Shown here in pieces: positions 1 to 64,000 of a stretch of 64,000 bases of DNA. The DNA lies in assembly GCA_046327815.1 (NCBI GenBank), contig JAXLXR010000015.1, positions 28,073 to 92,072 of the forward strand, written 5' to 3'. Source of the stretch: Candidatus Eiseniibacteriota bacterium. GTDB taxonomy: Bacteria > Eisenbacteria > RBG-16-71-46. Position 1 is the stretch's first letter, and each line of letters begins with the position of its first letter. The translations under genes were made by a program, and so were the position numbers. The notes under the pieces are model-generated. The model had not been told where the DNA came from, did no database searches, and saw only the letters and a list, made by a program, of their open reading frames with translations.

Positions 1-463
1 CCGCCCAGATGTTGCCGGTCTTGGTCATGGCGACGCCCGAGCCCCAACCCCCGGTCTCGGGAGCGGCGCCGATGACTTCGAAGGTCATCCACGACGGGAT
101 CGAGTGGTCGGAGATCACGATGTCCTGCGCGGGCAGCCAGCCGTCCGCGTGCACGTTCGTGTCGAACGACCACCACACGATTTCGCCGGAACCGTTGAAG
201 AACAGCGGCGTGTTGCTGTTCGGGTAGCTCTCCGACCAGCCCGCGACCGCGACCTTGGCGAAGTACGTGCCGGCGCCGACCGACGCGGCCACGTTGCCGG
301 TCCACACGCCGGCGGTGTTGCTGAGGGCGCACGACGGGTCGCCGGGCGTCCAGTTCGGGGTCACGTAGTCACCGGGGGCGTAGAACGGGCCGGGGCCGGA
401 CGCGAAGGCCGAGACGGCCGACACGAGCAGCAGCGCAGCGGTGAGAGTAGCGATCTTCTTCAT
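1..463 (-). CDS. Secreted hypothetical protein, N-terminal portion only; the 3' end runs off the window start
   Basis: ATG at 463..461 preceded by an AGGAGG-like Shine-Dalgarno. N-terminus MKKIATLTAALLLVSAVSAFA is a classic signal peptide. The frame stays open to position 1 and is W/G/N-rich and protein-like. Absent from the ORF track because there is no in-window stop. Confidence 0.5.
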   Translation of the reverse strand, partial: MKKIATLTAALLLVSAVSAFASGPGPFYAPGDYVTPNWTPGDPSCALSNTAGVWTGNVAASVGAGTYFAKVAVAGWSESYPNSNTPLFFNGSGEIVWWSFDTNVHADGWLPAQDIVISDHSIPSWMTFEVIGAAPETGGWGSGVAMTKTGNIWA

Positions 464-593
464 GGGGAAAGGTCCTCCTGCAGGAGCGAGTTGCGATGTC
501 CCGGCGGCGCCGGGGGTTCGGGACCAACTGTCGGGGCGGACCCCGGACACTGCGCCCGGGGCGGGCGTCGTCCGCCCGCCCCGGGAGATTCGG

Positions 594-3059
594 CTAGTTC
601 GTCAGAATCAGGCGGCGCGTGACGCGGTTGCCGCCCATGCTCAGCTCGTAGAGGTACACGCCGCTGCGCAGGCGCCGGCCGTCGTCACCGAGGCCCGCCC
701 ACGTCACGGAGTGCGTGCCGACCGGCAGCGTCGCGTCCATCAGCTTCGCGACGCGGCGGCCGGTGACGTCGTACACGCGGAGCGCCACGTGACCGGCGCG
801 GTGCAGTTCGAACGAGAAGTTCGCGCGGCGCGAGACCGGGTTCGGCATGACCGGCCGGAGCGACGCGAAGCCCGCGCGATCCGCGGGGGCGTCGGGCCCG
901 ACGCCGGCGACGTCGGAGCACACGCCGTACACGTTCATCACGCGCACGATCGGCGTGGCCGACGTGTTCGCGACGTCGTCCAGGTACAGCGTGCGGTTGC
1001 CCGCGGCGCCGCACTCGAACGTGCCGTTCAGCCAGTACTTGAACTCGACGTTCTGCGCGCTCGAATCCGGGAACGTGATGGCGCGCGCGTAGAACATGTC
1101 GCCGGCGGCGTTGTCGTACGCGCCACCGTTGTTGAGCAGCAGCACCGAAGGCTCGCGACGGTCCCACGTGAGCGGGAACGCCGTGCCCATGACGGCGAGC
1201 GAGTCGGCCGGCAGCGCGGGCAGCGGCGAGACCGCGTCCATCTGCACCTTGAACACCACGGTCAGCGGCTTGTCGGTCACGCTGCACCGGTCGATGCCGC
1301 GGGCCGGCATGACGATCGGGTTCGCGGAGCTGAAGAGCGCGTCGTTCAGGTACACGTTGCGGTCGTTCTGGCCGAGGCACTCGATGACGCCGTTGTGGTC
1401 CACCTTCCAGTTCACGTTCTTCGGCGAGCAGGCCGGGAACGTGACGCGGGCGGTGTAGATCTTGTCGCCGGCCACGGCGTCCGGAGCGACGCCGTTGTCG
1501 AGCATCGCGGTGCCGGGCTGCGTCCAGTGCAGCGGCGACACGCTGCCGAGCACGGTGAACACGTCACCGGGCGCCGGCGAGATCCGCGACGCGTCCACCT
1601 GGAAGATCACGTCCACCGCACGGGTCGTGTAGTTCGCCGGGTCGTCGTTGTTCCACGACTCGGTGATCGTGGCCGCGGCGCCGTTGTCGCTCGTCAGGTG
1701 GTAGTTGCGGTTGCTGCCGAGCGGCTCCCACACCGTGCACTTGGCGGTGAACTTCCACTCGAGGTCCGCTTCGCCCTTGCCCGTGGCCTTGTTGACCGGC
1801 AGGCAGAACGGCACGACCACCGTGTACACCGAGTCGGTGTTCGCGTCGGTCATCAGCGAGTTGTCGCACTGCAGGAACGTGAGCGGCGGCACGCTGCCTT
1901 CGACCGAGAACGTGTCCGCGGCCGTGAAGGCGCCGGAGCACATGCCGACCTTGAAGTTGCCGTTGAACGTCACGTTCTGGAGGAAGAACGAGCCGACGTT
2001 CGTGTCGCCGTTGTTCACGATCGTGTTGAGCGCATTGTCCTTCACGTTCTGCACGGTGACGTTGTACTGCGCCGCCTGCGCGTTGATCACGCCCGACAGC
2101 GTCAGGTGCACCACGTTGGTCGCGGCCGCGTCACGCACCGCGCCGATCACGGAGCGGGTCACGGGGCCCGTGAGCACGTAGTTCGCCGTCGTCTGCGCCG
2201 ACGCCAGCTGCACGGGCTCGCTGAACGTGACGTCCACCTTGTTCGTGACGAGCGCGAACTGGCGGTTCGCCTGCAGCGTGTAGCCGACGGCCTGCACGTT
2301 GGTCACGACCGGGGGCGTGTTGTCGGAGAACGCCTGCACGGTGTACGGCACCATCGAGGTCATCTGCACAACGGCCGCGGTGTCGTAAGTCGTGCTCGCG
2401 AAGCGCGACATCTGCACGTCGTCGCTGGCGAACGCGTCGAGCGGGCCCTTGGTGGTGCCTTCCTGCGTGACCCAGAACTCGAGGTGCAGCGGGGTGCCGG
2501 CGCTCACGCCGAGCACGCTGAGCGGGATCTTCAGCTCGCGGAAGCTGGTGCTGTCGATGATCCCGAGGCCGTTCGAGCCCGAGCCCCACGCCGGGTTCAC
2601 GAGCGTCGAGCGGTTCACCCAGGTGCCGACGGTGTCCTTGTAGAGCACTTCGTAATTGAAGGTGTTGCAGTTCGTCGGGGTGACGTCGTAGACGATCCAG
2701 TCCGGCTTGAACGCCACGTTGCTCCAGCCGATCTTGCGGCCGAACGGATCCGTGGTGCCGCCGCCGGCGGTGTTCACGTCGATCGCCATGCCCACGTTCA
2801 TGTCGCAGTAGCAGGACTTGGCGAACTCGAAGCCGACGTAGAGGAAGTTCGCATCGTTGGTGACGTAGACCTTGCCGACGTCCATCGGGAAGATGCCGGC
2901 GCCACAGTTCGACTGGGTATCCTGCGCATCGTCCCCGAGCAGGTTGCTCGGATCGAAGTCGTTCACGCCGTCCACGGTGATGGTCTGCGGAACGGCCGCA
3001 TGCGCCGGAGCGGCCCCGAGTGCGACGAGGGCCAGCAGGACGAGAAGCAATCGCTTCAT
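594..3059 (-). CDS. Large secreted multidomain protein (~821 aa) with a CBM9/DOMON-like N-terminal module, Ig-like beta repeats and a C-terminal T9SS-type (FlgD-Ig-like) sorting domain
   Basis: Track ORF 594..4580 has a low-complexity R/A/G N-terminal extension. The real start is MKRLLLVLLALVALGAAPAHA (signal peptide) at 3059..3057, in frame with the stop at 594. N-terminal motif ITVDGVNDFDP...KVYVTNDANFLYVGFEF resembles CBM9-like modules. The C-terminal ~70 aa (VALRVYDVTGRRVAKLMDATLPVGTHSVTWAGLGDDGRRLRSGVYLYELSMGGNRVTRRLILTN) match the T9SS type A / FlgD-Ig-like sorting-domain pattern. Confidence 0.75.
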   Translation of the reverse strand: MKRLLLVLLALVALGAAPAHAAVPQTITVDGVNDFDPSNLLGDDAQDTQSNCGAGIFPMDVGKVYVTNDANFLYVGFEFAKSCYCDMNVGMAIDVNTAGGGTTDPFGRKIGWSNVAFKPDWIVYDVTPTNCNTFNYEVLYKDTVGTWVNRSTLVNPAWGSGSNGLGIIDSTSFRELKIPLSVLGVSAGTPLHLEFWVTQEGTTKGPLDAFASDDVQMSRFASTTYDTAAVVQMTSMVPYTVQAFSDNTPPVVTNVQAVGYTLQANRQFALVTNKVDVTFSEPVQLASAQTTANYVLTGPVTRSVIGAVRDAAATNVVHLTLSGVINAQAAQYNVTVQNVKDNALNTIVNNGDTNVGSFFLQNVTFNGNFKVGMCSGAFTAADTFSVEGSVPPLTFLQCDNSLMTDANTDSVYTVVVPFCLPVNKATGKGEADLEWKFTAKCTVWEPLGSNRNYHLTSDNGAAATITESWNNDDPANYTTRAVDVIFQVDASRISPAPGDVFTVLGSVSPLHWTQPGTAMLDNGVAPDAVAGDKIYTARVTFPACSPKNVNWKVDHNGVIECLGQNDRNVYLNDALFSSANPIVMPARGIDRCSVTDKPLTVVFKVQMDAVSPLPALPADSLAVMGTAFPLTWDRREPSVLLLNNGGAYDNAAGDMFYARAITFPDSSAQNVEFKYWLNGTFECGAAGNRTLYLDDVANTSATPIVRVMNVYGVCSDVAGVGPDAPADRAGFASLRPVMPNPVSRRANFSFELHRAGHVALRVYDVTGRRVAKLMDATLPVGTHSVTWAGLGDDGRRLRSGVYLYELSMGGNRVTRRLILTN

Positions 3060-3389
3060 GAGGGTGCTCTCCAGCCGGGTCGGGGTGCGTGATTGCAGAG
3101 AAGAGCGGCAGGCTGGACCCGGTGCAGCCCGCGTCCCGGTCGCTCGGACCGGAAACCCGGAATTTCGACGCGTCAATGGTAGGTGTTCCGGCGGACGTAG
3201 TGCAATGCCGCGGGCCCACCGGAATGCACATTTTTTCGGGGTCGAAAGTGTCGTCCAACGCACGGCCCGCGTTGCCGAAAGCCGTGGCCCTCCGGACTCC
3301 TTGACCCACCCCCGTGCGGGTCGCACTATGCGGCCGTCCACGCCTGCATTCCGCACGGCGCCACCCACGACTCTCCCTTCGGCACCCCC
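3060..3389. promoter_or_regulatory. 330-bp divergent intergenic region between two secreted-protein genes; presumed bidirectional promoter region
   Basis: Non-coding gap between divergently transcribed genes 594..3059(-) and 3390..4667(+). No convincing ORF. Promoter elements not individually resolved. Confidence 0.3.
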
Positions 3390-4667
3390 GTGAAAAGACC
3401 CGCATTCCTCGCGGCCGCACTGGTCCTCGCCGTGCTCGCCGCGCCGTCCTTCGGCGCGACCGCGCGCAATCTCGGCAGCGTGATCCAGATCGACGGCTAC
3501 GCCAGCGAGTACAGCCCCGACGACTCGGTGTTCGTCCTGAACGAGACCTCGCTCACGCTCGAGGAGCCGTGGGCCGACTCGAAATGGGGCGTGAACAACG
3601 ACGTCAACCAGATCTTCGTGACCTGGGACGCGAAGTACCTCTACTTCGCGGTCAACGGCATCACCTGGGACAACAACATGGTGCTGCTGATCGACTCCAC
3701 GCCCGGCCGCGGCCTCGAGTCCATGCTGAACATCAACTCGTGGAAGCGCCGGTTCGTGTTCGACACCACCGGTTCGGCGGCGGGCACCGGGTTCGCGCCC
3801 GACCTGTTCGGCGCCACGTGGGACGGCAACACCAGCCCGCACCTGATCATCCAGCAGAGCGGCAACACCGTGATCGACGCCATCGTCGGGCCGTTGTTCC
3901 GCGCCTCGGCCTCGTTCTCGAAGGGCAGCACCGGCCGGGCCATGGAGTTCGCGGTCCCGTGGCAGCAGGTGTTCCTGTCGTCCGCGCAGCCCGCGATCGG
4001 CACCAAGGACACGATCATCACGGTCGGCGGCGTGACGGATTCCATCCACGTGTTCCCGAAGGGCGCGAAGCTCAAGCTGGTGGCGGTGGTGACGGCCGGC
4101 GGCGACGACACCGGCGGCCCCGATACGGCGCCCGACATCCTCGGCGAGATCACCGACCAGTCGTCGGCGCAGGTGTACGTGGACAACTGGGTGATCGTGG
4201 ACCTCGACCGCAACGACGACACCGGCCTCGGGCACGGCGGCCCCGACGGCGTCGCCGACTGGGGCGTGTCCCCGCACTCGCGCGTCTCGTTCCGCGTGCG
4301 GCCGCCGTTCGTGAGCAAGCAGTTCTCGGCGTCGCGCATCCATTTCGACCGGCCGGCGTTCCGGCCCGACGCGGGCGAGCGCCTGCGCTACACGTTCGAC
4401 CTGAACGAGTACGTGGACCCGAACGACCCCGTGGACGACTTCCGCAAGGTCAAGGTGACCGCCAAGATCTTCGACATCCGAGGTCGCGTCGTGCGCACGT
4501 TCCCCGAATCCTCGCGCACCGCGCGCCACCCGCTGGACCCTGAAGTGGACCAGTGGGACGGCCGTGACGACACGGGACACATCGTGGACGGCGGCATCTA
4601 CGTGCTGCGGCTCACGGTGTCCGGCAGCCTCGAGCGCGCCACGCGCTCGTTCGTGGTGGTCCGATGA
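3390..4667 (+). CDS. Secreted protein with a CBM9/DOMON-like N-terminal module and a C-terminal T9SS-type (FlgD-Ig-like) sorting domain
   Basis: GTG start. Signal peptide MKRPAFLAAALVLAVLAAPSFGA. N-terminal motif IQIDGYASEYSPDD...WDAKYLYFAVNG (CBM9-like). C-terminal tail ...VKVTAKIFDIRGRVVRTFPE...DGGIYVLRLTVSGSLERATRSFVVVR matches the same sorting-domain family as 594..3059 and 24629..26305. Confidence 0.7.
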   Translation: MKRPAFLAAALVLAVLAAPSFGATARNLGSVIQIDGYASEYSPDDSVFVLNETSLTLEEPWADSKWGVNNDVNQIFVTWDAKYLYFAVNGITWDNNMVLLIDSTPGRGLESMLNINSWKRRFVFDTTGSAAGTGFAPDLFGATWDGNTSPHLIIQQSGNTVIDAIVGPLFRASASFSKGSTGRAMEFAVPWQQVFLSSAQPAIGTKDTIITVGGVTDSIHVFPKGAKLKLVAVVTAGGDDTGGPDTAPDILGEITDQSSAQVYVDNWVIVDLDRNDDTGLGHGGPDGVADWGVSPHSRVSFRVRPPFVSKQFSASRIHFDRPAFRPDAGERLRYTFDLNEYVDPNDPVDDFRKVKVTAKIFDIRGRVVRTFPESSRTARHPLDPEVDQWDGRDDTGHIVDGGIYVLRLTVSGSLERATRSFVVVR

Positions 4668-5587
4668 GCCGCCGCCTCGCCTTGCTCGCCCTGCTGCTGC
4701 TGCTCCCCCGCCCCGCGGCGGCCTACTTCGAAGACGTCCGCACCGGCTCGCGCGGTCTGGCGATCGGGCCTTCGGCGATCGCCGTGGTGACCGACGCCTC
4801 GTCCTACTACTGGAATCCCGCCGGCCTCGCCGAGCTGCCGAAGACCGAAGTGACCGCGGACTGGATCTCGATGTACGGCCTGTCCGAGCTGAGCTCGGGC
4901 GCGGTCGCGGCCGCCACGCGCGTGCGCGGCACGTCGTTCGGGGTCGCGTGGCACCACCTCGGGCTCGAGAACGTCTATGCCGAGGACCAGCTCTGCGCCG
5001 CCGCCGCGCGGCGCGTGCTCACCACCGGCAGCGGTCACCGGCTGTCGGCGGGCCTGACGTTCAAGTTCAGCCGCGCCGCGTTCGAACCGTTCGCGGTGAG
5101 CGGCGGCGGCATCGCCGACTACGGCGCGATCTCGCGCGGCTCGTTCGACGCCGGCCTGCGGCTGCAGACGCCGTGGCGCACGGACGTCGCGTACGTCGTG
5201 CGCGACGTGTTCCGGCCGCGCTACGAGTTCGTCGAGGGCTCCGGCGGTCACCAGCAGGCGCGGCGCAGCGAACTCGCCGCGGCGTTCCGCTGGAACCGCG
5301 AGTCCACGTTCTCGGTCGGCTGGTCGCAGCTCGGCGACGGGCGCTCCACGCTGAGCACCGGGCTCGAGATCAACTTCTACGACGTGTTCGCGATCCGCAC
5401 CGGACTGTCGAACCTCGCCACCGTCTACCGCTCGTACGGCCTGCCCGAGAACATCCAGTACGAGGGCGGGTTCGGCGTCTACCACCACGGCTACCACGTG
5501 GACGCCGTGGCGAGCACGACGCGCGAACTCGGCGCGTCGTACCGGGTCACGGTCCGCGTGCCCGTCTCGATCGGAGGCCAGCCGTGA
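4664..5587 (+). CDS. PorV/PorQ-like outer-membrane protein (putative T9SS-associated)
   Basis: Signal peptide MSRRLALLALLLLLPRPAAA. Motif GSRGLAIGPSAIAVVTDASSYYWNPAGLAEL resembles the conserved N-terminal G.RA.AMGGA...ADDASA.YWNPAGLA block of the PorV/PorQ family. Start overlaps the upstream stop (ATGA) and lies next to cargo genes with T9SS-type tails. The family call is by motif memory only. Confidence 0.45.
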   Translation: MSRRLALLALLLLLPRPAAAYFEDVRTGSRGLAIGPSAIAVVTDASSYYWNPAGLAELPKTEVTADWISMYGLSELSSGAVAAATRVRGTSFGVAWHHLGLENVYAEDQLCAAAARRVLTTGSGHRLSAGLTFKFSRAAFEPFAVSGGGIADYGAISRGSFDAGLRLQTPWRTDVAYVVRDVFRPRYEFVEGSGGHQQARRSELAAAFRWNRESTFSVGWSQLGDGRSTLSTGLEINFYDVFAIRTGLSNLATVYRSYGLPENIQYEGGFGVYHHGYHVDAVASTTRELGASYRVTVRVPVSIGGQP

Positions 5588-7212
5588 GCGCGCGCCGCCT
5601 GCTGACCCTGCTGCCCGCGCTCGGCCTGCTGCTCGGCGCGACGCCGGTCCACGCCGTCACCAAGCTCGAGGGCGAGTACCAGCTCATGCTCGAGCTGCGC
5701 AAGAGCGCCTTCAACCGCAACTTCCGCTGGGACTGGAACTCGAACGAGTACGACACCTACAACAACGCGCAGCTGCGGCTCTTCTCCACGCCGCGCGCGG
5801 GAGTCGAGTCGTTCGTGAAGGTCGAGGCGGCGTACCGCCCGAACGGCGAGAACGACGGCCCGCGGCCCGAGTTCAAGTACCGCGAGATGCACCTGCGCTT
5901 CCGCCGGCAGTTCGGCAAGCGCGAGTGGGACACCTACCTGTTCTCGCGCCAGGACCGCTTCTGGACCGACCCGTACCAGGTGCAGAGCTTCGACGCGAAC
6001 GTGCACGGCTTCAAACTCGAGCCGCTCGTGTACGGCCGCGGGGACTGGCAGGGCATCCGCACGGAGTACAAGGGCGACCGCGGGCTCAACCTGGTGTTCG
6101 TGGTCGGCGACCGCAGCAACCAGGTGGATCCGGGCAACTACTCGGGCCTGTTCGGCACGTCGCCGCTCGACTCGCTGAACGCCGCGCACGCCCTGCGCAC
6201 GGACGACCTCTACCTGTTCCGCGCCCGCCGTGACTTCCTCAAGGACTCGCGGCTCAAGCTCGGCCTGCTGCTCGTGCGCACGGAGAACTGGAACGGCGCC
6301 GACAGCCTGAACTCGAACGGCCGCCTGCCCAAGGAACCCGGACGCGGCGTGTGGGCCGTGGACGGCCACCTGCGCGTGCTCGGCTCGGACGTGAACATGG
6401 TGTACTCCGAGGCCTACCCGCACTTCGGCTCCGGCAACGGCACGCGATCGGAAGTCACGATCGGCAAGCGCTCGACCGGCCTGCAGCTGCCGGACGCCGC
6501 GATCCTCGAGGGCGAGATCCGCAGCATCCGGTTCGGAACGGCGCGCACGGGCTTCGTGAACGTGGTGCCGATCTGGTTCTCGCGCGGACCGCGCTGGTAC
6601 AACCCGGCCGGCCCTCCCGGCGCGAACCAGACGGGCTACCTGATCCAGTCCTACTACCTCATGCCCGAGCGCGCGATCACGCTCTCGCACAACTTCGGCT
6701 GGAGCAGCGACGGCTACGACCGGCGGCTCGGCTCGAAGATGACGTACGACGACATGTACGTGGAGTTCGTGAACGGCTTCACGGGCAAGCTCGCGTACCG
6801 CACGGTCGAGTCGTACTCGTACGACTTCCGTGGCGACCTGCAGGGCGTCAAGCACGACGACCTGATCGCCGAGGTGCAGGTCGAAAGCCGGCTCGCGTGG
6901 CTGCGCGTGCAGGCCAAGGCCGCCGACGTCGGCAATCCGGCGGCGAAGCAGCTGTTCGTGGTCGAGCAGTCCATCAACGTCACGCCGAAGGCGAAGTTCT
7001 ACAACCGGTTCGCGTTCGGCAACGATCCCGACAAGCTCCGCAAGGCCATCTTCACGCAGTTCCAGTACCGCCCGACCGGAAGCATGGAGATGTTCCTGCA
7101 GTACGGCCCGGACTACATCGGCGGCGGCAGCATGCCCGTGGACGAGTGGTCCCTCAACGGTGGCGGCGACCAGATCGACCAGGTCAAGTTCATCCTCAAG
7201 GGGTTCTTCTGA
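5584..7212 (+). CDS. Hypothetical outer-membrane beta-barrel protein
   Basis: GTG at 5584 overlaps the upstream stop (GTGA). Signal peptide VSARRLLTLLPALGLLLGATPVHA. Alternating amphipathic beta-strand pattern rich in Y/W/F/N/D. The C-terminus ends ...FILKGFF with a terminal Phe typical of OM beta-barrels. Confidence 0.55.
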   Translation: MSARRLLTLLPALGLLLGATPVHAVTKLEGEYQLMLELRKSAFNRNFRWDWNSNEYDTYNNAQLRLFSTPRAGVESFVKVEAAYRPNGENDGPRPEFKYREMHLRFRRQFGKREWDTYLFSRQDRFWTDPYQVQSFDANVHGFKLEPLVYGRGDWQGIRTEYKGDRGLNLVFVVGDRSNQVDPGNYSGLFGTSPLDSLNAAHALRTDDLYLFRARRDFLKDSRLKLGLLLVRTENWNGADSLNSNGRLPKEPGRGVWAVDGHLRVLGSDVNMVYSEAYPHFGSGNGTRSEVTIGKRSTGLQLPDAAILEGEIRSIRFGTARTGFVNVVPIWFSRGPRWYNPAGPPGANQTGYLIQSYYLMPERAITLSHNFGWSSDGYDRRLGSKMTYDDMYVEFVNGFTGKLAYRTVESYSYDFRGDLQGVKHDDLIAEVQVESRLAWLRVQAKAADVGNPAAKQLFVVEQSINVTPKAKFYNRFAFGNDPDKLRKAIFTQFQYRPTGSMEMFLQYGPDYIGGGSMPVDEWSLNGGGDQIDQVKFILKGFF

Positions 7213-9458
7213 TGCGCGCGCGTTCGATCACTTCCGCTCTCCTGCTGGCCGCGACGCTCGCCCTTTCGGCGGCGACCGCGGCGTTCGCCGCGCCCGAGAA
7301 GGTCGCCGGCGGCATCCGCTTCACGTACAAGGACGGCAACGCCTCGAACGTGTCGTGGGCCGGCGCGTTCAACAACTGGAACGGCACGGCGAACCCCATG
7401 ACCAAGGACGCGAACGGCGTCTGGACGGTCGTGATCGCGCTGCCCGCCGGCGAACAGCAGTACAAGTTCGTCGTGGACGGCAACTGGGTCGCCGATCCCG
7501 ACAACGGCGCCACGGCCGGCGACTTCGGCAACAGCGTCGTGCGCATCGGCAATGCCGGCGAGCTGCTCAAGGTCGCCGCCACGTCGAACACGCCCTACAA
7601 CCCCAAGATCAACATGGGCGGCCGGGCGATCGGCCTGTACCGGAGCACGTGGAGCGACGTGGAATACGCGCGCTACGAGCTCGAGCGGCCCGAACTCGAC
7701 ATGGACCTCGGCTTCGACATCCGCATGTCCGACGCGCTCATGACGAAGTTCCTGCTCAACGTGAATCCGCGCCACGAGAACGTGCAGGACTACAAGAGCC
7801 GGCTGAACTTCAAGCGCGGCTCCATGACGCTCACCCAGCCCAGCTTCACGCTCACGATGTTCGACAGCGAGCCGCTCGGCACGTGGGACGATCCGCTGCA
7901 CCTGGTCGGCGCCGAAGGCGTGTACGCGCACCCGTTCGGCTACGAGCGCGCCGGCTTCCGGCTCAAGACGCCGAAGTACGGCTTCGACACCGAAGTGCTG
8001 TACACGGACAACACCGCTCCCGGCGGCGTGAGCTCGCCGGGCTTCGGCTCGTTCGTCACCGGCAACCGCGCCATCGCGGTCGAACCCTCGGGCGCGGGCT
8101 GGCGGCTGGTGCACGGCGCGGTCTCGAAGGCCACCGCCACCGACGTCGGCGACAACCACGGCGTGTACGGCTACGGCGACGGGGACGCGGACCTCATGGC
8201 CGCGCGCATCCGCCGCCGCGTGCGCGACGACCTCACGGTCGGCGTGCTCGGCCGCAGCGACCGCGGCTTCCACTTCGGCACGATCGACCTGCTGCAGGCC
8301 ACCGGCGACAGCTCGTACGTGCGCTGGCAGGGCAACGACTACCAGCAGTCGTTCGGCGCCGGCCTCGACGCGCAGTGGTCGCCGCGCGCGAACGTCTCGG
8401 TCGAGGCCGAGTTCGCGATGGGCGGCCGGCGCCTGGTGCTGACCGACGGCGCCACCCGCAAGGACGGCAAGGTCGCCACCGCGACCGAGACCGAGGTGAC
8501 CGCCACCGAGACGACGACCGACGGGGCCGGCGCGCACTTCTCGCTCGACGAGAGCAGCCGCTGGGTGCTGCGCGGGCACTGGACGTTCGCGCAGGGCGAC
8601 GTCGCGCTGCACGCCGGCGTCGAGCGCCAGGACCACACCTACCCGGCGTGGTCGCAGGAGCCGATCACCCCGGCCGGCACGCCCTCGATCTACCACCAGC
8701 GCCAGCTGAACGTGGAGTACCAGCGCGGCGACTACCTCGACGACGCCGAGCTCGAGAACCACATGACCGAGTGGAATCTCGTGTGGGACCGCAACTGGCG
8801 CTACTACCTCGGCCGCCCGGTCCGCACCTCGCTCGGCGTGACGTGGACGAACTTCCGCTACGACGCGCGCACCGCGTGGGAGCACCAGCTCTGGTTCCCG
8901 AACGGCAACTTCTGGCTGTCCCCGGGCCAGCACGTGGTGTCGGTCGCGCGCATGACGCTGCTCGGCGAGCCGCAGGCGATCGAGCTGCGGCCCACGATCG
9001 AGTACCCGATCCGCCGCGCGAACGCCATGAGCCTCACGCTGACCGGCCACTACGCCACCACGCGGCTCGACAAGAAGCCGCGCTTCGCCGAGACCATCGC
9101 GCGCTTCGGCTTCGACGCGAACCGCGCGGTGCGCCTGCAGACCGACTGGCGCTGGGCGCGCTACGACGTGCCGGCGCTCGACCTGCAGCGCGGCTACCTG
9201 TCGCAGTTCACCGAGGCGATCTACCGCTTCGGCGACGAGGCCTCCGTGTCGCTGGGCTTCGGCGTGGATCCCTACGTCGTGGACCGCGTCACCAACGAAT
9301 ACGCGTACGTCGGCCGCGAGATGTTCCTCGAGGACCTGAACGCGAACGGCTGGGTCGCCGAGTCGAACTGGTTCAGCCTCGCGCCGCAGCTGTCGGCCGC
9401 GGAGAAGAGCCTGCAGAACACGAAGCGCATCCAGCTCAAGGCCGTGGTGCACTTCTAG
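7212..9458 (+). CDS. Outer-membrane protein: N-terminal CBM48 (glycogen/starch-binding, E-set) module fused to a large beta-barrel-like domain
   Basis: ATG at 7212 overlaps the upstream stop by 1 nt. Signal peptide MRARSITSALLLAATLALSAATAAFA. Residues ~30-110 FTYKDGNASNVSWAGAFNNWNGTANPMTKDANGVWTVVIALPAGEQQYKFVVDGNWVADPDN fit the CBM48/AMPK-beta glycogen-binding pattern (W..W...M....W.....G.Y.YKF.VDG.W..DP). The remaining ~630 aa show a beta-strand pattern and end ...KAVVHF with a terminal Phe. Confidence 0.65.
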   Translation: MRARSITSALLLAATLALSAATAAFAAPEKVAGGIRFTYKDGNASNVSWAGAFNNWNGTANPMTKDANGVWTVVIALPAGEQQYKFVVDGNWVADPDNGATAGDFGNSVVRIGNAGELLKVAATSNTPYNPKINMGGRAIGLYRSTWSDVEYARYELERPELDMDLGFDIRMSDALMTKFLLNVNPRHENVQDYKSRLNFKRGSMTLTQPSFTLTMFDSEPLGTWDDPLHLVGAEGVYAHPFGYERAGFRLKTPKYGFDTEVLYTDNTAPGGVSSPGFGSFVTGNRAIAVEPSGAGWRLVHGAVSKATATDVGDNHGVYGYGDGDADLMAARIRRRVRDDLTVGVLGRSDRGFHFGTIDLLQATGDSSYVRWQGNDYQQSFGAGLDAQWSPRANVSVEAEFAMGGRRLVLTDGATRKDGKVATATETEVTATETTTDGAGAHFSLDESSRWVLRGHWTFAQGDVALHAGVERQDHTYPAWSQEPITPAGTPSIYHQRQLNVEYQRGDYLDDAELENHMTEWNLVWDRNWRYYLGRPVRTSLGVTWTNFRYDARTAWEHQLWFPNGNFWLSPGQHVVSVARMTLLGEPQAIELRPTIEYPIRRANAMSLTLTGHYATTRLDKKPRFAETIARFGFDANRAVRLQTDWRWARYDVPALDLQRGYLSQFTEAIYRFGDEASVSLGFGVDPYVVDRVTNEYAYVGREMFLEDLNANGWVAESNWFSLAPQLSAAEKSLQNTKRIQLKAVVHF

Positions 9459-9472
9459 GAGGACACTCACCC

Positions 9473-9877
9473 ATGCGCCGAATCTCCCTCCTGCTCGTGC
9501 TCGCCGCGCTGGCGCTCGTCGCGCTCGCCGGCTGCAGCACCCTGACGTTCGTGAAGCGCCGCCTGCCGCCGCCCACCGTGGGCGCAGACGGCGTGCTGTT
9601 CCGCTTCTACGCCCCGTCCGCGAAGGCCGTGCAGCTCGCGGGCAACTGGCCCGAGAACAACTGGCTCAGCGGCCAGGCGCAGTCGGGCGGGCTCAACATC
9701 GGGCTCATGAACGACGACGACCACGACGGAATCTGGACGCGCACCGAGAAGCTCCCGCCCGGCCGCTACCAGTACAAGTTCGTCGTGGACCAGGTGAACT
9801 GGAAGGAAGACCCGAACAACCCGAACCGCACCAACGACGGCTACGGCGGCAACAACTCGGTGCTGGACGTCCGATGA
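9473..9877 (+). CDS. Small lipoprotein consisting of a single CBM48 glycogen/starch-binding module
   Basis: Lipobox LAGC (MRRISLLLVLAALALVALAGCS). Then VLFRFYAPSAKAVQLAGNWPENNW...GIWTRTEKLPPGRYQYKFVVDQVNWKEDPNNP, a CBM48-type module. Shine-Dalgarno GGAGG upstream. Confidence 0.7.
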   Translation: MRRISLLLVLAALALVALAGCSTLTFVKRRLPPPTVGADGVLFRFYAPSAKAVQLAGNWPENNWLSGQAQSGGLNIGLMNDDDHDGIWTRTEKLPPGRYQYKFVVDQVNWKEDPNNPNRTNDGYGGNNSVLDVR

Positions 9878-10728
9878 ACGCACTGCGACGGCTGCTCCCG
9901 CTCCTGTGTCTCGCCGGCCTCGTACTGCTCGCCGGCTGCGGCAAGAACCTGCCCACGAGTTCGATCGTCCCGACCGGCTACCGCCCGGGCACGCCTCCCG
10001 GCGCGATCGCCGGCTCGATCCTGTACGACACGACGACCTACGACATGCCCGGCGCACCCTACCCGCCCGTGCGCATCGAACTGCACACGTTCCACCACGA
10101 CACGCTCGGGCCGCTGGTCGCGTCGAGCAGCAGCGGCGGCGCGAACCGCGGTTTCGCGTTCACCGGGCTCATGCCCGACAGCTACATGGTGCAGCTCAAG
10201 GCGCACGGCTTCGCCGCGCGCGACTTCGGGCCGTTCCGCGTCGAACTCGACCCCATCGCGGCCGGCGCGGTGTTCCTGCCCGCGCAGTCCGAATCGCTGC
10301 CCGCGATCACGTTCGTGATCGGCACCATGCCGGGATTCTCGGTGGACGACGCGTTCGGCACCTTCGCGACGAGCATGTACCAGGATCCGCTCGGCCTGTG
10401 GAAGTACCCGGACTTCCTGTTCGGCTACACGTCCATCGCCGCGGGCACGTACCGCTTCAAGTTCGTCACCGACTTCTCCTCCACCCCGACGCACCTGATC
10501 GGCTGGGGCGGTGATTCCACGATCACCTACGTGGCGCCCGTGACGAACCAGCCGGTGCGCTTCGCCTCCGGCCCCGCCGAGGACATCAAGGTCACGTTCC
10601 CCTCGTCCGGCAACTGGGACTTCCAGTTCGACGAACGCCGGCTCACCTTCAGCATCACGCCCGCCCCGCCCGTGCCCGCGCTCGCGGCACGTACGGCCCG
10701 TGCGGTGCGCACGAGGATCGTCCGATGA
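9874..10728 (+). CDS. Lipoprotein with a CarboxypepD_reg-like N-terminal domain and a CBM-like C-terminal half; SusE/SusF-like in organisation only
   Basis: ATGA overlap with the upstream gene. Lipobox LLAGCG. Segment GAIAGSILYDT...VRIELHT...FAFTGLMPDSYMVQLKAHGFAARD resembles carboxypeptidase-regulatory-like domains. The C-terminal GTYRFKFVTDF...LIGWGGD is reminiscent of starch-binding modules. Function is inferred from context. Confidence 0.55.
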   Translation: MNALRRLLPLLCLAGLVLLAGCGKNLPTSSIVPTGYRPGTPPGAIAGSILYDTTTYDMPGAPYPPVRIELHTFHHDTLGPLVASSSSGGANRGFAFTGLMPDSYMVQLKAHGFAARDFGPFRVELDPIAAGAVFLPAQSESLPAITFVIGTMPGFSVDDAFGTFATSMYQDPLGLWKYPDFLFGYTSIAAGTYRFKFVTDFSSTPTHLIGWGGDSTITYVAPVTNQPVRFASGPAEDIKVTFPSSGNWDFQFDERRLTFSITPAPPVPALAARTARAVRTRIVR

Positions 10729-12140
10729 AGATCACGCTCCGTACCCTCTGTGCCCTGCTCCTCACCACCGCGCTCAGCGGCTGCGCCGGCGGCTGGCGTG
10801 GTGGCGTGGCCCCCGCGGCGTGGGACACCGCAGCGCCCGTGGCGGCGGCCGCGCCCGCCGCGAAGGCGAAGGCGAACGGCAAGGCGACCGCGGTCACCGA
10901 GTCCGGTGTGCAGTTCGTGTACGCGGGCGAGGCGTCCAGCGTGAACGTGGCCGGTGAGTTCAACAGCTGGTCCACGTCGGCCGACCCCATGCAGAAGCAG
11001 GCGAACGGCACGTGGACGCTGACCAAGGCGCTCGCGCCGGGCCGCTACCAGTACAAGTTCGTGCTCAACGGCGGCGACTGGAAGGCGGACGACAACGCGC
11101 CCGAGTTCGCGGACGACGGCTACGGCGGCAAGAACTCGCTCGTCGTGGTGACCGGCGCCGCGGTCGCGGCTGCGGCGGCGAAGCCCGCGGCGGCGGGCGG
11201 TCCGGCGGTGAGCGGCGACGGCGTCACGTTCCGCTACACGGGCACGGGCGGCAGCGTGAACGTGGCCGGCGAGTTCAACAGCTGGTCCACCAGCGCCGAC
11301 CCCATGAAGAAGCAGGCCGACGGCACGTGGACGCTGACCAAGGCGCTCGCCCCCGGCCGTTACCAGTACAAGTTCGTCGTGGACGGCACCAACTGGAAGC
11401 AGGACGACGCCGCGGCCGAGTTCGTGGACGACGGTTACGGCGGCAAGAACTCGCTCGTCGTGGTCGGCGGCACCGCGGCGGCGGCTCCGGCGGCTCCTGC
11501 CGCGGCGGCCGCGCCCGCCGCGAGCGGCGACGGCGTCACGTTCCGCTACAAGGGCCCGGGCGGCAGCGTGAACCTGGCCGGCGAGTTCAACAGCTGGTCC
11601 ACCAGCGCCGACCCCATGAAGAAGCAGGCCGACGGCACGTGGACGCTCACCAAGGCGCTCGCGCCCGGCCGCTACCCGTACAAGTTCGTCGTGGACGGCA
11701 CCAACTGGAAGTCCGACGACGCGGCCACCGAGTTCGTGGACGACGGCTACGGCGGCAAGAACTCGGTCGTCGTGGTCGGCGGCGGCGCGGCCGCCGCACC
11801 CGCGGCTTCCGCCGCCAGGCCCGCCGGTGCGGTGAAGCCGCTCGCCGCGGGCGTGAAGCCGCAGGCGCCTCGCGTCACCGCCGCCGGCGTGGTGTTCACG
11901 TTCGCGGGCAGCGCGCGCACCGGTGTGTCGGTGTGCGGCGACTTCAACAGCTGGGGCGTCACGGTGAACAAGATGACGCAGAACGCCGACGGCTCGTGGA
12001 CCGCGACGGTCAAGATGCCGCCCGGCAGCTACGCGTACAAGTTCCTCGTGGACGGCACCACCTGGAAGCAGGACGAAGGCAATCCCGCCACGGCCGACGA
12101 CGGCTTCGGCGGCAAGAACTCGATCATCGTCGTGAAGTGA
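10725..12140 (+). CDS. Lipoprotein with four tandem CBM48 glycogen/starch-binding modules
   Basis: Lipobox LSGCAG. Four ~100-aa repeats each read ...V.F.Y.G.GGSVNVAGEFNSWSTSADPM.KQADGTWTLTKALAPGRYQYKFVVDG.NWK.DDAA.EFVDDGYGGKNS.VVV. Repeats 2 and 3 are nearly identical. Repeats are separated by Ala/Pro-rich linkers. Confidence 0.75.
   Translation: MKITLRTLCALLLTTALSGCAGGWRGGVAPAAWDTAAPVAAAAPAAKAKANGKATAVTESGVQFVYAGEASSVNVAGEFNSWSTSADPMQKQANGTWTLTKALAPGRYQYKFVLNGGDWKADDNAPEFADDGYGGKNSLVVVTGAAVAAAAAKPAAAGGPAVSGDGVTFRYTGTGGSVNVAGEFNSWSTSADPMKKQADGTWTLTKALAPGRYQYKFVVDGTNWKQDDAAAEFVDDGYGGKNSLVVVGGTAAAAPAAPAAAAAPAASGDGVTFRYKGPGGSVNLAGEFNSWSTSADPMKKQADGTWTLTKALAPGRYPYKFVVDGTNWKSDDAATEFVDDGYGGKNSVVVVGGGAAAAPAASAARPAGAVKPLAAGVKPQAPRVTAAGVVFTFAGSARTGVSVCGDFNSWGVTVNKMTQNADGSWTATVKMPPGSYAYKFLVDGTTWKQDEGNPATADDGFGGKNSIIVVK
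10956..11890 (+). repeat. Intragenic tandem DNA repeats, three units of ~312-315 bp, encoding the CBM48 modules of the 4xCBM48 lipoprotein
   Basis: The string gagttcaacagctggtccac... recurs at ~10956, ~11271 and ~11583. Units 2 and 3 are near-identical at DNA level. A fourth, diverged module follows at 11890..12120. Confidence 0.7.
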
Positions 12141-12144
12141 TCCG

Positions 12145-12176
12145 GCGCCGGGGCCCCGCGGCCCCGGCGCTTTTCG
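12145..12176 (+). terminator. Rho-independent terminator after the 4xCBM48 lipoprotein gene
   Basis: Perfect 10-bp GC stem GCGCCGGGGC / GCCCCGGCGC with a 6-nt loop, immediately followed by TTTTCG, 5 nt after the stop codon. Confidence 0.7.
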
Positions 12177-12231
12177 CTGCCCCCCGGCGTCCGGGCCGCA
12201 CCGGCGCCACCGCACAACAGAGGAGAGTGTC

Positions 12232-14886
12232 ATGTCCCTCCGCACGCCCATCGCGCGCGTCGCGCTCGCGGCCACGCTGGCCTGCGCCGCGCTGCTTTCG
12301 GCCGCGCTGCCCGCCTGGGCCACCAAGGTCACGTTCCGCTACCAGCCCGTCATCGGTGGCGTCTCCCGGGTGAGCGTCGCCGGCAGCTTCAACGGCTGGA
12401 AGGCGGACGCCAACCCGATGACGGACCCGGACAAGGACGGCGTCTGGTCCGCGGACATCGAGATCCCGGCGGGCCGGGTGCAGTACAAGTTCGTGGTCAA
12501 CGGCGACCAGTGGATGACCGACGAGAACGCCGCGGAGTTCGAAAGCGACGGGCTCGGCGGCCAGAACAGCGTGCTGGTCGTGACCGACAAGCCGGTGATC
12601 GCGGGTTACGGCACCACCGTGAAGAAGGCTCCGCCGGTGAAGGCCGGGATGCGTCGCGTGACGTTCTCGTTCAAGCCGGACAAGAAGCCCGATGCGCTGT
12701 GCGTGGCCGGCGCGTTCAACGACTGGACCGTGGGCAAGACGCCCATGACCGATCCCGACGGCGACGGCACGTACACGACCACGCTCCTGCTCGCCCCGGG
12801 CAGCTACCCGTACAAGTTCGTGATCGGCTCCAGCGGCTGGACGCAGGACAAGGCCGGGCAGGATTCCGAGATCGACGACGGCTTCGGCGGCAAGAACTCG
12901 ATCCGCGTCGTGGACGAGCGCTTCCCCTCGCTCGAAGTGAAGCGCGGCGACGGCAAGCTGTTCCCGGACGGCATCGAGCACACGCAGAGCGCGAACGAAG
13001 TGAACGCGCTGGGCGGCGGCCGCGTGCAGTTCACCGCGCGCGCGCACCTCGACGACGTGGACGGCGTGGACCTGGTCACGTGGGGTCCGGCCGAGACCAT
13101 CACCACCATGCATCGCGCGAACACGGACAAGGTGTTCGAGTACTTCCGCGCCGAGGTCAAGCTGCCCGCCGGCAACGTGCCGTACGCGTTCCGCTACCGC
13201 GACGGCACGAAGACGTGGTGGCTGGGCGCGAAGGGCGTGACCGAGGCGGCGCCCGAGAAGTTCACGTTCGACCCCGCGCGCTTCCCGGCGTTCACGACGC
13301 CCGACTGGGTGCGCAACGGCGTCATCTACCAGGTGTTCCCGGACCGCTTCCGCAACGGCAACCCGGCGAACGATCCCGACTTCAAGGAGTGGTACTACGA
13401 AGGCAAGCGCACGCTGCCGGCGAGCGGCGTGCTGAACACCGACTTCCAGGAGTACTACCACCTCGTCCGGAACTGGAACGACTACGCGGCGCTCACGCAG
13501 GCGCCCCACACGCCGGACCACCGTGACTGGATGGCGTTCTACGGCGGCGACATCGAGGGCGTGCGCCAGAAGCTCGACTACCTCAAGTCGCTCGGCGTCA
13601 CGATCCTCTACTTCAACCCGATCTTCGAGGCGAAGTCCACGCACAAGTACGACGCCGCGGACTACCGCAAGATCGATCCGCACTTCGGCACGAACGCCGA
13701 GTTCGTCACGTTCGTGAAGGAAGCGCACGCCAAGGGCATCAAGATCATCCTCGACATCGTCTACAACCACTCGGGCAACTCGAACTTCGCGTTCCGCGAC
13801 GCCGTGCAGAACGGCGAATCGAGCCCGTACTGGAAGTGGTACGAGTTCCGCCGCTGGCCGCTTCCCGCCGGCTGGCCGTCGCCCGCGACGAGCTGGAAGC
13901 CCTCCGACTACTACGCGTGCTGGTGGAACTTCGGCGACCTGCCCGACCTCGACTTCGACCTGTCGCGCGACGACAAGGCCGAAATCCCGATCAAGGACGT
14001 CAAGGACGCGCAGCCGAACATCGGGCTCGTGAACTACCTGCTCGACGCGACCACGTACTGGCTGCGCGACGCCGACGTGGACGGCGTGCGCCTCGACGTG
14101 CCGAACGAAGTTCCGTTCTGGTTCTGGAAGCTGTTCAACCAGCGCGTCAAGACTGTGAAGCCCGACGCCTACATCGTGGGCGAACTCTGGGGCAACGCGT
14201 CCGACTACGTCCGCCCGGGCGTGTACGACGCCGTCATGAACTACGCGTTCTTCCGCGACCCGGTACTCAAGTTCCTCGGCATGGGCCAGGGCACGGCCGC
14301 GGAGTTCGACGCCTCGCTCTCGACGGGACGGCTCACCTACCCGATGCAGGCCGTCGAAGTGCAGATGAACCTGATCGACAGCCACGACACGGTGCGGTTC
14401 CTCACGCAGGTCGGCGGCAACACGTCGCGGCTGATGCTCGCGGCGCTGTTCCAGATGACCTACGTGGGCGCGCCGGCGATCTACTACGGCGACGAGATCG
14501 CCATGGAAGGCCAGCGCGATCCCGACTGCCGGCGGCCGTTCGTGTGGGACTGGGAGAAGGACCCGAAGCGCGTCGCGATGCACGCGTGGTACACGAAGCT
14601 CGCGAACCTGCGGCTCGGCCACTCCGCGCTGCGCGCGGGCGAGTTCGTCACGCGCAAGGCCGAGGGCATGACCTACCTGTACTCGCGCACGGGCGGCGGC
14701 GAAGAGTTCCTCGTCGCGATCAACGCCGGGCGTTCGCCGCAGAACGTGGCGCTCGACCTGGGCCCGTGGGGCGGCAAGGTGACCGCCGTGGACGCGCTCG
14801 AGGGCGGCGCGCCGCAGGCCTGGACGGGCACCGCCACGATCACGCTCGCGCCGGAGAGCGGCCGGATCTTCCAGCTGACGCGCTGA
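12232..14886 (+). CDS. GH13-family alpha-amylase / neopullulanase-like glucanase with two N-terminal CBM48 modules
   Basis: Signal peptide MSLRTPIARVALAATLACAALLSAALPAWA. Two CBM48-type modules: VTFRYQP...SVAGSFNGWKADANPM...VQYKFVVNGDQWMTDEN and RVTFSFKPDK...VAGAFNDWTVGKTPM...YPYKFVIGSSGWTQDK. Then GH13 catalytic signatures VIYQVFPDRFRNGN, GGDIEG...LDYLKSLGVTILYFNPIF, KIILDIVYNHSG, DGVRLDVPNEV, IVGELWGN and NLIDSHDTVRF. Confidence 0.9.
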   Translation: MSLRTPIARVALAATLACAALLSAALPAWATKVTFRYQPVIGGVSRVSVAGSFNGWKADANPMTDPDKDGVWSADIEIPAGRVQYKFVVNGDQWMTDENAAEFESDGLGGQNSVLVVTDKPVIAGYGTTVKKAPPVKAGMRRVTFSFKPDKKPDALCVAGAFNDWTVGKTPMTDPDGDGTYTTTLLLAPGSYPYKFVIGSSGWTQDKAGQDSEIDDGFGGKNSIRVVDERFPSLEVKRGDGKLFPDGIEHTQSANEVNALGGGRVQFTARAHLDDVDGVDLVTWGPAETITTMHRANTDKVFEYFRAEVKLPAGNVPYAFRYRDGTKTWWLGAKGVTEAAPEKFTFDPARFPAFTTPDWVRNGVIYQVFPDRFRNGNPANDPDFKEWYYEGKRTLPASGVLNTDFQEYYHLVRNWNDYAALTQAPHTPDHRDWMAFYGGDIEGVRQKLDYLKSLGVTILYFNPIFEAKSTHKYDAADYRKIDPHFGTNAEFVTFVKEAHAKGIKIILDIVYNHSGNSNFAFRDAVQNGESSPYWKWYEFRRWPLPAGWPSPATSWKPSDYYACWWNFGDLPDLDFDLSRDDKAEIPIKDVKDAQPNIGLVNYLLDATTYWLRDADVDGVRLDVPNEVPFWFWKLFNQRVKTVKPDAYIVGELWGNASDYVRPGVYDAVMNYAFFRDPVLKFLGMGQGTAAEFDASLSTGRLTYPMQAVEVQMNLIDSHDTVRFLTQVGGNTSRLMLAALFQMTYVGAPAIYYGDEIAMEGQRDPDCRRPFVWDWEKDPKRVAMHAWYTKLANLRLGHSALRAGEFVTRKAEGMTYLYSRTGGGEEFLVAINAGRSPQNVALDLGPWGGKVTAVDALEGGAPQAWTGTATITLAPESGRIFQLTR

Positions 14887-14928
14887 CCCGGCCGCCGGGG
14901 TGCCGCACCCGCCCGGCGGTACGAAATG

Positions 14929-14960
14929 AAGGCCCCGTCACCTCGCGGTGACGGGGCCTT
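14929..14960. terminator. Bidirectional hairpin terminator between the convergent amylase (+) and MalK-like (-) genes
   Basis: Perfect 11-bp stem GGCCCCGTCAC / GTGACGGGGCC with a 6-nt loop. On the minus strand it is followed by TTCATTTCG; on the plus strand the U-tract (TT) is weak. A second GC hairpin CCGCCGGG...CCCGGCGG at 14892..14919 sits right after the amylase stop. Confidence 0.6.
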
Positions 14961-14987
14961 CGCATGCGTGCGTCCGGGCTGCTTGCT

Positions 14988-16088
<1,101 letters not shown>

Positions 16089-16242
16089 GGTCGTGTCCGG
16101 GCCGGAAAGAGAAGGGCGCGAAGCGTTGCGCGAAGCGCGGCGACCGTACTCCGTCGGAGCGCGCACCCGCAACCCTCCGCACCCCGTCCGGCGGTGCGAC
16201 CATGAAACGATTTTCAGCCCCGCCGGAGACCGACGGCGGCGG

Positions 16243-16884
16243 TCAGTGCGCCGCCTTCTGCGCCTTCTTGCCGAAAAGCGTCACGCCGACGTACAGCGCC
16301 AGCATGACGGCCGCCGCCACGAAGATCAGCAGCAGCTTCGCCTTCAGCGCGTGCACCAGCGCATCCGGGTCCTGCAGGAGTTGCGGCTCGCCGCCGAGCA
16401 CCTCGGCGCCGAACCACGCGAGCACCCACGACCAGAGGAACGACCCGGTCAGCGTGGCGAGCGAGAAGTTGCGGAAGTTCATGCGCGCCGCGCCCGCGGG
16501 CAGCGACACGAGGTGGCGCACCACCGGGAGGAGCCGGGCGAAGAACACGCCGCCGACCGAGAACCGGTTGATCCACTCCTCGGCGAGCAGCCACTTCTTC
16601 TCGGGCACGAACACGAACTTGCCGTACTTCAGGATCAGCGGGCGGCCGAGCCAGCGCGCGACCCAGTACGAGATCGTGGACCCGAACCAGGACCCGAACG
16701 TCGAGGCGAGCACGACCCCCCAGAAGCTCATGTGACCCTGCTGCGCCCAGTACGCGGCGGGCGGCACGACGATCTCGCTCGGCAGCGGGAACACGGTGGA
16801 CTCGACGGCCATCATGAGGAAGACGCCGCCGTAGCCCCAGTCGAGGGAGATCTTCATCCACGTCGCGAACAACTGGTGGAACAT
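16243..16884 (-). CDS. DedA / SNARE-associated (VTT-domain) family inner-membrane protein
   Basis: Real start MFHQLFATWMKISLDWGYGGVFLMMAVESTVFPLPSE is internal to track ORF 16243..17706. Hydrophobic, about five predicted TM segments. Motif ...ESTVFP.PSE.. and F/G/W-rich loops are typical of DedA. Confidence 0.75.
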   Translation of the reverse strand: MFHQLFATWMKISLDWGYGGVFLMMAVESTVFPLPSEIVVPPAAYWAQQGHMSFWGVVLASTFGSWFGSTISYWVARWLGRPLILKYGKFVFVPEKKWLLAEEWINRFSVGGVFFARLLPVVRHLVSLPAGAARMNFRNFSLATLTGSFLWSWVLAWFGAEVLGGEPQLLQDPDALVHALKAKLLLIFVAAAVMLALYVGVTLFGKKAQKAAH

Positions 16885-16904
16885 CGTGGCTCCTGTGGGA
16901 AGGA

Positions 16905-17780
16905 TCAGGCCTCGCCCGCCGCGATGCGGTCGGTCCAGGCGAAGTCGTGGCCCTCGCGCGCGGGACGCGCGAACGCCGTTTCGGGATCGTGCTCGAGACA
17001 GACCCAGGCGTTTTCGGCCGCGGCACGGTCGAGCAACGCACGTTTCTCGGCCATGGTCTCGATCACGGCCATGTCGTAGCCCATCACGAACGGGATGCGC
17101 ACGTGCGCGGCCGTCGGGATCAGGTCGGCCACGTAGTAGACCGCCTGCCCGCCGCCTTCGACGCGCACCAGCTGCTGGCCGCGGGTATGCCCTTCGGCCG
17201 TCAGGATCTCGACGCCGGGCCACGGCCGGTGGGCGCCCTCCCAGAACTCGAGCACCCCGGCCTCGGCCAGCGGATCGAAGTTCTCCCGCAGGTACGAGGC
17301 CCGCTCGCGCGGGTTGGGGTCGTGGGCGTTGTCCCAGTTGCGGCGCTGCACGTACCAGCGCGCGTTCGGCACGCGCGGCACCAGCCGGTCGCCGTCGCGC
17401 TTCGTGGAACCTCCGGCATGGTCGAAATGCAGGTGCGTGAGCACGACGTCGGTCACGGTGTCGATCGGGTGCCCGGCGGCGACGAGCGACGCCTCGAGCA
17501 GGGGCTCGTCCTCGACCCGGAAGATGTCGCGGAACTTCGCGTCGTTCTTGTCGCCCAGCCCCACGTCCACGAGCACCTTGCGGCCGTGGCCCACGAGCAG
17601 CAGGCAGCGCATGGCGAGCCGGATGCGGTTGCGCTCGTCGGGCGGGTTCGTGCGGCTCCAGAGCGGCTTCGGAACGGAGCCGAACATGGCGCCGCCGTCG
17701 AGCCACAGCGCGCCGGATTCGATCGTGTGCAGCGTCCAGTCACCAAGGTTCAGGGTCGGCATGGCGGGCAAGATGCGCAA
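16905..17780 (-). CDS. MBL-fold metallo-hydrolase
   Basis: Motif VVLTHLHFDHAGG (HxHxDH) plus downstream His/Asp ligands. An alternative start MPTLNL lies 18 nt downstream. Confidence 0.8.
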   Translation of the reverse strand: MRILPAMPTLNLGDWTLHTIESGALWLDGGAMFGSVPKPLWSRTNPPDERNRIRLAMRCLLLVGHGRKVLVDVGLGDKNDAKFRDIFRVEDEPLLEASLVAAGHPIDTVTDVVLTHLHFDHAGGSTKRDGDRLVPRVPNARWYVQRRNWDNAHDPNPRERASYLRENFDPLAEAGVLEFWEGAHRPWPGVEILTAEGHTRGQQLVRVEGGGQAVYYVADLIPTAAHVRIPFVMGYDMAVIETMAEKRALLDRAAAENAWVCLEHDPETAFARPAREGHDFAWTDRIAAGEA

Positions 17781-17806
17781 AGGGACGCGGGGCCGTCAAA
17801 CGATCA

Positions 17807-17832
17807 GGCGCCCGGCTCGGAAGCCGGGCGCC
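17807..17832 (-). terminator. Hairpin terminator downstream of the DUF4114-like secreted-protein gene
   Basis: Perfect 11-bp stem GGCGCCCGGCT / AGCCGGGCGCC with a CGGA loop, 45 nt past the stop at 17878. On the minus strand it is followed by TGATCGTTTG, a weak U-tract. Confidence 0.5.
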
Positions 17833-17877
17833 CGTCGAGGCGAGGGGCCTGTGAAGCGCGTCGCGAGCGCCGGAACG

Positions 17878-18645
17878 TCAGCGCGTGCGCTGAGTCTTCA
17901 GCTGGCCGAAGGTCAGCGTGCGGGCCGGCGTGGCGCCCAGCGCGGTGACCTGGAAGACGAGGTCGTTGAAGTCGTTGTCGGTACCCGAGCAGCAGGACGT
18001 CACCGGCGCGCCGGAATCCACGTCCTCGAAGCACACCAGCCAGGTGTTCGGGCCCTTCCACTGCGAGACGTCGAACACGAGCGCCTGGACGTCGCCGTCG
18101 TAGGGCACGTGCAGCGCGGTACCCGACGGGCCCTTGTCGTTGTAGAAGCGGTTCGTCCAGAACAGCTCCGGCTCGGGCGCGTTCGGGGCGCCGAGCGGAC
18201 CGTTCGGGTTCATGTAGAAACCGAACTTGGTCAGGCCGGCCGGGAACGTCACGAGCACGTTCGCGCCGCTGCTCTGGGCACCGTTGAAGATCAGGCCGTC
18301 GTCCACGCCGTCGATGACCGGCTTGGAGCCCGTCTCCTTGTACCAACCGATCGTGTTCTGGTTCGCATTGCCGGCCACTTCGGTGATCAGCAGCGCGGGG
18401 ATCTCACGTCCCACCCAGAACCACGGATCGAGGTCGCCGACGTGCGCGCCGACGTAGTCGGTCTGCACGTGGATGGCGCCCGGAATGCCGATGTAGGCGT
18501 CCACGATGTTCTGCAGCGTCTGGCTGGGAGCATCCCAGGTCGTGCCGAACGCGATCGGAACGGGCGAAGCCGCGTGGGCCGGCGGCACCGCAAGGGGCAG
18601 GGCGCACACGGACACGGCGAGAAACGCGGGAACAAGCCACCTCAT
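17878..18645 (-). CDS. Secreted hypothetical protein with a DUF4114-like C-terminal motif
   Basis: Signal peptide MRWLVPAFLAVSVCALPLAVPPAHA. C-terminal ...CFEDVDSGAPVTSCCSGTDNDFNDLVFQV resembles the D.DFND motif of DUF4114. No catalytic motif recognised. Confidence 0.55.
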   Translation of the reverse strand: MRWLVPAFLAVSVCALPLAVPPAHAASPVPIAFGTTWDAPSQTLQNIVDAYIGIPGAIHVQTDYVGAHVGDLDPWFWVGREIPALLITEVAGNANQNTIGWYKETGSKPVIDGVDDGLIFNGAQSSGANVLVTFPAGLTKFGFYMNPNGPLGAPNAPEPELFWTNRFYNDKGPSGTALHVPYDGDVQALVFDVSQWKGPNTWLVCFEDVDSGAPVTSCCSGTDNDFNDLVFQVTALGATPARTLTFGQLKTQRTR

Positions 18646-18850
18646 CGGCGGGTCTCCTCGGGAGCGAAGCAGAGTTGTCTGTGTCGGGGATACACCGGGG
18701 CAGCCGTGCCACCAGTGGCCTGCGCAGCAAGGGGGGGGCTACAAGGGCGCGCAGACGAACTGCTGTGACTTCACGATGATTAGTCTAGCATTCTCACGCG
18801 GACCGTCCGCAAGAAAAATCTTGCAAGACGAGCGGTGTCTCTTTCCCCAA

Positions 18851-18913
18851 CGGGGCATATGCCCCACATGCGAGCGGGGTCGGCGGCTATGGATGCCCCC
18901 GACCCCGCTCGCG
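18851..18913. other. Pair of GC-rich perfect inverted repeats in the lpdA / downstream-gene intergenic region
   Basis: A 14-bp perfect palindrome GGGGCATATGCCCC lies at ~18851..18866. A 14-bp inverted repeat GCGAGCGGGGTCGG ... CCGACCCCGCTCGC with a 15-nt spacer lies at ~18869..18913, immediately 3' of the lpdA stop at 18927 on the minus strand. No clean U-tract follows. Confidence 0.35.
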
Positions 18914-18926
18914 ATTCCGATTCATT

Positions 18927-20330
18927 TCACATGTGGATCGCGCGCTTCGCCACGGCCAGGGCCGCTTCCTTCACCGCCTCGGGCAGCGTCGGGTGCGCAT
19001 GGAACGAGCGTGCGATGTCTTCCGAGCTCGCGCCCATCTCAAGGGCCAGAACGAGTTCCGCGATCAGGTCGCTCGCGCGCGGCCCCACCACGTGAGCGCC
19101 CAGGATGCGGTCGCTGTGCGCGTCGGCCACGATCTTCACCTGCCCGTCGCGCTCGCCCATGGCCTTCGCACGGCCGTTCGCGAGGAACGGGAACGTGCCC
19201 ACGGCGATCTCGCGGCCCGCGGCCTTCGCGTCCTCTTCGGACAACCCCACCCAGGCCATTTCGGGCCAGGTGTAGACCACGCCGGGCACGCAACCGTACT
19301 CGACGTGGCCGGGCTTGCCCGCCATGCACTCGACGCAGGCGACACCCTCTTCCTCGGCCTTGTGGGCGAGCATGGGCCCCGCGATCACGTCGCCGATCGC
19401 CCAGATCCCGGGCACGCTGGTCTGCCAGTGCGCGTCCACCTCGATCCGGCCGCGGCCGTCGAGCTTGATGCCGGCCTCGGCGCAGCCGAGCCCTTCGGTG
19501 TACGGGCGGCGCCCGACCGCGACGAGCAGCACGTCGCACCGCTCGGTGACGCTCTCGCCGCCGGCGGCCGGTGCGACCTCGACCACGACCTCGTCACCCT
19601 CGACCCGCGCGGACTTCGCCGAGACGCCGAAGCGGAACTTCACGCCCTGGCGTTCGAGCGAACGCTGCAGCACCTTGGCGGTGCCGAGGTCCGAGCCCGG
19701 CACGATGCGATCGAGGTACTCGAGCACCAGCACCTCGGCGCCCAGCCGGCGCCACACCGAGCCCAGCTCGAGCCCGATCGCGCCCGCGCCGATCACGACC
19801 AGCTTCTTCGGCACTTCGGGCAGCGCCAGCGCGTCGGTCGAGTGCACGATGCGCCGCCCGTCGTACGTGATGCCGGGCAGCGAGGCGGGCTTGCTGCCCG
19901 TGGCGACGAGGATGCGCTTCGCGCGCAGCGTGCGCGCGCCCTCGGGTCCCGTCACCTCGATCGTGCCGGGGCCGAGGATGCGGGCGGTGCCCTGCACGCG
20001 GTCGATGCCGTTCTTCTTGAACAGCCCCTCGATGCCGCGCGTGAGCTCGCGCACCACCCCGTCCTTGCGCTTCATCATGGCGGCCAGGTCGAGTTCGACG
20101 CTGGCCTTGATCCCGTGCGCGGCGAAACCGTGCTTCGCCATGTCGAAGTGCTCGCTCGAATCGAGCAGTGCCTTGCTGGGAATGCAGCCGACGTTGAGGC
20201 ACGTGCCCCCCAGCGTCGGGTACTTCTCGATGCACGCGGTCTTCATGCCGAGCTGCGCGGCGCGGATCGCGGCGACGTAGCCGCCGGGTCCGGCACCGAT
20301 GACGACGAGGTCGTACGTGACGTCGCTCAC
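18927..20330 (-). CDS. lpdA: Dihydrolipoyl dehydrogenase (E3 component)
   Basis: N-terminal FAD-binding DLVVIGAGPGGY. Redox-active disulfide GGTCLNVGCIPSK. NAD-binding VVIGAGAIGLE. C-terminal HAHPTLPE dimer-interface His. 467 aa. Confidence 0.95.
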   Translation of the reverse strand: MSDVTYDLVVIGAGPGGYVAAIRAAQLGMKTACIEKYPTLGGTCLNVGCIPSKALLDSSEHFDMAKHGFAAHGIKASVELDLAAMMKRKDGVVRELTRGIEGLFKKNGIDRVQGTARILGPGTIEVTGPEGARTLRAKRILVATGSKPASLPGITYDGRRIVHSTDALALPEVPKKLVVIGAGAIGLELGSVWRRLGAEVLVLEYLDRIVPGSDLGTAKVLQRSLERQGVKFRFGVSAKSARVEGDEVVVEVAPAAGGESVTERCDVLLVAVGRRPYTEGLGCAEAGIKLDGRGRIEVDAHWQTSVPGIWAIGDVIAGPMLAHKAEEEGVACVECMAGKPGHVEYGCVPGVVYTWPEMAWVGLSEEDAKAAGREIAVGTFPFLANGRAKAMGERDGQVKIVADAHSDRILGAHVVGPRASDLIAELVLALEMGASSEDIARSFHAHPTLPEAVKEAALAVAKRAIHM

Positions 20331-20352
20331 GGGGCGCTCCTTCGCGATGGTT

Positions 20353-21570
20353 TCAGACGGCGAGCAGCAGGCGTTCGGGATCCTCGAGGCGCTCCTTCAC
20401 GCGCACGAGGAACGTCACGGCCTGCTCGCCGTCGATGAGGCGATGGTCGTACGAGAGCGCCAGGTACATCATGGGGCGCACGACCACCTGGTCGTCCACC
20501 ACCACGGGGCGCTTCTCGATCTTGTGCATGCCGAGGATACCGCTCTGCGGGGGATTCAGGATCGGCGTGGACAGCAGCGAGCCGAACACGCCGCCGTTCG
20601 TGATCGTGAACGTGCCGCCGGACAGCTCCTGCGGCGACAGCTGGCCGTCGCGGCCGCGCTGCGCGAGGCGCGCGATCTCGCGTTCGATGCCCGCGAAGTC
20701 GAGGCGTTCGGCGTGGCGCACGACCGGCACCACGAGCCCGCGCGGCGTGCTCGCGGCGACGCCGAGGTGCACGTGGTCGTGGTACACGATGTCGGAGCCG
20801 CGGATCTCGGCGTTCACGGCGGGCACGTCGGCGAACGCGAGCACGCAGGCGCGCGCGAAGAAGCTCATGAAGCCGAGCCGCACGCCGTGCTTCTTCTCGA
20901 ACGCGTCCTTGAAGCGCGCGCGCGTCTCCATGACGCGCGACATGTCCACTTCGTTGAACGTGGTCAGGATCGCGGCCGTGTGCTGCGCCTGCACGAGGCG
21001 CTCGGCGATGCGCAGCCGGATGCGGCTCATGGGCACCACGCGTTCGCCCGCGCCGGGCTCGTCCTCGTCGAAAGGCGCCGCCGTGGGCGCGGACGCGGCC
21101 GGTGCGGGCTCGGGCGTCGCGGCCGACTTCACGTGGCGCTCGACGTCCTCCTTGAGCAGCCGGCCACCGGGACCACTGCCCGGCACCGCGGCGGGGTTCA
21201 CGCCCAGTTCGGCGACCACCCGGCGCACCGCGGGCGACAGGTGCGGCGCGGCCGCGTCGGCGGCGGGCGCCGCTGGCGCCGCAGGAGTCGCGGGCGCCGC
21301 GCTCGCCGGGGCTTCGTCCGCGGCGAGCGTGCCGCTGCCCGGCGCCACGGTCGCGAGCAGGTCGCCCACGAGCACCGTCTCGCCCACCTTGCGCGCGTGC
21401 TGCAGCACGCCGGCCGCCGGGGCCACGATCTCGACCGCGGCCTTGTCGGTCTCGAGCGTCGCGACCGGTTCGTCGAGCTTCACGGCCGCGCCGTGCGGGC
21501 GCAGCCATTCCACCAGCGTGGCCTCGGAGATGGACTCGGCGAGGCGCGGGACCTTGATCTCGGTGCTCAT
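20353..21570 (-). CDS. sucB: Dihydrolipoamide succinyltransferase (E2 of the 2-oxoglutarate dehydrogenase complex)
   Basis: Real start [23 protein letters not shown] is internal to track ORF 20353..23064. Single lipoyl domain with LETDKA. E3-binding segment. Catalytic domain ends ...[10 protein letters not shown] (DHR active site). The stop overlaps the lpdA-proximal gap. The ATGA junction with sucA is at 21567..21570. Confidence 0.9.
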
Positions 21571-24332
21571 CGGCTCCCTCCGCGCGCCGCCTTGCGGCCG
21601 GCGCGTGCGGGCGCTTCCGCCTTCGGCCCGAAGGCCTCGGCGATCAGCGCCTGTTCCTGCTGCTGGTGCATGCCGTAGAAACCGCTCGCGGGCGTGGACG
21701 CGTCCTGCCGCGCGGCGACGCGCAGCGTGCGCCCGTCGGGCAGCGCACCCTCGAAGCGGTGGCGCAGGTGCCGCCACGCGCCCATGTTCTCGGGTTCTTC
21801 CTGCACCCAGCAGACGTCCGTGGCCTTCGCGAACCGCTCGAGCGTGCCGCGCACGTCGTCGCCCGGGAACGGGTACATCTGCTCGACGCGCACGATGGCC
21901 GTGTCGTCGGCTCCCTGCGAGGCCCGCGCCTCGAGCAGCGTGTAGAAGAACTTGCCGCTCACGAACAGCACGCGCTTCACGCGCGCCGGGTCCGCGGCGT
22001 CGTCGCCGATCAGCGGGCGGAACGCGCCCGCGGTGAACTCGGCGACCGGCGAGACCGCCGCCTTGTGCCGCAGCAGGCTCTTCGGGCTCATGATGATCAG
22101 CGGCTTGCGGAACCGGCGGTGCAGCTGGCGGCGCAGCGCGTGGAACAGCTGGGCGGGCGTGGTGAGGTTGCAGACCTGCATGTTGCCGTCCGCGCACAGC
22201 TCGAGGAAGCGCTCGAGGCGCGCGCTCGAATGCTCGGGCCCCTGCCCCTCGTAGCCGTGCGGCAGCAGCAGCGTGAGGCCCGACATGCGGCCCCACTTGG
22301 TCTCGCCGCTGGCGATGAACTGGTCGGTGTAGACCTGCGCCACGTTCGCGAAATCGCCGAACTGCGCCTCCCAGATCGTGAGCGTGTTCGGGTCCGCGGT
22401 GCTGTAGCCGTACTCGAACCCGAGCACGGCGGCCTCGCTCAGCATGGTGTCCACCACCTCGAAGCGCCCCTGTTCGGGCGCCAGCGTGGTGAGCGGCACG
22501 TAGCGCATGCCCGACTCCATGTCGTGGAGCGCGGCGTGGCGGTGCGTGAACGTGCCGCGGCCGGCGTCCTGCCCGGTCAGTCGCACGTTGCGGCCCTCGA
22601 GCAGCAGCGAGCCGTACGCCAGCGTTTCGCCGAGCGACCAGTCGAGACGGTCCTCGAGGAACATGCGGCGGCGGTCGGCCGACAGCTGCACGATCTTGCG
22701 GTGCGGGCGGAAGTCGGCGGGCAGTTCGGTGACGCGGTGCAGGATGCGCTCGAGCGTGTCGCGCCCGACCGCGGTGTGCGCGGACCAGTCCTCGCCCGCC
22801 CACTCGAGCCCGCGCCACAGGCCGGTCGGGGCGTGGCGGGTCTCGGGCGACACGTCGGCCACGGCCTGGCGGTGCGCGGCGCGGAACGACGTGTCGAGTT
22901 CGGTCTCGAGCTTGTCGAGCCCGGCGGCGTCGAGCACGCCCTCGGCCACCAGCTTCTCGGCGTAGCGCCGCGCGGCCGGCACGTGCGAGGAGATCTTCCG
23001 GTACATGACCGGCTGCGTGAACGTCGGGTCGTCCATCTCGTTGTGCCCGTGCTTGCGGTAGCACACCAGGTCGATGAACACGTCACGCTTGAAGCGCATG
23101 CGGTACTCGAGCGCGATGGACATGGCGCGCACGCACGATTCGGGATCGTCGCCGTTCACGTGCAGCACGGGCGCGTCCACCGCGCGCGCGATCGTGGTCG
23201 GGTAGCGCGTCGGGCGCGAGAAGTGCGGCGACGTGGTGAAGCCGACCTGGTTGTTCACGATCACGTGGATCGTGCCGCCCGTGACGTACGCCGGCAGCTG
23301 CGACAGCGCCAGCGTCTCGGCCACGATGCCTTCGCCCGCGAACGCCGCGTCGCCGTGGATCAGCACAGGCACGCCGCGATCGCGCGTATAGTCGCCGGCG
23401 GCTTCCTGACGCGCGTGCAACGAACCCAGCACGACCGGGTTCACGAACTCGAGGTGGCTCGGGTTGTACTGCAGCGTGAGTACGATCGAGCGGCCGCCAC
23501 CCAGCTGCTGCGTGCTCGAATACCCGAGGTGGTACTTCACGTCGCCGTGGCCCTGCACGTCCTCGGAGGCGAAGCTCGACTCGAACTCGCCGAAGATGCG
23601 CTCGAGCGGCTTCTTCATGATGTTCGCGAGGAAGTTCAGGCGGCCGCGATGCGGCATGCCGATCTGCAGCTGCTCGACGCCGCGCTGCCCGGCCTCGAGC
23701 ATGAGCGTCTCGGCCATGGGAATGAGGCTGGCGCCGCCCTCGAGCGAGAAGCGCTTCTGCCCGGTGTAGCGGGCATGCAGGAACTGCTCGAACCCGTCGG
23801 CCGCGAGCAGCGCGCGCAGGATGCGCACGCGCTCGGCCGCCGCCGGGGTCACGCGCGGGCGCGTGCGCTCGACCTGCTCGGCCAGCCACTCGCGCTGGTC
23901 CTGGTCGGAGATGTCCATGTACTCGACCGCGAGCGTGCCGCAGTACGTCTCGCGCAGGCGGTCGAGCAGCTGGCGCAGGGTGCCGTGGAAGTCGCCCTTG
24001 AAAGGCGCCGCCTCGACCTCCCGATCGAGATCGCCCTCGCCCAGCCCGAAGTTGCCCAGCTCGAGCAGCGGATGGTTCCACTGGCGCTCGCCGAGCGGAT
24101 CGAGGTCGGCGATCAGGTGCCCGAACTCCCGGTACGCGTGCACGAGGGCGTACACGCCGCCGGTGGGCCGGGCGCCGGGGGCATCCATTCTCCCGTCGGA
24201 GGCCGCCTCGACCCCGGCGAAGAAAAGCGCCCAGTCCTCACCCACCGAGGCGGGGTCGGCGAGCCACTTGCGGTGCTGCTCGTCAATGAAATCGGCGTTG
24301 GCGCGCAGTACGAAGTCGAGCCGGCGAGACAT
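21567..24332 (-). CDS. sucA: 2-oxoglutarate dehydrogenase E1 component
   Basis: Real start [24 protein letters not shown] is internal to track ORF 21567..25340. 921 aa. ThDP-binding GDAAFAGEG / HGHNE motifs. Conserved blocks [24 protein letters not shown] and MGAWRHL. Coding is co-linear with sucB and lpdA. Confidence 0.95.
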
Positions 24333-24575
24333 GGTTTCCTCGGTGGTCAACGCGGTCGGACCGCGATTGACGCGGCTTCGCGCGTCATGCGGGGTCGGAA
24401 TGGGCGCGCAAGTTAGCACGAAGTCCCGGACCGGGGCATGCCGGGCGCGATTTTCTCCCCAACGGGAGAACAGAGAGACCGCCGCAGGTGCTTTTCGGCC
24501 GCAGGAGCCCCCGACTTGCGCCTCAGATGCACTTCGCCCGCCCGCGGACTCACCCTCTCCCACCGCCGGAAAACC

Positions 24576-24612
24576 GCTCGGCCCGCCCCCCGAAGCGGGA
24601 GGCGGGCCGAGC
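24576..24612 (-). terminator. Strong rho-independent terminator downstream of the metalloprotease gene
   Basis: 12-bp perfect stem GCTCGGCCCGCC / GGCGGGCCGAGC at 24576..24587 and 24601..24612. The 13-nt loop itself folds (CCCG-AAG-CGGG). On the minus strand it is followed by CGGUUUUCCGG. It lies 14 nt past the stop at 24629. Confidence 0.65.
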
Positions 24613-24628
24613 GGGTCAGGCTCGAGGC

Positions 24629-26305
24629 TCAGCGCACGATCGTCAGCGTGCGCTTCTCGTTCAGCGTCGGCGTCCGCAGGCGGTAGTGGTACACGCCCGG
24701 CGGCACCCGGCGGCCGCCCGAGTCGGTGCCGTCCCAGGTGAGCGAATGCCGGCCCTGGGTCATCGGGCCGGTCGCCAGCCGCGCCACTTCGCGCCCGATG
24801 ATGTCGTAGACGCGCAGGTCCACGGCTTCGTCCCGCGCCAGCGTCCACGCGATCAGTGCGGTCGAGACCATGGGATTCGGCGCGCTGGGTTCGAGCGCGG
24901 CGGGCCGCGGCGTGACCGGCACGTCGAGCGCGCCGGTGAACCAGCCGATGTCCGCGAACGCGCTGCGCGTGAGGTCGATGTTCGACGAGAGTCCCGTGGT
25001 GATCGCGGGCTCCATGAGCACGCTGGGTTCGAGCGAAGTGTCGAAGTGCGACACCGAAGAGCCCGACGTGAACGTGCTCGGCGAGTACATGAACACGCGA
25101 CCGGCGCCGTCGGTACCCGCACGCTTGGTGGGGTCGGAGAGCAGGGTGGCCGTGAGGCCGTTGCCGAGCTGCGCACGCAGCAGGTTGCCGTCGGCGAGCG
25201 TGATGCGCACCGAGGGAATCGTGATCGTGGGGTCGGCGCCGCCCATGCCGGCGGGCGGGCAGCCCGCGATCGAATCGGCAACGATCACGCCGATCGCGCC
25301 GGCGTTCTGCGCGTTCTTCACCTTGATCGGGAACGAACACGTGCCGCGGTCGATGAACGCGATCTTGCCGGTGAGGTTGTTGGTGATCGACTCGCAGCCG
25401 TTGGTCGGGTTGCCGAAGTTGTCCGACACGAGCACGACCGGGCCGCTGACGCCGGCGCCGGTCAGCGCCGCGCCGAACGTGGCGGTGCCCACTTCATACT
25501 CGCCCGCGATGCCCGCGGGCGCGGTCACGCGCACGAGCGGCTTGTCGCCCAGGAAGTCACCGCGGTGCGCCACGACCTGCGCGCCGTCCCATTCCAACTT
25601 GGTGCAGCCGACCGCCGAGGCGACGCGCTGGGCGTTCGACATGGACGCCGAGTCCCAGTGCAGGCCCGTCACCGGGTCGTAGAGGAACTTGTCGAAGATG
25701 GACGGGAAACTGGTGTTCCACGCGCCGGACGAGCCGCTGGTCAGCGTGCTGAACCCGAGCCCGTGCCCGAGTTCGTGCAGCACCACGGGCAGCAGTTCGA
25801 TCTGCGAGCCCTCGTTGCCGTCGAAGCCGAGGTACCAGCCCGCCGTCAGGCACGTGGCACCGCCGACCGCCGAGTTGAACGTGGCGTTGATCTCGTAGCT
25901 CGCACCGTTGAGGTCGGTGTTGTTGAGCTTGTTCGCGAGCGCGATGTGGTACCAGTGCCCGCTCACGGGCGCGCCGGCGAAGTCGCGCGACGCCGTCACC
26001 GGACCGGCGCTGCCGAGCACGCCGCTCGTGGCGTTGCAGCTCAGCGGGTTGAACTGGGCGTTCACCTTGATCTCGATGTTCGACGGCAGCGCCGCGCCCC
26101 AGATGTCGGCGGCGTGCTGGAACACGTTCAGGCGCTGCTGGCCGAGCGTCGCGCCGTTGTTGCCGCCGACGGGTGCGGCAGCCGTGGGATCGTTGAATCC
26201 CTCACCGGCGCCATCGTTGTTGACGATCGTGATCACGGCCGCATGGGCCGTCGTGGCGCAGGCGAGCAGGGCGGCCACACCGACTGCACGGAGGAAGCGC
26301 TTCAT
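24629..26305 (-). CDS. Secreted zinc metalloprotease (HExxH) with an internal PA (protease-associated) domain and a C-terminal T9SS-type (FlgD-Ig-like) sorting domain
   Basis: Signal peptide MKRFLRAVGVAALLACATTAHA. Zinc motif VVLHELGHGLGF. PA-domain-like segment GKIAFIDRGTCSFPIKVKNAQNAGAIGVIVAD. C-terminal VDLRVYDIIGREVARLATGPM...GRRVPPGVYHYRLRTPTLNEKRTLTIVR matches the same tail family as 594..3059 and 3390..4667. Confidence 0.8.
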   Translation of the reverse strand: MKRFLRAVGVAALLACATTAHAAVITIVNNDGAGEGFNDPTAAAPVGGNNGATLGQQRLNVFQHAADIWGAALPSNIEIKVNAQFNPLSCNATSGVLGSAGPVTASRDFAGAPVSGHWYHIALANKLNNTDLNGASYEINATFNSAVGGATCLTAGWYLGFDGNEGSQIELLPVVLHELGHGLGFSTLTSGSSGAWNTSFPSIFDKFLYDPVTGLHWDSASMSNAQRVASAVGCTKLEWDGAQVVAHRGDFLGDKPLVRVTAPAGIAGEYEVGTATFGAALTGAGVSGPVVLVSDNFGNPTNGCESITNNLTGKIAFIDRGTCSFPIKVKNAQNAGAIGVIVADSIAGCPPAGMGGADPTITIPSVRITLADGNLLRAQLGNGLTATLLSDPTKRAGTDGAGRVFMYSPSTFTSGSSVSHFDTSLEPSVLMEPAITTGLSSNIDLTRSAFADIGWFTGALDVPVTPRPAALEPSAPNPMVSTALIAWTLARDEAVDLRVYDIIGREVARLATGPMTQGRHSLTWDGTDSGGRRVPPGVYHYRLRTPTLNEKRTLTIVR

Positions 26306-26306
26306 G

Positions 26307-26807
26307 TCAGCGGTCCTCCAGCACGGTGGGCTGCGGCGCGGGCGCCAGCGTGCCGCGCAGCGCCTGGCGCACCGCGGCGAGGTCGGACAGGCACTCGAAC
26401 GTGATCTTGCCGTCGGCGCCGATGCGCGCGACCGAGAACTCCTGGAAGCGGCCCTGCAGGTCGAGCAGCACGGTGCCGTCGGCGAGGCGCGTTTCGCGCA
26501 GGCCCTCGGTCGAACGGCTGAGCATCTGCTCTTCCGAACGGGTCAGCACGACGGAACGGGACAGCGCCGCGGCCTGCTCGGGGCTCGGCAGGCCGAGCAT
26601 GCCCGACTCCGGATCGAGCGCGACGATCATGCCCATGAGCCCGGGTAGGAACAGCTGGGGCCGCGCGGGAGCCGGGGAGGCCGCGACCGGGACGGTGGGA
26701 ATGGTTCGCGTGCCGGCAGGCGAAGGCGATTGCGCGCTCGAGAGACCGGGCACCGCGGCGAGGATCGCCAGGGCGACCGGAAGCGCGCGAACGAAGGAAC
26801 GGCGCAT
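26307..26807 (-). CDS. Hypothetical secreted protein
   Basis: Preferred start MRRSFVRALPVALAILAAVPGLSSAQS (signal peptide) at 26807. The track ORF begins 75 nt further upstream. Ends 2 nt before the protease start, so probably co-transcribed. No recognisable domain. Confidence 0.5.
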   Translation of the reverse strand: MRRSFVRALPVALAILAAVPGLSSAQSPSPAGTRTIPTVPVAASPAPARPQLFLPGLMGMIVALDPESGMLGLPSPEQAAALSRSVVLTRSEEQMLSRSTEGLRETRLADGTVLLDLQGRFQEFSVARIGADGKITFECLSDLAAVRQALRGTLAPAPQPTVLEDR

Positions 26808-26989
26808 GCGAGACTCCGGGGTGAGGGGTCGTGTGGCGGCCGGGAAGGCCGGGATGGTCGCGTTCGGGTCCAAAACGATCAAGCACGAACTGCTCCGCCG
26901 AGAACCACGGCGCCGGCCACGCAGTGGGAATCAGTTACGGGTGAACGCCCGCCCCCGGGTCGTGCATTCCGGCATGCTAGATTGCCGAC

Positions 26990-28531
26990 ATGCACGACTC
27001 CCCCGTGCCACCTGCGCCAGCAGCGCCGGCGGCCGCCACGGCGGCGATCGCGCGGCTCGGCTGGCCGATGCGCCTGGCACTGGCCGCGCCGGCGGCGCTG
27101 CTGTACGCCGCGCTCGCGCCGCGCGTCGTGGGTGAAGGCGATTCCGCCGAGCTGACGCTGGCGCTGGTGCAGTGCGGCGTCCCGCACCCGCCCGGCTACC
27201 CGCTCTGGACGCTCGCGGGCTCGGCGTTCGTCCACGCACTCCATGCGGTGGGCGTCGCGTGGGCGCACGCCGCCAACCTGTGGAGCGCCGCCTCGGCGAG
27301 CCTCGCCGTGTTGTTCGCGATCTCACTCGCGGACGAACTCGTGGACGTCGCACTCCCCCGGGCCGCGCGTGCGTGCCTGCTCGCGGCGGTGCCGCTCGTG
27401 CTGGTGGCGCTGCCCACGTTCCTGCGCGCCGCGACCCAGGCCGAGGTCTACGCGTTCGAAGCCGCGTGGACGGCCGTCATCGCCTGGCATGCGCTGCGCA
27501 CGCTGCGCGGCGTCGAATCCGCGAAGCCGTTCCGGCGGCGCGATGCCCTCGGCTGGGGGCTGCTCGCGGGCGTCGCGCTGGCGCACCGGCCCACCATGCT
27601 CGCCACCGCGGTGCCCCTCGCGCTGGCGCTGCTGCGGGTGCTTCACCGCCGGGGCACGCTGCGCGTGGACCGGATCGCCGTCGCGATCGCGGGCGCGCTC
27701 GTGCCCGCGGCGACCTACGCCCTGGTCCTGTGGCGTGCGCGGCATCCCGCGGCGTTCCAGTGGCCGCTGCTCGAGCCCGGCCTGGCCGGGCTGCTGCGAC
27801 ACGCCTCGGGGGGCGTGTACGCCGGCTACCTCGTGCAGCGCGACACCGGCGGCGCCGGCGCCGCGCTGTTCACCGGCACGCTCGCCCCGGTGCTCGCGCT
27901 CGGGCTGGCGGGCGCGCTGGCCAGCTGGCGAGGGCTCGATCGCACGACGCGCACGTTCGCGACCGCGCTCGCCGCGAGCGGCCTGCTCCAGTGCCTGTTC
28001 GCCGCGCTCTACGGCGTGACCGACTTCGACTTCTTCCTGCTGCCCGTGGTCGTCTTCGCGGTGCTCGCGCTGGTGCGCGGCGCCGCGGAGCAGCTCCGGC
28101 GGGCGGCCGATCCGCTCGCACCCGCGGCCCTTCTGCTCACCGCCCTGGCGTTCGTCGCGGCGCTGCCCGTCGCACGCGAAGTCTCGAGGCTGCGCGTGCT
28201 GGCGGACGTGGACGCGAGCGTGCGCGAGGCGTTCCTCGCGCTGCCGTTCGACGAGGGCATCGTCGTGTGGAACACCGACTCGCACGCCCGCCTCGTGGCG
28301 CTCCAGCAGCTCGAGGGCCACAAGCCGCGCGTGGTGGTGCTCGACGGGCGCATGCTCACGTGGCCCCGCCCGCGCGCGGAAGCCGCGCGCCGGCTCGGGT
28401 TCGATCCGCTCGGGGGTCTCGAGCTGCGCACGGACGCGGACCTCGAACAGCTCGCGCCTTCGCTGGCCGCACGGTCCGGACGATCCGTGGCCGAGTTCGG
28501 CACCTGGTGGGCCAACCGACCGCGGCGCTGA
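26990..28531 (+). CDS. DUF2723-family polytopic membrane protein (PMT/ArnT-like putative glycosyltransferase)
   Basis: Motif GDSAELTLALVQCGVPHPPGYPLW matches the conserved GxxHPPGYPL block of DUF2723/TMEM260-like proteins. Many TM helices in the N-terminal two-thirds and a soluble C-terminal third. Confidence 0.6.
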   Translation: MHDSPVPPAPAAPAAATAAIARLGWPMRLALAAPAALLYAALAPRVVGEGDSAELTLALVQCGVPHPPGYPLWTLAGSAFVHALHAVGVAWAHAANLWSAASASLAVLFAISLADELVDVALPRAARACLLAAVPLVLVALPTFLRAATQAEVYAFEAAWTAVIAWHALRTLRGVESAKPFRRRDALGWGLLAGVALAHRPTMLATAVPLALALLRVLHRRGTLRVDRIAVAIAGALVPAATYALVLWRARHPAAFQWPLLEPGLAGLLRHASGGVYAGYLVQRDTGGAGAALFTGTLAPVLALGLAGALASWRGLDRTTRTFATALAASGLLQCLFAALYGVTDFDFFLLPVVVFAVLALVRGAAEQLRRAADPLAPAALLLTALAFVAALPVAREVSRLRVLADVDASVREAFLALPFDEGIVVWNTDSHARLVALQQLEGHKPRVVVLDGRMLTWPRPRAEAARRLGFDPLGGLELRTDADLEQLAPSLAARSGRSVAEFGTWWANRPRR

Positions 28532-28535
28532 TGCC

Positions 28536-31256
28536 TCAGCGCCGCGGCATGAGCGAGCGGAAGTTGGTCACGACCTCGAGCTTCGTTCCACTCGCCACCA
28601 TGGCCGTGCGCCGCACGGCCAGGAAGCGCTCCCCGGACGCGTCCACGTCCCAGGTGCAGTTCTCGGGATTCTGTGAGGACAGGGGCAGCGCGAACAGCGC
28701 CTTCGGCATGCCGGCATGGAAGCTCGTGCCGGCGTCGATGTCCACCGACATGACGTGCCCGTCGCTGGCCTCGAACAGCAGTTCCCGGCCGCCCTTGGTC
28801 CAGCGGGGCTGCATCGAGCGGGGCGAGCCCACCAGCCAGCGGCCGGGCTCCCCGCCCAGCGAAGTGACGTAGATCGCGAAGTTCGACGACTGGCCTTCGA
28901 CCGACGCCACGAAGCGGCCGTCGGGCGACACCACCGCGTGCCCGCGCATCGAGGTGCTGTCCACCAGTGCGCGGACCAGCGGCGGGTTCGCGTTCATGTC
29001 GATCCGCCAACCGACGTAGCGGCTCGTCTCGTGGGCGAGGATCGTGTTGCTGCCCGCGTGCCACTGAGTCAGGTAGTAGCCGCGCGAGTCCAGCACGAGC
29101 GAATCCTGCTGCCCCATGCCGTCCGCCGGGGCCGTGCGGAGCACGGTGGGCCTGCCGGGAACGACCTGCGTGTACGCGAAGCGGCGGCCGTCGGGCGACC
29201 AGACGGGCCTGAGCGCCGATCCGCCGGTGAACGAAAGCTGCGTCTCGGCCGAGCGCGCCAGGTCGAGCAGCGCGATCTCGCCGCCGGAGTTGAGGGACGA
29301 GGCGCGGCGTTCGACCAGCACGCGCTCGCCGTCCGGCGAGAGCCGCGGGTTCGCGAACACTCCGGACGCGAGCGGCGTGTCCGGAGTGGTGTGCCCCTGC
29401 CGATCGAGCCGGACGAGCTGGAGGTTGTCCGTGCCGGTGTCCGAGATCAGCGCCAGCGAGCCGTCGCGCGCGGTGGAGAAGTGCCCGCGCGCCGCCCCGA
29501 TGCGCAGGCGGTCCACGAGCGTGACGCGATCGCCCACGAGCTTGCCGGCACGCAGGTCGAGTTTCTGCGCCACGAGGCTGTTGCCGCGCACGTAGGCGAT
29601 CCAGCCTTCCCCGAGGTACTCCGCGCGGCCATTCACGTCGGCGAGGTACCTCGATTCGAGCGAGCCGAGCTTGCCGAGTCGCAGGTGGCCTTCCTCCGGC
29701 GACACCACACCCTCGAACAGGAAGTGCTCGCCGTCGGGCAGGAAGCTGGGCCAGGCCGCGCCGATCTCGTGCCTCGCGCGATCGATGGTCGAGGCAGGCG
29801 CCAGTTCACCGCCCCGCGCCGACACGACGCGCAACGAGTCGGTGGACGCGCCGTCGAGCAGGATCATGCCCTTCGTGCTCCACGAGAGGTCGGCGCCGCC
29901 GGGGGCGGGACACACGAGATCGGGCACGCCGCCGGCGACCGGCAGGCGGAACAGCCGGCCGTCGCGCGTGAACGCGATGTCGTGCCCGTCGGGCGACCAC
30001 ACGAATCGATTCGCGCCCTCGGCTCCGGGAATCGGGTGCGCGTCGGGCTCACCGAAGCGCTGCAGGTAGGGGATGTTGCGGTTCGCCGAGTCGCGCGTGG
30101 TGAACGCGATCGCGCGCCCGTCGGGCGACAGCCGCGGCCAGTAGGACTCGACCGCGCCGGGGACCGCCGACGGCACGGCGAAGCGATAGACGGGTGGAGC
30201 GGCGGTGAGCTTCGGCCACGCCCACGCACCGAACCCGAGCAGCGCCGCCGCGAAGACGCCCGCGACGATCCAGCCCGCGCGGCCGCCGCGCGCCGCGGCC
30301 GTGCGCACGACCGGCTGCGCCTGCACCGCCGACAGCGTGCTCACCGGCGCCATGCCGAGCCCCTCGGCCAGCCACTGCAGCTGCAGCTTGGCGTCGTGCG
30401 CGGTCTGGATGCGCTCCTCGGGATCCTTCGCGAGGCACGCGCGCACGAGCTTGTCGAGACCGGCGGGCGGCGCGCTCGGGAGCCCCGACGCCGAGATGCT
30501 CTCGCCGATCGGCGCGGGTTCGCGCTCGAGAATGGCGGCGATCAGCGACGCCTGGCTGCGGCCTTCGAACGCGCGGCGGCCGGTGGCCATTTCGTACAGC
30601 ACGCAGCCGAACGCCCAGAGGTCGCTGCGCGTGTCGGCCTCGCGGCCCTCGAGCTGCTCGGGCGACATGTACTGGAACGTGCCGACGATCGCGCCCTCGA
30701 CCGTGAGCGGCGACGCCACCGTCGGGTGCTGCGTGAGGGCGCCCATCGTGGCGCCGCTGGCGCTGACCGGTCCCGCGCCGGCGACCGCGCGCGCGAGCCC
30801 GAAGTCCATGAGCTTCGCGCCCGAGCGCGTCACCATGACGTTGCCGGGCTTCAGGTCGCGGTGTACCACGCCCGCGCGGTGCGCGCGATCGAGCGCGTCG
30901 GCGATCTGCACGCCGAAGCGCACCAGTTCGGCCGCCGCCAGCGGGCCGCGGCGCAGGCGCTCGGCGAGCGTCTCGCCTTCGACCAGTTCCATCACGAGGT
31001 AGTCGGTCTCGCCCTCGCGCCCGACGTCGAACAACGTGCAGATGTTCGGGTGGTTGAGCCCCGAGACGGTCTTCGCCTCGCGCTCGAAGCGCGCGCGCAC
31101 TTCGGCGTTCGCCGAAAGGTGCGCGGGCAGCACCTTGATCGCGACCTCGCGGCCGAGCCGCGTGTCGCGCGCGCGATAGACCTCGCCCATGCCGCCCGCG
31201 CCGAGCGGGGCGACGATTTCGTAGGGACCGAGCCGGGTGCCGGGTTCGAGCGTCAT
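28536..31256 (-). CDS. Ser/Thr protein kinase (Hanks-type) with a TM helix and a C-terminal TolB/PD40-type beta-propeller ectodomain
   Basis: Start MTLEPGTRLGPYEIVAPLGAGGMGEVYRARD at 31256, making an ATGA overlap with the upstream kinase. VAIK, HRDLKPGNV, DFGLA, SPEQ motifs. TM segment AGWIVAGVFAAALLGFGAWAW. The C-terminal ~500 aa are PD40/TolB-like propeller repeats (SPDG...R.AF motifs). Confidence 0.9.
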   Translation of the reverse strand: MTLEPGTRLGPYEIVAPLGAGGMGEVYRARDTRLGREVAIKVLPAHLSANAEVRARFEREAKTVSGLNHPNICTLFDVGREGETDYLVMELVEGETLAERLRRGPLAAAELVRFGVQIADALDRAHRAGVVHRDLKPGNVMVTRSGAKLMDFGLARAVAGAGPVSASGATMGALTQHPTVASPLTVEGAIVGTFQYMSPEQLEGREADTRSDLWAFGCVLYEMATGRRAFEGRSQASLIAAILEREPAPIGESISASGLPSAPPAGLDKLVRACLAKDPEERIQTAHDAKLQLQWLAEGLGMAPVSTLSAVQAQPVVRTAAARGGRAGWIVAGVFAAALLGFGAWAWPKLTAAPPVYRFAVPSAVPGAVESYWPRLSPDGRAIAFTTRDSANRNIPYLQRFGEPDAHPIPGAEGANRFVWSPDGHDIAFTRDGRLFRLPVAGGVPDLVCPAPGGADLSWSTKGMILLDGASTDSLRVVSARGGELAPASTIDRARHEIGAAWPSFLPDGEHFLFEGVVSPEEGHLRLGKLGSLESRYLADVNGRAEYLGEGWIAYVRGNSLVAQKLDLRAGKLVGDRVTLVDRLRIGAARGHFSTARDGSLALISDTGTDNLQLVRLDRQGHTTPDTPLASGVFANPRLSPDGERVLVERRASSLNSGGEIALLDLARSAETQLSFTGGSALRPVWSPDGRRFAYTQVVPGRPTVLRTAPADGMGQQDSLVLDSRGYYLTQWHAGSNTILAHETSRYVGWRIDMNANPPLVRALVDSTSMRGHAVVSPDGRFVASVEGQSSNFAIYVTSLGGEPGRWLVGSPRSMQPRWTKGGRELLFEASDGHVMSVDIDAGTSFHAGMPKALFALPLSSQNPENCTWDVDASGERFLAVRRTAMVASGTKLEVVTNFRSLMPRR

Positions 31257-33934
31257 TTCCTCTCCGTCTTCTCGTTCTGCCATCCGGTGACCACGGTGAG
31301 ACTGCGCTGGTAGGAGCCTTCCGGCGCCAGCGCGAGCATGCGACCGTCGGCGAGCAGGCACACCGCGCTCACTTCACGCGGAATCGTGCACACGACGCGC
31401 GGCGCTCCGACCGACGGCGAGGGCGTGAGGTTCACGTCCACCGCCATGAGCTGGTAGCCGTCACCACCGACGTAATACAGGCGGCGATCGTCGGCGCGCC
31501 ACGCCACCGCCGCCAGCGGCCCTTGCAGCGTCGAGTTCGCGGGACCGACCCGCACGGCCTGCGTGTGCGCCGGGAAGCCGTCCACGTACAGCTCGTTCCG
31601 TCCCGAGGCGTCGCTCACGTACGCGAGCGCGCGTCCGTCGTGCGACAGCGTGGACATGCTCTCGGCGGCCTTCGTCGCGAGCCACGGCACGGGCCGGGCG
31701 CCCGGCTTCCACGGGAGCACCTGGATGTCCATGCGCGCGCCCTCGGTGGTCGCGTCCATCACGAGCGTGCCGCCGTCGGGCGTCCAGCTCGACCCCACGC
31801 GCCAGACGTTGTCACCCAGCTCGACGCTGCTGTCGGCGCCGGACGCGGGGTCCAGCTGCCGCACGCCCGAGATCGTCGCGCCGACGAGGCGGTTGCCCGC
31901 GGGCGTCCAGATCGGGAACTGCACGCCCTTGCCGGACGGAGCGACCTGCGCCACTTCGCCCGTCTCGAGATCGCCGATCCAGTTGGCGAAGTTGTTCGCG
32001 TCCGTCACGGCGATCGCGATACGCCGGCCGTCGGGCGAGAGTGCGCACACGCCCGAAGGAATCGGGAAGCGCACGCGCGTCGGGGTGAGCCGGCCGTCGT
32101 CCTCGACCCAGCTCACGCCCGAAGGACGCTGGTCGCGCGACACGTACACCAGCCGGCCGTCGAGTGAACTGCTCACGGGGGGAGCCAGCTGGACGCCGCC
32201 CTGCAGCTCCGGCTGGTCCTCGAGCAGCCGCGGCTCGCCGATCGGCCGGCACGCGCGCAGGTCCACGCGTTGCACGAGCAGCGCGCGGTCGCGCGTGAAC
32301 ACGACGAGGTCGGGCGCCGCGAACGCCACCGCGTTGCTGCTCTCCAGGAGCGCGCGGGTCGGCGCGCCGTCGGCCGTCCCCATGCGGATCTCGGCGGTCT
32401 GGCCGCTGGTCACGCTGTTGACCGCGAAAAGGAAGTGTTTGCCGTCGGGAAGGAACACGGGGAAGCGGTGTGACATGTCGCCCCGCGCGGTGTTCGGCCA
32501 CGTGACCTGGCGCGGCGCGCCGCCCGCCGCGGCGACCACCCAGAGTCCGCCGCGCGCGTCGGGCGCGAAGACGATCCGGCCTTCCGCGCCCCAGGCGCCA
32601 CCGCGGCCGTTCGACGCCTCGCACACCGTCAGCACGGCGCCACCGGCCGCGGCGATCTTACGCAGCCGGCCGTCGGAAAAGAACCCGACCTGTCGCGAGT
32701 CGGGCGACCAGAACGGCCACGTCGCGCCCTCGGTGCCGTCGAGCCGCCGCGCTTCGGTGTCACCGAGACCGCGCACGTAGAGGCGCACGGTGCTCGAGCT
32801 GTCGCTCATGGAGAACACGAGCGTGCGGCCGTCCGGCGAAATCGCGTACGAGCCGATGTCGCCGAGCTCGCCGTCCTGCTCCGTGGGAAGCAGCGAGAGC
32901 CGCGTGACGTCGCCGTCGTTCGCGGAACGGCGCAGTGGCAGGAGCACGCCCAGGGCGAGACCGGCGAGCGCGACGGCGACGAGCGCGAGTCCGTGGCGCC
33001 AGCCGGCTCGGCGTGGCGCCGGCGCGCTCGCGGGCGCGGTCGCCTCGGGCGCGAAGCCGGCGGGCTCGGCGGGCGCCATCCCGCTCGCGAGCACGATGCG
33101 CGCCTCGCCGATGTCGCGCAGGCGCGCGCGCGCGTCCTTGGTGAGGCAGCGCTTGAGCAGCGCCTTGACGTGCGCCGGTGTGTTGGCCGGCAACGCGCTC
33201 CACTCGGGGTCGCGCTCGAGGATACGCGCGACCATGTCGCTCACGGTCTCGCCCTCGATCATGCGCCTGCCGCAGAGGCACTCGTACAGCACGCAACCGA
33301 ACGACCAGATGTCCGTGCGGCGGTCCACGTGCTTGCCGCGCGCCTGCTCGGGGCTCATGTAGGCGGCGGTGCCGAGGATCACGCCGACTCCGGTCGCCGC
33401 GTAGGTCATGGTCGGCGACGCGCTCAGGTCGCCAGCGGGCGCCGCGCCGTCGGGGGCACTGGACTTCGCGAGCCCGAAGTCGAGCACCTTCACCGTGCCG
33501 TCGCTCTTCAGCATGACGTTGCCGGGCTTGAGGTCGCGGTGGATCACCCCGGCCTCGTGCGCCGCTTCGAGCGCGGTCGCGATTTGGGCGCACACCTCGA
33601 GCGCCTCGCCGGCCGGCAGCGCTCCGCGCGAAAGTCGCATCTGCAGCGTCTCGCCTTCGATGAACTCGAGCACGAGGTGACGCCGGCCCTCGACCACCTC
33701 GAGCCCGAAGATGCTGCCGATGTTCGTGTGCTGCAGCGAAGCGAGCAGCTTGGCCTCGCGCTCGAAGCGCGCGACGCGCTCGGCGTCGTTCTCGAAGCCC
33801 TCGGGCAGCGCCTTGATCGCCACGTCGCGGCCGAGGCGTGTGTCGCGCGCGCGGTACACCTCGCCCATGCCGCCCGCGCCGAGCGGGGCGACGATTTCGT
33901 AGGGACCGAGCCGGGTGCCGGGTTCGAGCGTCAC
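31253..33934 (-). CDS. Ser/Thr protein kinase with a TM helix and a C-terminal TolB/PD40-type beta-propeller ectodomain
   Basis: GTG start (GTGA overlap with the upstream gene). MTLEPGTRLGPYEIVAPLGAGGMGEVYRARDTRLGRDVAIKAL, HRDLKPGNVM, DFGLAK. TM segment GLALVAVALAGLALGVLLPL. Propeller repeats (SPDGR..A, SPDSR..GF). Confidence 0.9.
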   Translation of the reverse strand: MTLEPGTRLGPYEIVAPLGAGGMGEVYRARDTRLGRDVAIKALPEGFENDAERVARFEREAKLLASLQHTNIGSIFGLEVVEGRRHLVLEFIEGETLQMRLSRGALPAGEALEVCAQIATALEAAHEAGVIHRDLKPGNVMLKSDGTVKVLDFGLAKSSAPDGAAPAGDLSASPTMTYAATGVGVILGTAAYMSPEQARGKHVDRRTDIWSFGCVLYECLCGRRMIEGETVSDMVARILERDPEWSALPANTPAHVKALLKRCLTKDARARLRDIGEARIVLASGMAPAEPAGFAPEATAPASAPAPRRAGWRHGLALVAVALAGLALGVLLPLRRSANDGDVTRLSLLPTEQDGELGDIGSYAISPDGRTLVFSMSDSSSTVRLYVRGLGDTEARRLDGTEGATWPFWSPDSRQVGFFSDGRLRKIAAAGGAVLTVCEASNGRGGAWGAEGRIVFAPDARGGLWVVAAAGGAPRQVTWPNTARGDMSHRFPVFLPDGKHFLFAVNSVTSGQTAEIRMGTADGAPTRALLESSNAVAFAAPDLVVFTRDRALLVQRVDLRACRPIGEPRLLEDQPELQGGVQLAPPVSSSLDGRLVYVSRDQRPSGVSWVEDDGRLTPTRVRFPIPSGVCALSPDGRRIAIAVTDANNFANWIGDLETGEVAQVAPSGKGVQFPIWTPAGNRLVGATISGVRQLDPASGADSSVELGDNVWRVGSSWTPDGGTLVMDATTEGARMDIQVLPWKPGARPVPWLATKAAESMSTLSHDGRALAYVSDASGRNELYVDGFPAHTQAVRVGPANSTLQGPLAAVAWRADDRRLYYVGGDGYQLMAVDVNLTPSPSVGAPRVVCTIPREVSAVCLLADGRMLALAPEGSYQRSLTVVTGWQNEKTERK

Positions 33935-36630
33935 TTGCGCATCAGTCCTTCCCAGTGCTGGACCAGCAGGATCGCCGTACCGTTGGAGGGATCCTTGTCG
34001 CGAGCGACGAGGAAGCGCTCGCCGTCAGCGGTCGTGAGGCTGTTGAACCCCGAAGGGACTTCGAACAGCCGCGCGGGCGTGCCCGCACGCGGGCCATTCG
34101 CGCCGAGTTCGAGGGGTACGCTCATGACGCGGTACTCGGCGTCCACGTAGATGAGCTCGTCGCCGCCGCGTCCCCAGAAGAGGAAATCGTCCTTCAACGC
34201 CGCGCCCGAGAAGACCTGGAACCGCTGCCCGGGCCGCGGCCACGAATCCACGATCAGGTCCAGGCGGCCCTGGGCACGCCCCATGTACGCGACCCAGCGG
34301 CCATCGGCGGACAGTGCGCTCCGGCGCTCGAGGAACGCCGAGTCCGTGTAGCGCTCGGGCTCGGCCCCGGCGGCCGGAACGCGCCACAGGTCCCAACTGC
34401 TCTGCGCCCCGGTGCCGGACGCGACGAGCGCCGAGACGAGCAACGAGCCGTCCGGCGCCCAACCGGCGGCTTCCTGGAACACGGCGCCCTTCACGCCCGA
34501 GGCTTCGCGCGCGCCGCCGCCTCCGACGTTCATGAGCACGACGTCCTCGCGCCCGTCCTGCTTCGCCGTGGCCGCCACGCGGCGACCGTCGGGCGAGAAC
34601 ACCGCCATCTCGACCGGATCCACGTGGTCGAGCAGGCGCGTCGGCACGCCGCGCTCGAGGTCCACCTGCCAGAGCGCCGAGTTCCCGGTCACGAGCGCCG
34701 TGCGCCCGTCCTGCGACACCGAACGCACGATCCAGTCCGACTCCGGAACCGGCACCGTCCCCACCGGAGCGCCCCGGCGATCGAGCCACTCGAGCCGCGA
34801 AATCGGCGTCGGCAGCCAGGGCAGTACCAGCTTGCCGTCCGCCGATGCGCTCGCGGGTAGTTCGCCGTCCATGTCGCCCGGCGGGGAGGCGTCGCCGATG
34901 GTGACGGGAGCGCCGCGAGTCTTCAACGCGCGCAGGTCGAAGTCCTGCGCCATGAGCTTGCCGCCACGCACGAAGAGCAGCCGGCCCGAAGGCGTGCAGA
35001 GCGCGCCGCTCTCGGCGCGCAGCACTTCGTGGGAGCTCGTCGAGCGGATCGAGCCCACGTGGATCGGAAAGCCCTCCGGCCCCGCCGGCAGCACCGTGAA
35101 GAGGAAGTGTTCGCCGTCCGGCAGGAAGCTCGGGAAGCGGTGCGAGACTTCGCCGCGGGTGGAATCGAGCACCGTCGCCGGCCTCACGGCCCCACCGTTC
35201 GCGGCGACCTGCGAGAGTCCGCCCGTCGGAGTGGGCGCGAACACGATCACACCCTGCTTGCCCCACGTCAGGCCGCGCGGGTCCACGAACGGGCACAGCC
35301 GCGCCGGCGCCCCGCCCGCGACCGAGACGGTCGAGACCAGCTTCTGGCGCGTGTCGAAGTACGCGAGCGAGCGACCGTCCGGAGACCAGCAGGGCTGCAT
35401 GCCCCCCGCCGTCTGCGGCAGCGCCGAGGGCGCCACGCGCTCGAGCGGCAACAGCCAGAGCTGCTGCAGGGTGGCCTCGTCGCTCGCGGACACCGCGACG
35501 ACCGTGCGTCCGTCCGGCGAGATCGCTCCGACGGTCCAGTAGTCCGGAAGGCGCATGCCCTTGGGCAGCGGCACCTGCGTGGTCGTCGTCGCCTCGGGCG
35601 CGCGGAACCACCGCGAGCCCACGAGCGCGCCAGCCGCGAGCGCCAGCAACGCGAGCGCGGGCAGCACCCACGCGGGCGCGCCGGCGCGGCGCGCGCCGGC
35701 GGCGACCGAAGCAGCGCCCGCCGCGCTCACACCCGACGCCACTTGCGAACCCGCTTCACCCATCCACCCCAGCTGCAGCCTCACGTCGTGCGCGGTCTGG
35801 ATGCGGTCGTCGGCGTCCTTGGCGAGCAGCGCGTTCACCAGCCGCTCGAGCGCAGGCGGGCTCATCGGCGCGAGCGAGACGAGCGGCGCGGGCTGGCTGC
35901 CCATGATCGCGGTGATCAGCGAGGCCTGGCTGCGGCCCTCGAACGCACGCCGGCCGGTGGCCATTTCGTACAGCACGCAGCCCAGCGCCCAGAGGTCGCT
36001 GCGGGTGTCGGCCTCGCGGCCCTCGAGCTGCTCGGGCGACATGTACTGGAACGTGCCGACGATCGCGCCTTCGGCCGTCAGTGGCGACGCCACCGTCGGG
36101 TGCTGCGTGAGCGCGGCCATGGTGGCGCCGCTGCCGCTCACCGGGCCGGCGGCCGCCGTCGCGCGCGCGAGCCCGAAGTCCATGAGCTTCGCGCCCGAGC
36201 GCGTCACCATGACGTTGCCGGGCTTCAGGTCTCGATGCACCACGCCCGCGCGATGCGCGCGGTCGAGCGCGTCGGCGATCTGCGCGCCCAGCCGCAGCAC
36301 GTCCGCGATCGGCAGCGCGCCCTTGAGCAGCCGCTGCGAGAGCGTCTCGCCCTCGACCAGCTCCATCACGAGGTAGTCGGTCTCGCCCTCGCGGCCGACG
36401 TCGAACAGCGTGCAGATGTTCGGGTGGTTGAGCGAGCTGACCGTCCTCGCTTCGCGTTCGAAGCGCGCGCGCACCTCGGCGTTCGCCGAGAGGTGCTGCG
36501 GCAGCACCTTGATCGCCACGTCGCGGCCGAGCCTCGTGTCGCGCGCGCGGTACACCTCGCCCATGCCGCCCGCGCCGAGCGGGGCGACGATCTCGTAGGG
36601 ACCGAGCTTCGTGCCGGGCGCGAGCGTCAC
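33931..36630 (-). CDS. Ser/Thr protein kinase with a TM helix and a C-terminal TolB/PD40-type beta-propeller ectodomain
   Basis: GTG start VTLAPGTKLGPYEIVAPLGAGGMGEVYRARD at 36630 (GTGA overlap). The track's 117-aa N-terminal extension is rejected as R/P/A low-complexity. Kinase motifs conserved. TM PAWVLPALALLALAAGALVG. Confidence 0.85.
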   Translation of the reverse strand: MTLAPGTKLGPYEIVAPLGAGGMGEVYRARDTRLGRDVAIKVLPQHLSANAEVRARFEREARTVSSLNHPNICTLFDVGREGETDYLVMELVEGETLSQRLLKGALPIADVLRLGAQIADALDRAHRAGVVHRDLKPGNVMVTRSGAKLMDFGLARATAAAGPVSGSGATMAALTQHPTVASPLTAEGAIVGTFQYMSPEQLEGREADTRSDLWALGCVLYEMATGRRAFEGRSQASLITAIMGSQPAPLVSLAPMSPPALERLVNALLAKDADDRIQTAHDVRLQLGWMGEAGSQVASGVSAAGAASVAAGARRAGAPAWVLPALALLALAAGALVGSRWFRAPEATTTTQVPLPKGMRLPDYWTVGAISPDGRTVVAVSASDEATLQQLWLLPLERVAPSALPQTAGGMQPCWSPDGRSLAYFDTRQKLVSTVSVAGGAPARLCPFVDPRGLTWGKQGVIVFAPTPTGGLSQVAANGGAVRPATVLDSTRGEVSHRFPSFLPDGEHFLFTVLPAGPEGFPIHVGSIRSTSSHEVLRAESGALCTPSGRLLFVRGGKLMAQDFDLRALKTRGAPVTIGDASPPGDMDGELPASASADGKLVLPWLPTPISRLEWLDRRGAPVGTVPVPESDWIVRSVSQDGRTALVTGNSALWQVDLERGVPTRLLDHVDPVEMAVFSPDGRRVAATAKQDGREDVVLMNVGGGGAREASGVKGAVFQEAAGWAPDGSLLVSALVASGTGAQSSWDLWRVPAAGAEPERYTDSAFLERRSALSADGRWVAYMGRAQGRLDLIVDSWPRPGQRFQVFSGAALKDDFLFWGRGGDELIYVDAEYRVMSVPLELGANGPRAGTPARLFEVPSGFNSLTTADGERFLVARDKDPSNGTAILLVQHWEGLMRK

Positions 36631-39320
36631 TTGCCCGTCTCCAGCATGCGCGGCCAGTTCGCCAGCAGCGTGGCGACCGAGCGGCCCTCCTCCTCGCGCG
36701 TGATCGAGAGCACGAACCGGTTGAAGTCCTTGCCCACGGCGATGTCCGCGACGGCGTTCGCGATCCGGAACAGCGGCCGCGGCGCGCCGAACTGCGGCGG
36801 GTCGCCCGGCGTCACGTCCACGATCATCAGCGTGTGGGCGTCGGGGCCGCAGTACAGGAGCTGGCGGCCGTCGCGCCGCCACACGGGCAGGCCGATGCGG
36901 CTCTGCGCCGCGGGGTCGCACCAGGCGCCACGGCTCACCACGGTGCCGCCGCTCGCCGCTCCCCACGGACGCACGCGGCACTCGTAGGCGCCCGACTCGT
37001 CGGAGACGTAGGCGAACCAGCGGCCGTCGGGAGAAATCGCACCCACGGGCTCGTTGAAGTTCGTGGCCGCCACCGGCCGGATCTTCGCCGAATCGCCGCT
37101 CATGTCCACGAACAGCAGGTCCTGCCGCGTGTCCGTGCCCTGTGAACGCACGAGCACACCGCGGCCGTCCGGGGCGAACTGCAGCGAGGTCGTGAAGCGG
37201 GTCGGGGCGTGCAGCACGAGGCGGGGATTGGCACCCGAGGCCTCCATCACCCAGACGTCCTGGTTGCCGTTGTCCACCGAGCGCGTCATCCCGATCCAGC
37301 GGTCGTCGGGCGAATAGACCGGGTTGTACGTGTCGTGCTCGAGCGTCAGCGGCTGCAGTGCGCCGCGGTCGATCTCACCGCCCCAGAGCTGCGCGTGGCC
37401 CGTCTGCGGGTTCGTGTACTCGAACGCCACATGACGGCCGTCGTGCGACAACACGCCCCGCATGAACGTGCCCTCGGGCGCGGGAATCTCGCCGACCGCA
37501 TGGCCGGCGCCGTCCACGACGGCGAGCCGCTGCGGCAGGTCGCTGGCTGCACGCTGCAGGAGCAGCCCGTTGTCCGACGCCGAGACGATCGGCGAACCGT
37601 TCGCCGACGGCGAGACGGCGCGCAGCCCGGGCACGACGAGCGCAGGCCCGACGAGCCGGAGCGTGCGCAGGTCGAGCCGCTGCGCCTTGACGGCGCCTTC
37701 GCGCGCGGAGATCAGCCAGTCCGGCGCCGCGAACGTGACGCCGGTGGAAGTGAAGGTCGGATACAGCCTCGTGAGCTTCGGCTTGCCGAGTGTGCCGACC
37801 GCGACCTGGTTGTCGCTGTTGCCGAGCACGGCCGTCACGAAGTGCTTCCCGTCGGGCAGGAACTGCGGGAAGCGATGCCCCGCGTCGCCCACGGCGCTGT
37901 CCACCGCGGTCGCCACCTCGGGCGTACCGCCTTCCGGCGAGATGCGCCACAGCGGCCCGAGCGAGCGCGGCTGGTAGAGGATCACGCCACGCCCCCAAGC
38001 GCCGCCGCGCGGCAGCGGCGCGTCGGCGAGCACGCTGACCGCACCGGTCGAGACGTTGACGATCTTGAGCTTGTCGTCCGCGAAGAACCCGACGCGCTTG
38101 CCGTCGGGCGACCAGAACGGGTACGACGGGTTCGCCGTCTGCTCGAGCGCGCGGGCGCCGTCGCGATCGAGGTCGCGCACCCACAGCCGCGCGCCCGAGA
38201 GCGAATCGCTGCCCACGAACACCACGCGGTCGCCCTGCGGCGAGAGCACGACGTCGGTCGCGTTGACGCCGAAGCTGAGCCCGACGGGCGCGGTCAGCTT
38301 GAGCGCCATGGCGAGCCGTTCGGGCTTCGGCAGCAGCCGTGAGAGCGCCAGGCCGAGCGCGAGCACCACGAGCGCGCCCACGGCCAGCGCCCATGCGGGC
38401 AGCCCGCGCCGGGTGGGTGCGGCCGCCGTCGGGGCGGAGCCCTCGCCCGTCTCACCCGCCGCGATCGCGTCGAGTTCGAGCTTCACGTCGCCGATGTCGC
38501 GCTGGCGCAGCTTGGCGTCCTTGGTCAGGCAGCGCCGCAGCAGCGCCACCAGCCGCGGCGGCGTGCCCGCGGGCAGCGCGCTCCACTCGGGATCGCGCTC
38601 GAGGATGCGCGCCACCATGTCGCTCACCGTCTCGCCGTCGTACGCGCGGCGCCCGGTCAGCATCTCGAACAGCACGCAGCCGAACGACCAGATGTCCGTG
38701 CGGCGGTCCACCGCCTTGCCGCGCGCCTGCTCGGGGCTCATGTACGCCGCGGTGCCGAGGATCATGCCCGCCTCGGTGCCGTGGTACGTCATGGTCGGCG
38801 ACGCCGACAGCCTGGGATCGGAGCTCGCGCTGCGCTGCCCACCGCCACCCTTGGCGAGCCCGAAGTCGAGCACCTTCACCACGCCGCCACCCGTCAGCAT
38901 GACGTTGCCGGGCTTCAGGTCGCGATGCACCACGCCGGCTTCGTGCGCGGCCTCGACGCCCGCCGCGACCTGCCGCGCCACGTCGAGCACGTCGGCCAGC
39001 GGCAGCGGGCCGCCGCGCAGCGCGGCTTCGAGCGTCTCGCCGTCCACGAACTCGAGCACCAGGTAGCGCGCGCCGTCCACGTCCTCGATGCCGTGGATGC
39101 CGGCGACGTTCGGGTGGTTGAGCGAGGCGAGCAGCTTGGCCTCGCGCTCGAACCGCGCGAGCCGTTCGGGATCCTGCGCGAACGCCGCCGGCAGCGCCTT
39201 GATCGCCACGTCGCGGCCGAGCCGCGTGTCGCGCGCGCGGTGCACTTCACCCATGCCGCCCGCGCCGAGCGGCGCGACGATTTCGTAGGGTCCGAGTCTG
39301 GTGCCGGGAGCGAGCGTCAT
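36627..39320 (-). CDS. Ser/Thr protein kinase with a TM helix and a C-terminal TolB/PD40-type beta-propeller ectodomain
   Basis: Real start MTLAPGTRLGPYEIVAPLGAGGMGEVHRARD at 39320 (ATGA overlap). The track's ~490-aa upstream extension is rejected. TM LPAWALAVGALVVLALGLALS. The N-terminal ~285 aa are nearly identical to those of the next paralog. Confidence 0.85.
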   Translation of the reverse strand: MTLAPGTRLGPYEIVAPLGAGGMGEVHRARDTRLGRDVAIKALPAAFAQDPERLARFEREAKLLASLNHPNVAGIHGIEDVDGARYLVLEFVDGETLEAALRGGPLPLADVLDVARQVAAGVEAAHEAGVVHRDLKPGNVMLTGGGVVKVLDFGLAKGGGGQRSASSDPRLSASPTMTYHGTEAGMILGTAAYMSPEQARGKAVDRRTDIWSFGCVLFEMLTGRRAYDGETVSDMVARILERDPEWSALPAGTPPRLVALLRRCLTKDAKLRQRDIGDVKLELDAIAAGETGEGSAPTAAAPTRRGLPAWALAVGALVVLALGLALSRLLPKPERLAMALKLTAPVGLSFGVNATDVVLSPQGDRVVFVGSDSLSGARLWVRDLDRDGARALEQTANPSYPFWSPDGKRVGFFADDKLKIVNVSTGAVSVLADAPLPRGGAWGRGVILYQPRSLGPLWRISPEGGTPEVATAVDSAVGDAGHRFPQFLPDGKHFVTAVLGNSDNQVAVGTLGKPKLTRLYPTFTSTGVTFAAPDWLISAREGAVKAQRLDLRTLRLVGPALVVPGLRAVSPSANGSPIVSASDNGLLLQRAASDLPQRLAVVDGAGHAVGEIPAPEGTFMRGVLSHDGRHVAFEYTNPQTGHAQLWGGEIDRGALQPLTLEHDTYNPVYSPDDRWIGMTRSVDNGNQDVWVMEASGANPRLVLHAPTRFTTSLQFAPDGRGVLVRSQGTDTRQDLLFVDMSGDSAKIRPVAATNFNEPVGAISPDGRWFAYVSDESGAYECRVRPWGAASGGTVVSRGAWCDPAAQSRIGLPVWRRDGRQLLYCGPDAHTLMIVDVTPGDPPQFGAPRPLFRIANAVADIAVGKDFNRFVLSITREEEGRSVATLLANWPRMLETGK
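38452..39310 (-). repeat. Copy 1 of an ~859-bp near-identical direct repeat (kinase-domain coding sequence)
   Basis: Aligns with 41124..41982 at a constant offset of 2672 bp. Only about six mismatches were seen by eye, for example gggatcg/ggggtcg, tgtacgcc/tgtatgcc, gccacc/gccgcc twice, ccgttcg/ccgctcg and gatttcg/gagttcg. Confidence 0.8.
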
Positions 39321-41992
39321 TTGTGCGTGAGCCTCGTGGTCCATCGGGACAGCAACAGGATCGGGGTCTCCGTGCTGTCGGGCGGCTGCGTGCTGAGCAG
39401 CAGGCGATTCGGGTCCGGACCCGGATCGAACCATGGAATCGACATGGGTGGCCGCTTCTGGAACAGGGGTGTCACGGTGCCCATCTCGAAACCGCCGCCG
39501 GCGCCGGTACGCACCTGCACGGCGATGATCCGGTTGTCCGCGTCCGCGTAGAACAGCTCGCGACCGTCGCCCCCCCAGCGCGGGAAATCCCCGCCGTCGC
39601 TCGAGACCTGCCATTTCGCGCCGCTCATCGGCCACGTGGTCACGTAAACCTCGGAGCGTCCGTCGTGATCCTGCGAGTAGGCGAGCCAGCGCCCGTCGGA
39701 GCAGAGGTGTGCGGAGTTCACGCGTCCGGTCACCAGTCGCACCGTCGAATCGGGTCCGCCACGCTGGGACGCGTAGAGCCCCGGGTCGTCCGCCGTATTG
39801 CTGTAGATGAGCGTCCGCCCGTCGGGCGTCACGCTGAGCGGCCAGAGCACGCCGCGCGGACTCGTGAACACCGCACCCGGAACACCGTCGAGCGATTGCA
39901 CCAGGAAGCCCGACTTGCGCAGGCCATTCCAGCCGCCGTTCACCACGATCTCGCGTCCGTCGGGCATCCAGCAGGCCCCCGGGTGATCGCCGTCGTCCAT
40001 GGTCACGCGGCGCTTGCGGCCCGTCGCGACGTCCAGGTACCAGGCGTTCGAGGCGCCCGTGACGGTGTCGAGGATCGTCATGAGCACGCTGCGCCCGTCG
40101 GGCGAAATCTGCGGCTGGCCGCCGTACGTGTACTGCTCGAGTTCCCCGAGGGTGCCGAGCGAGCGCCCGGAGCGATCGAACCACTCGAGCCGCGTGCGCA
40201 GTTCGTTGGAGCCGAGGAACGCCACGAGTACGCCGTTCGGCGACGCCGCCCAGCTGCCGCGGCTGTAGCGCTCCTCCCAGTTCACGCCGGAAACCACCGC
40301 GAGCGCCCGGCCGCTCACGCGCAGCGAGCGCGGATCGAACGGCTGCGCGAACAACACGCCGTCGCGCACGAACAGCAGGTGGCCGTCCGAGTACGCCATG
40401 CTCGAGGCGACTTCGAGCACGGGTACGCGCTTCGTGCTGCCGAGCGCCTGCGCGTAGAGCATCGGCTTGCGGCCCTTGCCCGCCGAGCCCGAGCGAGCGA
40501 GAAAGAGGTAGTGCCGCCCGTCCGGCAGGAAGTGCGGGAACCGGTGGGTGTCCTCGTTCGCCGTGGTGTCCAGCTCCGTCGCGTGCGTGACCGGCCCGCC
40601 CGTGGCGAGCACGCGCATCAGCGGGCCGTAGGAATCGCCCGAGAACAACAGCACGTCGTCGCGCCCCCACGTCACGCCCCGGCCATCGGGTGCATCCGCG
40701 AGCACGGCGGGCGATCCGCCCGCCAGGTCCACGCGCTTGAGCTTGCCGTTCGCGAAGAACGCGATCGCGTGGTCGTCGAACGAGAAGCACGGTCCGCGAC
40801 CATCCTCGGTGCCGGGAATGGCACGCGCGGTTTCGGAGCCCAGCTCACGCAGGAACAGCCTTGCACGCCCCTCCCCCTCGAACGCGGAGTAGACGACGAA
40901 CCGCCCGTCGTGGGACAGCGCGAGCGGCTGCGGCACCTGGAGCCCGAGCGCGAAGTGATGCCCCACGGGCGGCAGCAGGTACGCCTCCACCGCCGGCGAC
41001 GCAGCCCGCGGCTTCATCGCCACGAACGCCGCCACCACGGCGGCCGCCACCGCGAGCGCGGCGATCGCCCAGGGCAACGCGTTCGCGCGCGCCACTCGCG
41101 GGGACGCCGGCGCCTGGCCTTCGTCACCCGCCGCGATCGCGTCGAGTTCGAGCTTCACGTCGCCGATGTCGCGCTGGCGCAGCTTGGCGTCCTTGGTCAG
41201 GCAGCGCCGCAGCAGCGCCACCAGCCGCGGCGGCGTGCCCGCGGGCAGCGCGCTCCACTCGGGGTCGCGCTCGAGGATGCGCGCCACCATGTCGCTCACC
41301 GTCTCGCCGTCGTACGCGCGGCGCCCGGTCAGCATCTCGAACAGCACGCAGCCGAACGACCAGATGTCCGTGCGGCGGTCCACCGCCTTGCCGCGCGCCT
41401 GCTCGGGGCTCATGTATGCCGCGGTGCCGAGGATCATGCCCGCCTCGGTGCCGTGGTACGTCATGGTCGGCGACGCCGACAGCCTGGGATCGGAGCTCGC
41501 GCTGCGCTGCCCACCGCCGCCCTTGGCGAGCCCGAAGTCGAGCACCTTCACCACGCCGCCGCCCGTCAGCATGACGTTGCCGGGCTTCAGGTCGCGATGC
41601 ACCACGCCGGCTTCGTGCGCGGCCTCGACGCCCGCCGCGACCTGCCGCGCCACGTCGAGCACGTCGGCCAGCGGCAGCGGGCCGCCGCGCAGCGCGGCTT
41701 CGAGCGTCTCGCCGTCCACGAACTCGAGCACCAGGTAGCGCGCGCCGTCCACGTCCTCGATGCCGTGGATGCCGGCGACGTTCGGGTGGTTGAGCGAGGC
41801 GAGCAGCTTGGCCTCGCGCTCGAACCGCGCGAGCCGCTCGGGATCCTGCGCGAACGCCGCCGGCAGCGCCTTGATCGCCACGTCGCGGCCGAGCCGCGTG
41901 TCGCGCGCGCGGTGCACTTCACCCATGCCGCCCGCGCCGAGCGGCGCGACGAGTTCGTAGGGTCCGAGTCTGGTGCCGGGAGTCAGGGGCAT
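39317..41992 (-). CDS. Ser/Thr protein kinase with a TM helix and a C-terminal TolB/PD40-type beta-propeller ectodomain
   Basis: Start MPLTPGTRLGPYELVAPLGAGGMGEVHRARD at 41992. The 27-aa track extension is rejected. TM LPWAIAALAVAAAVVAAFVAM. The propeller region differs from that of 36627..39320 despite the near-identical kinase domains. Confidence 0.85.
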   Translation of the reverse strand: MPLTPGTRLGPYELVAPLGAGGMGEVHRARDTRLGRDVAIKALPAAFAQDPERLARFEREAKLLASLNHPNVAGIHGIEDVDGARYLVLEFVDGETLEAALRGGPLPLADVLDVARQVAAGVEAAHEAGVVHRDLKPGNVMLTGGGVVKVLDFGLAKGGGGQRSASSDPRLSASPTMTYHGTEAGMILGTAAYMSPEQARGKAVDRRTDIWSFGCVLFEMLTGRRAYDGETVSDMVARILERDPEWSALPAGTPPRLVALLRRCLTKDAKLRQRDIGDVKLELDAIAAGDEGQAPASPRVARANALPWAIAALAVAAAVVAAFVAMKPRAASPAVEAYLLPPVGHHFALGLQVPQPLALSHDGRFVVYSAFEGEGRARLFLRELGSETARAIPGTEDGRGPCFSFDDHAIAFFANGKLKRVDLAGGSPAVLADAPDGRGVTWGRDDVLLFSGDSYGPLMRVLATGGPVTHATELDTTANEDTHRFPHFLPDGRHYLFLARSGSAGKGRKPMLYAQALGSTKRVPVLEVASSMAYSDGHLLFVRDGVLFAQPFDPRSLRVSGRALAVVSGVNWEERYSRGSWAASPNGVLVAFLGSNELRTRLEWFDRSGRSLGTLGELEQYTYGGQPQISPDGRSVLMTILDTVTGASNAWYLDVATGRKRRVTMDDGDHPGACWMPDGREIVVNGGWNGLRKSGFLVQSLDGVPGAVFTSPRGVLWPLSVTPDGRTLIYSNTADDPGLYASQRGGPDSTVRLVTGRVNSAHLCSDGRWLAYSQDHDGRSEVYVTTWPMSGAKWQVSSDGGDFPRWGGDGRELFYADADNRIIAVQVRTGAGGGFEMGTVTPLFQKRPPMSIPWFDPGPDPNRLLLSTQPPDSTETPILLLSRWTTRLTHK
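41124..41982 (-). repeat. Copy 2 of the ~859-bp near-identical direct repeat (kinase-domain coding sequence)
   Basis: See copy 1 (38452..39310). Same strand and same reading frame, within adjacent paralogous kinase genes. Confidence 0.8.
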
Positions 41993-42297
41993 GCGGCCGT
42001 CGGGGTGGATGTCGTGTGGGTCGGGCCACGGCGGGGGCCGGGCCTGCAGCAGGGAACCAGTACGTCTCGCCAACGAGAATCGAGGTCGCTTTCGAGAAGT
42101 GGTGGGCCGACTGACACATCACCCATCCTCGCGCGCAGGGGCGTGCGCACGGGTCCGCCGCTCCGGGCGAGCACCGGGTGCGGAAGGCCCGCCGACACTA
42201 CCCGAGCGGCGCAGGTGGCGACACGAAAATCTGCGGCGCCGGCCGCCTCGACGAATGACTTTGCGCTCGCGCGCCACTGCCCTATCGTGCCGCGCGC

Positions 42298-44586
42298 ATG
42301 TCGCGCCTCGCTCCCGGCACCCGGCTCGGTCCCTACGCCATCGTCGCGCCCCTCGGCGCGGGCGGCATGGGCGAGGTGTACCGCGCGACCGACTCCCGGC
42401 TCGGCCGCGACGTGGCGCTCAAGGTGCTGCCCGAGACCGTGGCCGCCGACGCCGAACGGCTCGCGCGCTTCGAGCGCGAGGCCCGCACGGTGGCGCTGCT
42501 CAACCATCCGAACATCGTGACGCTGCACTCGATCGAGGAGGCCGCCGGCGTGCGGTTCCTCACCATGGAGCTGGTCGAGGGCGACAGCCTCGCGGAGCGC
42601 ATCGCGACCGGCGGCCTCGAGCCGCTCACCGCGCTCAAGTGGGCCGTCGCGCTGGCGGACGCGCTCGGCGCCGCGCACGAGCGCGGGGTCGTGCATCGCG
42701 ACCTCAAGCCGGCGAACGTGATGATCTCGCGCGAGGGCCGGGTCAAGGTGCTCGACTTCGGGCTCGCCAAGACGGCCGACGACGACGCCGGCGGGCCGGC
42801 GCCCGACGGCGACCTGCAGACGCAGGCGATGACGGTGCAGGCACCGCTCTCGCGCGACGGCCAGGTCATGGGCACGACCGCCTACATGGCGCCCGAGCAG
42901 GTGCGCGGCGACAAGGTGGACGCGCGCACGGACCTGTTCGCGTTCGGCATCGTGATGTACGAGATGCTCACCGGGCAGCGCCCGTTCACGGGCCGCACGA
43001 GCGCGGACGTCTCGACCGCGATCCTGCGCGACCTGCCCCCCGCGCTGAAGTCGGTGCGCACCGAGCTGCCGCCGGCACTCGACCGCATCGTCGGGCGTTG
43101 CCTCGAGAAGGATCCCGCGCGGCGGTTCGCGACGGCGTCCGAACTGCGCGCCGAACTCGCGGCCGCGAGGCGCGAGCTGGAGTCGCGCACGCACACCAGT
43201 TCGGCCGGTGCGGCGGCCGCCGCGGCCGCCGTGGCGCCGTCGCTCGCCGTGCTGCCGTTCGCGAACATGAGCGCCGATCCCGAGAACGAGTTCTTCTCCG
43301 ACGGCCTCGCCGAGGAACTGCTCAACGTGCTCGCCCGCAACGCCGGCCTGCGCGTCGTGGGCCGCACGTCGAGCTTCGCGTTCAAGGGCAAGCAGGAGGA
43401 CCTGCGCGAAATCGGCCAGAAGCTCGGCGTGGCCACGCTGCTCGAAGGCAGCGTGCGCAAGGCGGGCCACCGCGTGCGCATCAACGTCAAGCTCGTGAAG
43501 GTGTCGGACGGCTTCCAGCTCTGGGGCGAGACGTTCGACCGCGTGCTCGACGACGTGTTCGCCGTGCAGGACGAGATCGCGAACAGCGTGGCGCTGGCGA
43601 TGAACGTGACGCTCCTCGGCACGCCCTCCGCGGCCCCCGCGCCGCAGAAGGTCGAGACGTTCGAGCTGCTGCTGCACGCGCACCACCTCGCGCAGCAGCA
43701 GAGCGGCGAATCGGTCGCCCGCGCGATCGAGCTGTATCGCGAGGCGATCGCCAAGGCGCCGGACGACGCGCGCGCGTGGGCGGGGCTCGCGTGGTGCCAC
43801 ACGTCGCAGTACTGGCGTGGCGAACTGGCCGGGCATCCGGAGGTCCACACGCGCGCCCGCGAGGCGGCGGACAAGGCCATCGCGCTGGACCCGAACCTCG
43901 CGACGGCGTGGGAAACGCACAGCATGATCCTGGGGCCGATCGAGTTCCGCTGGGCCGAGTCGCACGACGCCATCCGCAAGGCGCACGCGCTCGCGCCGGG
44001 CAGCGGCACGATCCTCATGGGGCTCGCGATCATCGAGGCGGTGCTGGGCGACGTGAAGACGGGGCTCGAGCTGAGCGAGCGGGCGCTCGCGCTCGACCCT
44101 CTGTCACCGAACAACGTGCTCAACCGCGGCCGGCTGCTGGCGTGGACGGGACACCACGCCGAAGCCGAACGCACCATCCGCCGCGCGCTCGAGCTGAGTC
44201 CCGGCATTCCGAGCGCCTGGGCACAGCTCGCGTGGACGCTCTACTACCAGGGCCGCAAGGAAGAGTCCGCGGCCACGGCGCGCCACGAGGCGCGGACGGG
44301 CTACCGGGCGTGGTACGAGGCCTCCGTGCACCACCTCGAAGGCGATCGGGCGGCCTCCGACCGTGCGCTCGCGGAGCTGGTGGCGCTGGGTGAGAGCTGG
44401 GGCTTCCAGATCGCCATGGTCCACGCCGTGCGCGGTGAGAAGGACGACGCATTCCGTTGGCTCGAGCGCTCGTACGAGCTGCGCGACGCCGGGCTTTCGA
44501 TCGGCACGCTCTGCCCGCAGCTCGCTCCGCTGCACGACGACCCGCGCTGGCTGCCGTTCCAGCGCCGGATCGGGCTGCGCCACTAG
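42298..44586 (+). CDS. Ser/Thr protein kinase with a C-terminal TolB-N-like alpha/beta module and TPR repeats
   Basis: MSRLAPGTRLGPYAIVAPLGAGGMGEVYRATD, VALKVL, HRDLKPANVMI, DFGLAK, APEQ. After the kinase domain comes LAVLPFANMSADPENEFFSDGLAEELLNVLAR..GLRVVGRTSSFAFKG, a block typical of TolB-N-terminal-like sensor modules. This is followed by Ala/Leu-rich TPR-like helices (AWAGLAWCH..., ATAWETHSM...). Confidence 0.85.
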   Translation: MSRLAPGTRLGPYAIVAPLGAGGMGEVYRATDSRLGRDVALKVLPETVAADAERLARFEREARTVALLNHPNIVTLHSIEEAAGVRFLTMELVEGDSLAERIATGGLEPLTALKWAVALADALGAAHERGVVHRDLKPANVMISREGRVKVLDFGLAKTADDDAGGPAPDGDLQTQAMTVQAPLSRDGQVMGTTAYMAPEQVRGDKVDARTDLFAFGIVMYEMLTGQRPFTGRTSADVSTAILRDLPPALKSVRTELPPALDRIVGRCLEKDPARRFATASELRAELAAARRELESRTHTSSAGAAAAAAAVAPSLAVLPFANMSADPENEFFSDGLAEELLNVLARNAGLRVVGRTSSFAFKGKQEDLREIGQKLGVATLLEGSVRKAGHRVRINVKLVKVSDGFQLWGETFDRVLDDVFAVQDEIANSVALAMNVTLLGTPSAAPAPQKVETFELLLHAHHLAQQQSGESVARAIELYREAIAKAPDDARAWAGLAWCHTSQYWRGELAGHPEVHTRAREAADKAIALDPNLATAWETHSMILGPIEFRWAESHDAIRKAHALAPGSGTILMGLAIIEAVLGDVKTGLELSERALALDPLSPNNVLNRGRLLAWTGHHAEAERTIRRALELSPGIPSAWAQLAWTLYYQGRKEESAATARHEARTGYRAWYEASVHHLEGDRAASDRALAELVALGESWGFQIAMVHAVRGEKDDAFRWLERSYELRDAGLSIGTLCPQLAPLHDDPRWLPFQRRIGLRH

Positions 44587-44640
44587 CCGGCGCCGGTTTC
44601 GCCGCACGTTTTCTGCTGCGCCGCGCGACCCCGCGCCGCT

Positions 44641-47409
44641 ATGGTGCCGCCCATGCCCTATTGCTCGCAGTGCGCTCAGGCGTTGTCCGACGCCGCGAAG
44701 TTCTGTCCCGCCTGCGGCGCCGCCGTGGTGCCGCCGACCGCGGTGCCCGCGCCGCACGCGGCCACGAAGCCCGCGCCCACGCGCGCGGCCTCCGACGCGC
44801 CGGTCACGGCCGACCTCACGCGCACCTCCGACCCGAACGCCGCGCCGAGCCTGCCGCCCACCTCGGGCGATCACGGCCGCTTCGAGCCGGGCACGCGGCT
44901 CGGCACGCGCTGGCGCATCGTCGGCCTGCTCGGCCGCGGCGGCATGGGCGAAGTCTATCGCGCCGACGACCTCGAGCTGGGCCAGTCGGTCGCGCTCAAG
45001 TTCCTGCCCGCATCCGTGGCGAACGACTCGCGCGAGCTCGCGCGCTTCCGCAACGAAGTGCGGGTCGCGCGGCAGATCGCGCACCCGAACGTCTGCCGCG
45101 TGTACGACATCGGCGAAGTGGACGGGCACGTATTCCTGTCCATGGAGTACATCGACGGCGAGGACCTCGCCTCGGTGCTGCGCCGCATGGGCCGGCCGAC
45201 CGAGGACAAGGCGGTCGAGATCGCACGCCAGGTCTGCCTCGGGCTCGCGGCCGCGCACGAAGCCGGCATGCTGCACCGCGACCTGAAGCCCGCGAACATC
45301 ATGATCGACGGCCGCGGCCGCGCGCGCATCACCGACTTCGGGCTCGCGGGGCTCGCGAGCGAGCTGGCGCGCGGCGGGCAGGTCGCGGGCACGCCCGCGT
45401 ACATGGCGCCCGAACAGCTCGCCGACGGCACCGTGAGCGTGCGCAGCGACGTCTATTCCCTCGGGCTCGTGCTGTACGAACTGTTCACGGGCAAGCGCGT
45501 GTTCGAGGCGAAGAGCATCGCCGAACTGCGCCAGCAGCACGACTCCAGCTCGATCACCTCGCCCAGTTCGCTCGCGCGCGGCATCACGCCGGCCGTCGAG
45601 CGACTGATCCTGCACTGCCTCGAGCGCGACGTGGACCTGCGCCCGCCGTCGGCGTACGCCGTGCTCGGTGCGCTGCCGGGCGGCGATCCGCTCGCCGCGG
45701 CGATGGCCGCCGGCGAGACGCCGTCGCCCGAACTCGTCGCGAACGCGGCCGAACGCGGCGGGCTCTCGCCACTTCACGCGCTGGCGCTGCTCGTCGTGCT
45801 CGCCGGCGCCCTCGCGGGGCTCGGCGCCATGCTCGGACCGGAGTTCCGGCCGCTCAAGCAGCCCGCCGCCAAGCTCGAGGTGCGCGCGGAGGAAGTGTTG
45901 CGCAAGACCGGCGCGTTCGACGAGCTGCCTGCGCACACCGCCGGCACGTTCTCGCAGAACGACGCCTACCTCGAACATCTCATGAAGGAGAAGCGCGCGC
46001 GCGCCGGCGAGTACGGCACGGCCTTCTACTGGCAGCGCTGGGCGCCGCGGCTGATCGAGAATCCGCGCCTGCACGCCGAGGTCCCGAACCCGGTCGCGCC
46101 CGCGACGCTCGGCAACAGTTCGGCGATCGTGCTGCTCGACCCGAACGGCCGCCTGGTCGGGCTGCGCGCCGAGCCGCCGGACACCGTGAAGGCCCGCAAC
46201 GGCGGGCGGCCGGACTGGAACGGCTGGTTCGCGGCCTTCGGAATGGACAGCAATGCCTACACGCCGGTGCCACTCGTACGCCCCGTGCCCGCGCTCTGCG
46301 ACACCGCGATGGCGTGGCACGGGCCGTCGCCGTGGACCGGAGGCGACACGGCCACGGTACAGATGGGCGCCTCCCGTGGACGGCTGACGCATTTCACGGT
46401 GGTGAGCGACTGGGGCGTGACGAATACGCCGGTGGACGAGCTCGCCCCCGTCACCACGGGACCGTTCGATTTCCTGCTCGAGCTGTTCCTCGACGTGCTG
46501 CCGTACGTGCTCTCGGTCTATTTCGCGTGGCGGAACCTGAAGCTCGGACGCGGCGACTGGCGAGGCGCCACGCGCATCGCGGTGTTCGTGTTCTTCATGA
46601 ACATCGGCGAAGCCGTGTTCTCGAACCGGCTGTCCGAAGTGGGCGTGACCGGCCTGCTCGGCGACCTGTTCAGCGGACGAGCGCAGGGCCACTCGTTGAT
46701 CCACGCGATGGGCATGTGGTTCGCCTACGTGGCGCTGGAGCCCTACGTGCGCCGGTTGTGGCCTCGGCTGCTCGTGTCGTGGACGCGGCTGCTGTCGGGC
46801 CGCTTCCGCGACCCGCTCGTGGGCCGCGACCTGCTCGTGGGCGCCGCGCTCGGCGCGGCCGTGTCCGCACTCTCGATCGCGAACTACGCGATCGCGCCCA
46901 AGCTCGGGCTCGGCTGGGTGCCCGCGCTGGCCTCGTTCTCGCAGTTCGAGGCGCTCACGCCCGGCTACCTGTCGGTCGGGCTCTGCTACTCCGGCTCGAT
47001 CTGCGTGCTGAACGTGCTGCAGGCGCTCTTCGTCCTGCTCATGCTGCGCCTGCTGCTGCGCCACACCGGCATCGCGCTCGCGGCGTGCTTCACGCTGTTC
47101 GCGCTGTCGAACGCCTCGGGTGCCGCGCCGCAGATCGGCTGGAAGCTGGCGCTGCTCGTCGGGATCTGGGGATCGCTGAGCTTCGTGCTGATCCTGCGCG
47201 TGGGCCTGCTCGCCACGGTCGTGGCGGCGTGGACGGGGCTCGTGCTCTCCTATGTGGCCGCGACGCTCGACTTCGGCTCGTGGTACGGCGGGATCGCGCT
47301 GCTGCCGATGGCGCTCGTGTTCGGCATCGCCTCCTGGGGCGCGGTGAACGCGCTCGCGGGCAAGTCGATCCTCGGAGATCCGCTGGAGGAAGCCCCGCGC
47401 GCGAAGTGA
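44641..47409 (+). CDS. Ser/Thr protein kinase with an N-terminal zinc-ribbon and a C-terminal polytopic membrane domain
   Basis: N-terminal CSQCAQ...CPACG zinc-ribbon. Kinase domain LGRGGMGEVYRADD...VALKFL...HRDLKPANIMI...DFGLAG...APEQ. TM LHALALLVVLAGALAGLGAML. Then a ~330-aa region, and a C-terminal cluster of at least six hydrophobic helices (LSVYFAW..., IAVFVFFM..., LALLVGIWGSLSFVLIL..., ALLPMALVFGIASW). Confidence 0.8.
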   Translation: MVPPMPYCSQCAQALSDAAKFCPACGAAVVPPTAVPAPHAATKPAPTRAASDAPVTADLTRTSDPNAAPSLPPTSGDHGRFEPGTRLGTRWRIVGLLGRGGMGEVYRADDLELGQSVALKFLPASVANDSRELARFRNEVRVARQIAHPNVCRVYDIGEVDGHVFLSMEYIDGEDLASVLRRMGRPTEDKAVEIARQVCLGLAAAHEAGMLHRDLKPANIMIDGRGRARITDFGLAGLASELARGGQVAGTPAYMAPEQLADGTVSVRSDVYSLGLVLYELFTGKRVFEAKSIAELRQQHDSSSITSPSSLARGITPAVERLILHCLERDVDLRPPSAYAVLGALPGGDPLAAAMAAGETPSPELVANAAERGGLSPLHALALLVVLAGALAGLGAMLGPEFRPLKQPAAKLEVRAEEVLRKTGAFDELPAHTAGTFSQNDAYLEHLMKEKRARAGEYGTAFYWQRWAPRLIENPRLHAEVPNPVAPATLGNSSAIVLLDPNGRLVGLRAEPPDTVKARNGGRPDWNGWFAAFGMDSNAYTPVPLVRPVPALCDTAMAWHGPSPWTGGDTATVQMGASRGRLTHFTVVSDWGVTNTPVDELAPVTTGPFDFLLELFLDVLPYVLSVYFAWRNLKLGRGDWRGATRIAVFVFFMNIGEAVFSNRLSEVGVTGLLGDLFSGRAQGHSLIHAMGMWFAYVALEPYVRRLWPRLLVSWTRLLSGRFRDPLVGRDLLVGAALGAAVSALSIANYAIAPKLGLGWVPALASFSQFEALTPGYLSVGLCYSGSICVLNVLQALFVLLMLRLLLRHTGIALAACFTLFALSNASGAAPQIGWKLALLVGIWGSLSFVLILRVGLLATVVAAWTGLVLSYVAATLDFGSWYGGIALLPMALVFGIASWGAVNALAGKSILGDPLEEAPRAK

Positions 47410-47419
47410 CGCGCGCGGG

Positions 47420-50128
47420 CTACTTCGCCTTCAGTCCGCGCTTCCAGTCCGAGACCAAAACCACGGGCGCCGCGCCTTCGGAGGCGAGCGCGTTGACCAG
47501 GATGTGCTCGCCGTCCGGCGAAACCGCGAAGCTGCGGCTGGTCGGTCGCACGATCGCGCGGAACAGCACGCCTTCCTCTCCCGCGTGGCCGTCGCGCCGG
47601 TCGAACGGCACCGAGCACACCGCGCCGTCGGCGCGTACGTAGACCAGTTCGCGATCGTCCAGGCCCCAGCACGGGATCGCGCCTCCGTGGAACGTGGCCT
47701 GCACCCGCGGACCGTCGACTCCGCCGATCGCCCACGACGCCGGGCGCACGTACACCTCGGGATTGCCCGAGTCGTGCGACGCGGAATACGCGAACCAGCG
47801 CCCGTCGTGAGAGAAGCGCCCGAACGTCACGCCCCCCGGAATCGCGGCGATCGGCCGCGACGCCGAGCCGTCCACGGGCACGAACAGCAGGGAGTCGCCC
47901 ACGTAGCTCGCGGCCGATCCGAGCACCGCGACGACGCCGCTGCCGTCGGGCGCCCAGTCGAGCGCCCACGCGTCGCGCGGCGACACCCGCACGAGCCGCG
48001 GCGGCACGCTGCCGTCGAGCGGCACGAACACGGGCGAGTACGGGCCGAAACGTGACGCGGGCTGGCGCGCGAACGTGACCCAGCGGCCGTCGCGGCTCGC
48101 GATCGGCATGTTGTCGTCGTCCTCGCCGGTCGTGATCGGGCGCACGGTGCCACGCGCGAAGTCGAACTGGTAGACGTCGGCATTCGGCTTCTCGGCCCAC
48201 GCGAACAGGAAGCTGCGCCCGTCGGGCATGAACTCGACGTCGAAGAAGTTGCCGCTCCTCGGCACGGTCGTCGTGCGGTGGCCGGTGCGGTCGTAGAGCC
48301 ACACGCGGCTGCCCTGGTCGCCACCGTTCGCCTGGTACGCCAGCAGCCCGCCGGCCGCGGAGAAGTTCATCTTCCACGTGGACAGGTCGAACTGCACGCG
48401 TTCGGCCGTCGGGTACGAGTCGCCTTGGAGCCGCCGCGAGCCCGCATCGAACGGCTGCGCCATGAGCACGCTGTCGCGCACGAAGAACAGGCGCCCCTCG
48501 GCATAGACCGCGTCGGTGAGGTTGTCGAACAGCCGGCGGTTCTCGCGGCCGTCCACCGACGCGACCCAGACCGAGTTGTTCGGGCCCGCCGGCGCGTCGT
48601 GCGATCCGGCGAAGTACAGGAAGTGCTTGCCGTCGGGAAGCAGGGACGGCCAGCGCAGCGTGGTGAAACGCGTCGTGTCGAGCGGCACCGCGAGCTGCGG
48701 CGTGCCGCCGCTCGCCTTCACGCGGTAGATCGCCGACTGGTAGTAAGGCGAAAAGAGGATTTCGTCGTCCTTCGCCCACGTCCCGCCCCGCCCCGCCTGC
48801 GCTTCGCAGATCGCGAGCACCTGCCCCGTCGCGAGGTCCACGCGCCGCAGCTTGAGACCGGCGAAGAATCCCAGCGAGCGGCCGTCGTACGACCAGAACG
48901 GGAACGTCGCGTTCTCGGTCCCCGGCAGCGGCCGCGCGACCAGCTCGTCCACGTCGCGCACCCACAACCGCGCGCCGACCTCGTTGTCCACCGCGACGAA
49001 CGCCAGCCGCGTGCCGTCGGGCGACAGCACGGGCGGTCCGGCGTTGTCGCCCGTGAACAGGAACACCGCGTTCGGCGGCGGGTTCACCACCGCGCGCAGT
49101 GCCGTGCGCGAGGGCGCCGGGCGCCACGTGGCGAACGCACCCCAGCCGAGCGCGGCCACCGCGAGCGCCGCCAGGGCGGGCACCGTCCACGCACTCGCGC
49201 GACGCGGCGTGACTGCGGCGGAAGGCGCGCCGGCCTGCGAGCCGCCGCCGCCCTCGCCCAGCCACTGCAGCTGCAGCCGCACGTCGTGCGCGGTCTGGAT
49301 GCGCTCGTCGGGCTCCTTGGCGAGCAGAGCGGTCACGAGGCGCGCGAGCGGCGGCGGGCTCATCGGCGCGAGCTCGGCGAGCGGTCGCGGCGTGTCGCGC
49401 ATGATCGCGCTGATGAGCGACGCCTGCGTGCGGCCTTCGTACGCGCGCACGCCCGTGATCATCTCGTACAGCACGCAACCGAACGCCCACAGGTCGCTGC
49501 GCGCGTCGGCCTCGCGGCCTTCGAGCTGCTCGGGCGCCATGTACTGGAACGTGCCGACGATCGCGCCTTCGGCGGTGAGCGGCGACGCCACGGTCGGGTG
49601 CTGCGTGAGCGCGGTCATGGTGGCGCCGCTGCCGCTCACGGGCCCGGCGGCGGCCGTGGCGCGCGCGAGGCCGAAATCCATGAGCTTGGCGCCCGAGCGC
49701 GTCACCATGACGTTGCCGGGCTTGAGATCGCGGTGCACCACGCCCGCGCGGTGCGCGCGGTCGAGCGCGTCGGCGATCTGCGCGCCGAGCCGCAGCACGT
49801 CGGCGAGCGGGAGCGCGCCACGGCGCAGCCGGGCCGCGAGCGTCTCGCCCTCGACCAGCTCCATCACGAGGAAGTCGGTCTCGCCTTCGCGCCCGACGTC
49901 GTGCAGCACGCAGATGTTCGGGTGGTTCAGCCCCGAGATGGTCTTCGCCTCGCGCTCGAAGCGTGCCCGCACCTCGGGGTGCGCGCTCAGGTGCTGCGGC
50001 AGGACCTTGATGGCGACCTCGCGGCCGAGCCGTGCGTCGCGGGCGCGGTACACCTCGCCCATGCCGCCGGCGCCGAGCGGCGCGACGATTTCGTAGGGGC
50101 CGAGCTTCGTACCCGCGGCCAGCGTCAT
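47420..50128 (-). CDS. Ser/Thr protein kinase with a TM helix and a C-terminal TolB/PD40-type beta-propeller ectodomain
   Basis: MTLAAGTKLGPYEIVAPLGAGGMGEVYRARDARLGREVAIKVL. Kinase motifs conserved. TM AWTVPALAALAVAALGWGAFA. Propeller repeats (SPDGTRLAF, SYDGRSLGF, LPDGKHFLYF). Convergent with 44641..47409, with only ~10 nt between the stops. Confidence 0.9.
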   Translation of the reverse strand: MTLAAGTKLGPYEIVAPLGAGGMGEVYRARDARLGREVAIKVLPQHLSAHPEVRARFEREAKTISGLNHPNICVLHDVGREGETDFLVMELVEGETLAARLRRGALPLADVLRLGAQIADALDRAHRAGVVHRDLKPGNVMVTRSGAKLMDFGLARATAAAGPVSGSGATMTALTQHPTVASPLTAEGAIVGTFQYMAPEQLEGREADARSDLWAFGCVLYEMITGVRAYEGRTQASLISAIMRDTPRPLAELAPMSPPPLARLVTALLAKEPDERIQTAHDVRLQLQWLGEGGGGSQAGAPSAAVTPRRASAWTVPALAALAVAALGWGAFATWRPAPSRTALRAVVNPPPNAVFLFTGDNAGPPVLSPDGTRLAFVAVDNEVGARLWVRDVDELVARPLPGTENATFPFWSYDGRSLGFFAGLKLRRVDLATGQVLAICEAQAGRGGTWAKDDEILFSPYYQSAIYRVKASGGTPQLAVPLDTTRFTTLRWPSLLPDGKHFLYFAGSHDAPAGPNNSVWVASVDGRENRRLFDNLTDAVYAEGRLFFVRDSVLMAQPFDAGSRRLQGDSYPTAERVQFDLSTWKMNFSAAGGLLAYQANGGDQGSRVWLYDRTGHRTTTVPRSGNFFDVEFMPDGRSFLFAWAEKPNADVYQFDFARGTVRPITTGEDDDNMPIASRDGRWVTFARQPASRFGPYSPVFVPLDGSVPPRLVRVSPRDAWALDWAPDGSGVVAVLGSAASYVGDSLLFVPVDGSASRPIAAIPGGVTFGRFSHDGRWFAYSASHDSGNPEVYVRPASWAIGGVDGPRVQATFHGGAIPCWGLDDRELVYVRADGAVCSVPFDRRDGHAGEEGVLFRAIVRPTSRSFAVSPDGEHILVNALASEGAAPVVLVSDWKRGLKAK

Positions 50129-52380
50129 GGCTTCACCCTCCCGAACACCTCACGCACGCGTGGATCCGCGAGCAGGTCGTCGAAGAACGGCATGTGCGGG
50201 GCGACGACGAAGATCGAGTCGCGCTCCTCGTAGCCGCGCTCGGTCCATGCGAGCGCCTCGTCGGCGAGCCCCGCCGCGCACGCCGCCTTGGCGATCATGA
50301 GCGGCGAGAGCACTTCCCAGCGCGCACGTGCCGTCATCTCGTCGTGGATCGCGCGCGCATCTTCCGGCCGCCCGAGCTTGCCCGCGAGCCACGCGAGCGC
50401 GCCGAGGATCCAGGGATGCCGCCCGCTCGACGCCAGCCGGCGGCGCCCGAACGCCTCGGCCTCCTCGTGCGCTCCCGCCCACGACAGCGCGCGCACCAGG
50501 TTCCACTGCGCGAACGTCGAGTCCTCGTCCTTCGCGGCCGCACGACGTGCGACGGCGAGTGATTCGGCGTGGTACCCCGCATGACCGACCACGAACGAGT
50601 GCATGCCCAGCGCCCACGAGTTCTCGGGGTCGGCGGCGACGGTGGCCTCGGCTTCGCGCAGGGCTTCGTCGATCGGCACCGTGCCGAGCGCCCAGCCCCA
50701 GAGCGCGCGCTCGAGCCGCGCACGCGTGTGGCGCGGGTCGAGCGCGAGCGTACGCTGCCACAGCGCCTCGGCTTCGGCCGGCTTCCACTCGTACTGCGCC
50801 TCGATGTCGGCGAGCGTCGCGAGCGCCTCGGGCAGGTGCGGCTGCAGCGCCAGCGCGCGCTGGGCGAGTGCCTTGGCCTTCGGGTACAGCTCTCGCGGGT
50901 GCCCGACGCCGAACGTGCCGAGCAGGCGCCACGAGTCGGCGAGCCACGCGAGCGCCTCGGCGTACCCGGGATCGAGCGCGACCGCCTGCTCGAACAGGTC
51001 GATCGCATCCATCAGGTAGCGGCCGCGGCGCAGCTGCAGCGCTCGGCCCTTGAGGAACAGTTCGTACGCGCGCACGTTCTTCGTGCCGTGGCGCGACGCC
51101 TCGCTCCCGCCGAGCGACAGCCGGAGCTTCTCGGAGATCGCCGCGGCGATCTCGTCCTGCACCGCGAACACGTCGGTCAGTTCGCGATCGTAGCGTTCGG
51201 ACCACAGCGTGAGACCGTCGTTCACGTTCACGAGCTGCACCGTCACGCGCAGCCGCGCGCCGGCGCGGCGCACGGTGCCTTCGAGCACGGTCTGCACGCC
51301 GAGCTTCGCGCCCACCGTGCGCGGGTCCTCGCGACGGCCCTTGAACGCGAAGCTCGACGAACGTGCGGCTACGCGCAGGCCCTTGAGCTGCGCGAGCGCG
51401 TTGAGGATCTCGTCGCTCATGCCGTCGGCGAAGTACTCGTCGTCGGCGCCGCCCTGGTTCTCGAACGGCAGCACCGCGAGCGAATGCGCGGCCTCGGCTC
51501 CGGCGCCGGCCGCCGGTCGCGACGCGGCCTCCGCCAGTTCAAGCCGCACGTCGCGAATGTCGCGCGGGCGTTCGTCGGCGTTCTTGCGCAGGCAGCGGCG
51601 CAGCAGTTCGGTCACCCGCGGCGGCGTGGCCGCCGGCAGCGCGGCCCAGTCGGGTTCGCGCTCGAGGATGCGCGCGAGCAGGTCGGTCACCGTCTCGCCT
51701 TCGAACGGCGGACGGCCCGCGAGGCACTCGTAGAGCACGCAGCCGAACGACCACACGTCGCTGCGGCGGTCCACCGCGCGGCCGCGCGCCTGCTCGGGGC
51801 TCATGTACGCCGCGGTACCCAGGATCACGCCGGCCTCGGTCGGCGAGGCCGAAATGCTGCGCGTGACGTCGTCGTGCGAAGCCGTGCGCGGCGGCTCGGC
51901 GAGCTCGGACTTGGCGAGCCCGAAGTCGAGCACCTTGGCGATGCCCGACGACGTCACCATGACGTTGCCCGGCTTGAGATCGCGATGCACGAGGCTGCGC
52001 TCGTGCGCGGCCTCGACGGCGGCGGCGACCTGCCCGGCGAGCGCGAGCGCCTCGCCCACCGGCAGCGCACCGCGGCCCAGCCGCGCGGCCAGCGTTTCGC
52101 CTTCGACCAGCTCGAGCACGAGGCAGGGCGCTTCGCCCGACTCCTCGAGCCCGTAGATCGCCGCGACGTTCGGGTGGTTGAGCGCGGCCAGCGCCATGGC
52201 TTCGCGCCGGAAGCGTGCGAGCCGCTCGGCGTCGCGCGAGAAGGCGGCCGGCAGCACCTTGAGCGCCACGTCGCGGCCCAGCCGCGTGTCGCGGGCGCGA
52301 TACACCTCGCCCATGCCGCCGGCGCCCAGGGGCGCGACGACTTCGTAGGGGCCGAGGCGGGTGCCGGGGGTCAGTGGCAT
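50125..52380 (-). CDS. Ser/Thr protein kinase with a C-terminal TolB-N-like alpha/beta module and TPR repeats
   Basis: MPLTPGTRLGPYEVVAPLGAGGMGEVYRARD, HRDLKPGNVMV, DFGLAK. Followed by LAVLPFENQGGADDEYFADGMSDEILNALAQLKGLRVAARSSSFAFKG (the same module as in 42298..44586) and TPR-like helices to the C-terminus. The stop makes an ATGA overlap with the start of 47420..50128. Confidence 0.85.
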   Translation of the reverse strand: MPLTPGTRLGPYEVVAPLGAGGMGEVYRARDTRLGRDVALKVLPAAFSRDAERLARFRREAMALAALNHPNVAAIYGLEESGEAPCLVLELVEGETLAARLGRGALPVGEALALAGQVAAAVEAAHERSLVHRDLKPGNVMVTSSGIAKVLDFGLAKSELAEPPRTASHDDVTRSISASPTEAGVILGTAAYMSPEQARGRAVDRRSDVWSFGCVLYECLAGRPPFEGETVTDLLARILEREPDWAALPAATPPRVTELLRRCLRKNADERPRDIRDVRLELAEAASRPAAGAGAEAAHSLAVLPFENQGGADDEYFADGMSDEILNALAQLKGLRVAARSSSFAFKGRREDPRTVGAKLGVQTVLEGTVRRAGARLRVTVQLVNVNDGLTLWSERYDRELTDVFAVQDEIAAAISEKLRLSLGGSEASRHGTKNVRAYELFLKGRALQLRRGRYLMDAIDLFEQAVALDPGYAEALAWLADSWRLLGTFGVGHPRELYPKAKALAQRALALQPHLPEALATLADIEAQYEWKPAEAEALWQRTLALDPRHTRARLERALWGWALGTVPIDEALREAEATVAADPENSWALGMHSFVVGHAGYHAESLAVARRAAAKDEDSTFAQWNLVRALSWAGAHEEAEAFGRRRLASSGRHPWILGALAWLAGKLGRPEDARAIHDEMTARARWEVLSPLMIAKAACAAGLADEALAWTERGYEERDSIFVVAPHMPFFDDLLADPRVREVFGRVKP

Positions 52381-52441
52381 CCGCGCACGCTACCCAAGAA
52401 CGCGCTCCGCCGATACCGGAAAGCGGGCGGCAGTGGCGACC

Positions 52442-53236
52442 TCAGAAGCGCGTCCGCACGCGCGCGACGGCACCCCCGCGCGCCGGCCAGATCGCGGCCG
52501 CCACGCCCGCGGGCAACGCCCGCTGTGCCCAGCGATCGGTCGCGAACGCCACGCCGGTGCCGATCGCCGCGCCGGCGGCCACGTCGCTCGGCCAGTGCAC
52601 GTGGTCGTGGACGCGCGACCAGCCGGTGGCCGCCGCCAGCGGGTACGCGATCGCCGGCACCCAGTGCGAACGCGTCTCCGCGTCGAGCGCACCGGCGAGC
52701 GAGAACGCCATGGTCGTGTGCCCGGACGGGAAGCTGTCGTGCCCCGAGAACGGCTCGAAACGCCGGGGATCGGCGTCCTCGTGCGGGCGCCAGCGTCCCG
52801 CGGCGTTCTTGAGCGCCAGCGTGACGAGTCCCGCGCTCGCGCAGGAGAGCGCCACGCGCTCGGTCGCCGCGGCGAGCCGCGGCCGTCCCGCCAGCCGCGC
52901 GCCGGCGTCCACGGCGAGCAGCGCCGGCGCGACCGCGAGGTGGTTGCCGAACTGCTTCGCCACGCGCGCCGCGTCGCGGGCGCCGTCGCCGCCGGACGCC
53001 GCCAGCGCCCGCGACCAGCGCGCGTCGTTCGCGGCGCAGAGCGCGATCGCGGCCGTGCTTCCCGCCGCGAACGCCAGCACGGCGCGGCGCGACGGCAGCG
53101 GCAGCACGTCCGTCGCGGCGGCGGGCCCCGGCTCGGCGTGAACGCCGCACGGCGCGCCCGCGAGCGCGACCGCGAGCACGAGGGCACAGCCGAGCGCGCG
53201 GCGCACGAGGACGCGCGCGCGCCCCCGCGTGCTCAC
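52442..53236 (-). CDS. PAP2-family (type 2 phosphatidic-acid-phosphatase-like) membrane/periplasmic phosphatase
   Basis: GTG start VSTRGRARVLVRRALGCALVLAVALAGAPCGVHA (signal-like) at 53236, making a GTGA overlap with the upstream PP2C gene. PAP2 motifs KNAAGRWRP (KxxxxxxRP), PSGH and SRVHDHVHWPSD (SRxxxxxHxxxD). The track's 380-aa N-terminal extension is rejected. Confidence 0.7.
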   Translation of the reverse strand: MSTRGRARVLVRRALGCALVLAVALAGAPCGVHAEPGPAAATDVLPLPSRRAVLAFAAGSTAAIALCAANDARWSRALAASGGDGARDAARVAKQFGNHLAVAPALLAVDAGARLAGRPRLAAATERVALSCASAGLVTLALKNAAGRWRPHEDADPRRFEPFSGHDSFPSGHTTMAFSLAGALDAETRSHWVPAIAYPLAAATGWSRVHDHVHWPSDVAAGAAIGTGVAFATDRWAQRALPAGVAAAIWPARGGAVARVRTRF

Positions 53237-54852
53237 GCGCGCCGCACCATCACCAGCGTGATGTCGTCCGCGCGCGGCGTGCCGGCCGCGAACGCGTCCA
53301 CGGCGGTGATCACGTCGCGCGTGGCGGCGTCGAGATCGGGCGCGGCGGACGCCTTCGCGAGCACGTCGGCCAGGCGGTCGTCGCCGAAGAAGTCCTCGCC
53401 GCACATGGCCTCGGGAATGCCGTCGCTGTACAGCGCGAGCGTCTCGCCCGGCGCGAGCGTGGTGTGCGCGGCCGTGAACGGGAAGCTCTCCATCATGGCG
53501 ACGGGAATGCCGGTGGCCTCGAGTTCGCGCTTGCCGCCGGGCCCGATCACGTAGGGCGCGTTGTGTCCCGCGTTGCAGTAGTGCAGCTCGCCGGTCTGCG
53601 GGTCGAGGCAGCCGACGAACAGCGTCACGAACCGGCCCGCTTCGGTGGAGCGGAACAGCACGTCGTTCAGGCGCGTGACGAGTTCGGCCGGATCGGTCGT
53701 CGCGTTGTAGAGCACGCGCGCGCTGGTCACCGTGGACGACATGAGCAGTGCGGCGCCCATGCCCTTGCCCGACACGTCGCCGACCACGATCACCCAGCGG
53801 CCGTCCGAACGCGGGAAGAAGTCGTACAGGTCGCCGCCGACCTCGAAGCAGGTCTCGATGCGCGCGGCGAGCTGCCAGCCGGGCAGCGGCGGCGCGGGCG
53901 GCAGCAGCGAGCGCTGGATGCGCGTCGCCGTGGCGAGCTCCTGCGCCATGCGCTGGCGGTGCGCCTCGGACTCGAGCAGGCGGGCATTGCTGATCTTCAC
54001 GGCGGCCATGTTCGCCAGCACCGTGAACACTTCGAGGTGGTCTTCGTTGTACTCGACGCGCAGGTCGGTCGTGTCGGCGTAGAGCACGCCGAGCACCTTC
54101 TCGTTGTCGAAGAGCGGCACGGCCATGGCCGAGCGGATCGCCTGCGTCATGATGCTCTCGTGCGCGGAGAACCGCGGGTCCTCGGAGGCGTCCTTGGTGA
54201 CCACCGACTCGCACTCGTCGAGCACCGTGCGCAGGATCGTGCTGGAAAGCGCGAGCGGTTCGCGCGTGGGCACGCCGAGGTGCCGCACGGCGATCTGCTG
54301 CGGCTCCTCGCCCGGCTTGTCGCGCAGCAGGATCACCAGCCGGCGCGCGGGCACGGCGCGCTCGACCACGCGCAGCACTTCCTCGCACGTCTCGCGCAGC
54401 GGCCGCGGCAGCACGAGCATCTGCCCGGCTTCGGCCAGCAGCGCCACGAGGCGCGAGCTTTCGGAGCTCCTGCTGGCCGCCTTGTGGATGATGTCCTTGG
54501 CGCCCTTGCGCACGGCCGAGCCCAGCCCGGTGGACTCGCTGAAGCGCGTCGCGTCGGTCTTCGCCTCGAGCTCGAAGCGCGACTGGATCTGCCCGAACTC
54601 GACCATGTCGCCGGGGCGCAGTTTGACCGTGTCGTGCACGTCGGTGCCGTTCAGGCGCGTGCCGTTGCGGCTGCCGAGGTCGCGCAGCGTCCAGCCGTTC
54701 AGGTCGAACGCCAGTTCGGCGTGCTCCTTGGAGACGGTCGGGTCGGCGATCTGGATGTCGCAGCGCGACGAGCGCCCGACCCGGTAAAGTTCACCGTCCA
54801 GCGGCCAGGATTTGCGCAGTCCTTCGACGGTGACCGTGATCTGGAAACCCAT
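53233..54852 (-). CDS. FHA-domain / GAF-domain / PP2C-type (SpoIIE-like PPM) protein phosphatase
   Basis: Real start MGFQITVTVEG at 54852. N-terminal FHA (YRVGRSSRCDIQIADPTVSKEHAEL...GSRNGTRLNG). Central GAF-like region. C-terminal PPM motifs GGDLYDF, VVGDVSGKGMGAALLMS, GHNAPY and ALYSDGIPEA. The track's 468-aa N-terminal extension is rejected. Confidence 0.85.
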   Translation of the reverse strand: MGFQITVTVEGLRKSWPLDGELYRVGRSSRCDIQIADPTVSKEHAELAFDLNGWTLRDLGSRNGTRLNGTDVHDTVKLRPGDMVEFGQIQSRFELEAKTDATRFSESTGLGSAVRKGAKDIIHKAASRSSESSRLVALLAEAGQMLVLPRPLRETCEEVLRVVERAVPARRLVILLRDKPGEEPQQIAVRHLGVPTREPLALSSTILRTVLDECESVVTKDASEDPRFSAHESIMTQAIRSAMAVPLFDNEKVLGVLYADTTDLRVEYNEDHLEVFTVLANMAAVKISNARLLESEAHRQRMAQELATATRIQRSLLPPAPPLPGWQLAARIETCFEVGGDLYDFFPRSDGRWVIVVGDVSGKGMGAALLMSSTVTSARVLYNATTDPAELVTRLNDVLFRSTEAGRFVTLFVGCLDPQTGELHYCNAGHNAPYVIGPGGKRELEATGIPVAMMESFPFTAAHTTLAPGETLALYSDGIPEAMCGEDFFGDDRLADVLAKASAAPDLDAATRDVITAVDAFAAGTPRADDITLVMVRRA

Positions 54853-55050
54853 GACTCTCCCCGGGCGAGCGTGACGTCTTCGGCAATGGGCAGCCGGCAC
54901 GAGCCCGCACTGTAGCCGAGCGGGACCGGTCCCCGACACCCGAAAAGCGCCGCGCGGCGACCCTGCCGCGTTAGGACTTCCCCGCGCGAGCGTAGGTGGG
55001 GGGACGACCCGCCATCCGGCGGCGCCCCACTTCCTCGCACGGAGACCCCG

Positions 55051-55932
55051 ATGACGCCCCGCGCCCTGCCCGTGTTCGCACTTGCGCTCCTGTTCGCGTC
55101 GGCCCTGGCCGTCACCCGCCCCGCGGGGGCGGTGAACCTGGTCCCGAACCCGAGCTTCGAGACGTACACGACCTGCCCGCCCGGCTGGGGCCAGCTCAAC
55201 GTGCTCGCGCCGTGGGACACGCCCAACACCGGCACGTCGGACGCGTTCCACGCGTGCGCCCCGAACGTGTTTCCCAGCGTCAGCGTGCCGCAGAACCAGA
55301 TCGGCTGGCAGGCCGCGAACTCGGGCTCGGGCTACGCCGGCCTGATCCCCTACTCGGCCGCGCCCGACTACCGCGAGTACCTGTCGGCGCCGCTCACCCA
55401 GCCTCTGCTGCCGGGCATGCCGTACACGTTCACGTTCCACGTCTCGCTCGCCGACAGCGCCATGCTCGCGCTGGACCGGCTCGGCGCGTACTTCTCGGTG
55501 GGTCCGGTCGGGCCGCTCAACAACTACGCCGCACTGCCGTTCACGCCGCAGGTCGAGAGCGCCGCGAACGTGTTCCTCACGAACGCCGCCGGCTGGACCG
55601 CGATCACCGGCACGTTCGTCGCGGCGGGCGGCGAGAACTGGATCACGATCGGCAACTTCCACGACGACGCGAGCACGAACCTCACGCCCGGCCCGGGCAC
55701 GTGGCCCGGCGGCTCGTACTACTACGTGGACGACGTGAGCGTCGAACCGGCGCTGCCGACCGAGCAGGCGTGCTGCCTCGGCGACGGCTCGTGCTCGATG
55801 CAGTTCCCGGGCGAATGCTCGCTGCTGGGCGGCACGCCCGCGGGCCCCGGCACGACGTGCGCGGGCGGCGCGTGCACGCCGACGAACACGCGGCGCGGCA
55901 CGTGGGGCGCGCTCAAGGCGTACTACCGGTAA
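55051..55932 (+). CDS. Secreted protein with a CBM4_9-like N-terminal beta-sandwich and a Cys-rich C-terminal tail
   Basis: Signal peptide MTPRALPVFALALLFASALAVTRPAGA. Start of the mature protein VNLVPNPSFE...GW resembles the opening strand of CBM4_9 carbohydrate-binding modules. C-terminal CCLGDGSCSMQFPGECSLLGGTPAGPGTTCAGGACTPTNTRRGTWGALKAYYR. Confidence 0.55.
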   Translation: MTPRALPVFALALLFASALAVTRPAGAVNLVPNPSFETYTTCPPGWGQLNVLAPWDTPNTGTSDAFHACAPNVFPSVSVPQNQIGWQAANSGSGYAGLIPYSAAPDYREYLSAPLTQPLLPGMPYTFTFHVSLADSAMLALDRLGAYFSVGPVGPLNNYAALPFTPQVESAANVFLTNAAGWTAITGTFVAAGGENWITIGNFHDDASTNLTPGPGTWPGGSYYYVDDVSVEPALPTEQACCLGDGSCSMQFPGECSLLGGTPAGPGTTCAGGACTPTNTRRGTWGALKAYYR

Positions 55933-56016
55933 GAACCCGACCTCGGTCGCGACCGCGTGGATCGCGGGCGCGGCGAGCGCGGGACGCCGTCGGACCGGGC
56001 GTGTAACCTGCGCCGC

Positions 56017-56705
56017 ATGCTTCCCTGGATCACGCTCGACCGCGCCGAGGTTCCCGGCGAACGCGAACCGCTCGTGCTGCTGCAGCGCGGGCACGAGTTC
56101 GTGATCCGCGTGGGGCACACCCCGCTCATGGGAAGCGGGCAGCACGGCTCGGAGGAGGCGCTCGCCGAGCGGGCGTCGCCTGCGCCCGGTTCGCGGCGTT
56201 CGCGGACGCGCGCGTGCTGATCGGCGGGCTCGGCATGGGCTACACGCTGGCCGCCGCACTGCGCGTGCTCGCCGCGGGCGCGCACGTCGAGGTGGCCGAG
56301 CTCATGCCGGCCGTGATCGCGTGGAACCGCGGCCCGCTCGCCCACCTGGCCGGACGCCCGCTCGACGATCCTCGCGCCCACGTGCGCGCCGCCGACGTGG
56401 CGGCCGCGTACGGCGACGCTCCCGCGTGGGACGCGATCCTGCTCGACGTGGACAACGGCCCCGACGGACTCACCCGGGCGGGCAACGACGCGCTGTACAC
56501 GCTCGAGGGCCTGCGCCGCGCGCAGCGGGCGCTGCGCCCCGGCGGCGTGCTCGGCGTGTGGTCGGTGGCTCCGGACGAAGCCTTCACACGGCGGTTCGGG
56601 CAGGCCGGGTTCGTCGTCGAAACGCACGTCGTCCGCGCCCGGCGCGGCAAGGGCGGCCGGCACACGCTCTGGCTGGGCGAAAAGCCCGCGTCCCGGAAAC
56701 GCTGA
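56017..56705 (+). pseudogene. Spermidine-synthase-like (class I SAM-dependent aminopropyltransferase/methyltransferase-like) gene with an apparent frameshift near 56170..56180
   Basis: Frame 1 (ATG 56017) reads MLPWITLDRAEVPGEREPLVLLQRGHEFVIRVGHTPLMGSGQHGSEEALAER... and hits a stop at 56220. A second frame (track ORF 56214..56705) begins VLIGGLGMGYTLAAAL..., a GxGxG SAM-binding Rossmann start with no N-terminal domain. Read back, that second frame gives ...ACARFAAFADARVLIGGLGMGY, which continues frame 1 sensibly. A 1- or 2-nt indel at ~56172..56178 would fuse them. Confidence 0.45.
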
Positions 56706-56892
56706 CGCCGTTCGTCCCCCGGATCGCGCCGTTCGTCGGTGCGAACGCGTCGTACGACGAACGCACGCAACCCTTCGGGGGCATTCGCGTATCTCATCGC
56801 GCAGGAACGGAGCCGCGCCTCCCATGACCGGGCGGGCCCGCCAATGCGGCGGCGCCACGCGCGGCCCGTTCCGAAAGCGAAGGAGGAACGCC

Positions 56893-57606
56893 ATGACGAT
56901 GCTGCGAAATCTGTCGGTGCTCGTGATCTCCCTCGGCCTGTCCGCCGCGGCGACCGCGGCGCCCGCGCAGCCGCTCGAAGGACGCACGCTCCCCGCGCTG
57001 CGGCTGGCGTACTCCGGCGAACTCACCGCGCAGCGCGAATACGCCGCGTGTGCGGTGCGCGCCGAGGAAGAAGGCTGGCTGGGCGTGCGCGACCTGTACC
57101 TCGCGCTCGCCGACGCCGAAGCGCGCCACGCCGAACGGCATGCGCGCATGCTCGAAGCCATGGGCGAGACGCCCGGCACCGACGTGCCGGCGCCGGTCGT
57201 CGGCACGACGCGCGAGAACCTCGCGCGCGCGTTCTCGGCCGAGCGCGCGGAACGCCGCGTGCGCTACACGAAGCTGGCCGACGCCGTGCGGCCCGACCTC
57301 GCGTACGACGTGCTCGCGTCGCTCAACTGGTGCGCGGCGGCCGAAGCGACCCACGCGCGGGCGCTGGCACAGGTCCACGAGTCGCTCGCGGACTACGCGG
57401 CGCCGCACCGCTGGTACGTCTGCGCCGACTGCGGCTGCGTGCACGGCTCGAAGACGGACGGGCACTGTGCGTGCGGCACGTCGGGCGAGCATGCCGTGGC
57501 GATCGGCGGCGACGAAGCGAGCGATCGCCAACCGCAGCCGGTGGCCGCGCCGCTGGTCGCGTGGGACGAGGACGAAATCGCGAAGGCGTTCGCCCTGATG
57601 CCGTAG
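56893..57606 (+). CDS. Rubrerythrin-like ferritin-family diiron protein with a C-terminal Cys cluster and a predicted N-terminal signal peptide
   Basis: AGGAGG 6 nt upstream of ATG 56893. MTMLRNLSVLVISLGLSAAATAAPAQP is a signal peptide with an AxA site. Two E...ExxH diiron motifs (ELTAQREY...EARHAERH and ...EATHARAL). C-terminal YVCADCGCVHG...GHCACG is a rubredoxin-like metal site. The 23-aa track extension is rejected. Confidence 0.7.
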   Translation: MTMLRNLSVLVISLGLSAAATAAPAQPLEGRTLPALRLAYSGELTAQREYAACAVRAEEEGWLGVRDLYLALADAEARHAERHARMLEAMGETPGTDVPAPVVGTTRENLARAFSAERAERRVRYTKLADAVRPDLAYDVLASLNWCAAAEATHARALAQVHESLADYAAPHRWYVCADCGCVHGSKTDGHCACGTSGEHAVAIGGDEASDRQPQPVAAPLVAWDEDEIAKAFALMP

Positions 57607-57667
57607 AGGGAACGGCGTGAGGAACGAACGGCCCGGGCGGCCCGCGCAGGTGGCGGGCCGCCCGGTT

Positions 57668-58009
57668 TCATGACGGCGGCAGGGACGGCGGAGGCGGCGC
57701 CGGCGGCGCCGGGCCGCTCGAAGCGCCCGGCCGGTCCCCCTTCCCCCGCGTGGCGATCCACACCGCCATGGTCCACGTGGGGACCAGGTCCACGCCCGGC
57801 GTGAGTTCGGCGATCGCCGCGGGCAGGAACGCCCAGTGCCAGCCGAGCCGCCAGACGAGGAACGCGCTCACCACGAAGTCGAGCCCCGCCTCGAACGGCG
57901 AGAACCCGCCCGGCGCGAACGCCGGCAGCAGCCACCACTGCACGACGTCGGCGGCCACCGCGACCAGCCAGGGGGCCCGGTGGGCGCGACCCATCGGAAA
58001 GCGCGGCAT
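57668..58009 (-). CDS. Small hypothetical membrane protein (~113 aa) with a Pro-rich C-terminal tail
   Basis: Track ORF 57668..58156 is trimmed to the internal ATG at 58009 (MPRFPMGRAHRAPWLVAVAADVVQWWLLPAF...) because the upstream part overlaps tRNA-Leu. GGAGA Shine-Dalgarno 7 nt upstream. Two W-rich hydrophobic helices. Tail ...GPAPPAPPPPSLPPS. Confidence 0.4.
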   Translation of the reverse strand: MPRFPMGRAHRAPWLVAVAADVVQWWLLPAFAPGGFSPFEAGLDFVVSAFLVWRLGWHWAFLPAAIAELTPGVDLVPTWTMAVWIATRGKGDRPGASSGPAPPAPPPPSLPPS

Positions 58010-58036
58010 GCGGTCTCCTTCCTGTGCTGCAACGGC

Positions 58037-58123
58037 TGGCGCCGGGACCGGGAATCGAACCCGGACGGGATTGCTCCCAGCGGATTTTAAGTCCGCTGCG
58101 TCTGCCAGTTTCGCCATCCCGGC
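58037..58123 (-). tRNA. tRNA-Leu (anticodon UAA), type II with a long variable arm, CCA encoded
   Basis: Reverse complement reads GCCGGGATGGCGAAACTGGCAGACGCAGCGGACTTAAAATCCGCTGGGAGCAATCCCGTCCGGGTTCGATTCCCGGTCCCGGCGCCA. The 7-bp acceptor stem is GCCGGGA/TCCCGGC. The anticodon stem-loop is GCGGA-CTTAAAA-TCCGC with TAA at loop positions 3-5. T-loop TTCGATT. 87 nt. Confidence 0.85.
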
Positions 58124-58222
58124 ACTGCGTGCCTGCCCACCGGACCCGCGGCGCAAAGCGAAGCGCCCGGGAACTCTCGTGCGAGAGGTCCCGGGCGCCG
58201 GTGCGCGTGCGTCGCGTACGGA

Positions 58223-59479
58223 TCAGTGCCCGTGGCCGCCCGCACCCTCTAACACGTCCACCACGCGGACCACCGGGTATCGCGCGAGGAAGTTCTGCAC
58301 CGCGAAGCCGAACAGGCCCACGAAGCCCAGCGTCACACCGATCTCCGGCAGGCCGACCCACACCTGCTCGGCGTTCAGCGACGGCATCACCAGCACGTGG
58401 CGCTCGACCCAGATGCCGACCATCGCGATGATCGCGAACGTCGAGAGCAGCGCGGGATTGGTCTTGCTGGTCTTGTTCAGCATGCCGAGGAACGGAATCA
58501 CGAAGATGAGCGTGAACGCGACGAACGACAGCGTCCGCCACGGCTCCTCGAAGCGCACGAACACCCACCACGTCTCTTCCGGCATGTTCGCGTACCAGAT
58601 CGGCAGGTACTGCGACCAGAACAGGTAGCCCCAGAACACGCACCAGGCGAACAGCACCTTGCCGATGTCCCAGAACATGTTCGACGTGATGTAGGCCTCG
58701 AGCTTGTAGCGCGCGCGCAGCTGCGTCGCGAGCAGGCTGGTCATGGCGACGGCCGTGATGAACGCGCCCGCGTACACCCACCAGCCGAACAGGCCCGACA
58801 CCCAGTTGGGCGTGAGCGCCATGATGAAGTCCCACGCCATCACCGAGAACAGCACCACGAACAGCAGCGCGAGCTGAGGCGCGAGGTGCGCGGACTCGTG
58901 GCGCGCCCACTCCATCTCGGCCTGGTCGCCCTTCCAGTTCGCGGTCTGCTTCTCGTAGTCGGCCTTCAGCGCACCGTCCACGTACGGCTTGATCGCCTGC
59001 AGGTCGCGGCGCATGGACACGTGCACCAGCTTCTTCGCGAGCACCCAGAACAGCAGCAGGCCGCCGAGCGTACGCACGTACAGGAACGGAACGTTGAGGA
59101 ACGGCGCCTGGCGCGGCTCGACGTGCTTGATCCACGGCAGGTACGTCCAGATGCCGGCGAACAGCAGCACGGCCATGGTCGCGATGCCGAACGGCAGGTA
59201 CGCCGAGAACGATTCGGCGATGCGCATGATCGGTCCGCCCCACCGGCCGTTGGCCAGCCGGATGGCGCACGCGAGCGCGATGCCGCCCATGGCGATGCCG
59301 AGGAAGTAGAGCGTGTTGATCGTCCACGCGCCCCACGCCCGCAGCGGGTTGGTCATGAACAGGTAGCCGAAGGCGGCGAGCCCGACCACGATCAGCGCGA
59401 TCCAGATCTGTCGCTTCTGGGCGCTCGGCTGGACCGGCAGCTTGCCGGCGATATCCCGGAGAACGGCCTCGTGGCTCAT
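58223..59479 (-). CDS. actF: Alternative complex III subunit F (NrfD/PsrC-like polytopic membrane subunit)
   Basis: Start MSHEAVLRDIAGK at 59479, making an ATGA overlap with the actE stop. About ten hydrophobic helices. W/Y-rich NrfD-like protein encoded downstream of actBCDE. Confidence 0.7.
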   Translation of the reverse strand: MSHEAVLRDIAGKLPVQPSAQKRQIWIALIVVGLAAFGYLFMTNPLRAWGAWTINTLYFLGIAMGGIALACAIRLANGRWGGPIMRIAESFSAYLPFGIATMAVLLFAGIWTYLPWIKHVEPRQAPFLNVPFLYVRTLGGLLLFWVLAKKLVHVSMRRDLQAIKPYVDGALKADYEKQTANWKGDQAEMEWARHESAHLAPQLALLFVVLFSVMAWDFIMALTPNWVSGLFGWWVYAGAFITAVAMTSLLATQLRARYKLEAYITSNMFWDIGKVLFAWCVFWGYLFWSQYLPIWYANMPEETWWVFVRFEEPWRTLSFVAFTLIFVIPFLGMLNKTSKTNPALLSTFAIIAMVGIWVERHVLVMPSLNAEQVWVGLPEIGVTLGFVGLFGFAVQNFLARYPVVRVVDVLEGAGGHGH

Positions 59480-60045
59480 CGCGGACTGACCTTCTGCTGT
59501 TGGCGGATGTAGTGGATCAGGTCCCACGCGTCGTGGGCGGAGAGCGCGTTGCCGAACGAGGGCATCACGACGCCGCCGTGCCGCATGTAGGAGTAGATGA
59601 ACCCGTCCGTACGTTCACGGGTGGACTGCGCCAGCAGGTCGGGCGGGGGCATGAACTGCGCGGCCACCGGACCGTCGCCCGCCATGGTCTTGCCGTGGCA
59701 CGTCCAGCAGATCGTGTGGAACAGCGTGTCGCCCCGCACGATCGAAGCCTCGTCGGACGGGAAGGGCTCGCGGATCACGAGCGTCGCCGCCGGATCGTAG
59801 GGCGCCTCGCCGATGTACAGGTCCCGGCCGATGCCGGCGACGGCGAGCGAATCCGGTCCGCGGAACGTGGTGACCTTGGGATTCAGCGGGTCGCCGCGCT
59901 GCGGGTCGATCGCGATCGTCTGCCGCATGTCGCGGATCGGGTAGTACGACCAGTGCGTGAGCGACTTGGTCACGTCCTGGCAGCCCTGCTGGAACGACAC
60001 GGACCACAGCGCGATCACGCCGATGAGGAGCTTGGCCTTAAGCAT
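59476..60045 (-). CDS. actE: Alternative complex III subunit E (monoheme cytochrome c lipoprotein)
   Basis: Signal/lipobox MLKAKLLIGVIALWSVSFQQGCQ. Single CxxCH heme motif CWTCHGK. ~189 aa. Positioned between actD and actF. Confidence 0.7.
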   Translation of the reverse strand: MLKAKLLIGVIALWSVSFQQGCQDVTKSLTHWSYYPIRDMRQTIAIDPQRGDPLNPKVTTFRGPDSLAVAGIGRDLYIGEAPYDPAATLVIREPFPSDEASIVRGDTLFHTICWTCHGKTMAGDGPVAAQFMPPPDLLAQSTRERTDGFIYSYMRHGGVVMPSFGNALSAHDAWDLIHYIRQQQKVSPR

Positions 60046-60586
60046 GGACCTGCACCTCCTCGGCCGCGTGGCCCTTCATGAGCTGCTCGATCTTGGCGGC
60101 CTCGGCGGCGGAACACGGCACCCAGATGCCGATGCGGTCTTCCTGGAAGCGCGGATCGTAGGGCGCGACCTGCTTGATCTGCGGCAGGCGGCCCAGCGCG
60201 AGCATGCCGAGCAGGTTCGAGAGCCCGGCGATCAGGATCATGGACTCGTAGCCGATGACCGTCATGGGCGGAACCGAGAACAGTTCCTTGCCGCCGATCA
60301 CGAGCGGCCACGAGGCGATCGAGTAGAAGCAGAGCGCGAAGCCGCCCGTGGCGCCGAGGAAGCCGCCGACCGCGGTCACCCAGCGCACCAGCGAGGGCCC
60401 CTGCTCCAGCGCGTGCTCGATCTCGTGGTGCGGCACGGGCGAGAACACGTTGAGCTGCTTGTGCCCCGCGCCCCGCAGCGTCTTCACGGCGTCGGCCGCG
60501 TCGTCCACGTAGTACCAGATGCCCATCACGCCGTGGAACTTCGGCGCGGGCGGGTTCAGGAGTCCGTCGATCATCTTGAGGATCAT
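60038..60586 (-). CDS. actD: Alternative complex III subunit D (DUF3341-like small membrane subunit)
   Basis: Real start MILKMIDGLLNPPAPKFHGVMGIWYYVDD at 60586 (ATGA overlap with the actC stop). The track's upstream extension is rejected. ~182 aa with two central TM helices (WVTAVGGFLGATGGFALCFY..., MILIAGLSNLLGMLALG). Confidence 0.65.
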   Translation of the reverse strand: MILKMIDGLLNPPAPKFHGVMGIWYYVDDAADAVKTLRGAGHKQLNVFSPVPHHEIEHALEQGPSLVRWVTAVGGFLGATGGFALCFYSIASWPLVIGGKELFSVPPMTVIGYESMILIAGLSNLLGMLALGRLPQIKQVAPYDPRFQEDRIGIWVPCSAAEAAKIEQLMKGHAAEEVQVHA

Positions 60587-61959
60587 CAGTGCGCCCTCCT
60601 CTTCGGCATCGGGAGGGTCTCCTTGATCTCGGCGATCGAGAAGGCCGGCAGGACGCGGATGAACACGAGGAAGAACATGAAGAACCACGCGAACGATCCG
60701 ATGATCAGCGCGAGTTCGCTGATCGAGATGCGGTAGTAGAACCAGTTCGCGGGATTGAACGCGCGCGTGAGCGACGTGACGATGATCACGAAGCGCTCGA
60801 ACCACATGCCGATGTTCACGAAGATGCTCAGCACGAGCAGCGCCGTCATGTTCCGGCGCACGCTCTTGAACCAGAGCGACATCGGGAAGATCACGTTGCA
60901 CGAGAACATGATCCAGAACGCCCACCAGTAGTGCCCGGTGGCGCGGAACCAGAACAGGTCGCGCTCGGCCTTGCTCGGGCCGTACCACGCCATGAAGAAC
61001 TCGGTCAGGTACGAGTACCCGACCATGCAGCTCGTGAGCAGCACGAGCTTCGCGAGCTTCTCCATGTGGTCGATCGTGACCAGGTGCTGCAGGCCGAAGC
61101 CCTTGCGGATCACAACCAGCAGGAAGATCACCATGCCGACGCCGGAGAAGATCGCGCCCGCGACGAAGTACGGGGCGAACAGCGTCGAGTGCCAGCCGGG
61201 CGTCTGCGCCATCGCGAAGTCCCACGACACGACGCTGTGCACGGAGAACACGAGCGGGGTCGCGAGCGCGGCGAAGAACAGGTACGCGCCGTAGAAGTGC
61301 TTCCACTGGTAGTTCGCGCCGGTCCAGCCGAACGAGAAGATCGTGTAGATGAGCTTCAGGATCGGGTGCTTGGCCCGGTCACGCGCCGCGGCGCAGTCCG
61401 GGATCAGGCCGACGAGGAAGAAGATGCTCGACACGGTGAGGTACGTGTTCACGGCGAACACGTCCCACTCGAGCGGCGAGCGGATGTTGGTCCAGAGCTG
61501 GCGCTGGTTCGGGTACGGGAACAGCCAGTAGTCGAACCACGGACGGCCCGTGTGGATCGCGGGGAACATCGCGGCGGTCAGCACCCCGAACACGGTCATC
61601 GCTTCGGCGATGCGGTACACCGCGCGCCGGAAGTGCGACCGGAACAGGAAGAGCACGGCGGACACGAGCGTGCCGCAGTGCGCGATGCCGACCCAGAACA
61701 CGAAGTTCGTGATGTCCACGGCCCACATGACCGGCCGCATGAAGCCCGACACGCCCCAACCGTGCACGATCAGGTTGCGGACGGCCGCCAGGGCCACACC
61801 CAGGACGAGAAGGTCGAACAGGAACAGCGCCCACCAGACCTTGCCCGGCCAGCCGACCATGCTCAGCACGTCGTCGTTCAGCGACTTCTGCGTGACCGGC
61901 CGGTCCGGCGCGTCGTTGACGCCGTCCACGGCGATGTTCTTCAGAGTGGTGGTGCTCAC
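60586..61959 (-). CDS. actC: Alternative complex III subunit C (NrfD/PsrC-like quinol-interacting membrane subunit)
   Basis: 457 aa. About ten TM helices. NrfD-like W/F-rich motifs (WGVSGF, FVFWVGIAHCGT, WFERFVIIV). Stop/start overlaps with actB and actD. Confidence 0.8.
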   Translation of the reverse strand: MSTTTLKNIAVDGVNDAPDRPVTQKSLNDDVLSMVGWPGKVWWALFLFDLLVLGVALAAVRNLIVHGWGVSGFMRPVMWAVDITNFVFWVGIAHCGTLVSAVLFLFRSHFRRAVYRIAEAMTVFGVLTAAMFPAIHTGRPWFDYWLFPYPNQRQLWTNIRSPLEWDVFAVNTYLTVSSIFFLVGLIPDCAAARDRAKHPILKLIYTIFSFGWTGANYQWKHFYGAYLFFAALATPLVFSVHSVVSWDFAMAQTPGWHSTLFAPYFVAGAIFSGVGMVIFLLVVIRKGFGLQHLVTIDHMEKLAKLVLLTSCMVGYSYLTEFFMAWYGPSKAERDLFWFRATGHYWWAFWIMFSCNVIFPMSLWFKSVRRNMTALLVLSIFVNIGMWFERFVIIVTSLTRAFNPANWFYYRISISELALIIGSFAWFFMFFLVFIRVLPAFSIAEIKETLPMPKRRAH

Positions 61960-64000
61960 GCGCGGCCCTCGCTCGTGGTTTCACGCTGGATCTTCTGCAG
62001 GTAGGTGACGCCCGGACGCGTGTGGAGCTCCTCGAGCACCCAGTACTTGCGCTCGCCGTAGCTCTTCCTGGCCACTTCGCTCGCCGGGTCCATGAGGTCG
62101 CCGAACGTGATGGCCTGCGTCGGGCAGCTCTGCGAACAGGCGGTCTGGATCTCGCCGTCGTGGAGCTCGCGCTTCTCGTCGCGCGCGTTGCCCTTGCCTT
62201 CGAGGATGCGCTGGATGCACATCGTGCACTTCTCCATGACGCCCTTGGAGCGCACGGTGACATCCGGGTTGAGCTGCCAGTTCAGCGGCTCGGGGAAGGC
62301 GAAGGTCGTCTTCTCCGGCGCGGAGTAGTCGAACCAGTTGAACGCGCGCGCCTTGTACGGGCAGTTGTTCGAGCAGTACCGCGTACCGACGCAGCGGTTG
62401 TAGACCTGCCCGTTGAGCCCTTCGGACGTGTGGTACGTCGCGTACACGGGGCACACCATTTCGCACGGCGCGTCGCTGCAGTGCTGGCACATGCTCGGCA
62501 GGAAGCGCACGTCGTTCGCGCCGCCCGAGAGCTTGTCCTCGAACCGGTCGATGCGGATCCACGCCATCTCGCGGCCCTTCTGGATCAGCTCGGGGCCGAC
62601 GACCGGGATGTTGTTCTCGGCGTAGCAGGCGACCACGCACGCCGCGCAACCGTTGCAGGCGTTCAGGTCCACCGCGAGCGCCCAGCGGTGCTTGGCGCCC
62701 TTGTAGCTGCCGACGTTGACCGGCTCGCTCTTCGGGTGACGCACCTTCTCCTTCGGCTCGAACGCCGAGATCGAATGCGCCGGCGCCTTCCAGCCTTCGG
62801 GGCGCGCGAGCGGCTCGGTGAACTTGCCGGGCTTGTTCTGCACTTCCTCGGAGAGGATGCCGCCCTTCTCGGTCAGGCGGCCCAGCGAGTGGCCTTCGTG
62901 CGCACCGCCTTCGCCGTGACCGGCGAGCAGCGCGGCGACCGGGATCACCTGCGCGATCTCGCGATCGTGCTGGTTCTTCTCGGCCTGCTGCAGGTACAGG
63001 CCCATCGCCTTCGAGCCGCGCGAGAGCTTGGCGCCGGCGCCCTGGTACGCGAGCGCACCGGACGCCTCGTCCATGCCCTGCGGCACCAGCGCGAGCGCGT
63101 TCACGCCGCGGCCCATCGCGTAGCGGCCGTACTGCGTGTGGCCCTGCCCCAGCGACAGCGCGACGGCGTCCTTGCGGATGCCCGAATACAGGTAGGCCGG
63201 AACCTCGACCTTGCCCGCGCCGGTCTCGACCACGAGCGCGTCGCCGTTCTTGACGCCGAGCTTCTTCGCGGTCTCGGGGTGCACTTCGGCCCACGAGCCC
63301 CACACGGCCTTCGAGGTCATGTCGGGCAGTTCCTGCAGCCACGGCTTGTTCGCGCCACGGCCGTCGTAGAAGTTGTTCGACGGCGTCACGAGCAGCGTGT
63401 ACTCGCCGGCGGCCGCCGCGGGCGCGGCGAAGCTCGGCGTGCCGGTCCAGCGCACCGCCGTGTTCGCAGCCGGCTCCCACACACCGCCGTCCTTGAGCGA
63501 GTCGATCCAGAACTGCTCGAACGACCGCCCCGCACCGAAGCGCGCGTGCACCGCCTTCCAGCGGGCCTGCAGGTCGTCGAACGCGGTCGCGCCCCAGCCG
63601 CCCGTGATGCTCGCGGCGGTCGCGAGACCGATCAGCGTGTCGCCCACCGGGCGCGCGTCGAACATCGGCAGCGGGCGCATCGCCGGCTGCTGCAGCGACC
63701 ACACACCCTTGGCGGTCTGCGCGTCGCCCCACGTCTCGAGCGCGTGCGTCGAAGGCAGGATCACGTCGCAGAGCGCCGTGGTCTCGTCCATGACACCCGA
63801 GAGCGAAACCTTGAAGCCCACCTTGCCGAACGCGTCGGCGAAGCCGGCCCACGCGGGCGTGGCGTACGCCGGGTTCGTGCCGTGCACGAACGCCACGTCG
63901 AACGCGCCTTCGCCCATCTGCTTCACGAGCGCCGTGAACTCCGCGAAGGTCGCGAGACCGTCGAGGTTCAGCGGACGGTCGAACAGCACCGTGTTGCCAA
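61956..64000 (-). CDS. actB: Alternative complex III subunit B (molybdopterin-oxidoreductase-like domain fused to a 4Fe-4S ferredoxin domain), 3' portion only; the N-terminus lies beyond the window end
   Basis: Open frame reaches the window edge. The C-terminal half carries Cys clusters CNGCAACVVACYAENN, CQHCSDAPCEMVCP, CVGTRYCSNNCPYKAR and CTMCIQR...CSQSCP, typical of the PsrB-like module. The upstream part shows molybdopterin-oxidoreductase-like blocks with no Mo-ligand context assessed. Confidence 0.85.
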   Translation of the reverse strand, partial: GNTVLFDRPLNLDGLATFAEFTALVKQMGEGAFDVAFVHGTNPAYATPAWAGFADAFGKVGFKVSLSGVMDETTALCDVILPSTHALETWGDAQTAKGVWSLQQPAMRPLPMFDARPVGDTLIGLATAASITGGWGATAFDDLQARWKAVHARFGAGRSFEQFWIDSLKDGGVWEPAANTAVRWTGTPSFAAPAAAAGEYTLLVTPSNNFYDGRGANKPWLQELPDMTSKAVWGSWAEVHPETAKKLGVKNGDALVVETGAGKVEVPAYLYSGIRKDAVALSLGQGHTQYGRYAMGRGVNALALVPQGMDEASGALAYQGAGAKLSRGSKAMGLYLQQAEKNQHDREIAQVIPVAALLAGHGEGGAHEGHSLGRLTEKGGILSEEVQNKPGKFTEPLARPEGWKAPAHSISAFEPKEKVRHPKSEPVNVGSYKGAKHRWALAVDLNACNGCAACVVACYAENNIPVVGPELIQKGREMAWIRIDRFEDKLSGGANDVRFLPSMCQHCSDAPCEMVCPVYATYHTSEGLNGQVYNRCVGTRYCSNNCPYKARAFNWFDYSAPEKTTFAFPEPLNWQLNPDVTVRSKGVMEKCTMCIQRILEGKGNARDEKRELHDGEIQTACSQSCPTQAITFGDLMDPASEVARKSYGERKYWVLEELHTRPGVTYLQKIQRETTSEGRA

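What the first reader, a model, noticed from the sequence alone, without database searches (positions are those of the whole stretch)
52442..54852. FHA-GAF-PP2C phosphatase translationally coupled to a secreted PAP2 phosphatase immediately after the kinase array
The PP2C protein carries a phospho-Thr-reading FHA domain and a small-molecule-binding GAF domain. It is an obvious antagonist or reader for the nine kinases. Its stop overlaps the GTG start of a PAP2 lipid or undecaprenyl-phosphate phosphatase with a signal-like N-terminus. Together with the upstream DUF2723 PMT-like glycosyltransferase (26990..28531), this hints that the kinase battery monitors or controls envelope lipid-linked glycan metabolism.
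Basis: inference. Interest (0 to 1): 0.55.

Follow-up and report, generated by a model that had tools for sequence, protein, structure and literature searches.

The report
FHA-GAF phosphatase with clade-specific PAP2 partner
A well-conserved signalling phosphatase of an uncultured soil phylum (Eisenbacteria) lies next to nine protein kinases and overlaps a lipid-phosphatase gene by four bases. That lipid phosphatase is a recent add-on found only in a few close relatives, so the locus is an ordinary kinase/phosphatase neighbourhood, not a new envelope-control system.

Summary
On the minus strand, 53233..54852 encodes a 539-aa FHA-GAF-PPM phosphatase. 52442..53236 encodes a 264-aa PAP2 phosphatase with all three catalytic motifs and a signal-like N-terminus. 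The GTG start of the PAP2 gene overlaps the PP2C TGA stop (GTGA).

In the direction of transcription the pair lies at the head of a co-directional cluster PP2C-PAP2-kinase-kinase, not after the array.

The source is a Candidatus Eisenbacteria MAG. The PP2C is a core gene of the phylum: 80 species loci, 33-79% identity. A Hanks kinase is directly adjacent in 16 of 80 loci, about 3-fold more often than in the local background. This gives moderate support to a role in kinase signalling. However, the catalytic domain is of the RsbU/SpoIIE type, whose known substrates are STAS proteins.

The PAP2 follows the PP2C only in one shallow clade, always with the GTGA overlap. It is absent from the closest relative (94% PP2C identity), where a kinase starts 22 nt after the PP2C stop. 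It is also absent from the other 77 species loci. More distant PAP2 homologues lie in unrelated contexts.

The proposed link to envelope glycan metabolism has no support.

Verdict: a new member of known kinds, of low to moderate interest.

The parts
53233..54852 (-). FHA-GAF-PPM (SpoIIE/RsbU-type PP2C) phosphatase gene, 539 aa, cytoplasmic
   Evidence: ORF and Shine-Dalgarno-like GGGGAGAG. Pfam. A 100% identical NCBI protein, P0001. AF2 model with pLDDT 80.
54592..54786 (-). FHA domain (aa 23-87). The pThr-binding residues G26, R27, S41, H44 and N63 are invariant in 23 orthologues.
   Evidence: Foldseek matches to GarA, Ki67 and Rv0020c FHA domains with TMt 0.8-0.9.
54475..54561 (-). Disordered FHA-GAF linker (aa 98-126) that contains a conserved T-[QR]-[FW]-S-x-S motif. 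It may be a phospho-acceptor or a cis ligand of the FHA domain (inference).
   Evidence: pLDDT below 50. The motif is present in 20 of 23 orthologues.
53992..54399 (-). GAF domain (aa 152-287) of the NifA/PtsP-like type with a D-x-x-DPRF motif. A 47-residue helix (aa 270-316) follows and leads into the catalytic domain.
53239..53808 (-). PPM catalytic domain (aa 349-538) of the SpoIIE/RsbU clade. The acidic motifs GGDLYD, GDVSGKG, SDG and DDIT are conserved.
   Evidence: PF07228, 167.9 bits. Invariant D341, D344, D359, D477, D529 and D530. PDB matches to RssB, Rv1364c, SiaA and SpoIIE.
53233..53236 (-). GTGA: the PAP2 GTG start overlaps the PP2C TGA stop. This is a likely site of translational coupling.
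   Evidence: The same GTGA junction is found in L001, L002, L003 and L086.
52442..53236 (-). PAP2-superfamily phosphatase gene, 264 aa
   Evidence: PF01569, E 9.1e-24. Catalytic motifs. A 100% identical NCBI protein, P0121. AF2 model with pLDDT 84.5. dN/dS 0.29-0.50.
53135..53236 (-). Signal-peptide-like N-terminus of PAP2 (aa 1-34): five Arg, a hydrophobic core and VHA|EP
   Evidence: An equivalent segment is present in 48 of 54 subfamily members.
52583..52810 (-). PAP2 catalytic motifs C1 (K143-x6-RP), C2 (PSGH) and C3 (SR-x5-H-x3-D)
   Evidence: Invariant across 19 homologues.
52445..52504 (-). C-terminal beta-hairpin of PAP2 that ends in ...RTRF. It is a hallmark of the subfamily and its role is unknown.
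   Evidence: DSSP strands at aa 245-252 and 255-262. 47 of 54 members end in F, W or Y.
52381..52441 (-). 61-nt spacer between PAP2 and the downstream kinase. No terminator-like site was found in it.
50125..52380 (-). Hanks Ser/Thr kinase with a TPR C-terminal region, co-directional with the pair and downstream of PAP2
47420..50128 (-). Hanks Ser/Thr kinase with a PD40 beta-propeller region. An ATGA overlap joins it to the preceding kinase.
54853..55050 (.). Divergent intergenic region between the PP2C gene and a conserved 293-aa secreted protein gene. It is the presumed promoter region. No sigma-70 consensus was found.

Best explanation
The 539-aa protein is a cytoplasmic, metal-dependent Ser/Thr phosphatase that is conserved across Eisenbacteria.

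Proposed mechanism:
- The N-terminal FHA domain docks on phospho-threonine sites made by Hanks-type membrane kinases, either on the autophosphorylated kinases themselves or on their substrates.
- The GAF domain and the long helix after it act as a dimerising or allosteric input.
- The RsbU/SpoIIE-type PPM domain removes the phosphate.
- It therefore works like a kinase-docking FHA-PP2C, as in plant KAPP or Deinococcus DRA0334, and resets signalling from the expanded set of receptor-like kinases.

In this genome the gene heads a co-directional cluster PP2C-PAP2-kinase-kinase.

The PAP2 gene is a catalytically competent, exported or membrane-embedded lipid-phosphate phosphatase of the LpxE/PgpB/UppP type; its substrate is unresolved. 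It entered the slot directly behind the PP2C gene in a shallow clade. It is expressed by termination-reinitiation at the GTGA overlap, and it was lost again in the nearest relative. It is best read as a lineage-specific passenger of the operon, not as a conserved part of the kinase system.

Shown: the domains, motifs, overlap, phyletic pattern and the enrichment of kinases next to the gene.
Inferred: the substrates, the docking, co-transcription and translational coupling.
For: Domains and catalytic or ligand-binding residues are intact and invariant.

The PP2C is a phylum-wide orthologue of about 540 aa. More than 2000 hits have E<=1e-10, and 80 species loci were recovered.

A kinase HMM finds a Hanks kinase at position -1 or +1 in 17 of 149 slots, against 15 of 416 genes beyond +-3 (odds ratio 3.4, p 0.0014). 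These kinases are often on the same strand, at -4 to 39 nt. The pattern holds in lineages as distant as Krumholzibacteriia (L073, L078).

In the closest relative, L088 (94% identity), a kinase ATG lies 22 nt after the PP2C stop.

No STAS or RsbW family recurs among 117 small neighbouring ORFs.

A bacterial FHA-PP2C that acts on Ser/Thr kinases from the same operon is reported in bioRxiv 10.64898/2026.01.23.701218.

PAP2 evidence. The GTGA overlap is conserved in L001, L002, L003 and L086. The PAP2 is present only in that clade and the window. The NJ tree implies one gain and one loss. GC3 of 0.95 equals that of the host genes, and dN/dS is 0.29-0.50. The fold is closest to LpxE (6ebu) and B. 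subtilis PgpB (5jki).
Against: The PPM domain is of the RsbU/SpoIIE type. PF07228 matches and no PP2C PF00481 hit appears. The best PDB matches are RssB, Rv1364c, SiaA and SpoIIE. The characterised substrates of this type are STAS-like partner-switch proteins, not Hanks kinases, and PMC2887360 states that it is unclear whether such phosphatases oppose eukaryotic-like kinases.

58 of 80 loci have no kinase within three genes.

The enrichment test is not corrected for phylogeny, and its background comes from the same loci.

The adjacent kinases are different paralogues, not one conserved partner.

There are no transcript data, so the operon and the coupling are inferred from spacing alone.
Confidence: 0.55

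Rival explanations
1. The protein is a partner-switching phosphatase. Like RsbU, SpoIIE or SiaA, it dephosphorylates a phospho-STAS-like antagonist encoded elsewhere in the genome. The FHA domain serves only as an input that senses kinase activity, and the kinases next to it are neighbours by chance in kinase-rich genomes.
For: The subfamily assignment by HMM, sequence and fold points to RsbU, RssB, Rv1364c, SiaA and SpoIIE. [quoted passage not shown] Most orthologue loci lack kinases.
Against: No STAS or HATPase_c_2 family recurs among 117 small ORFs within 10 kb in 80 loci (singletons cannot be excluded). Kinases are the only signalling genes enriched next to it. The intact FHA domain implies a direct link to pThr produced by Hanks kinases.
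Confidence: 0.25
2. PP2C and PAP2 form a functional module through which the kinase battery monitors or controls lipid-linked glycan or undecaprenyl-phosphate metabolism in the envelope, together with the TMEM260-like glycosyltransferase.
For: The GTGA overlap is conserved within the clade. The PAP2 is catalytically intact and under purifying selection. Weak sub-threshold profile similarity to undecaprenyl-diphosphatases is seen. The kinases carry periplasmic PD40 or TPR sensor regions.
Against: The PAP2 is absent next to the PP2C in 77 of 80 species loci, and in the nearest relative L088 and in L004/L089. More distant PAP2 homologues lie in unrelated contexts. No equivalog cut-off is reached: 35.6 bits against 229. 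The glycosyltransferase is 24 kb away, convergent with the far end of the array, and has no homologue in 89 related loci. The PAP2 evolves 2-5 times faster than the PP2C at non-synonymous sites.
Confidence: 0.1
3. The PAP2 ORF is a spurious reading frame produced by the high G+C content, and the overlap has no meaning.
For: At 72-80% G+C, long ORFs occur in many frames. The coding score per codon is lower than for the neighbouring genes.
Against: PF01569 matches at E 9.1e-24, and all three catalytic motifs are invariant in 19 homologues. The profile finds 1506 cluster representatives at E<=1e-30. The AF2 model is confident. GC3 is 0.95 in this frame. dN/dS is below 1.
Confidence: 0.01

Closest known systems
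KAPP (plant kinase-associated protein phosphatase) and Deinococcus radiodurans DRA0334 (KI-FHA + PP2C; bioRxiv 10.64898/2026.01.23.701218)
   Same: An FHA domain lies N-terminal to a PPM phosphatase domain. The gene lies next to or in an operon with Ser/Thr kinases. The predicted logic is that the FHA domain docks on phosphorylated receptor-like kinases and the PPM domain dephosphorylates them.
   Different: The catalytic domain here is SpoIIE/RsbU-type (PF07228), not classical PP2C (PF00481). A GAF domain and a 47-residue helix are inserted between the FHA and PPM domains. No biochemical data exist for this protein.
RsbU / SpoIIE / SiaA / Rv1364c / P. aeruginosa RssB partner-switching PPM phosphatases
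   Same: These are the best sequence and fold matches for the catalytic domain. They share the layout of an N-terminal sensory module that regulates a C-terminal PPM domain.
   Different: Those proteins act on STAS-like substrates that are usually encoded nearby. Here no STAS or RsbW genes recur in 80 neighbourhoods, and the input domain is an FHA domain that reads pThr.
Actinobacterial FhaA-FhaB-PstP-...-PknA-PknB cluster
   Same: It also combines FHA reader(s), one PPM phosphatase and membrane Hanks kinases in one conserved neighbourhood that is tied to the envelope.
   Different: In that cluster the FHA and phosphatase functions are separate proteins, PstP is a classical membrane-anchored PP2C, and the cluster is stably syntenic. 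Here the neighbourhood is highly variable.
Membrane PAP2 lipid phosphatases: Aquifex LpxE (6ebu; trifunctional, PMC6581854), B. subtilis PgpB/YodM (5jki), E. coli PgpB, YbjG
   Same: The KX6RP, PSGH and SRX5HX3D motifs are shared. These are the best Foldseek matches, with TMt 0.76 and 0.67, and the best sequence match in the PDB.
   Different: No equivalog threshold is met. This protein also has a signal-peptide-like N-terminus, a disordered linker and a C-terminal beta-hairpin ending in Phe, none of which those enzymes have. Its hydropathy is only borderline for several helices, so its topology and substrate are unresolved.

Membership tests
PPM phosphatase, SpoIIE/RsbU subfamily (PF07228) | Profile match above the curated threshold over the full domain | tested here: met
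   167.9 bits against a cut-off of 25; model positions 1-191 of 192.
PPM phosphatase, SpoIIE/RsbU subfamily (PF07228) | Conserved metal-coordinating acidic motifs (GGDxYD, GDVxGKG, xDG, DDxT) | tested here: met
   D341, D344, D359, D477, D529 and D530 are invariant in 23 orthologues.
PPM phosphatase, SpoIIE/RsbU subfamily (PF07228) | Fold of the RsbU/SpoIIE-type PP2C domain | tested here: met
   Foldseek matches RssB 3f79 (TMt 0.81), SiaA 6k4e (0.80), Rv1364c and SpoIIE. All rank above PstP and STP.
PPM phosphatase, SpoIIE/RsbU subfamily (PF07228) | Substrate is a phospho-STAS antagonist, with partner-switch genes (STAS, RsbW-like kinase) in the neighbourhood | tested here: not met
   No STAS or HATPase_c_2 family is matched by two or more of 117 small ORFs in 80 loci. 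Genes elsewhere in the genome cannot be excluded.
PPM phosphatase, SpoIIE/RsbU subfamily (PF07228) | Mn2+/Mg2+-dependent phosphoserine/threonine phosphatase activity | not testable with these tools
   Requires biochemistry.
FHA domain (PF00498) | Profile match and the pThr-contacting residues (G-R, S-x-x-H, N-G) | tested here: met
   75 bits against a cut-off of 20.7. G26, R27, S41, H44, N63 and G64 are invariant.
FHA domain (PF00498) | Binding of phospho-threonine peptides from Hanks kinases | not testable with these tools
   Requires binding assays.
GAF domain (PF01590) | Profile match above threshold | tested here: met
   54.8 bits against a cut-off of 22.4.
GAF domain (PF01590) | Binds a small-molecule ligand | not testable with these tools
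   Only generic similarity to the NifA and PtsP GAF domains was found, below the equivalog cut-offs.
KAPP/DRA0334-like kinase-docking FHA-PP2C | FHA domain fused N-terminally to a PPM domain | tested here: met
KAPP/DRA0334-like kinase-docking FHA-PP2C | Catalytic domain of the classical PP2C type (PF00481) | tested here: not met
   Only PF07228 is reported at E<=0.01. The protein may work like these phosphatases but is not a member by descent.
KAPP/DRA0334-like kinase-docking FHA-PP2C | Genomic linkage to Ser/Thr kinases | tested here: inconclusive
   Linked here and in 16 of 80 loci directly (22 of 80 within three genes). Odds ratio 3.4, p 0.001, without phylogenetic correction.
PAP2 superfamily (PF01569) | Profile match and the three catalytic motifs KX6RP, PSGH and SRX5HX3D | tested here: met
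   84.1 bits against a cut-off of 27.2. Motifs at residues 143, 170 and 207, invariant in 19 homologues.
Undecaprenyl-diphosphatase / PgpB equivalogs (NF008813 YbjG, NF047884 SepP, NF007975 PgpB) | Score above the NCBIfam equivalog cut-off | tested here: not met
   35.6 against 229 bits, 26.2 against 250, and 20.7 against 261.
Soluble class A acid phosphatases (PhoN/PhoC) | Fold closest to the periplasmic soluble PAP2 enzymes | tested here: inconclusive
   PhoN and PhoC match at TM 0.2-0.5 and rank below LpxE and PgpB. However, a signal-like N-terminus is present and the hydropathy of most helices is borderline.
Translationally coupled operon pair | Stop/start overlap conserved among orthologous pairs | tested here: met
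   GTGA is found in the window, L001, L002, L003 and L086.
Translationally coupled operon pair | Co-transcription and coupled translation | not testable with these tools
   Requires RNA-seq or ribosome profiling. No terminator-like site is predicted between the genes.

The most novel reading that the evidence does not exclude
The FHA-GAF-PPM protein could be the single, phylum-wide 'master' phosphatase that docks through its FHA domain on the many receptor-like Hanks kinases of Eisenbacteria. It might be switched by phosphorylation of the conserved T-[QR]-[FW]-S motif in its disordered linker, which would bind the FHA domain in cis as in GarA.

In the window's clade, its operon would then also set the level of an exported PAP2. 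That PAP2 belongs to a large, undescribed subfamily with a signal peptide, a PAP2 core and a C-terminal beta-hairpin ending in Phe, possibly associated with the outer membrane. This would tie Ser/Thr signalling to remodelling of envelope lipid phosphates.
Probability: 0.12. Interest if true: 0.55.

Novelty: new member of a known kind. Interest (0 to 1): 0.25.

Why it matters
If the docking model holds, this would be a bacterial counterpart of plant KAPP, built on an RsbU-type catalytic domain. That would show that SpoIIE-like phosphatases can be recruited to Hanks-kinase signalling, a question that PMC2887360 leaves open. It would also identify the likely reset enzyme for the large receptor-kinase repertoire of an uncultured soil phylum.

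The PAP2 pairing has only local significance. It illustrates how accessory envelope genes slip into signalling operons and are lost from them.

The PAP2 subfamily with a C-terminal beta-hairpin ending in an aromatic residue may deserve a separate look.

Tried and rejected
- Exact-sequence look-ups of the window's own PP2C and PAP2 found no contig on record. I used relatives instead.
- The word-indexed search for PAP2 returned only 28 homologues, which suggested a rare family. The exhaustive profile search corrected this to 1506 representatives at E<=1e-30.
- Single-linkage clustering of neighbouring genes wrongly chained 270-300-aa non-kinase proteins into the kinase cluster. I replaced it with a kinase-domain HMM.
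- I tested whether one conserved kinase orthologue accompanies the PP2C. No full-length orthologue was found; only the kinase domains are similar.
- I looked for a remnant of the PAP2 gene in L088 and L004. There is none: L004 lacks even the GTG.
- The promoter and terminator scan gave nothing above chance.
- Rfam found only the tRNA.
- I tried to deduce the PAP2 membrane topology from hydropathy and the positive-inside rule. The signal-like N-terminus conflicts with the canonical six-helix orientation, so the topology stays unresolved.
- dN/dS values are inflated because GC3 of about 0.95 compresses dS. I used them only for relative comparison.
Full report
**Observation**

The window has about 72% G+C, and many long ORFs are shadows of real genes on the other strand. 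A codon-position G+C model and Pfam give a consistent gene map.

On the minus strand:
- An ATG at 54852, preceded by GGGGAGAG, opens a 539-aa gene that ends at TGA 53235..53233.
- A GTG at 53236..53234 overlaps that stop (GTGA) and opens a 264-aa gene that ends at 52442.
- 61 nt further on, an ATG at 52380 opens a 751-aa kinase with TPR repeats.
- The stop of that kinase overlaps (ATGA) the start of a 902-aa kinase with PD40 repeats (47420..50128).

Seven more Pkinase genes lie at 28536..47409, five on the minus strand and two on the plus strand, so the count of nine is right.

The PP2C protein has FHA (aa 23-87), GAF (aa 152-287) and SpoIIE-type PPM (aa 349-538) domains, all far above the Pfam thresholds. 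The second protein is a PAP2 (E 9.1e-24) with K143-x6-RP, PSGH170 and SR207-x5-H-x3-D, and with an Arg-rich, hydrophobic, signal-like N-terminus. NCBI annotated identical 539-aa and 264-aa proteins in a Candidatus Eisenbacteria MAG (P0001 and P0121).

In the direction of transcription, the pair is the head of a four-gene co-directional cluster, not its tail.

**The phosphatase**

It is a strongly conserved orthologue across the phylum:
- More than 2000 database hits have E<=1e-10. The top 120 all have the same architecture and a length of about 540 aa.
- 80 species-representative loci were recovered, at 33-79% identity.
- In an alignment of 23 orthologues, the pThr-contacting residues of the FHA domain (G26, R27, S41, H44, N63) are invariant. 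So are the acidic motifs of the PPM domain (GGDLYD, GDVSGKG, SDG, DDIT).

The catalytic domain belongs to the RsbU/SpoIIE clade by three measures: HMM, PDB sequence search (Rv1364c, P. aeruginosa RssB, SpoIIE) and fold (RssB, SiaA, Rv1364c and SpoIIE all rank above PstP and STP).

The AF2 model has pLDDT 80. It shows three folded domains and a 47-residue helix between the GAF and PPM domains. The FHA-GAF linker (aa 98-126) is disordered, yet it holds a T-[QR]-[FW]-S-x-S motif present in 20 of 23 orthologues.

**Neighbourhoods of the phosphatase**

I called genes in the 80 loci and clustered them. The neighbourhood is highly variable and mostly housekeeping: EF-P, ArgJ, dUTPase, an aminotransferase and an amidohydrolase.

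An HMM built from the nine kinase domains of the window gives these counts:
- A Hanks kinase occupies 17 of 149 directly flanking slots, in 16 of 80 loci.
- A kinase lies within three genes in 22 of 80 loci.
- Further out in the same loci, 15 of 416 genes are kinases.

This gives an odds ratio of 3.4 with p = 0.0014, without correction for phylogeny. Adjacent kinases are often on the same strand, at -4 to 39 nt, and occur in lineages as distant as Krumholzibacteriia. They are different paralogues, not one conserved partner.

No STAS or RsbW-type family recurs among the 117 small ORFs of these loci.

Kinases are therefore the only signalling genes enriched beside this phosphatase. That gives moderate support to a role in Hanks-kinase signalling.

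Precedents exist for an FHA domain that docks a PPM phosphatase on phosphorylated kinases. One is plant KAPP. Another is Deinococcus DRA0334, whose KI-FHA-PP2C counteracts Ser/Thr kinases and lies in an operon with one (bioRxiv 10.64898/2026.01.23.701218).

[quoted passage not shown] PMC2887360 explicitly leaves open whether they oppose eukaryotic-like kinases.

**The PAP2 and its link to the phosphatase**

A PAP2 orthologue follows the PP2C gene only in L001, L002 and L003 (PP2C identity 79%) and in two Logan contigs (L086, L087). The junction is always ...acGTGAcc....

It is absent elsewhere:
- Within 10 kb in the other 77 species loci.
- In L004 and L089 (74-75% identity), where the PP2C ends gcCTGA and a convergent kinase follows after 33 nt.
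- In L088, the closest relative (94% identity), where the PP2C TGA is followed after 22 nt by the ATG of a kinase. The first 37 residues of that kinase match the window's kinase at 52380.

An NJ tree of the PP2C proteins places L088 as sister to the window, inside the clade that has the PAP2. This implies one gain at the base of a shallow clade and a later loss.

More distant PAP2 homologues (40-52% identity) lie after glyS, between TonB-dependent receptors, or after an unrelated 521-aa gene.

Synteny shows how the present arrangement arose. In L001, L002, L003, L086 and L087, the PAP2 abuts a convergent kinase that is orthologous to window 42298..44586. Compared with them, the window carries an extra 8 kb or so (44587..52440) holding three kinases. 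The present PP2C-PAP2-kinase-kinase arrangement is therefore recent.

The PAP2 gene has the GC3 of the host (0.95). It is under purifying selection, though relaxed: dN/dS is 0.29-0.50, and dN is 2-5 times that of the PP2C.

Conclusion for this part. The overlap is real and conserved where the gene exists, which fits translational coupling. But the PAP2 is a dispensable, lineage-specific passenger and is not phyletically linked to kinase arrays.

**What kind of PAP2 it is**

No NCBIfam equivalog is reached: YbjG scores 35.6 against a cut-off of 229 bits, and SepP and PgpB score lower. The best PDB sequence match is Aquifex LpxE.

The AF2 model (pLDDT 84.5) is closest to LpxE 6ebu (TMt 0.76) and B. 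subtilis PgpB 5jki (TMt 0.67). Soluble PhoN-type enzymes rank lower. LpxE itself is multifunctional, acting on lipid A 1-phosphate, C55-PP and PGP (PMC6581854). No substrate can therefore be assigned.

Only the N-terminal segment and helix 50-69 are strongly hydrophobic. A cleavable signal peptide also conflicts with the canonical six-helix topology. 'Exported' is reasonable, but 'secreted' as a soluble protein is not shown.

The exhaustive profile search finds 1506 representatives at E<=1e-30. In 54 sampled members, 48 have a signal-like N-terminus and 47 end in F, W or Y after a beta-hairpin. I did not pursue this subfamily trait.

**The envelope-glycan hypothesis**

The TMEM260-like glycosyltransferase (27068..28531, plus strand) is 24 kb away, at the far end of the array. 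It has no homologue in any of the 89 related loci. Given also the phyletic pattern of the PAP2, there is no evidence that the kinase battery controls lipid-linked glycan metabolism.

**Verdict**

The locus holds a conserved FHA-GAF-PPM phosphatase that most likely takes part in Hanks-kinase signalling (confidence about 0.55). The main rival is an RsbU-like partner-switch role (about 0.25).

It also holds a translationally overlapped PAP2 that is specific to a shallow clade.

Both are new members of known kinds. Interest is low to moderate.

Noticed in passing
window 52442..53236 (especially 52445..52504) and proteins P0122-P0294: The PAP2 belongs to a large subfamily, with 1506 50%-identity representatives at E<=1e-30. 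Members share a signal-like N-terminus, a variable linker, the PAP2 core and a C-terminal beta-hairpin that ends in an aromatic residue (43 F, 3 W and 1 Y among 54 sampled). This ending resembles the beta-signal of outer-membrane proteins. Localisation and topology are unresolved.
   Followed up: partly
window 44587..52440, compared with L001, L002, L003, L004, L086 and L087: In these relatives the PP2C gene (with or without the PAP2) directly abuts a convergent kinase orthologous to window 42298..44586. The window has an extra 8 kb or so carrying three kinases, so the kinase array is a hot spot of gain, loss and rearrangement.
   Followed up: partly
window 54475..54561 (PP2C aa 98-126): The disordered FHA-GAF linker (pLDDT below 50) contains a T-[QR]-[FW]-S-x-S motif conserved in 20 of 23 orthologues. 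It could be a phospho-acceptor that binds the FHA domain in cis, as in GarA/OdhI.
   Followed up: no
window 55051..55932 (+): A 293-aa Cys-rich protein with a signal peptide and no Pfam or NCBIfam hit is transcribed divergently from the PP2C gene. It is conserved at 79-84% identity in L001 and L003, and it ends in ...GTWGALKAYYR.
   Followed up: no
L021, L024 and L058 (gene at +1 of the PP2C orthologue); L045 (+2): In several Eisenbacteria, a classical PP2C-type phosphatase gene of about 300 aa lies directly downstream of the FHA-GAF-PPM orthologue.
   Followed up: no
window 58037..58123 (-): tRNA-Leu(TAA), found by both ARAGORN and Rfam. It is the only RNA family hit in the window.
   Followed up: yes
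window 58223..63998 (-): A gene cluster for alternative complex III: ActD, an NrfD-like subunit, a molybdopterin/4Fe-4S subunit and a cytochrome c. It is 89-95% conserved in L001 and L003.
   Followed up: no
window 28536..42073 (-): Five consecutive kinase-PD40 genes of about 900 aa each are joined by 4-nt start/stop overlaps. Their N-terminal kinase domains are 70-85% identical at the DNA level to paralogues in relatives, which suggests tandem duplication and recombination.
   Followed up: partly
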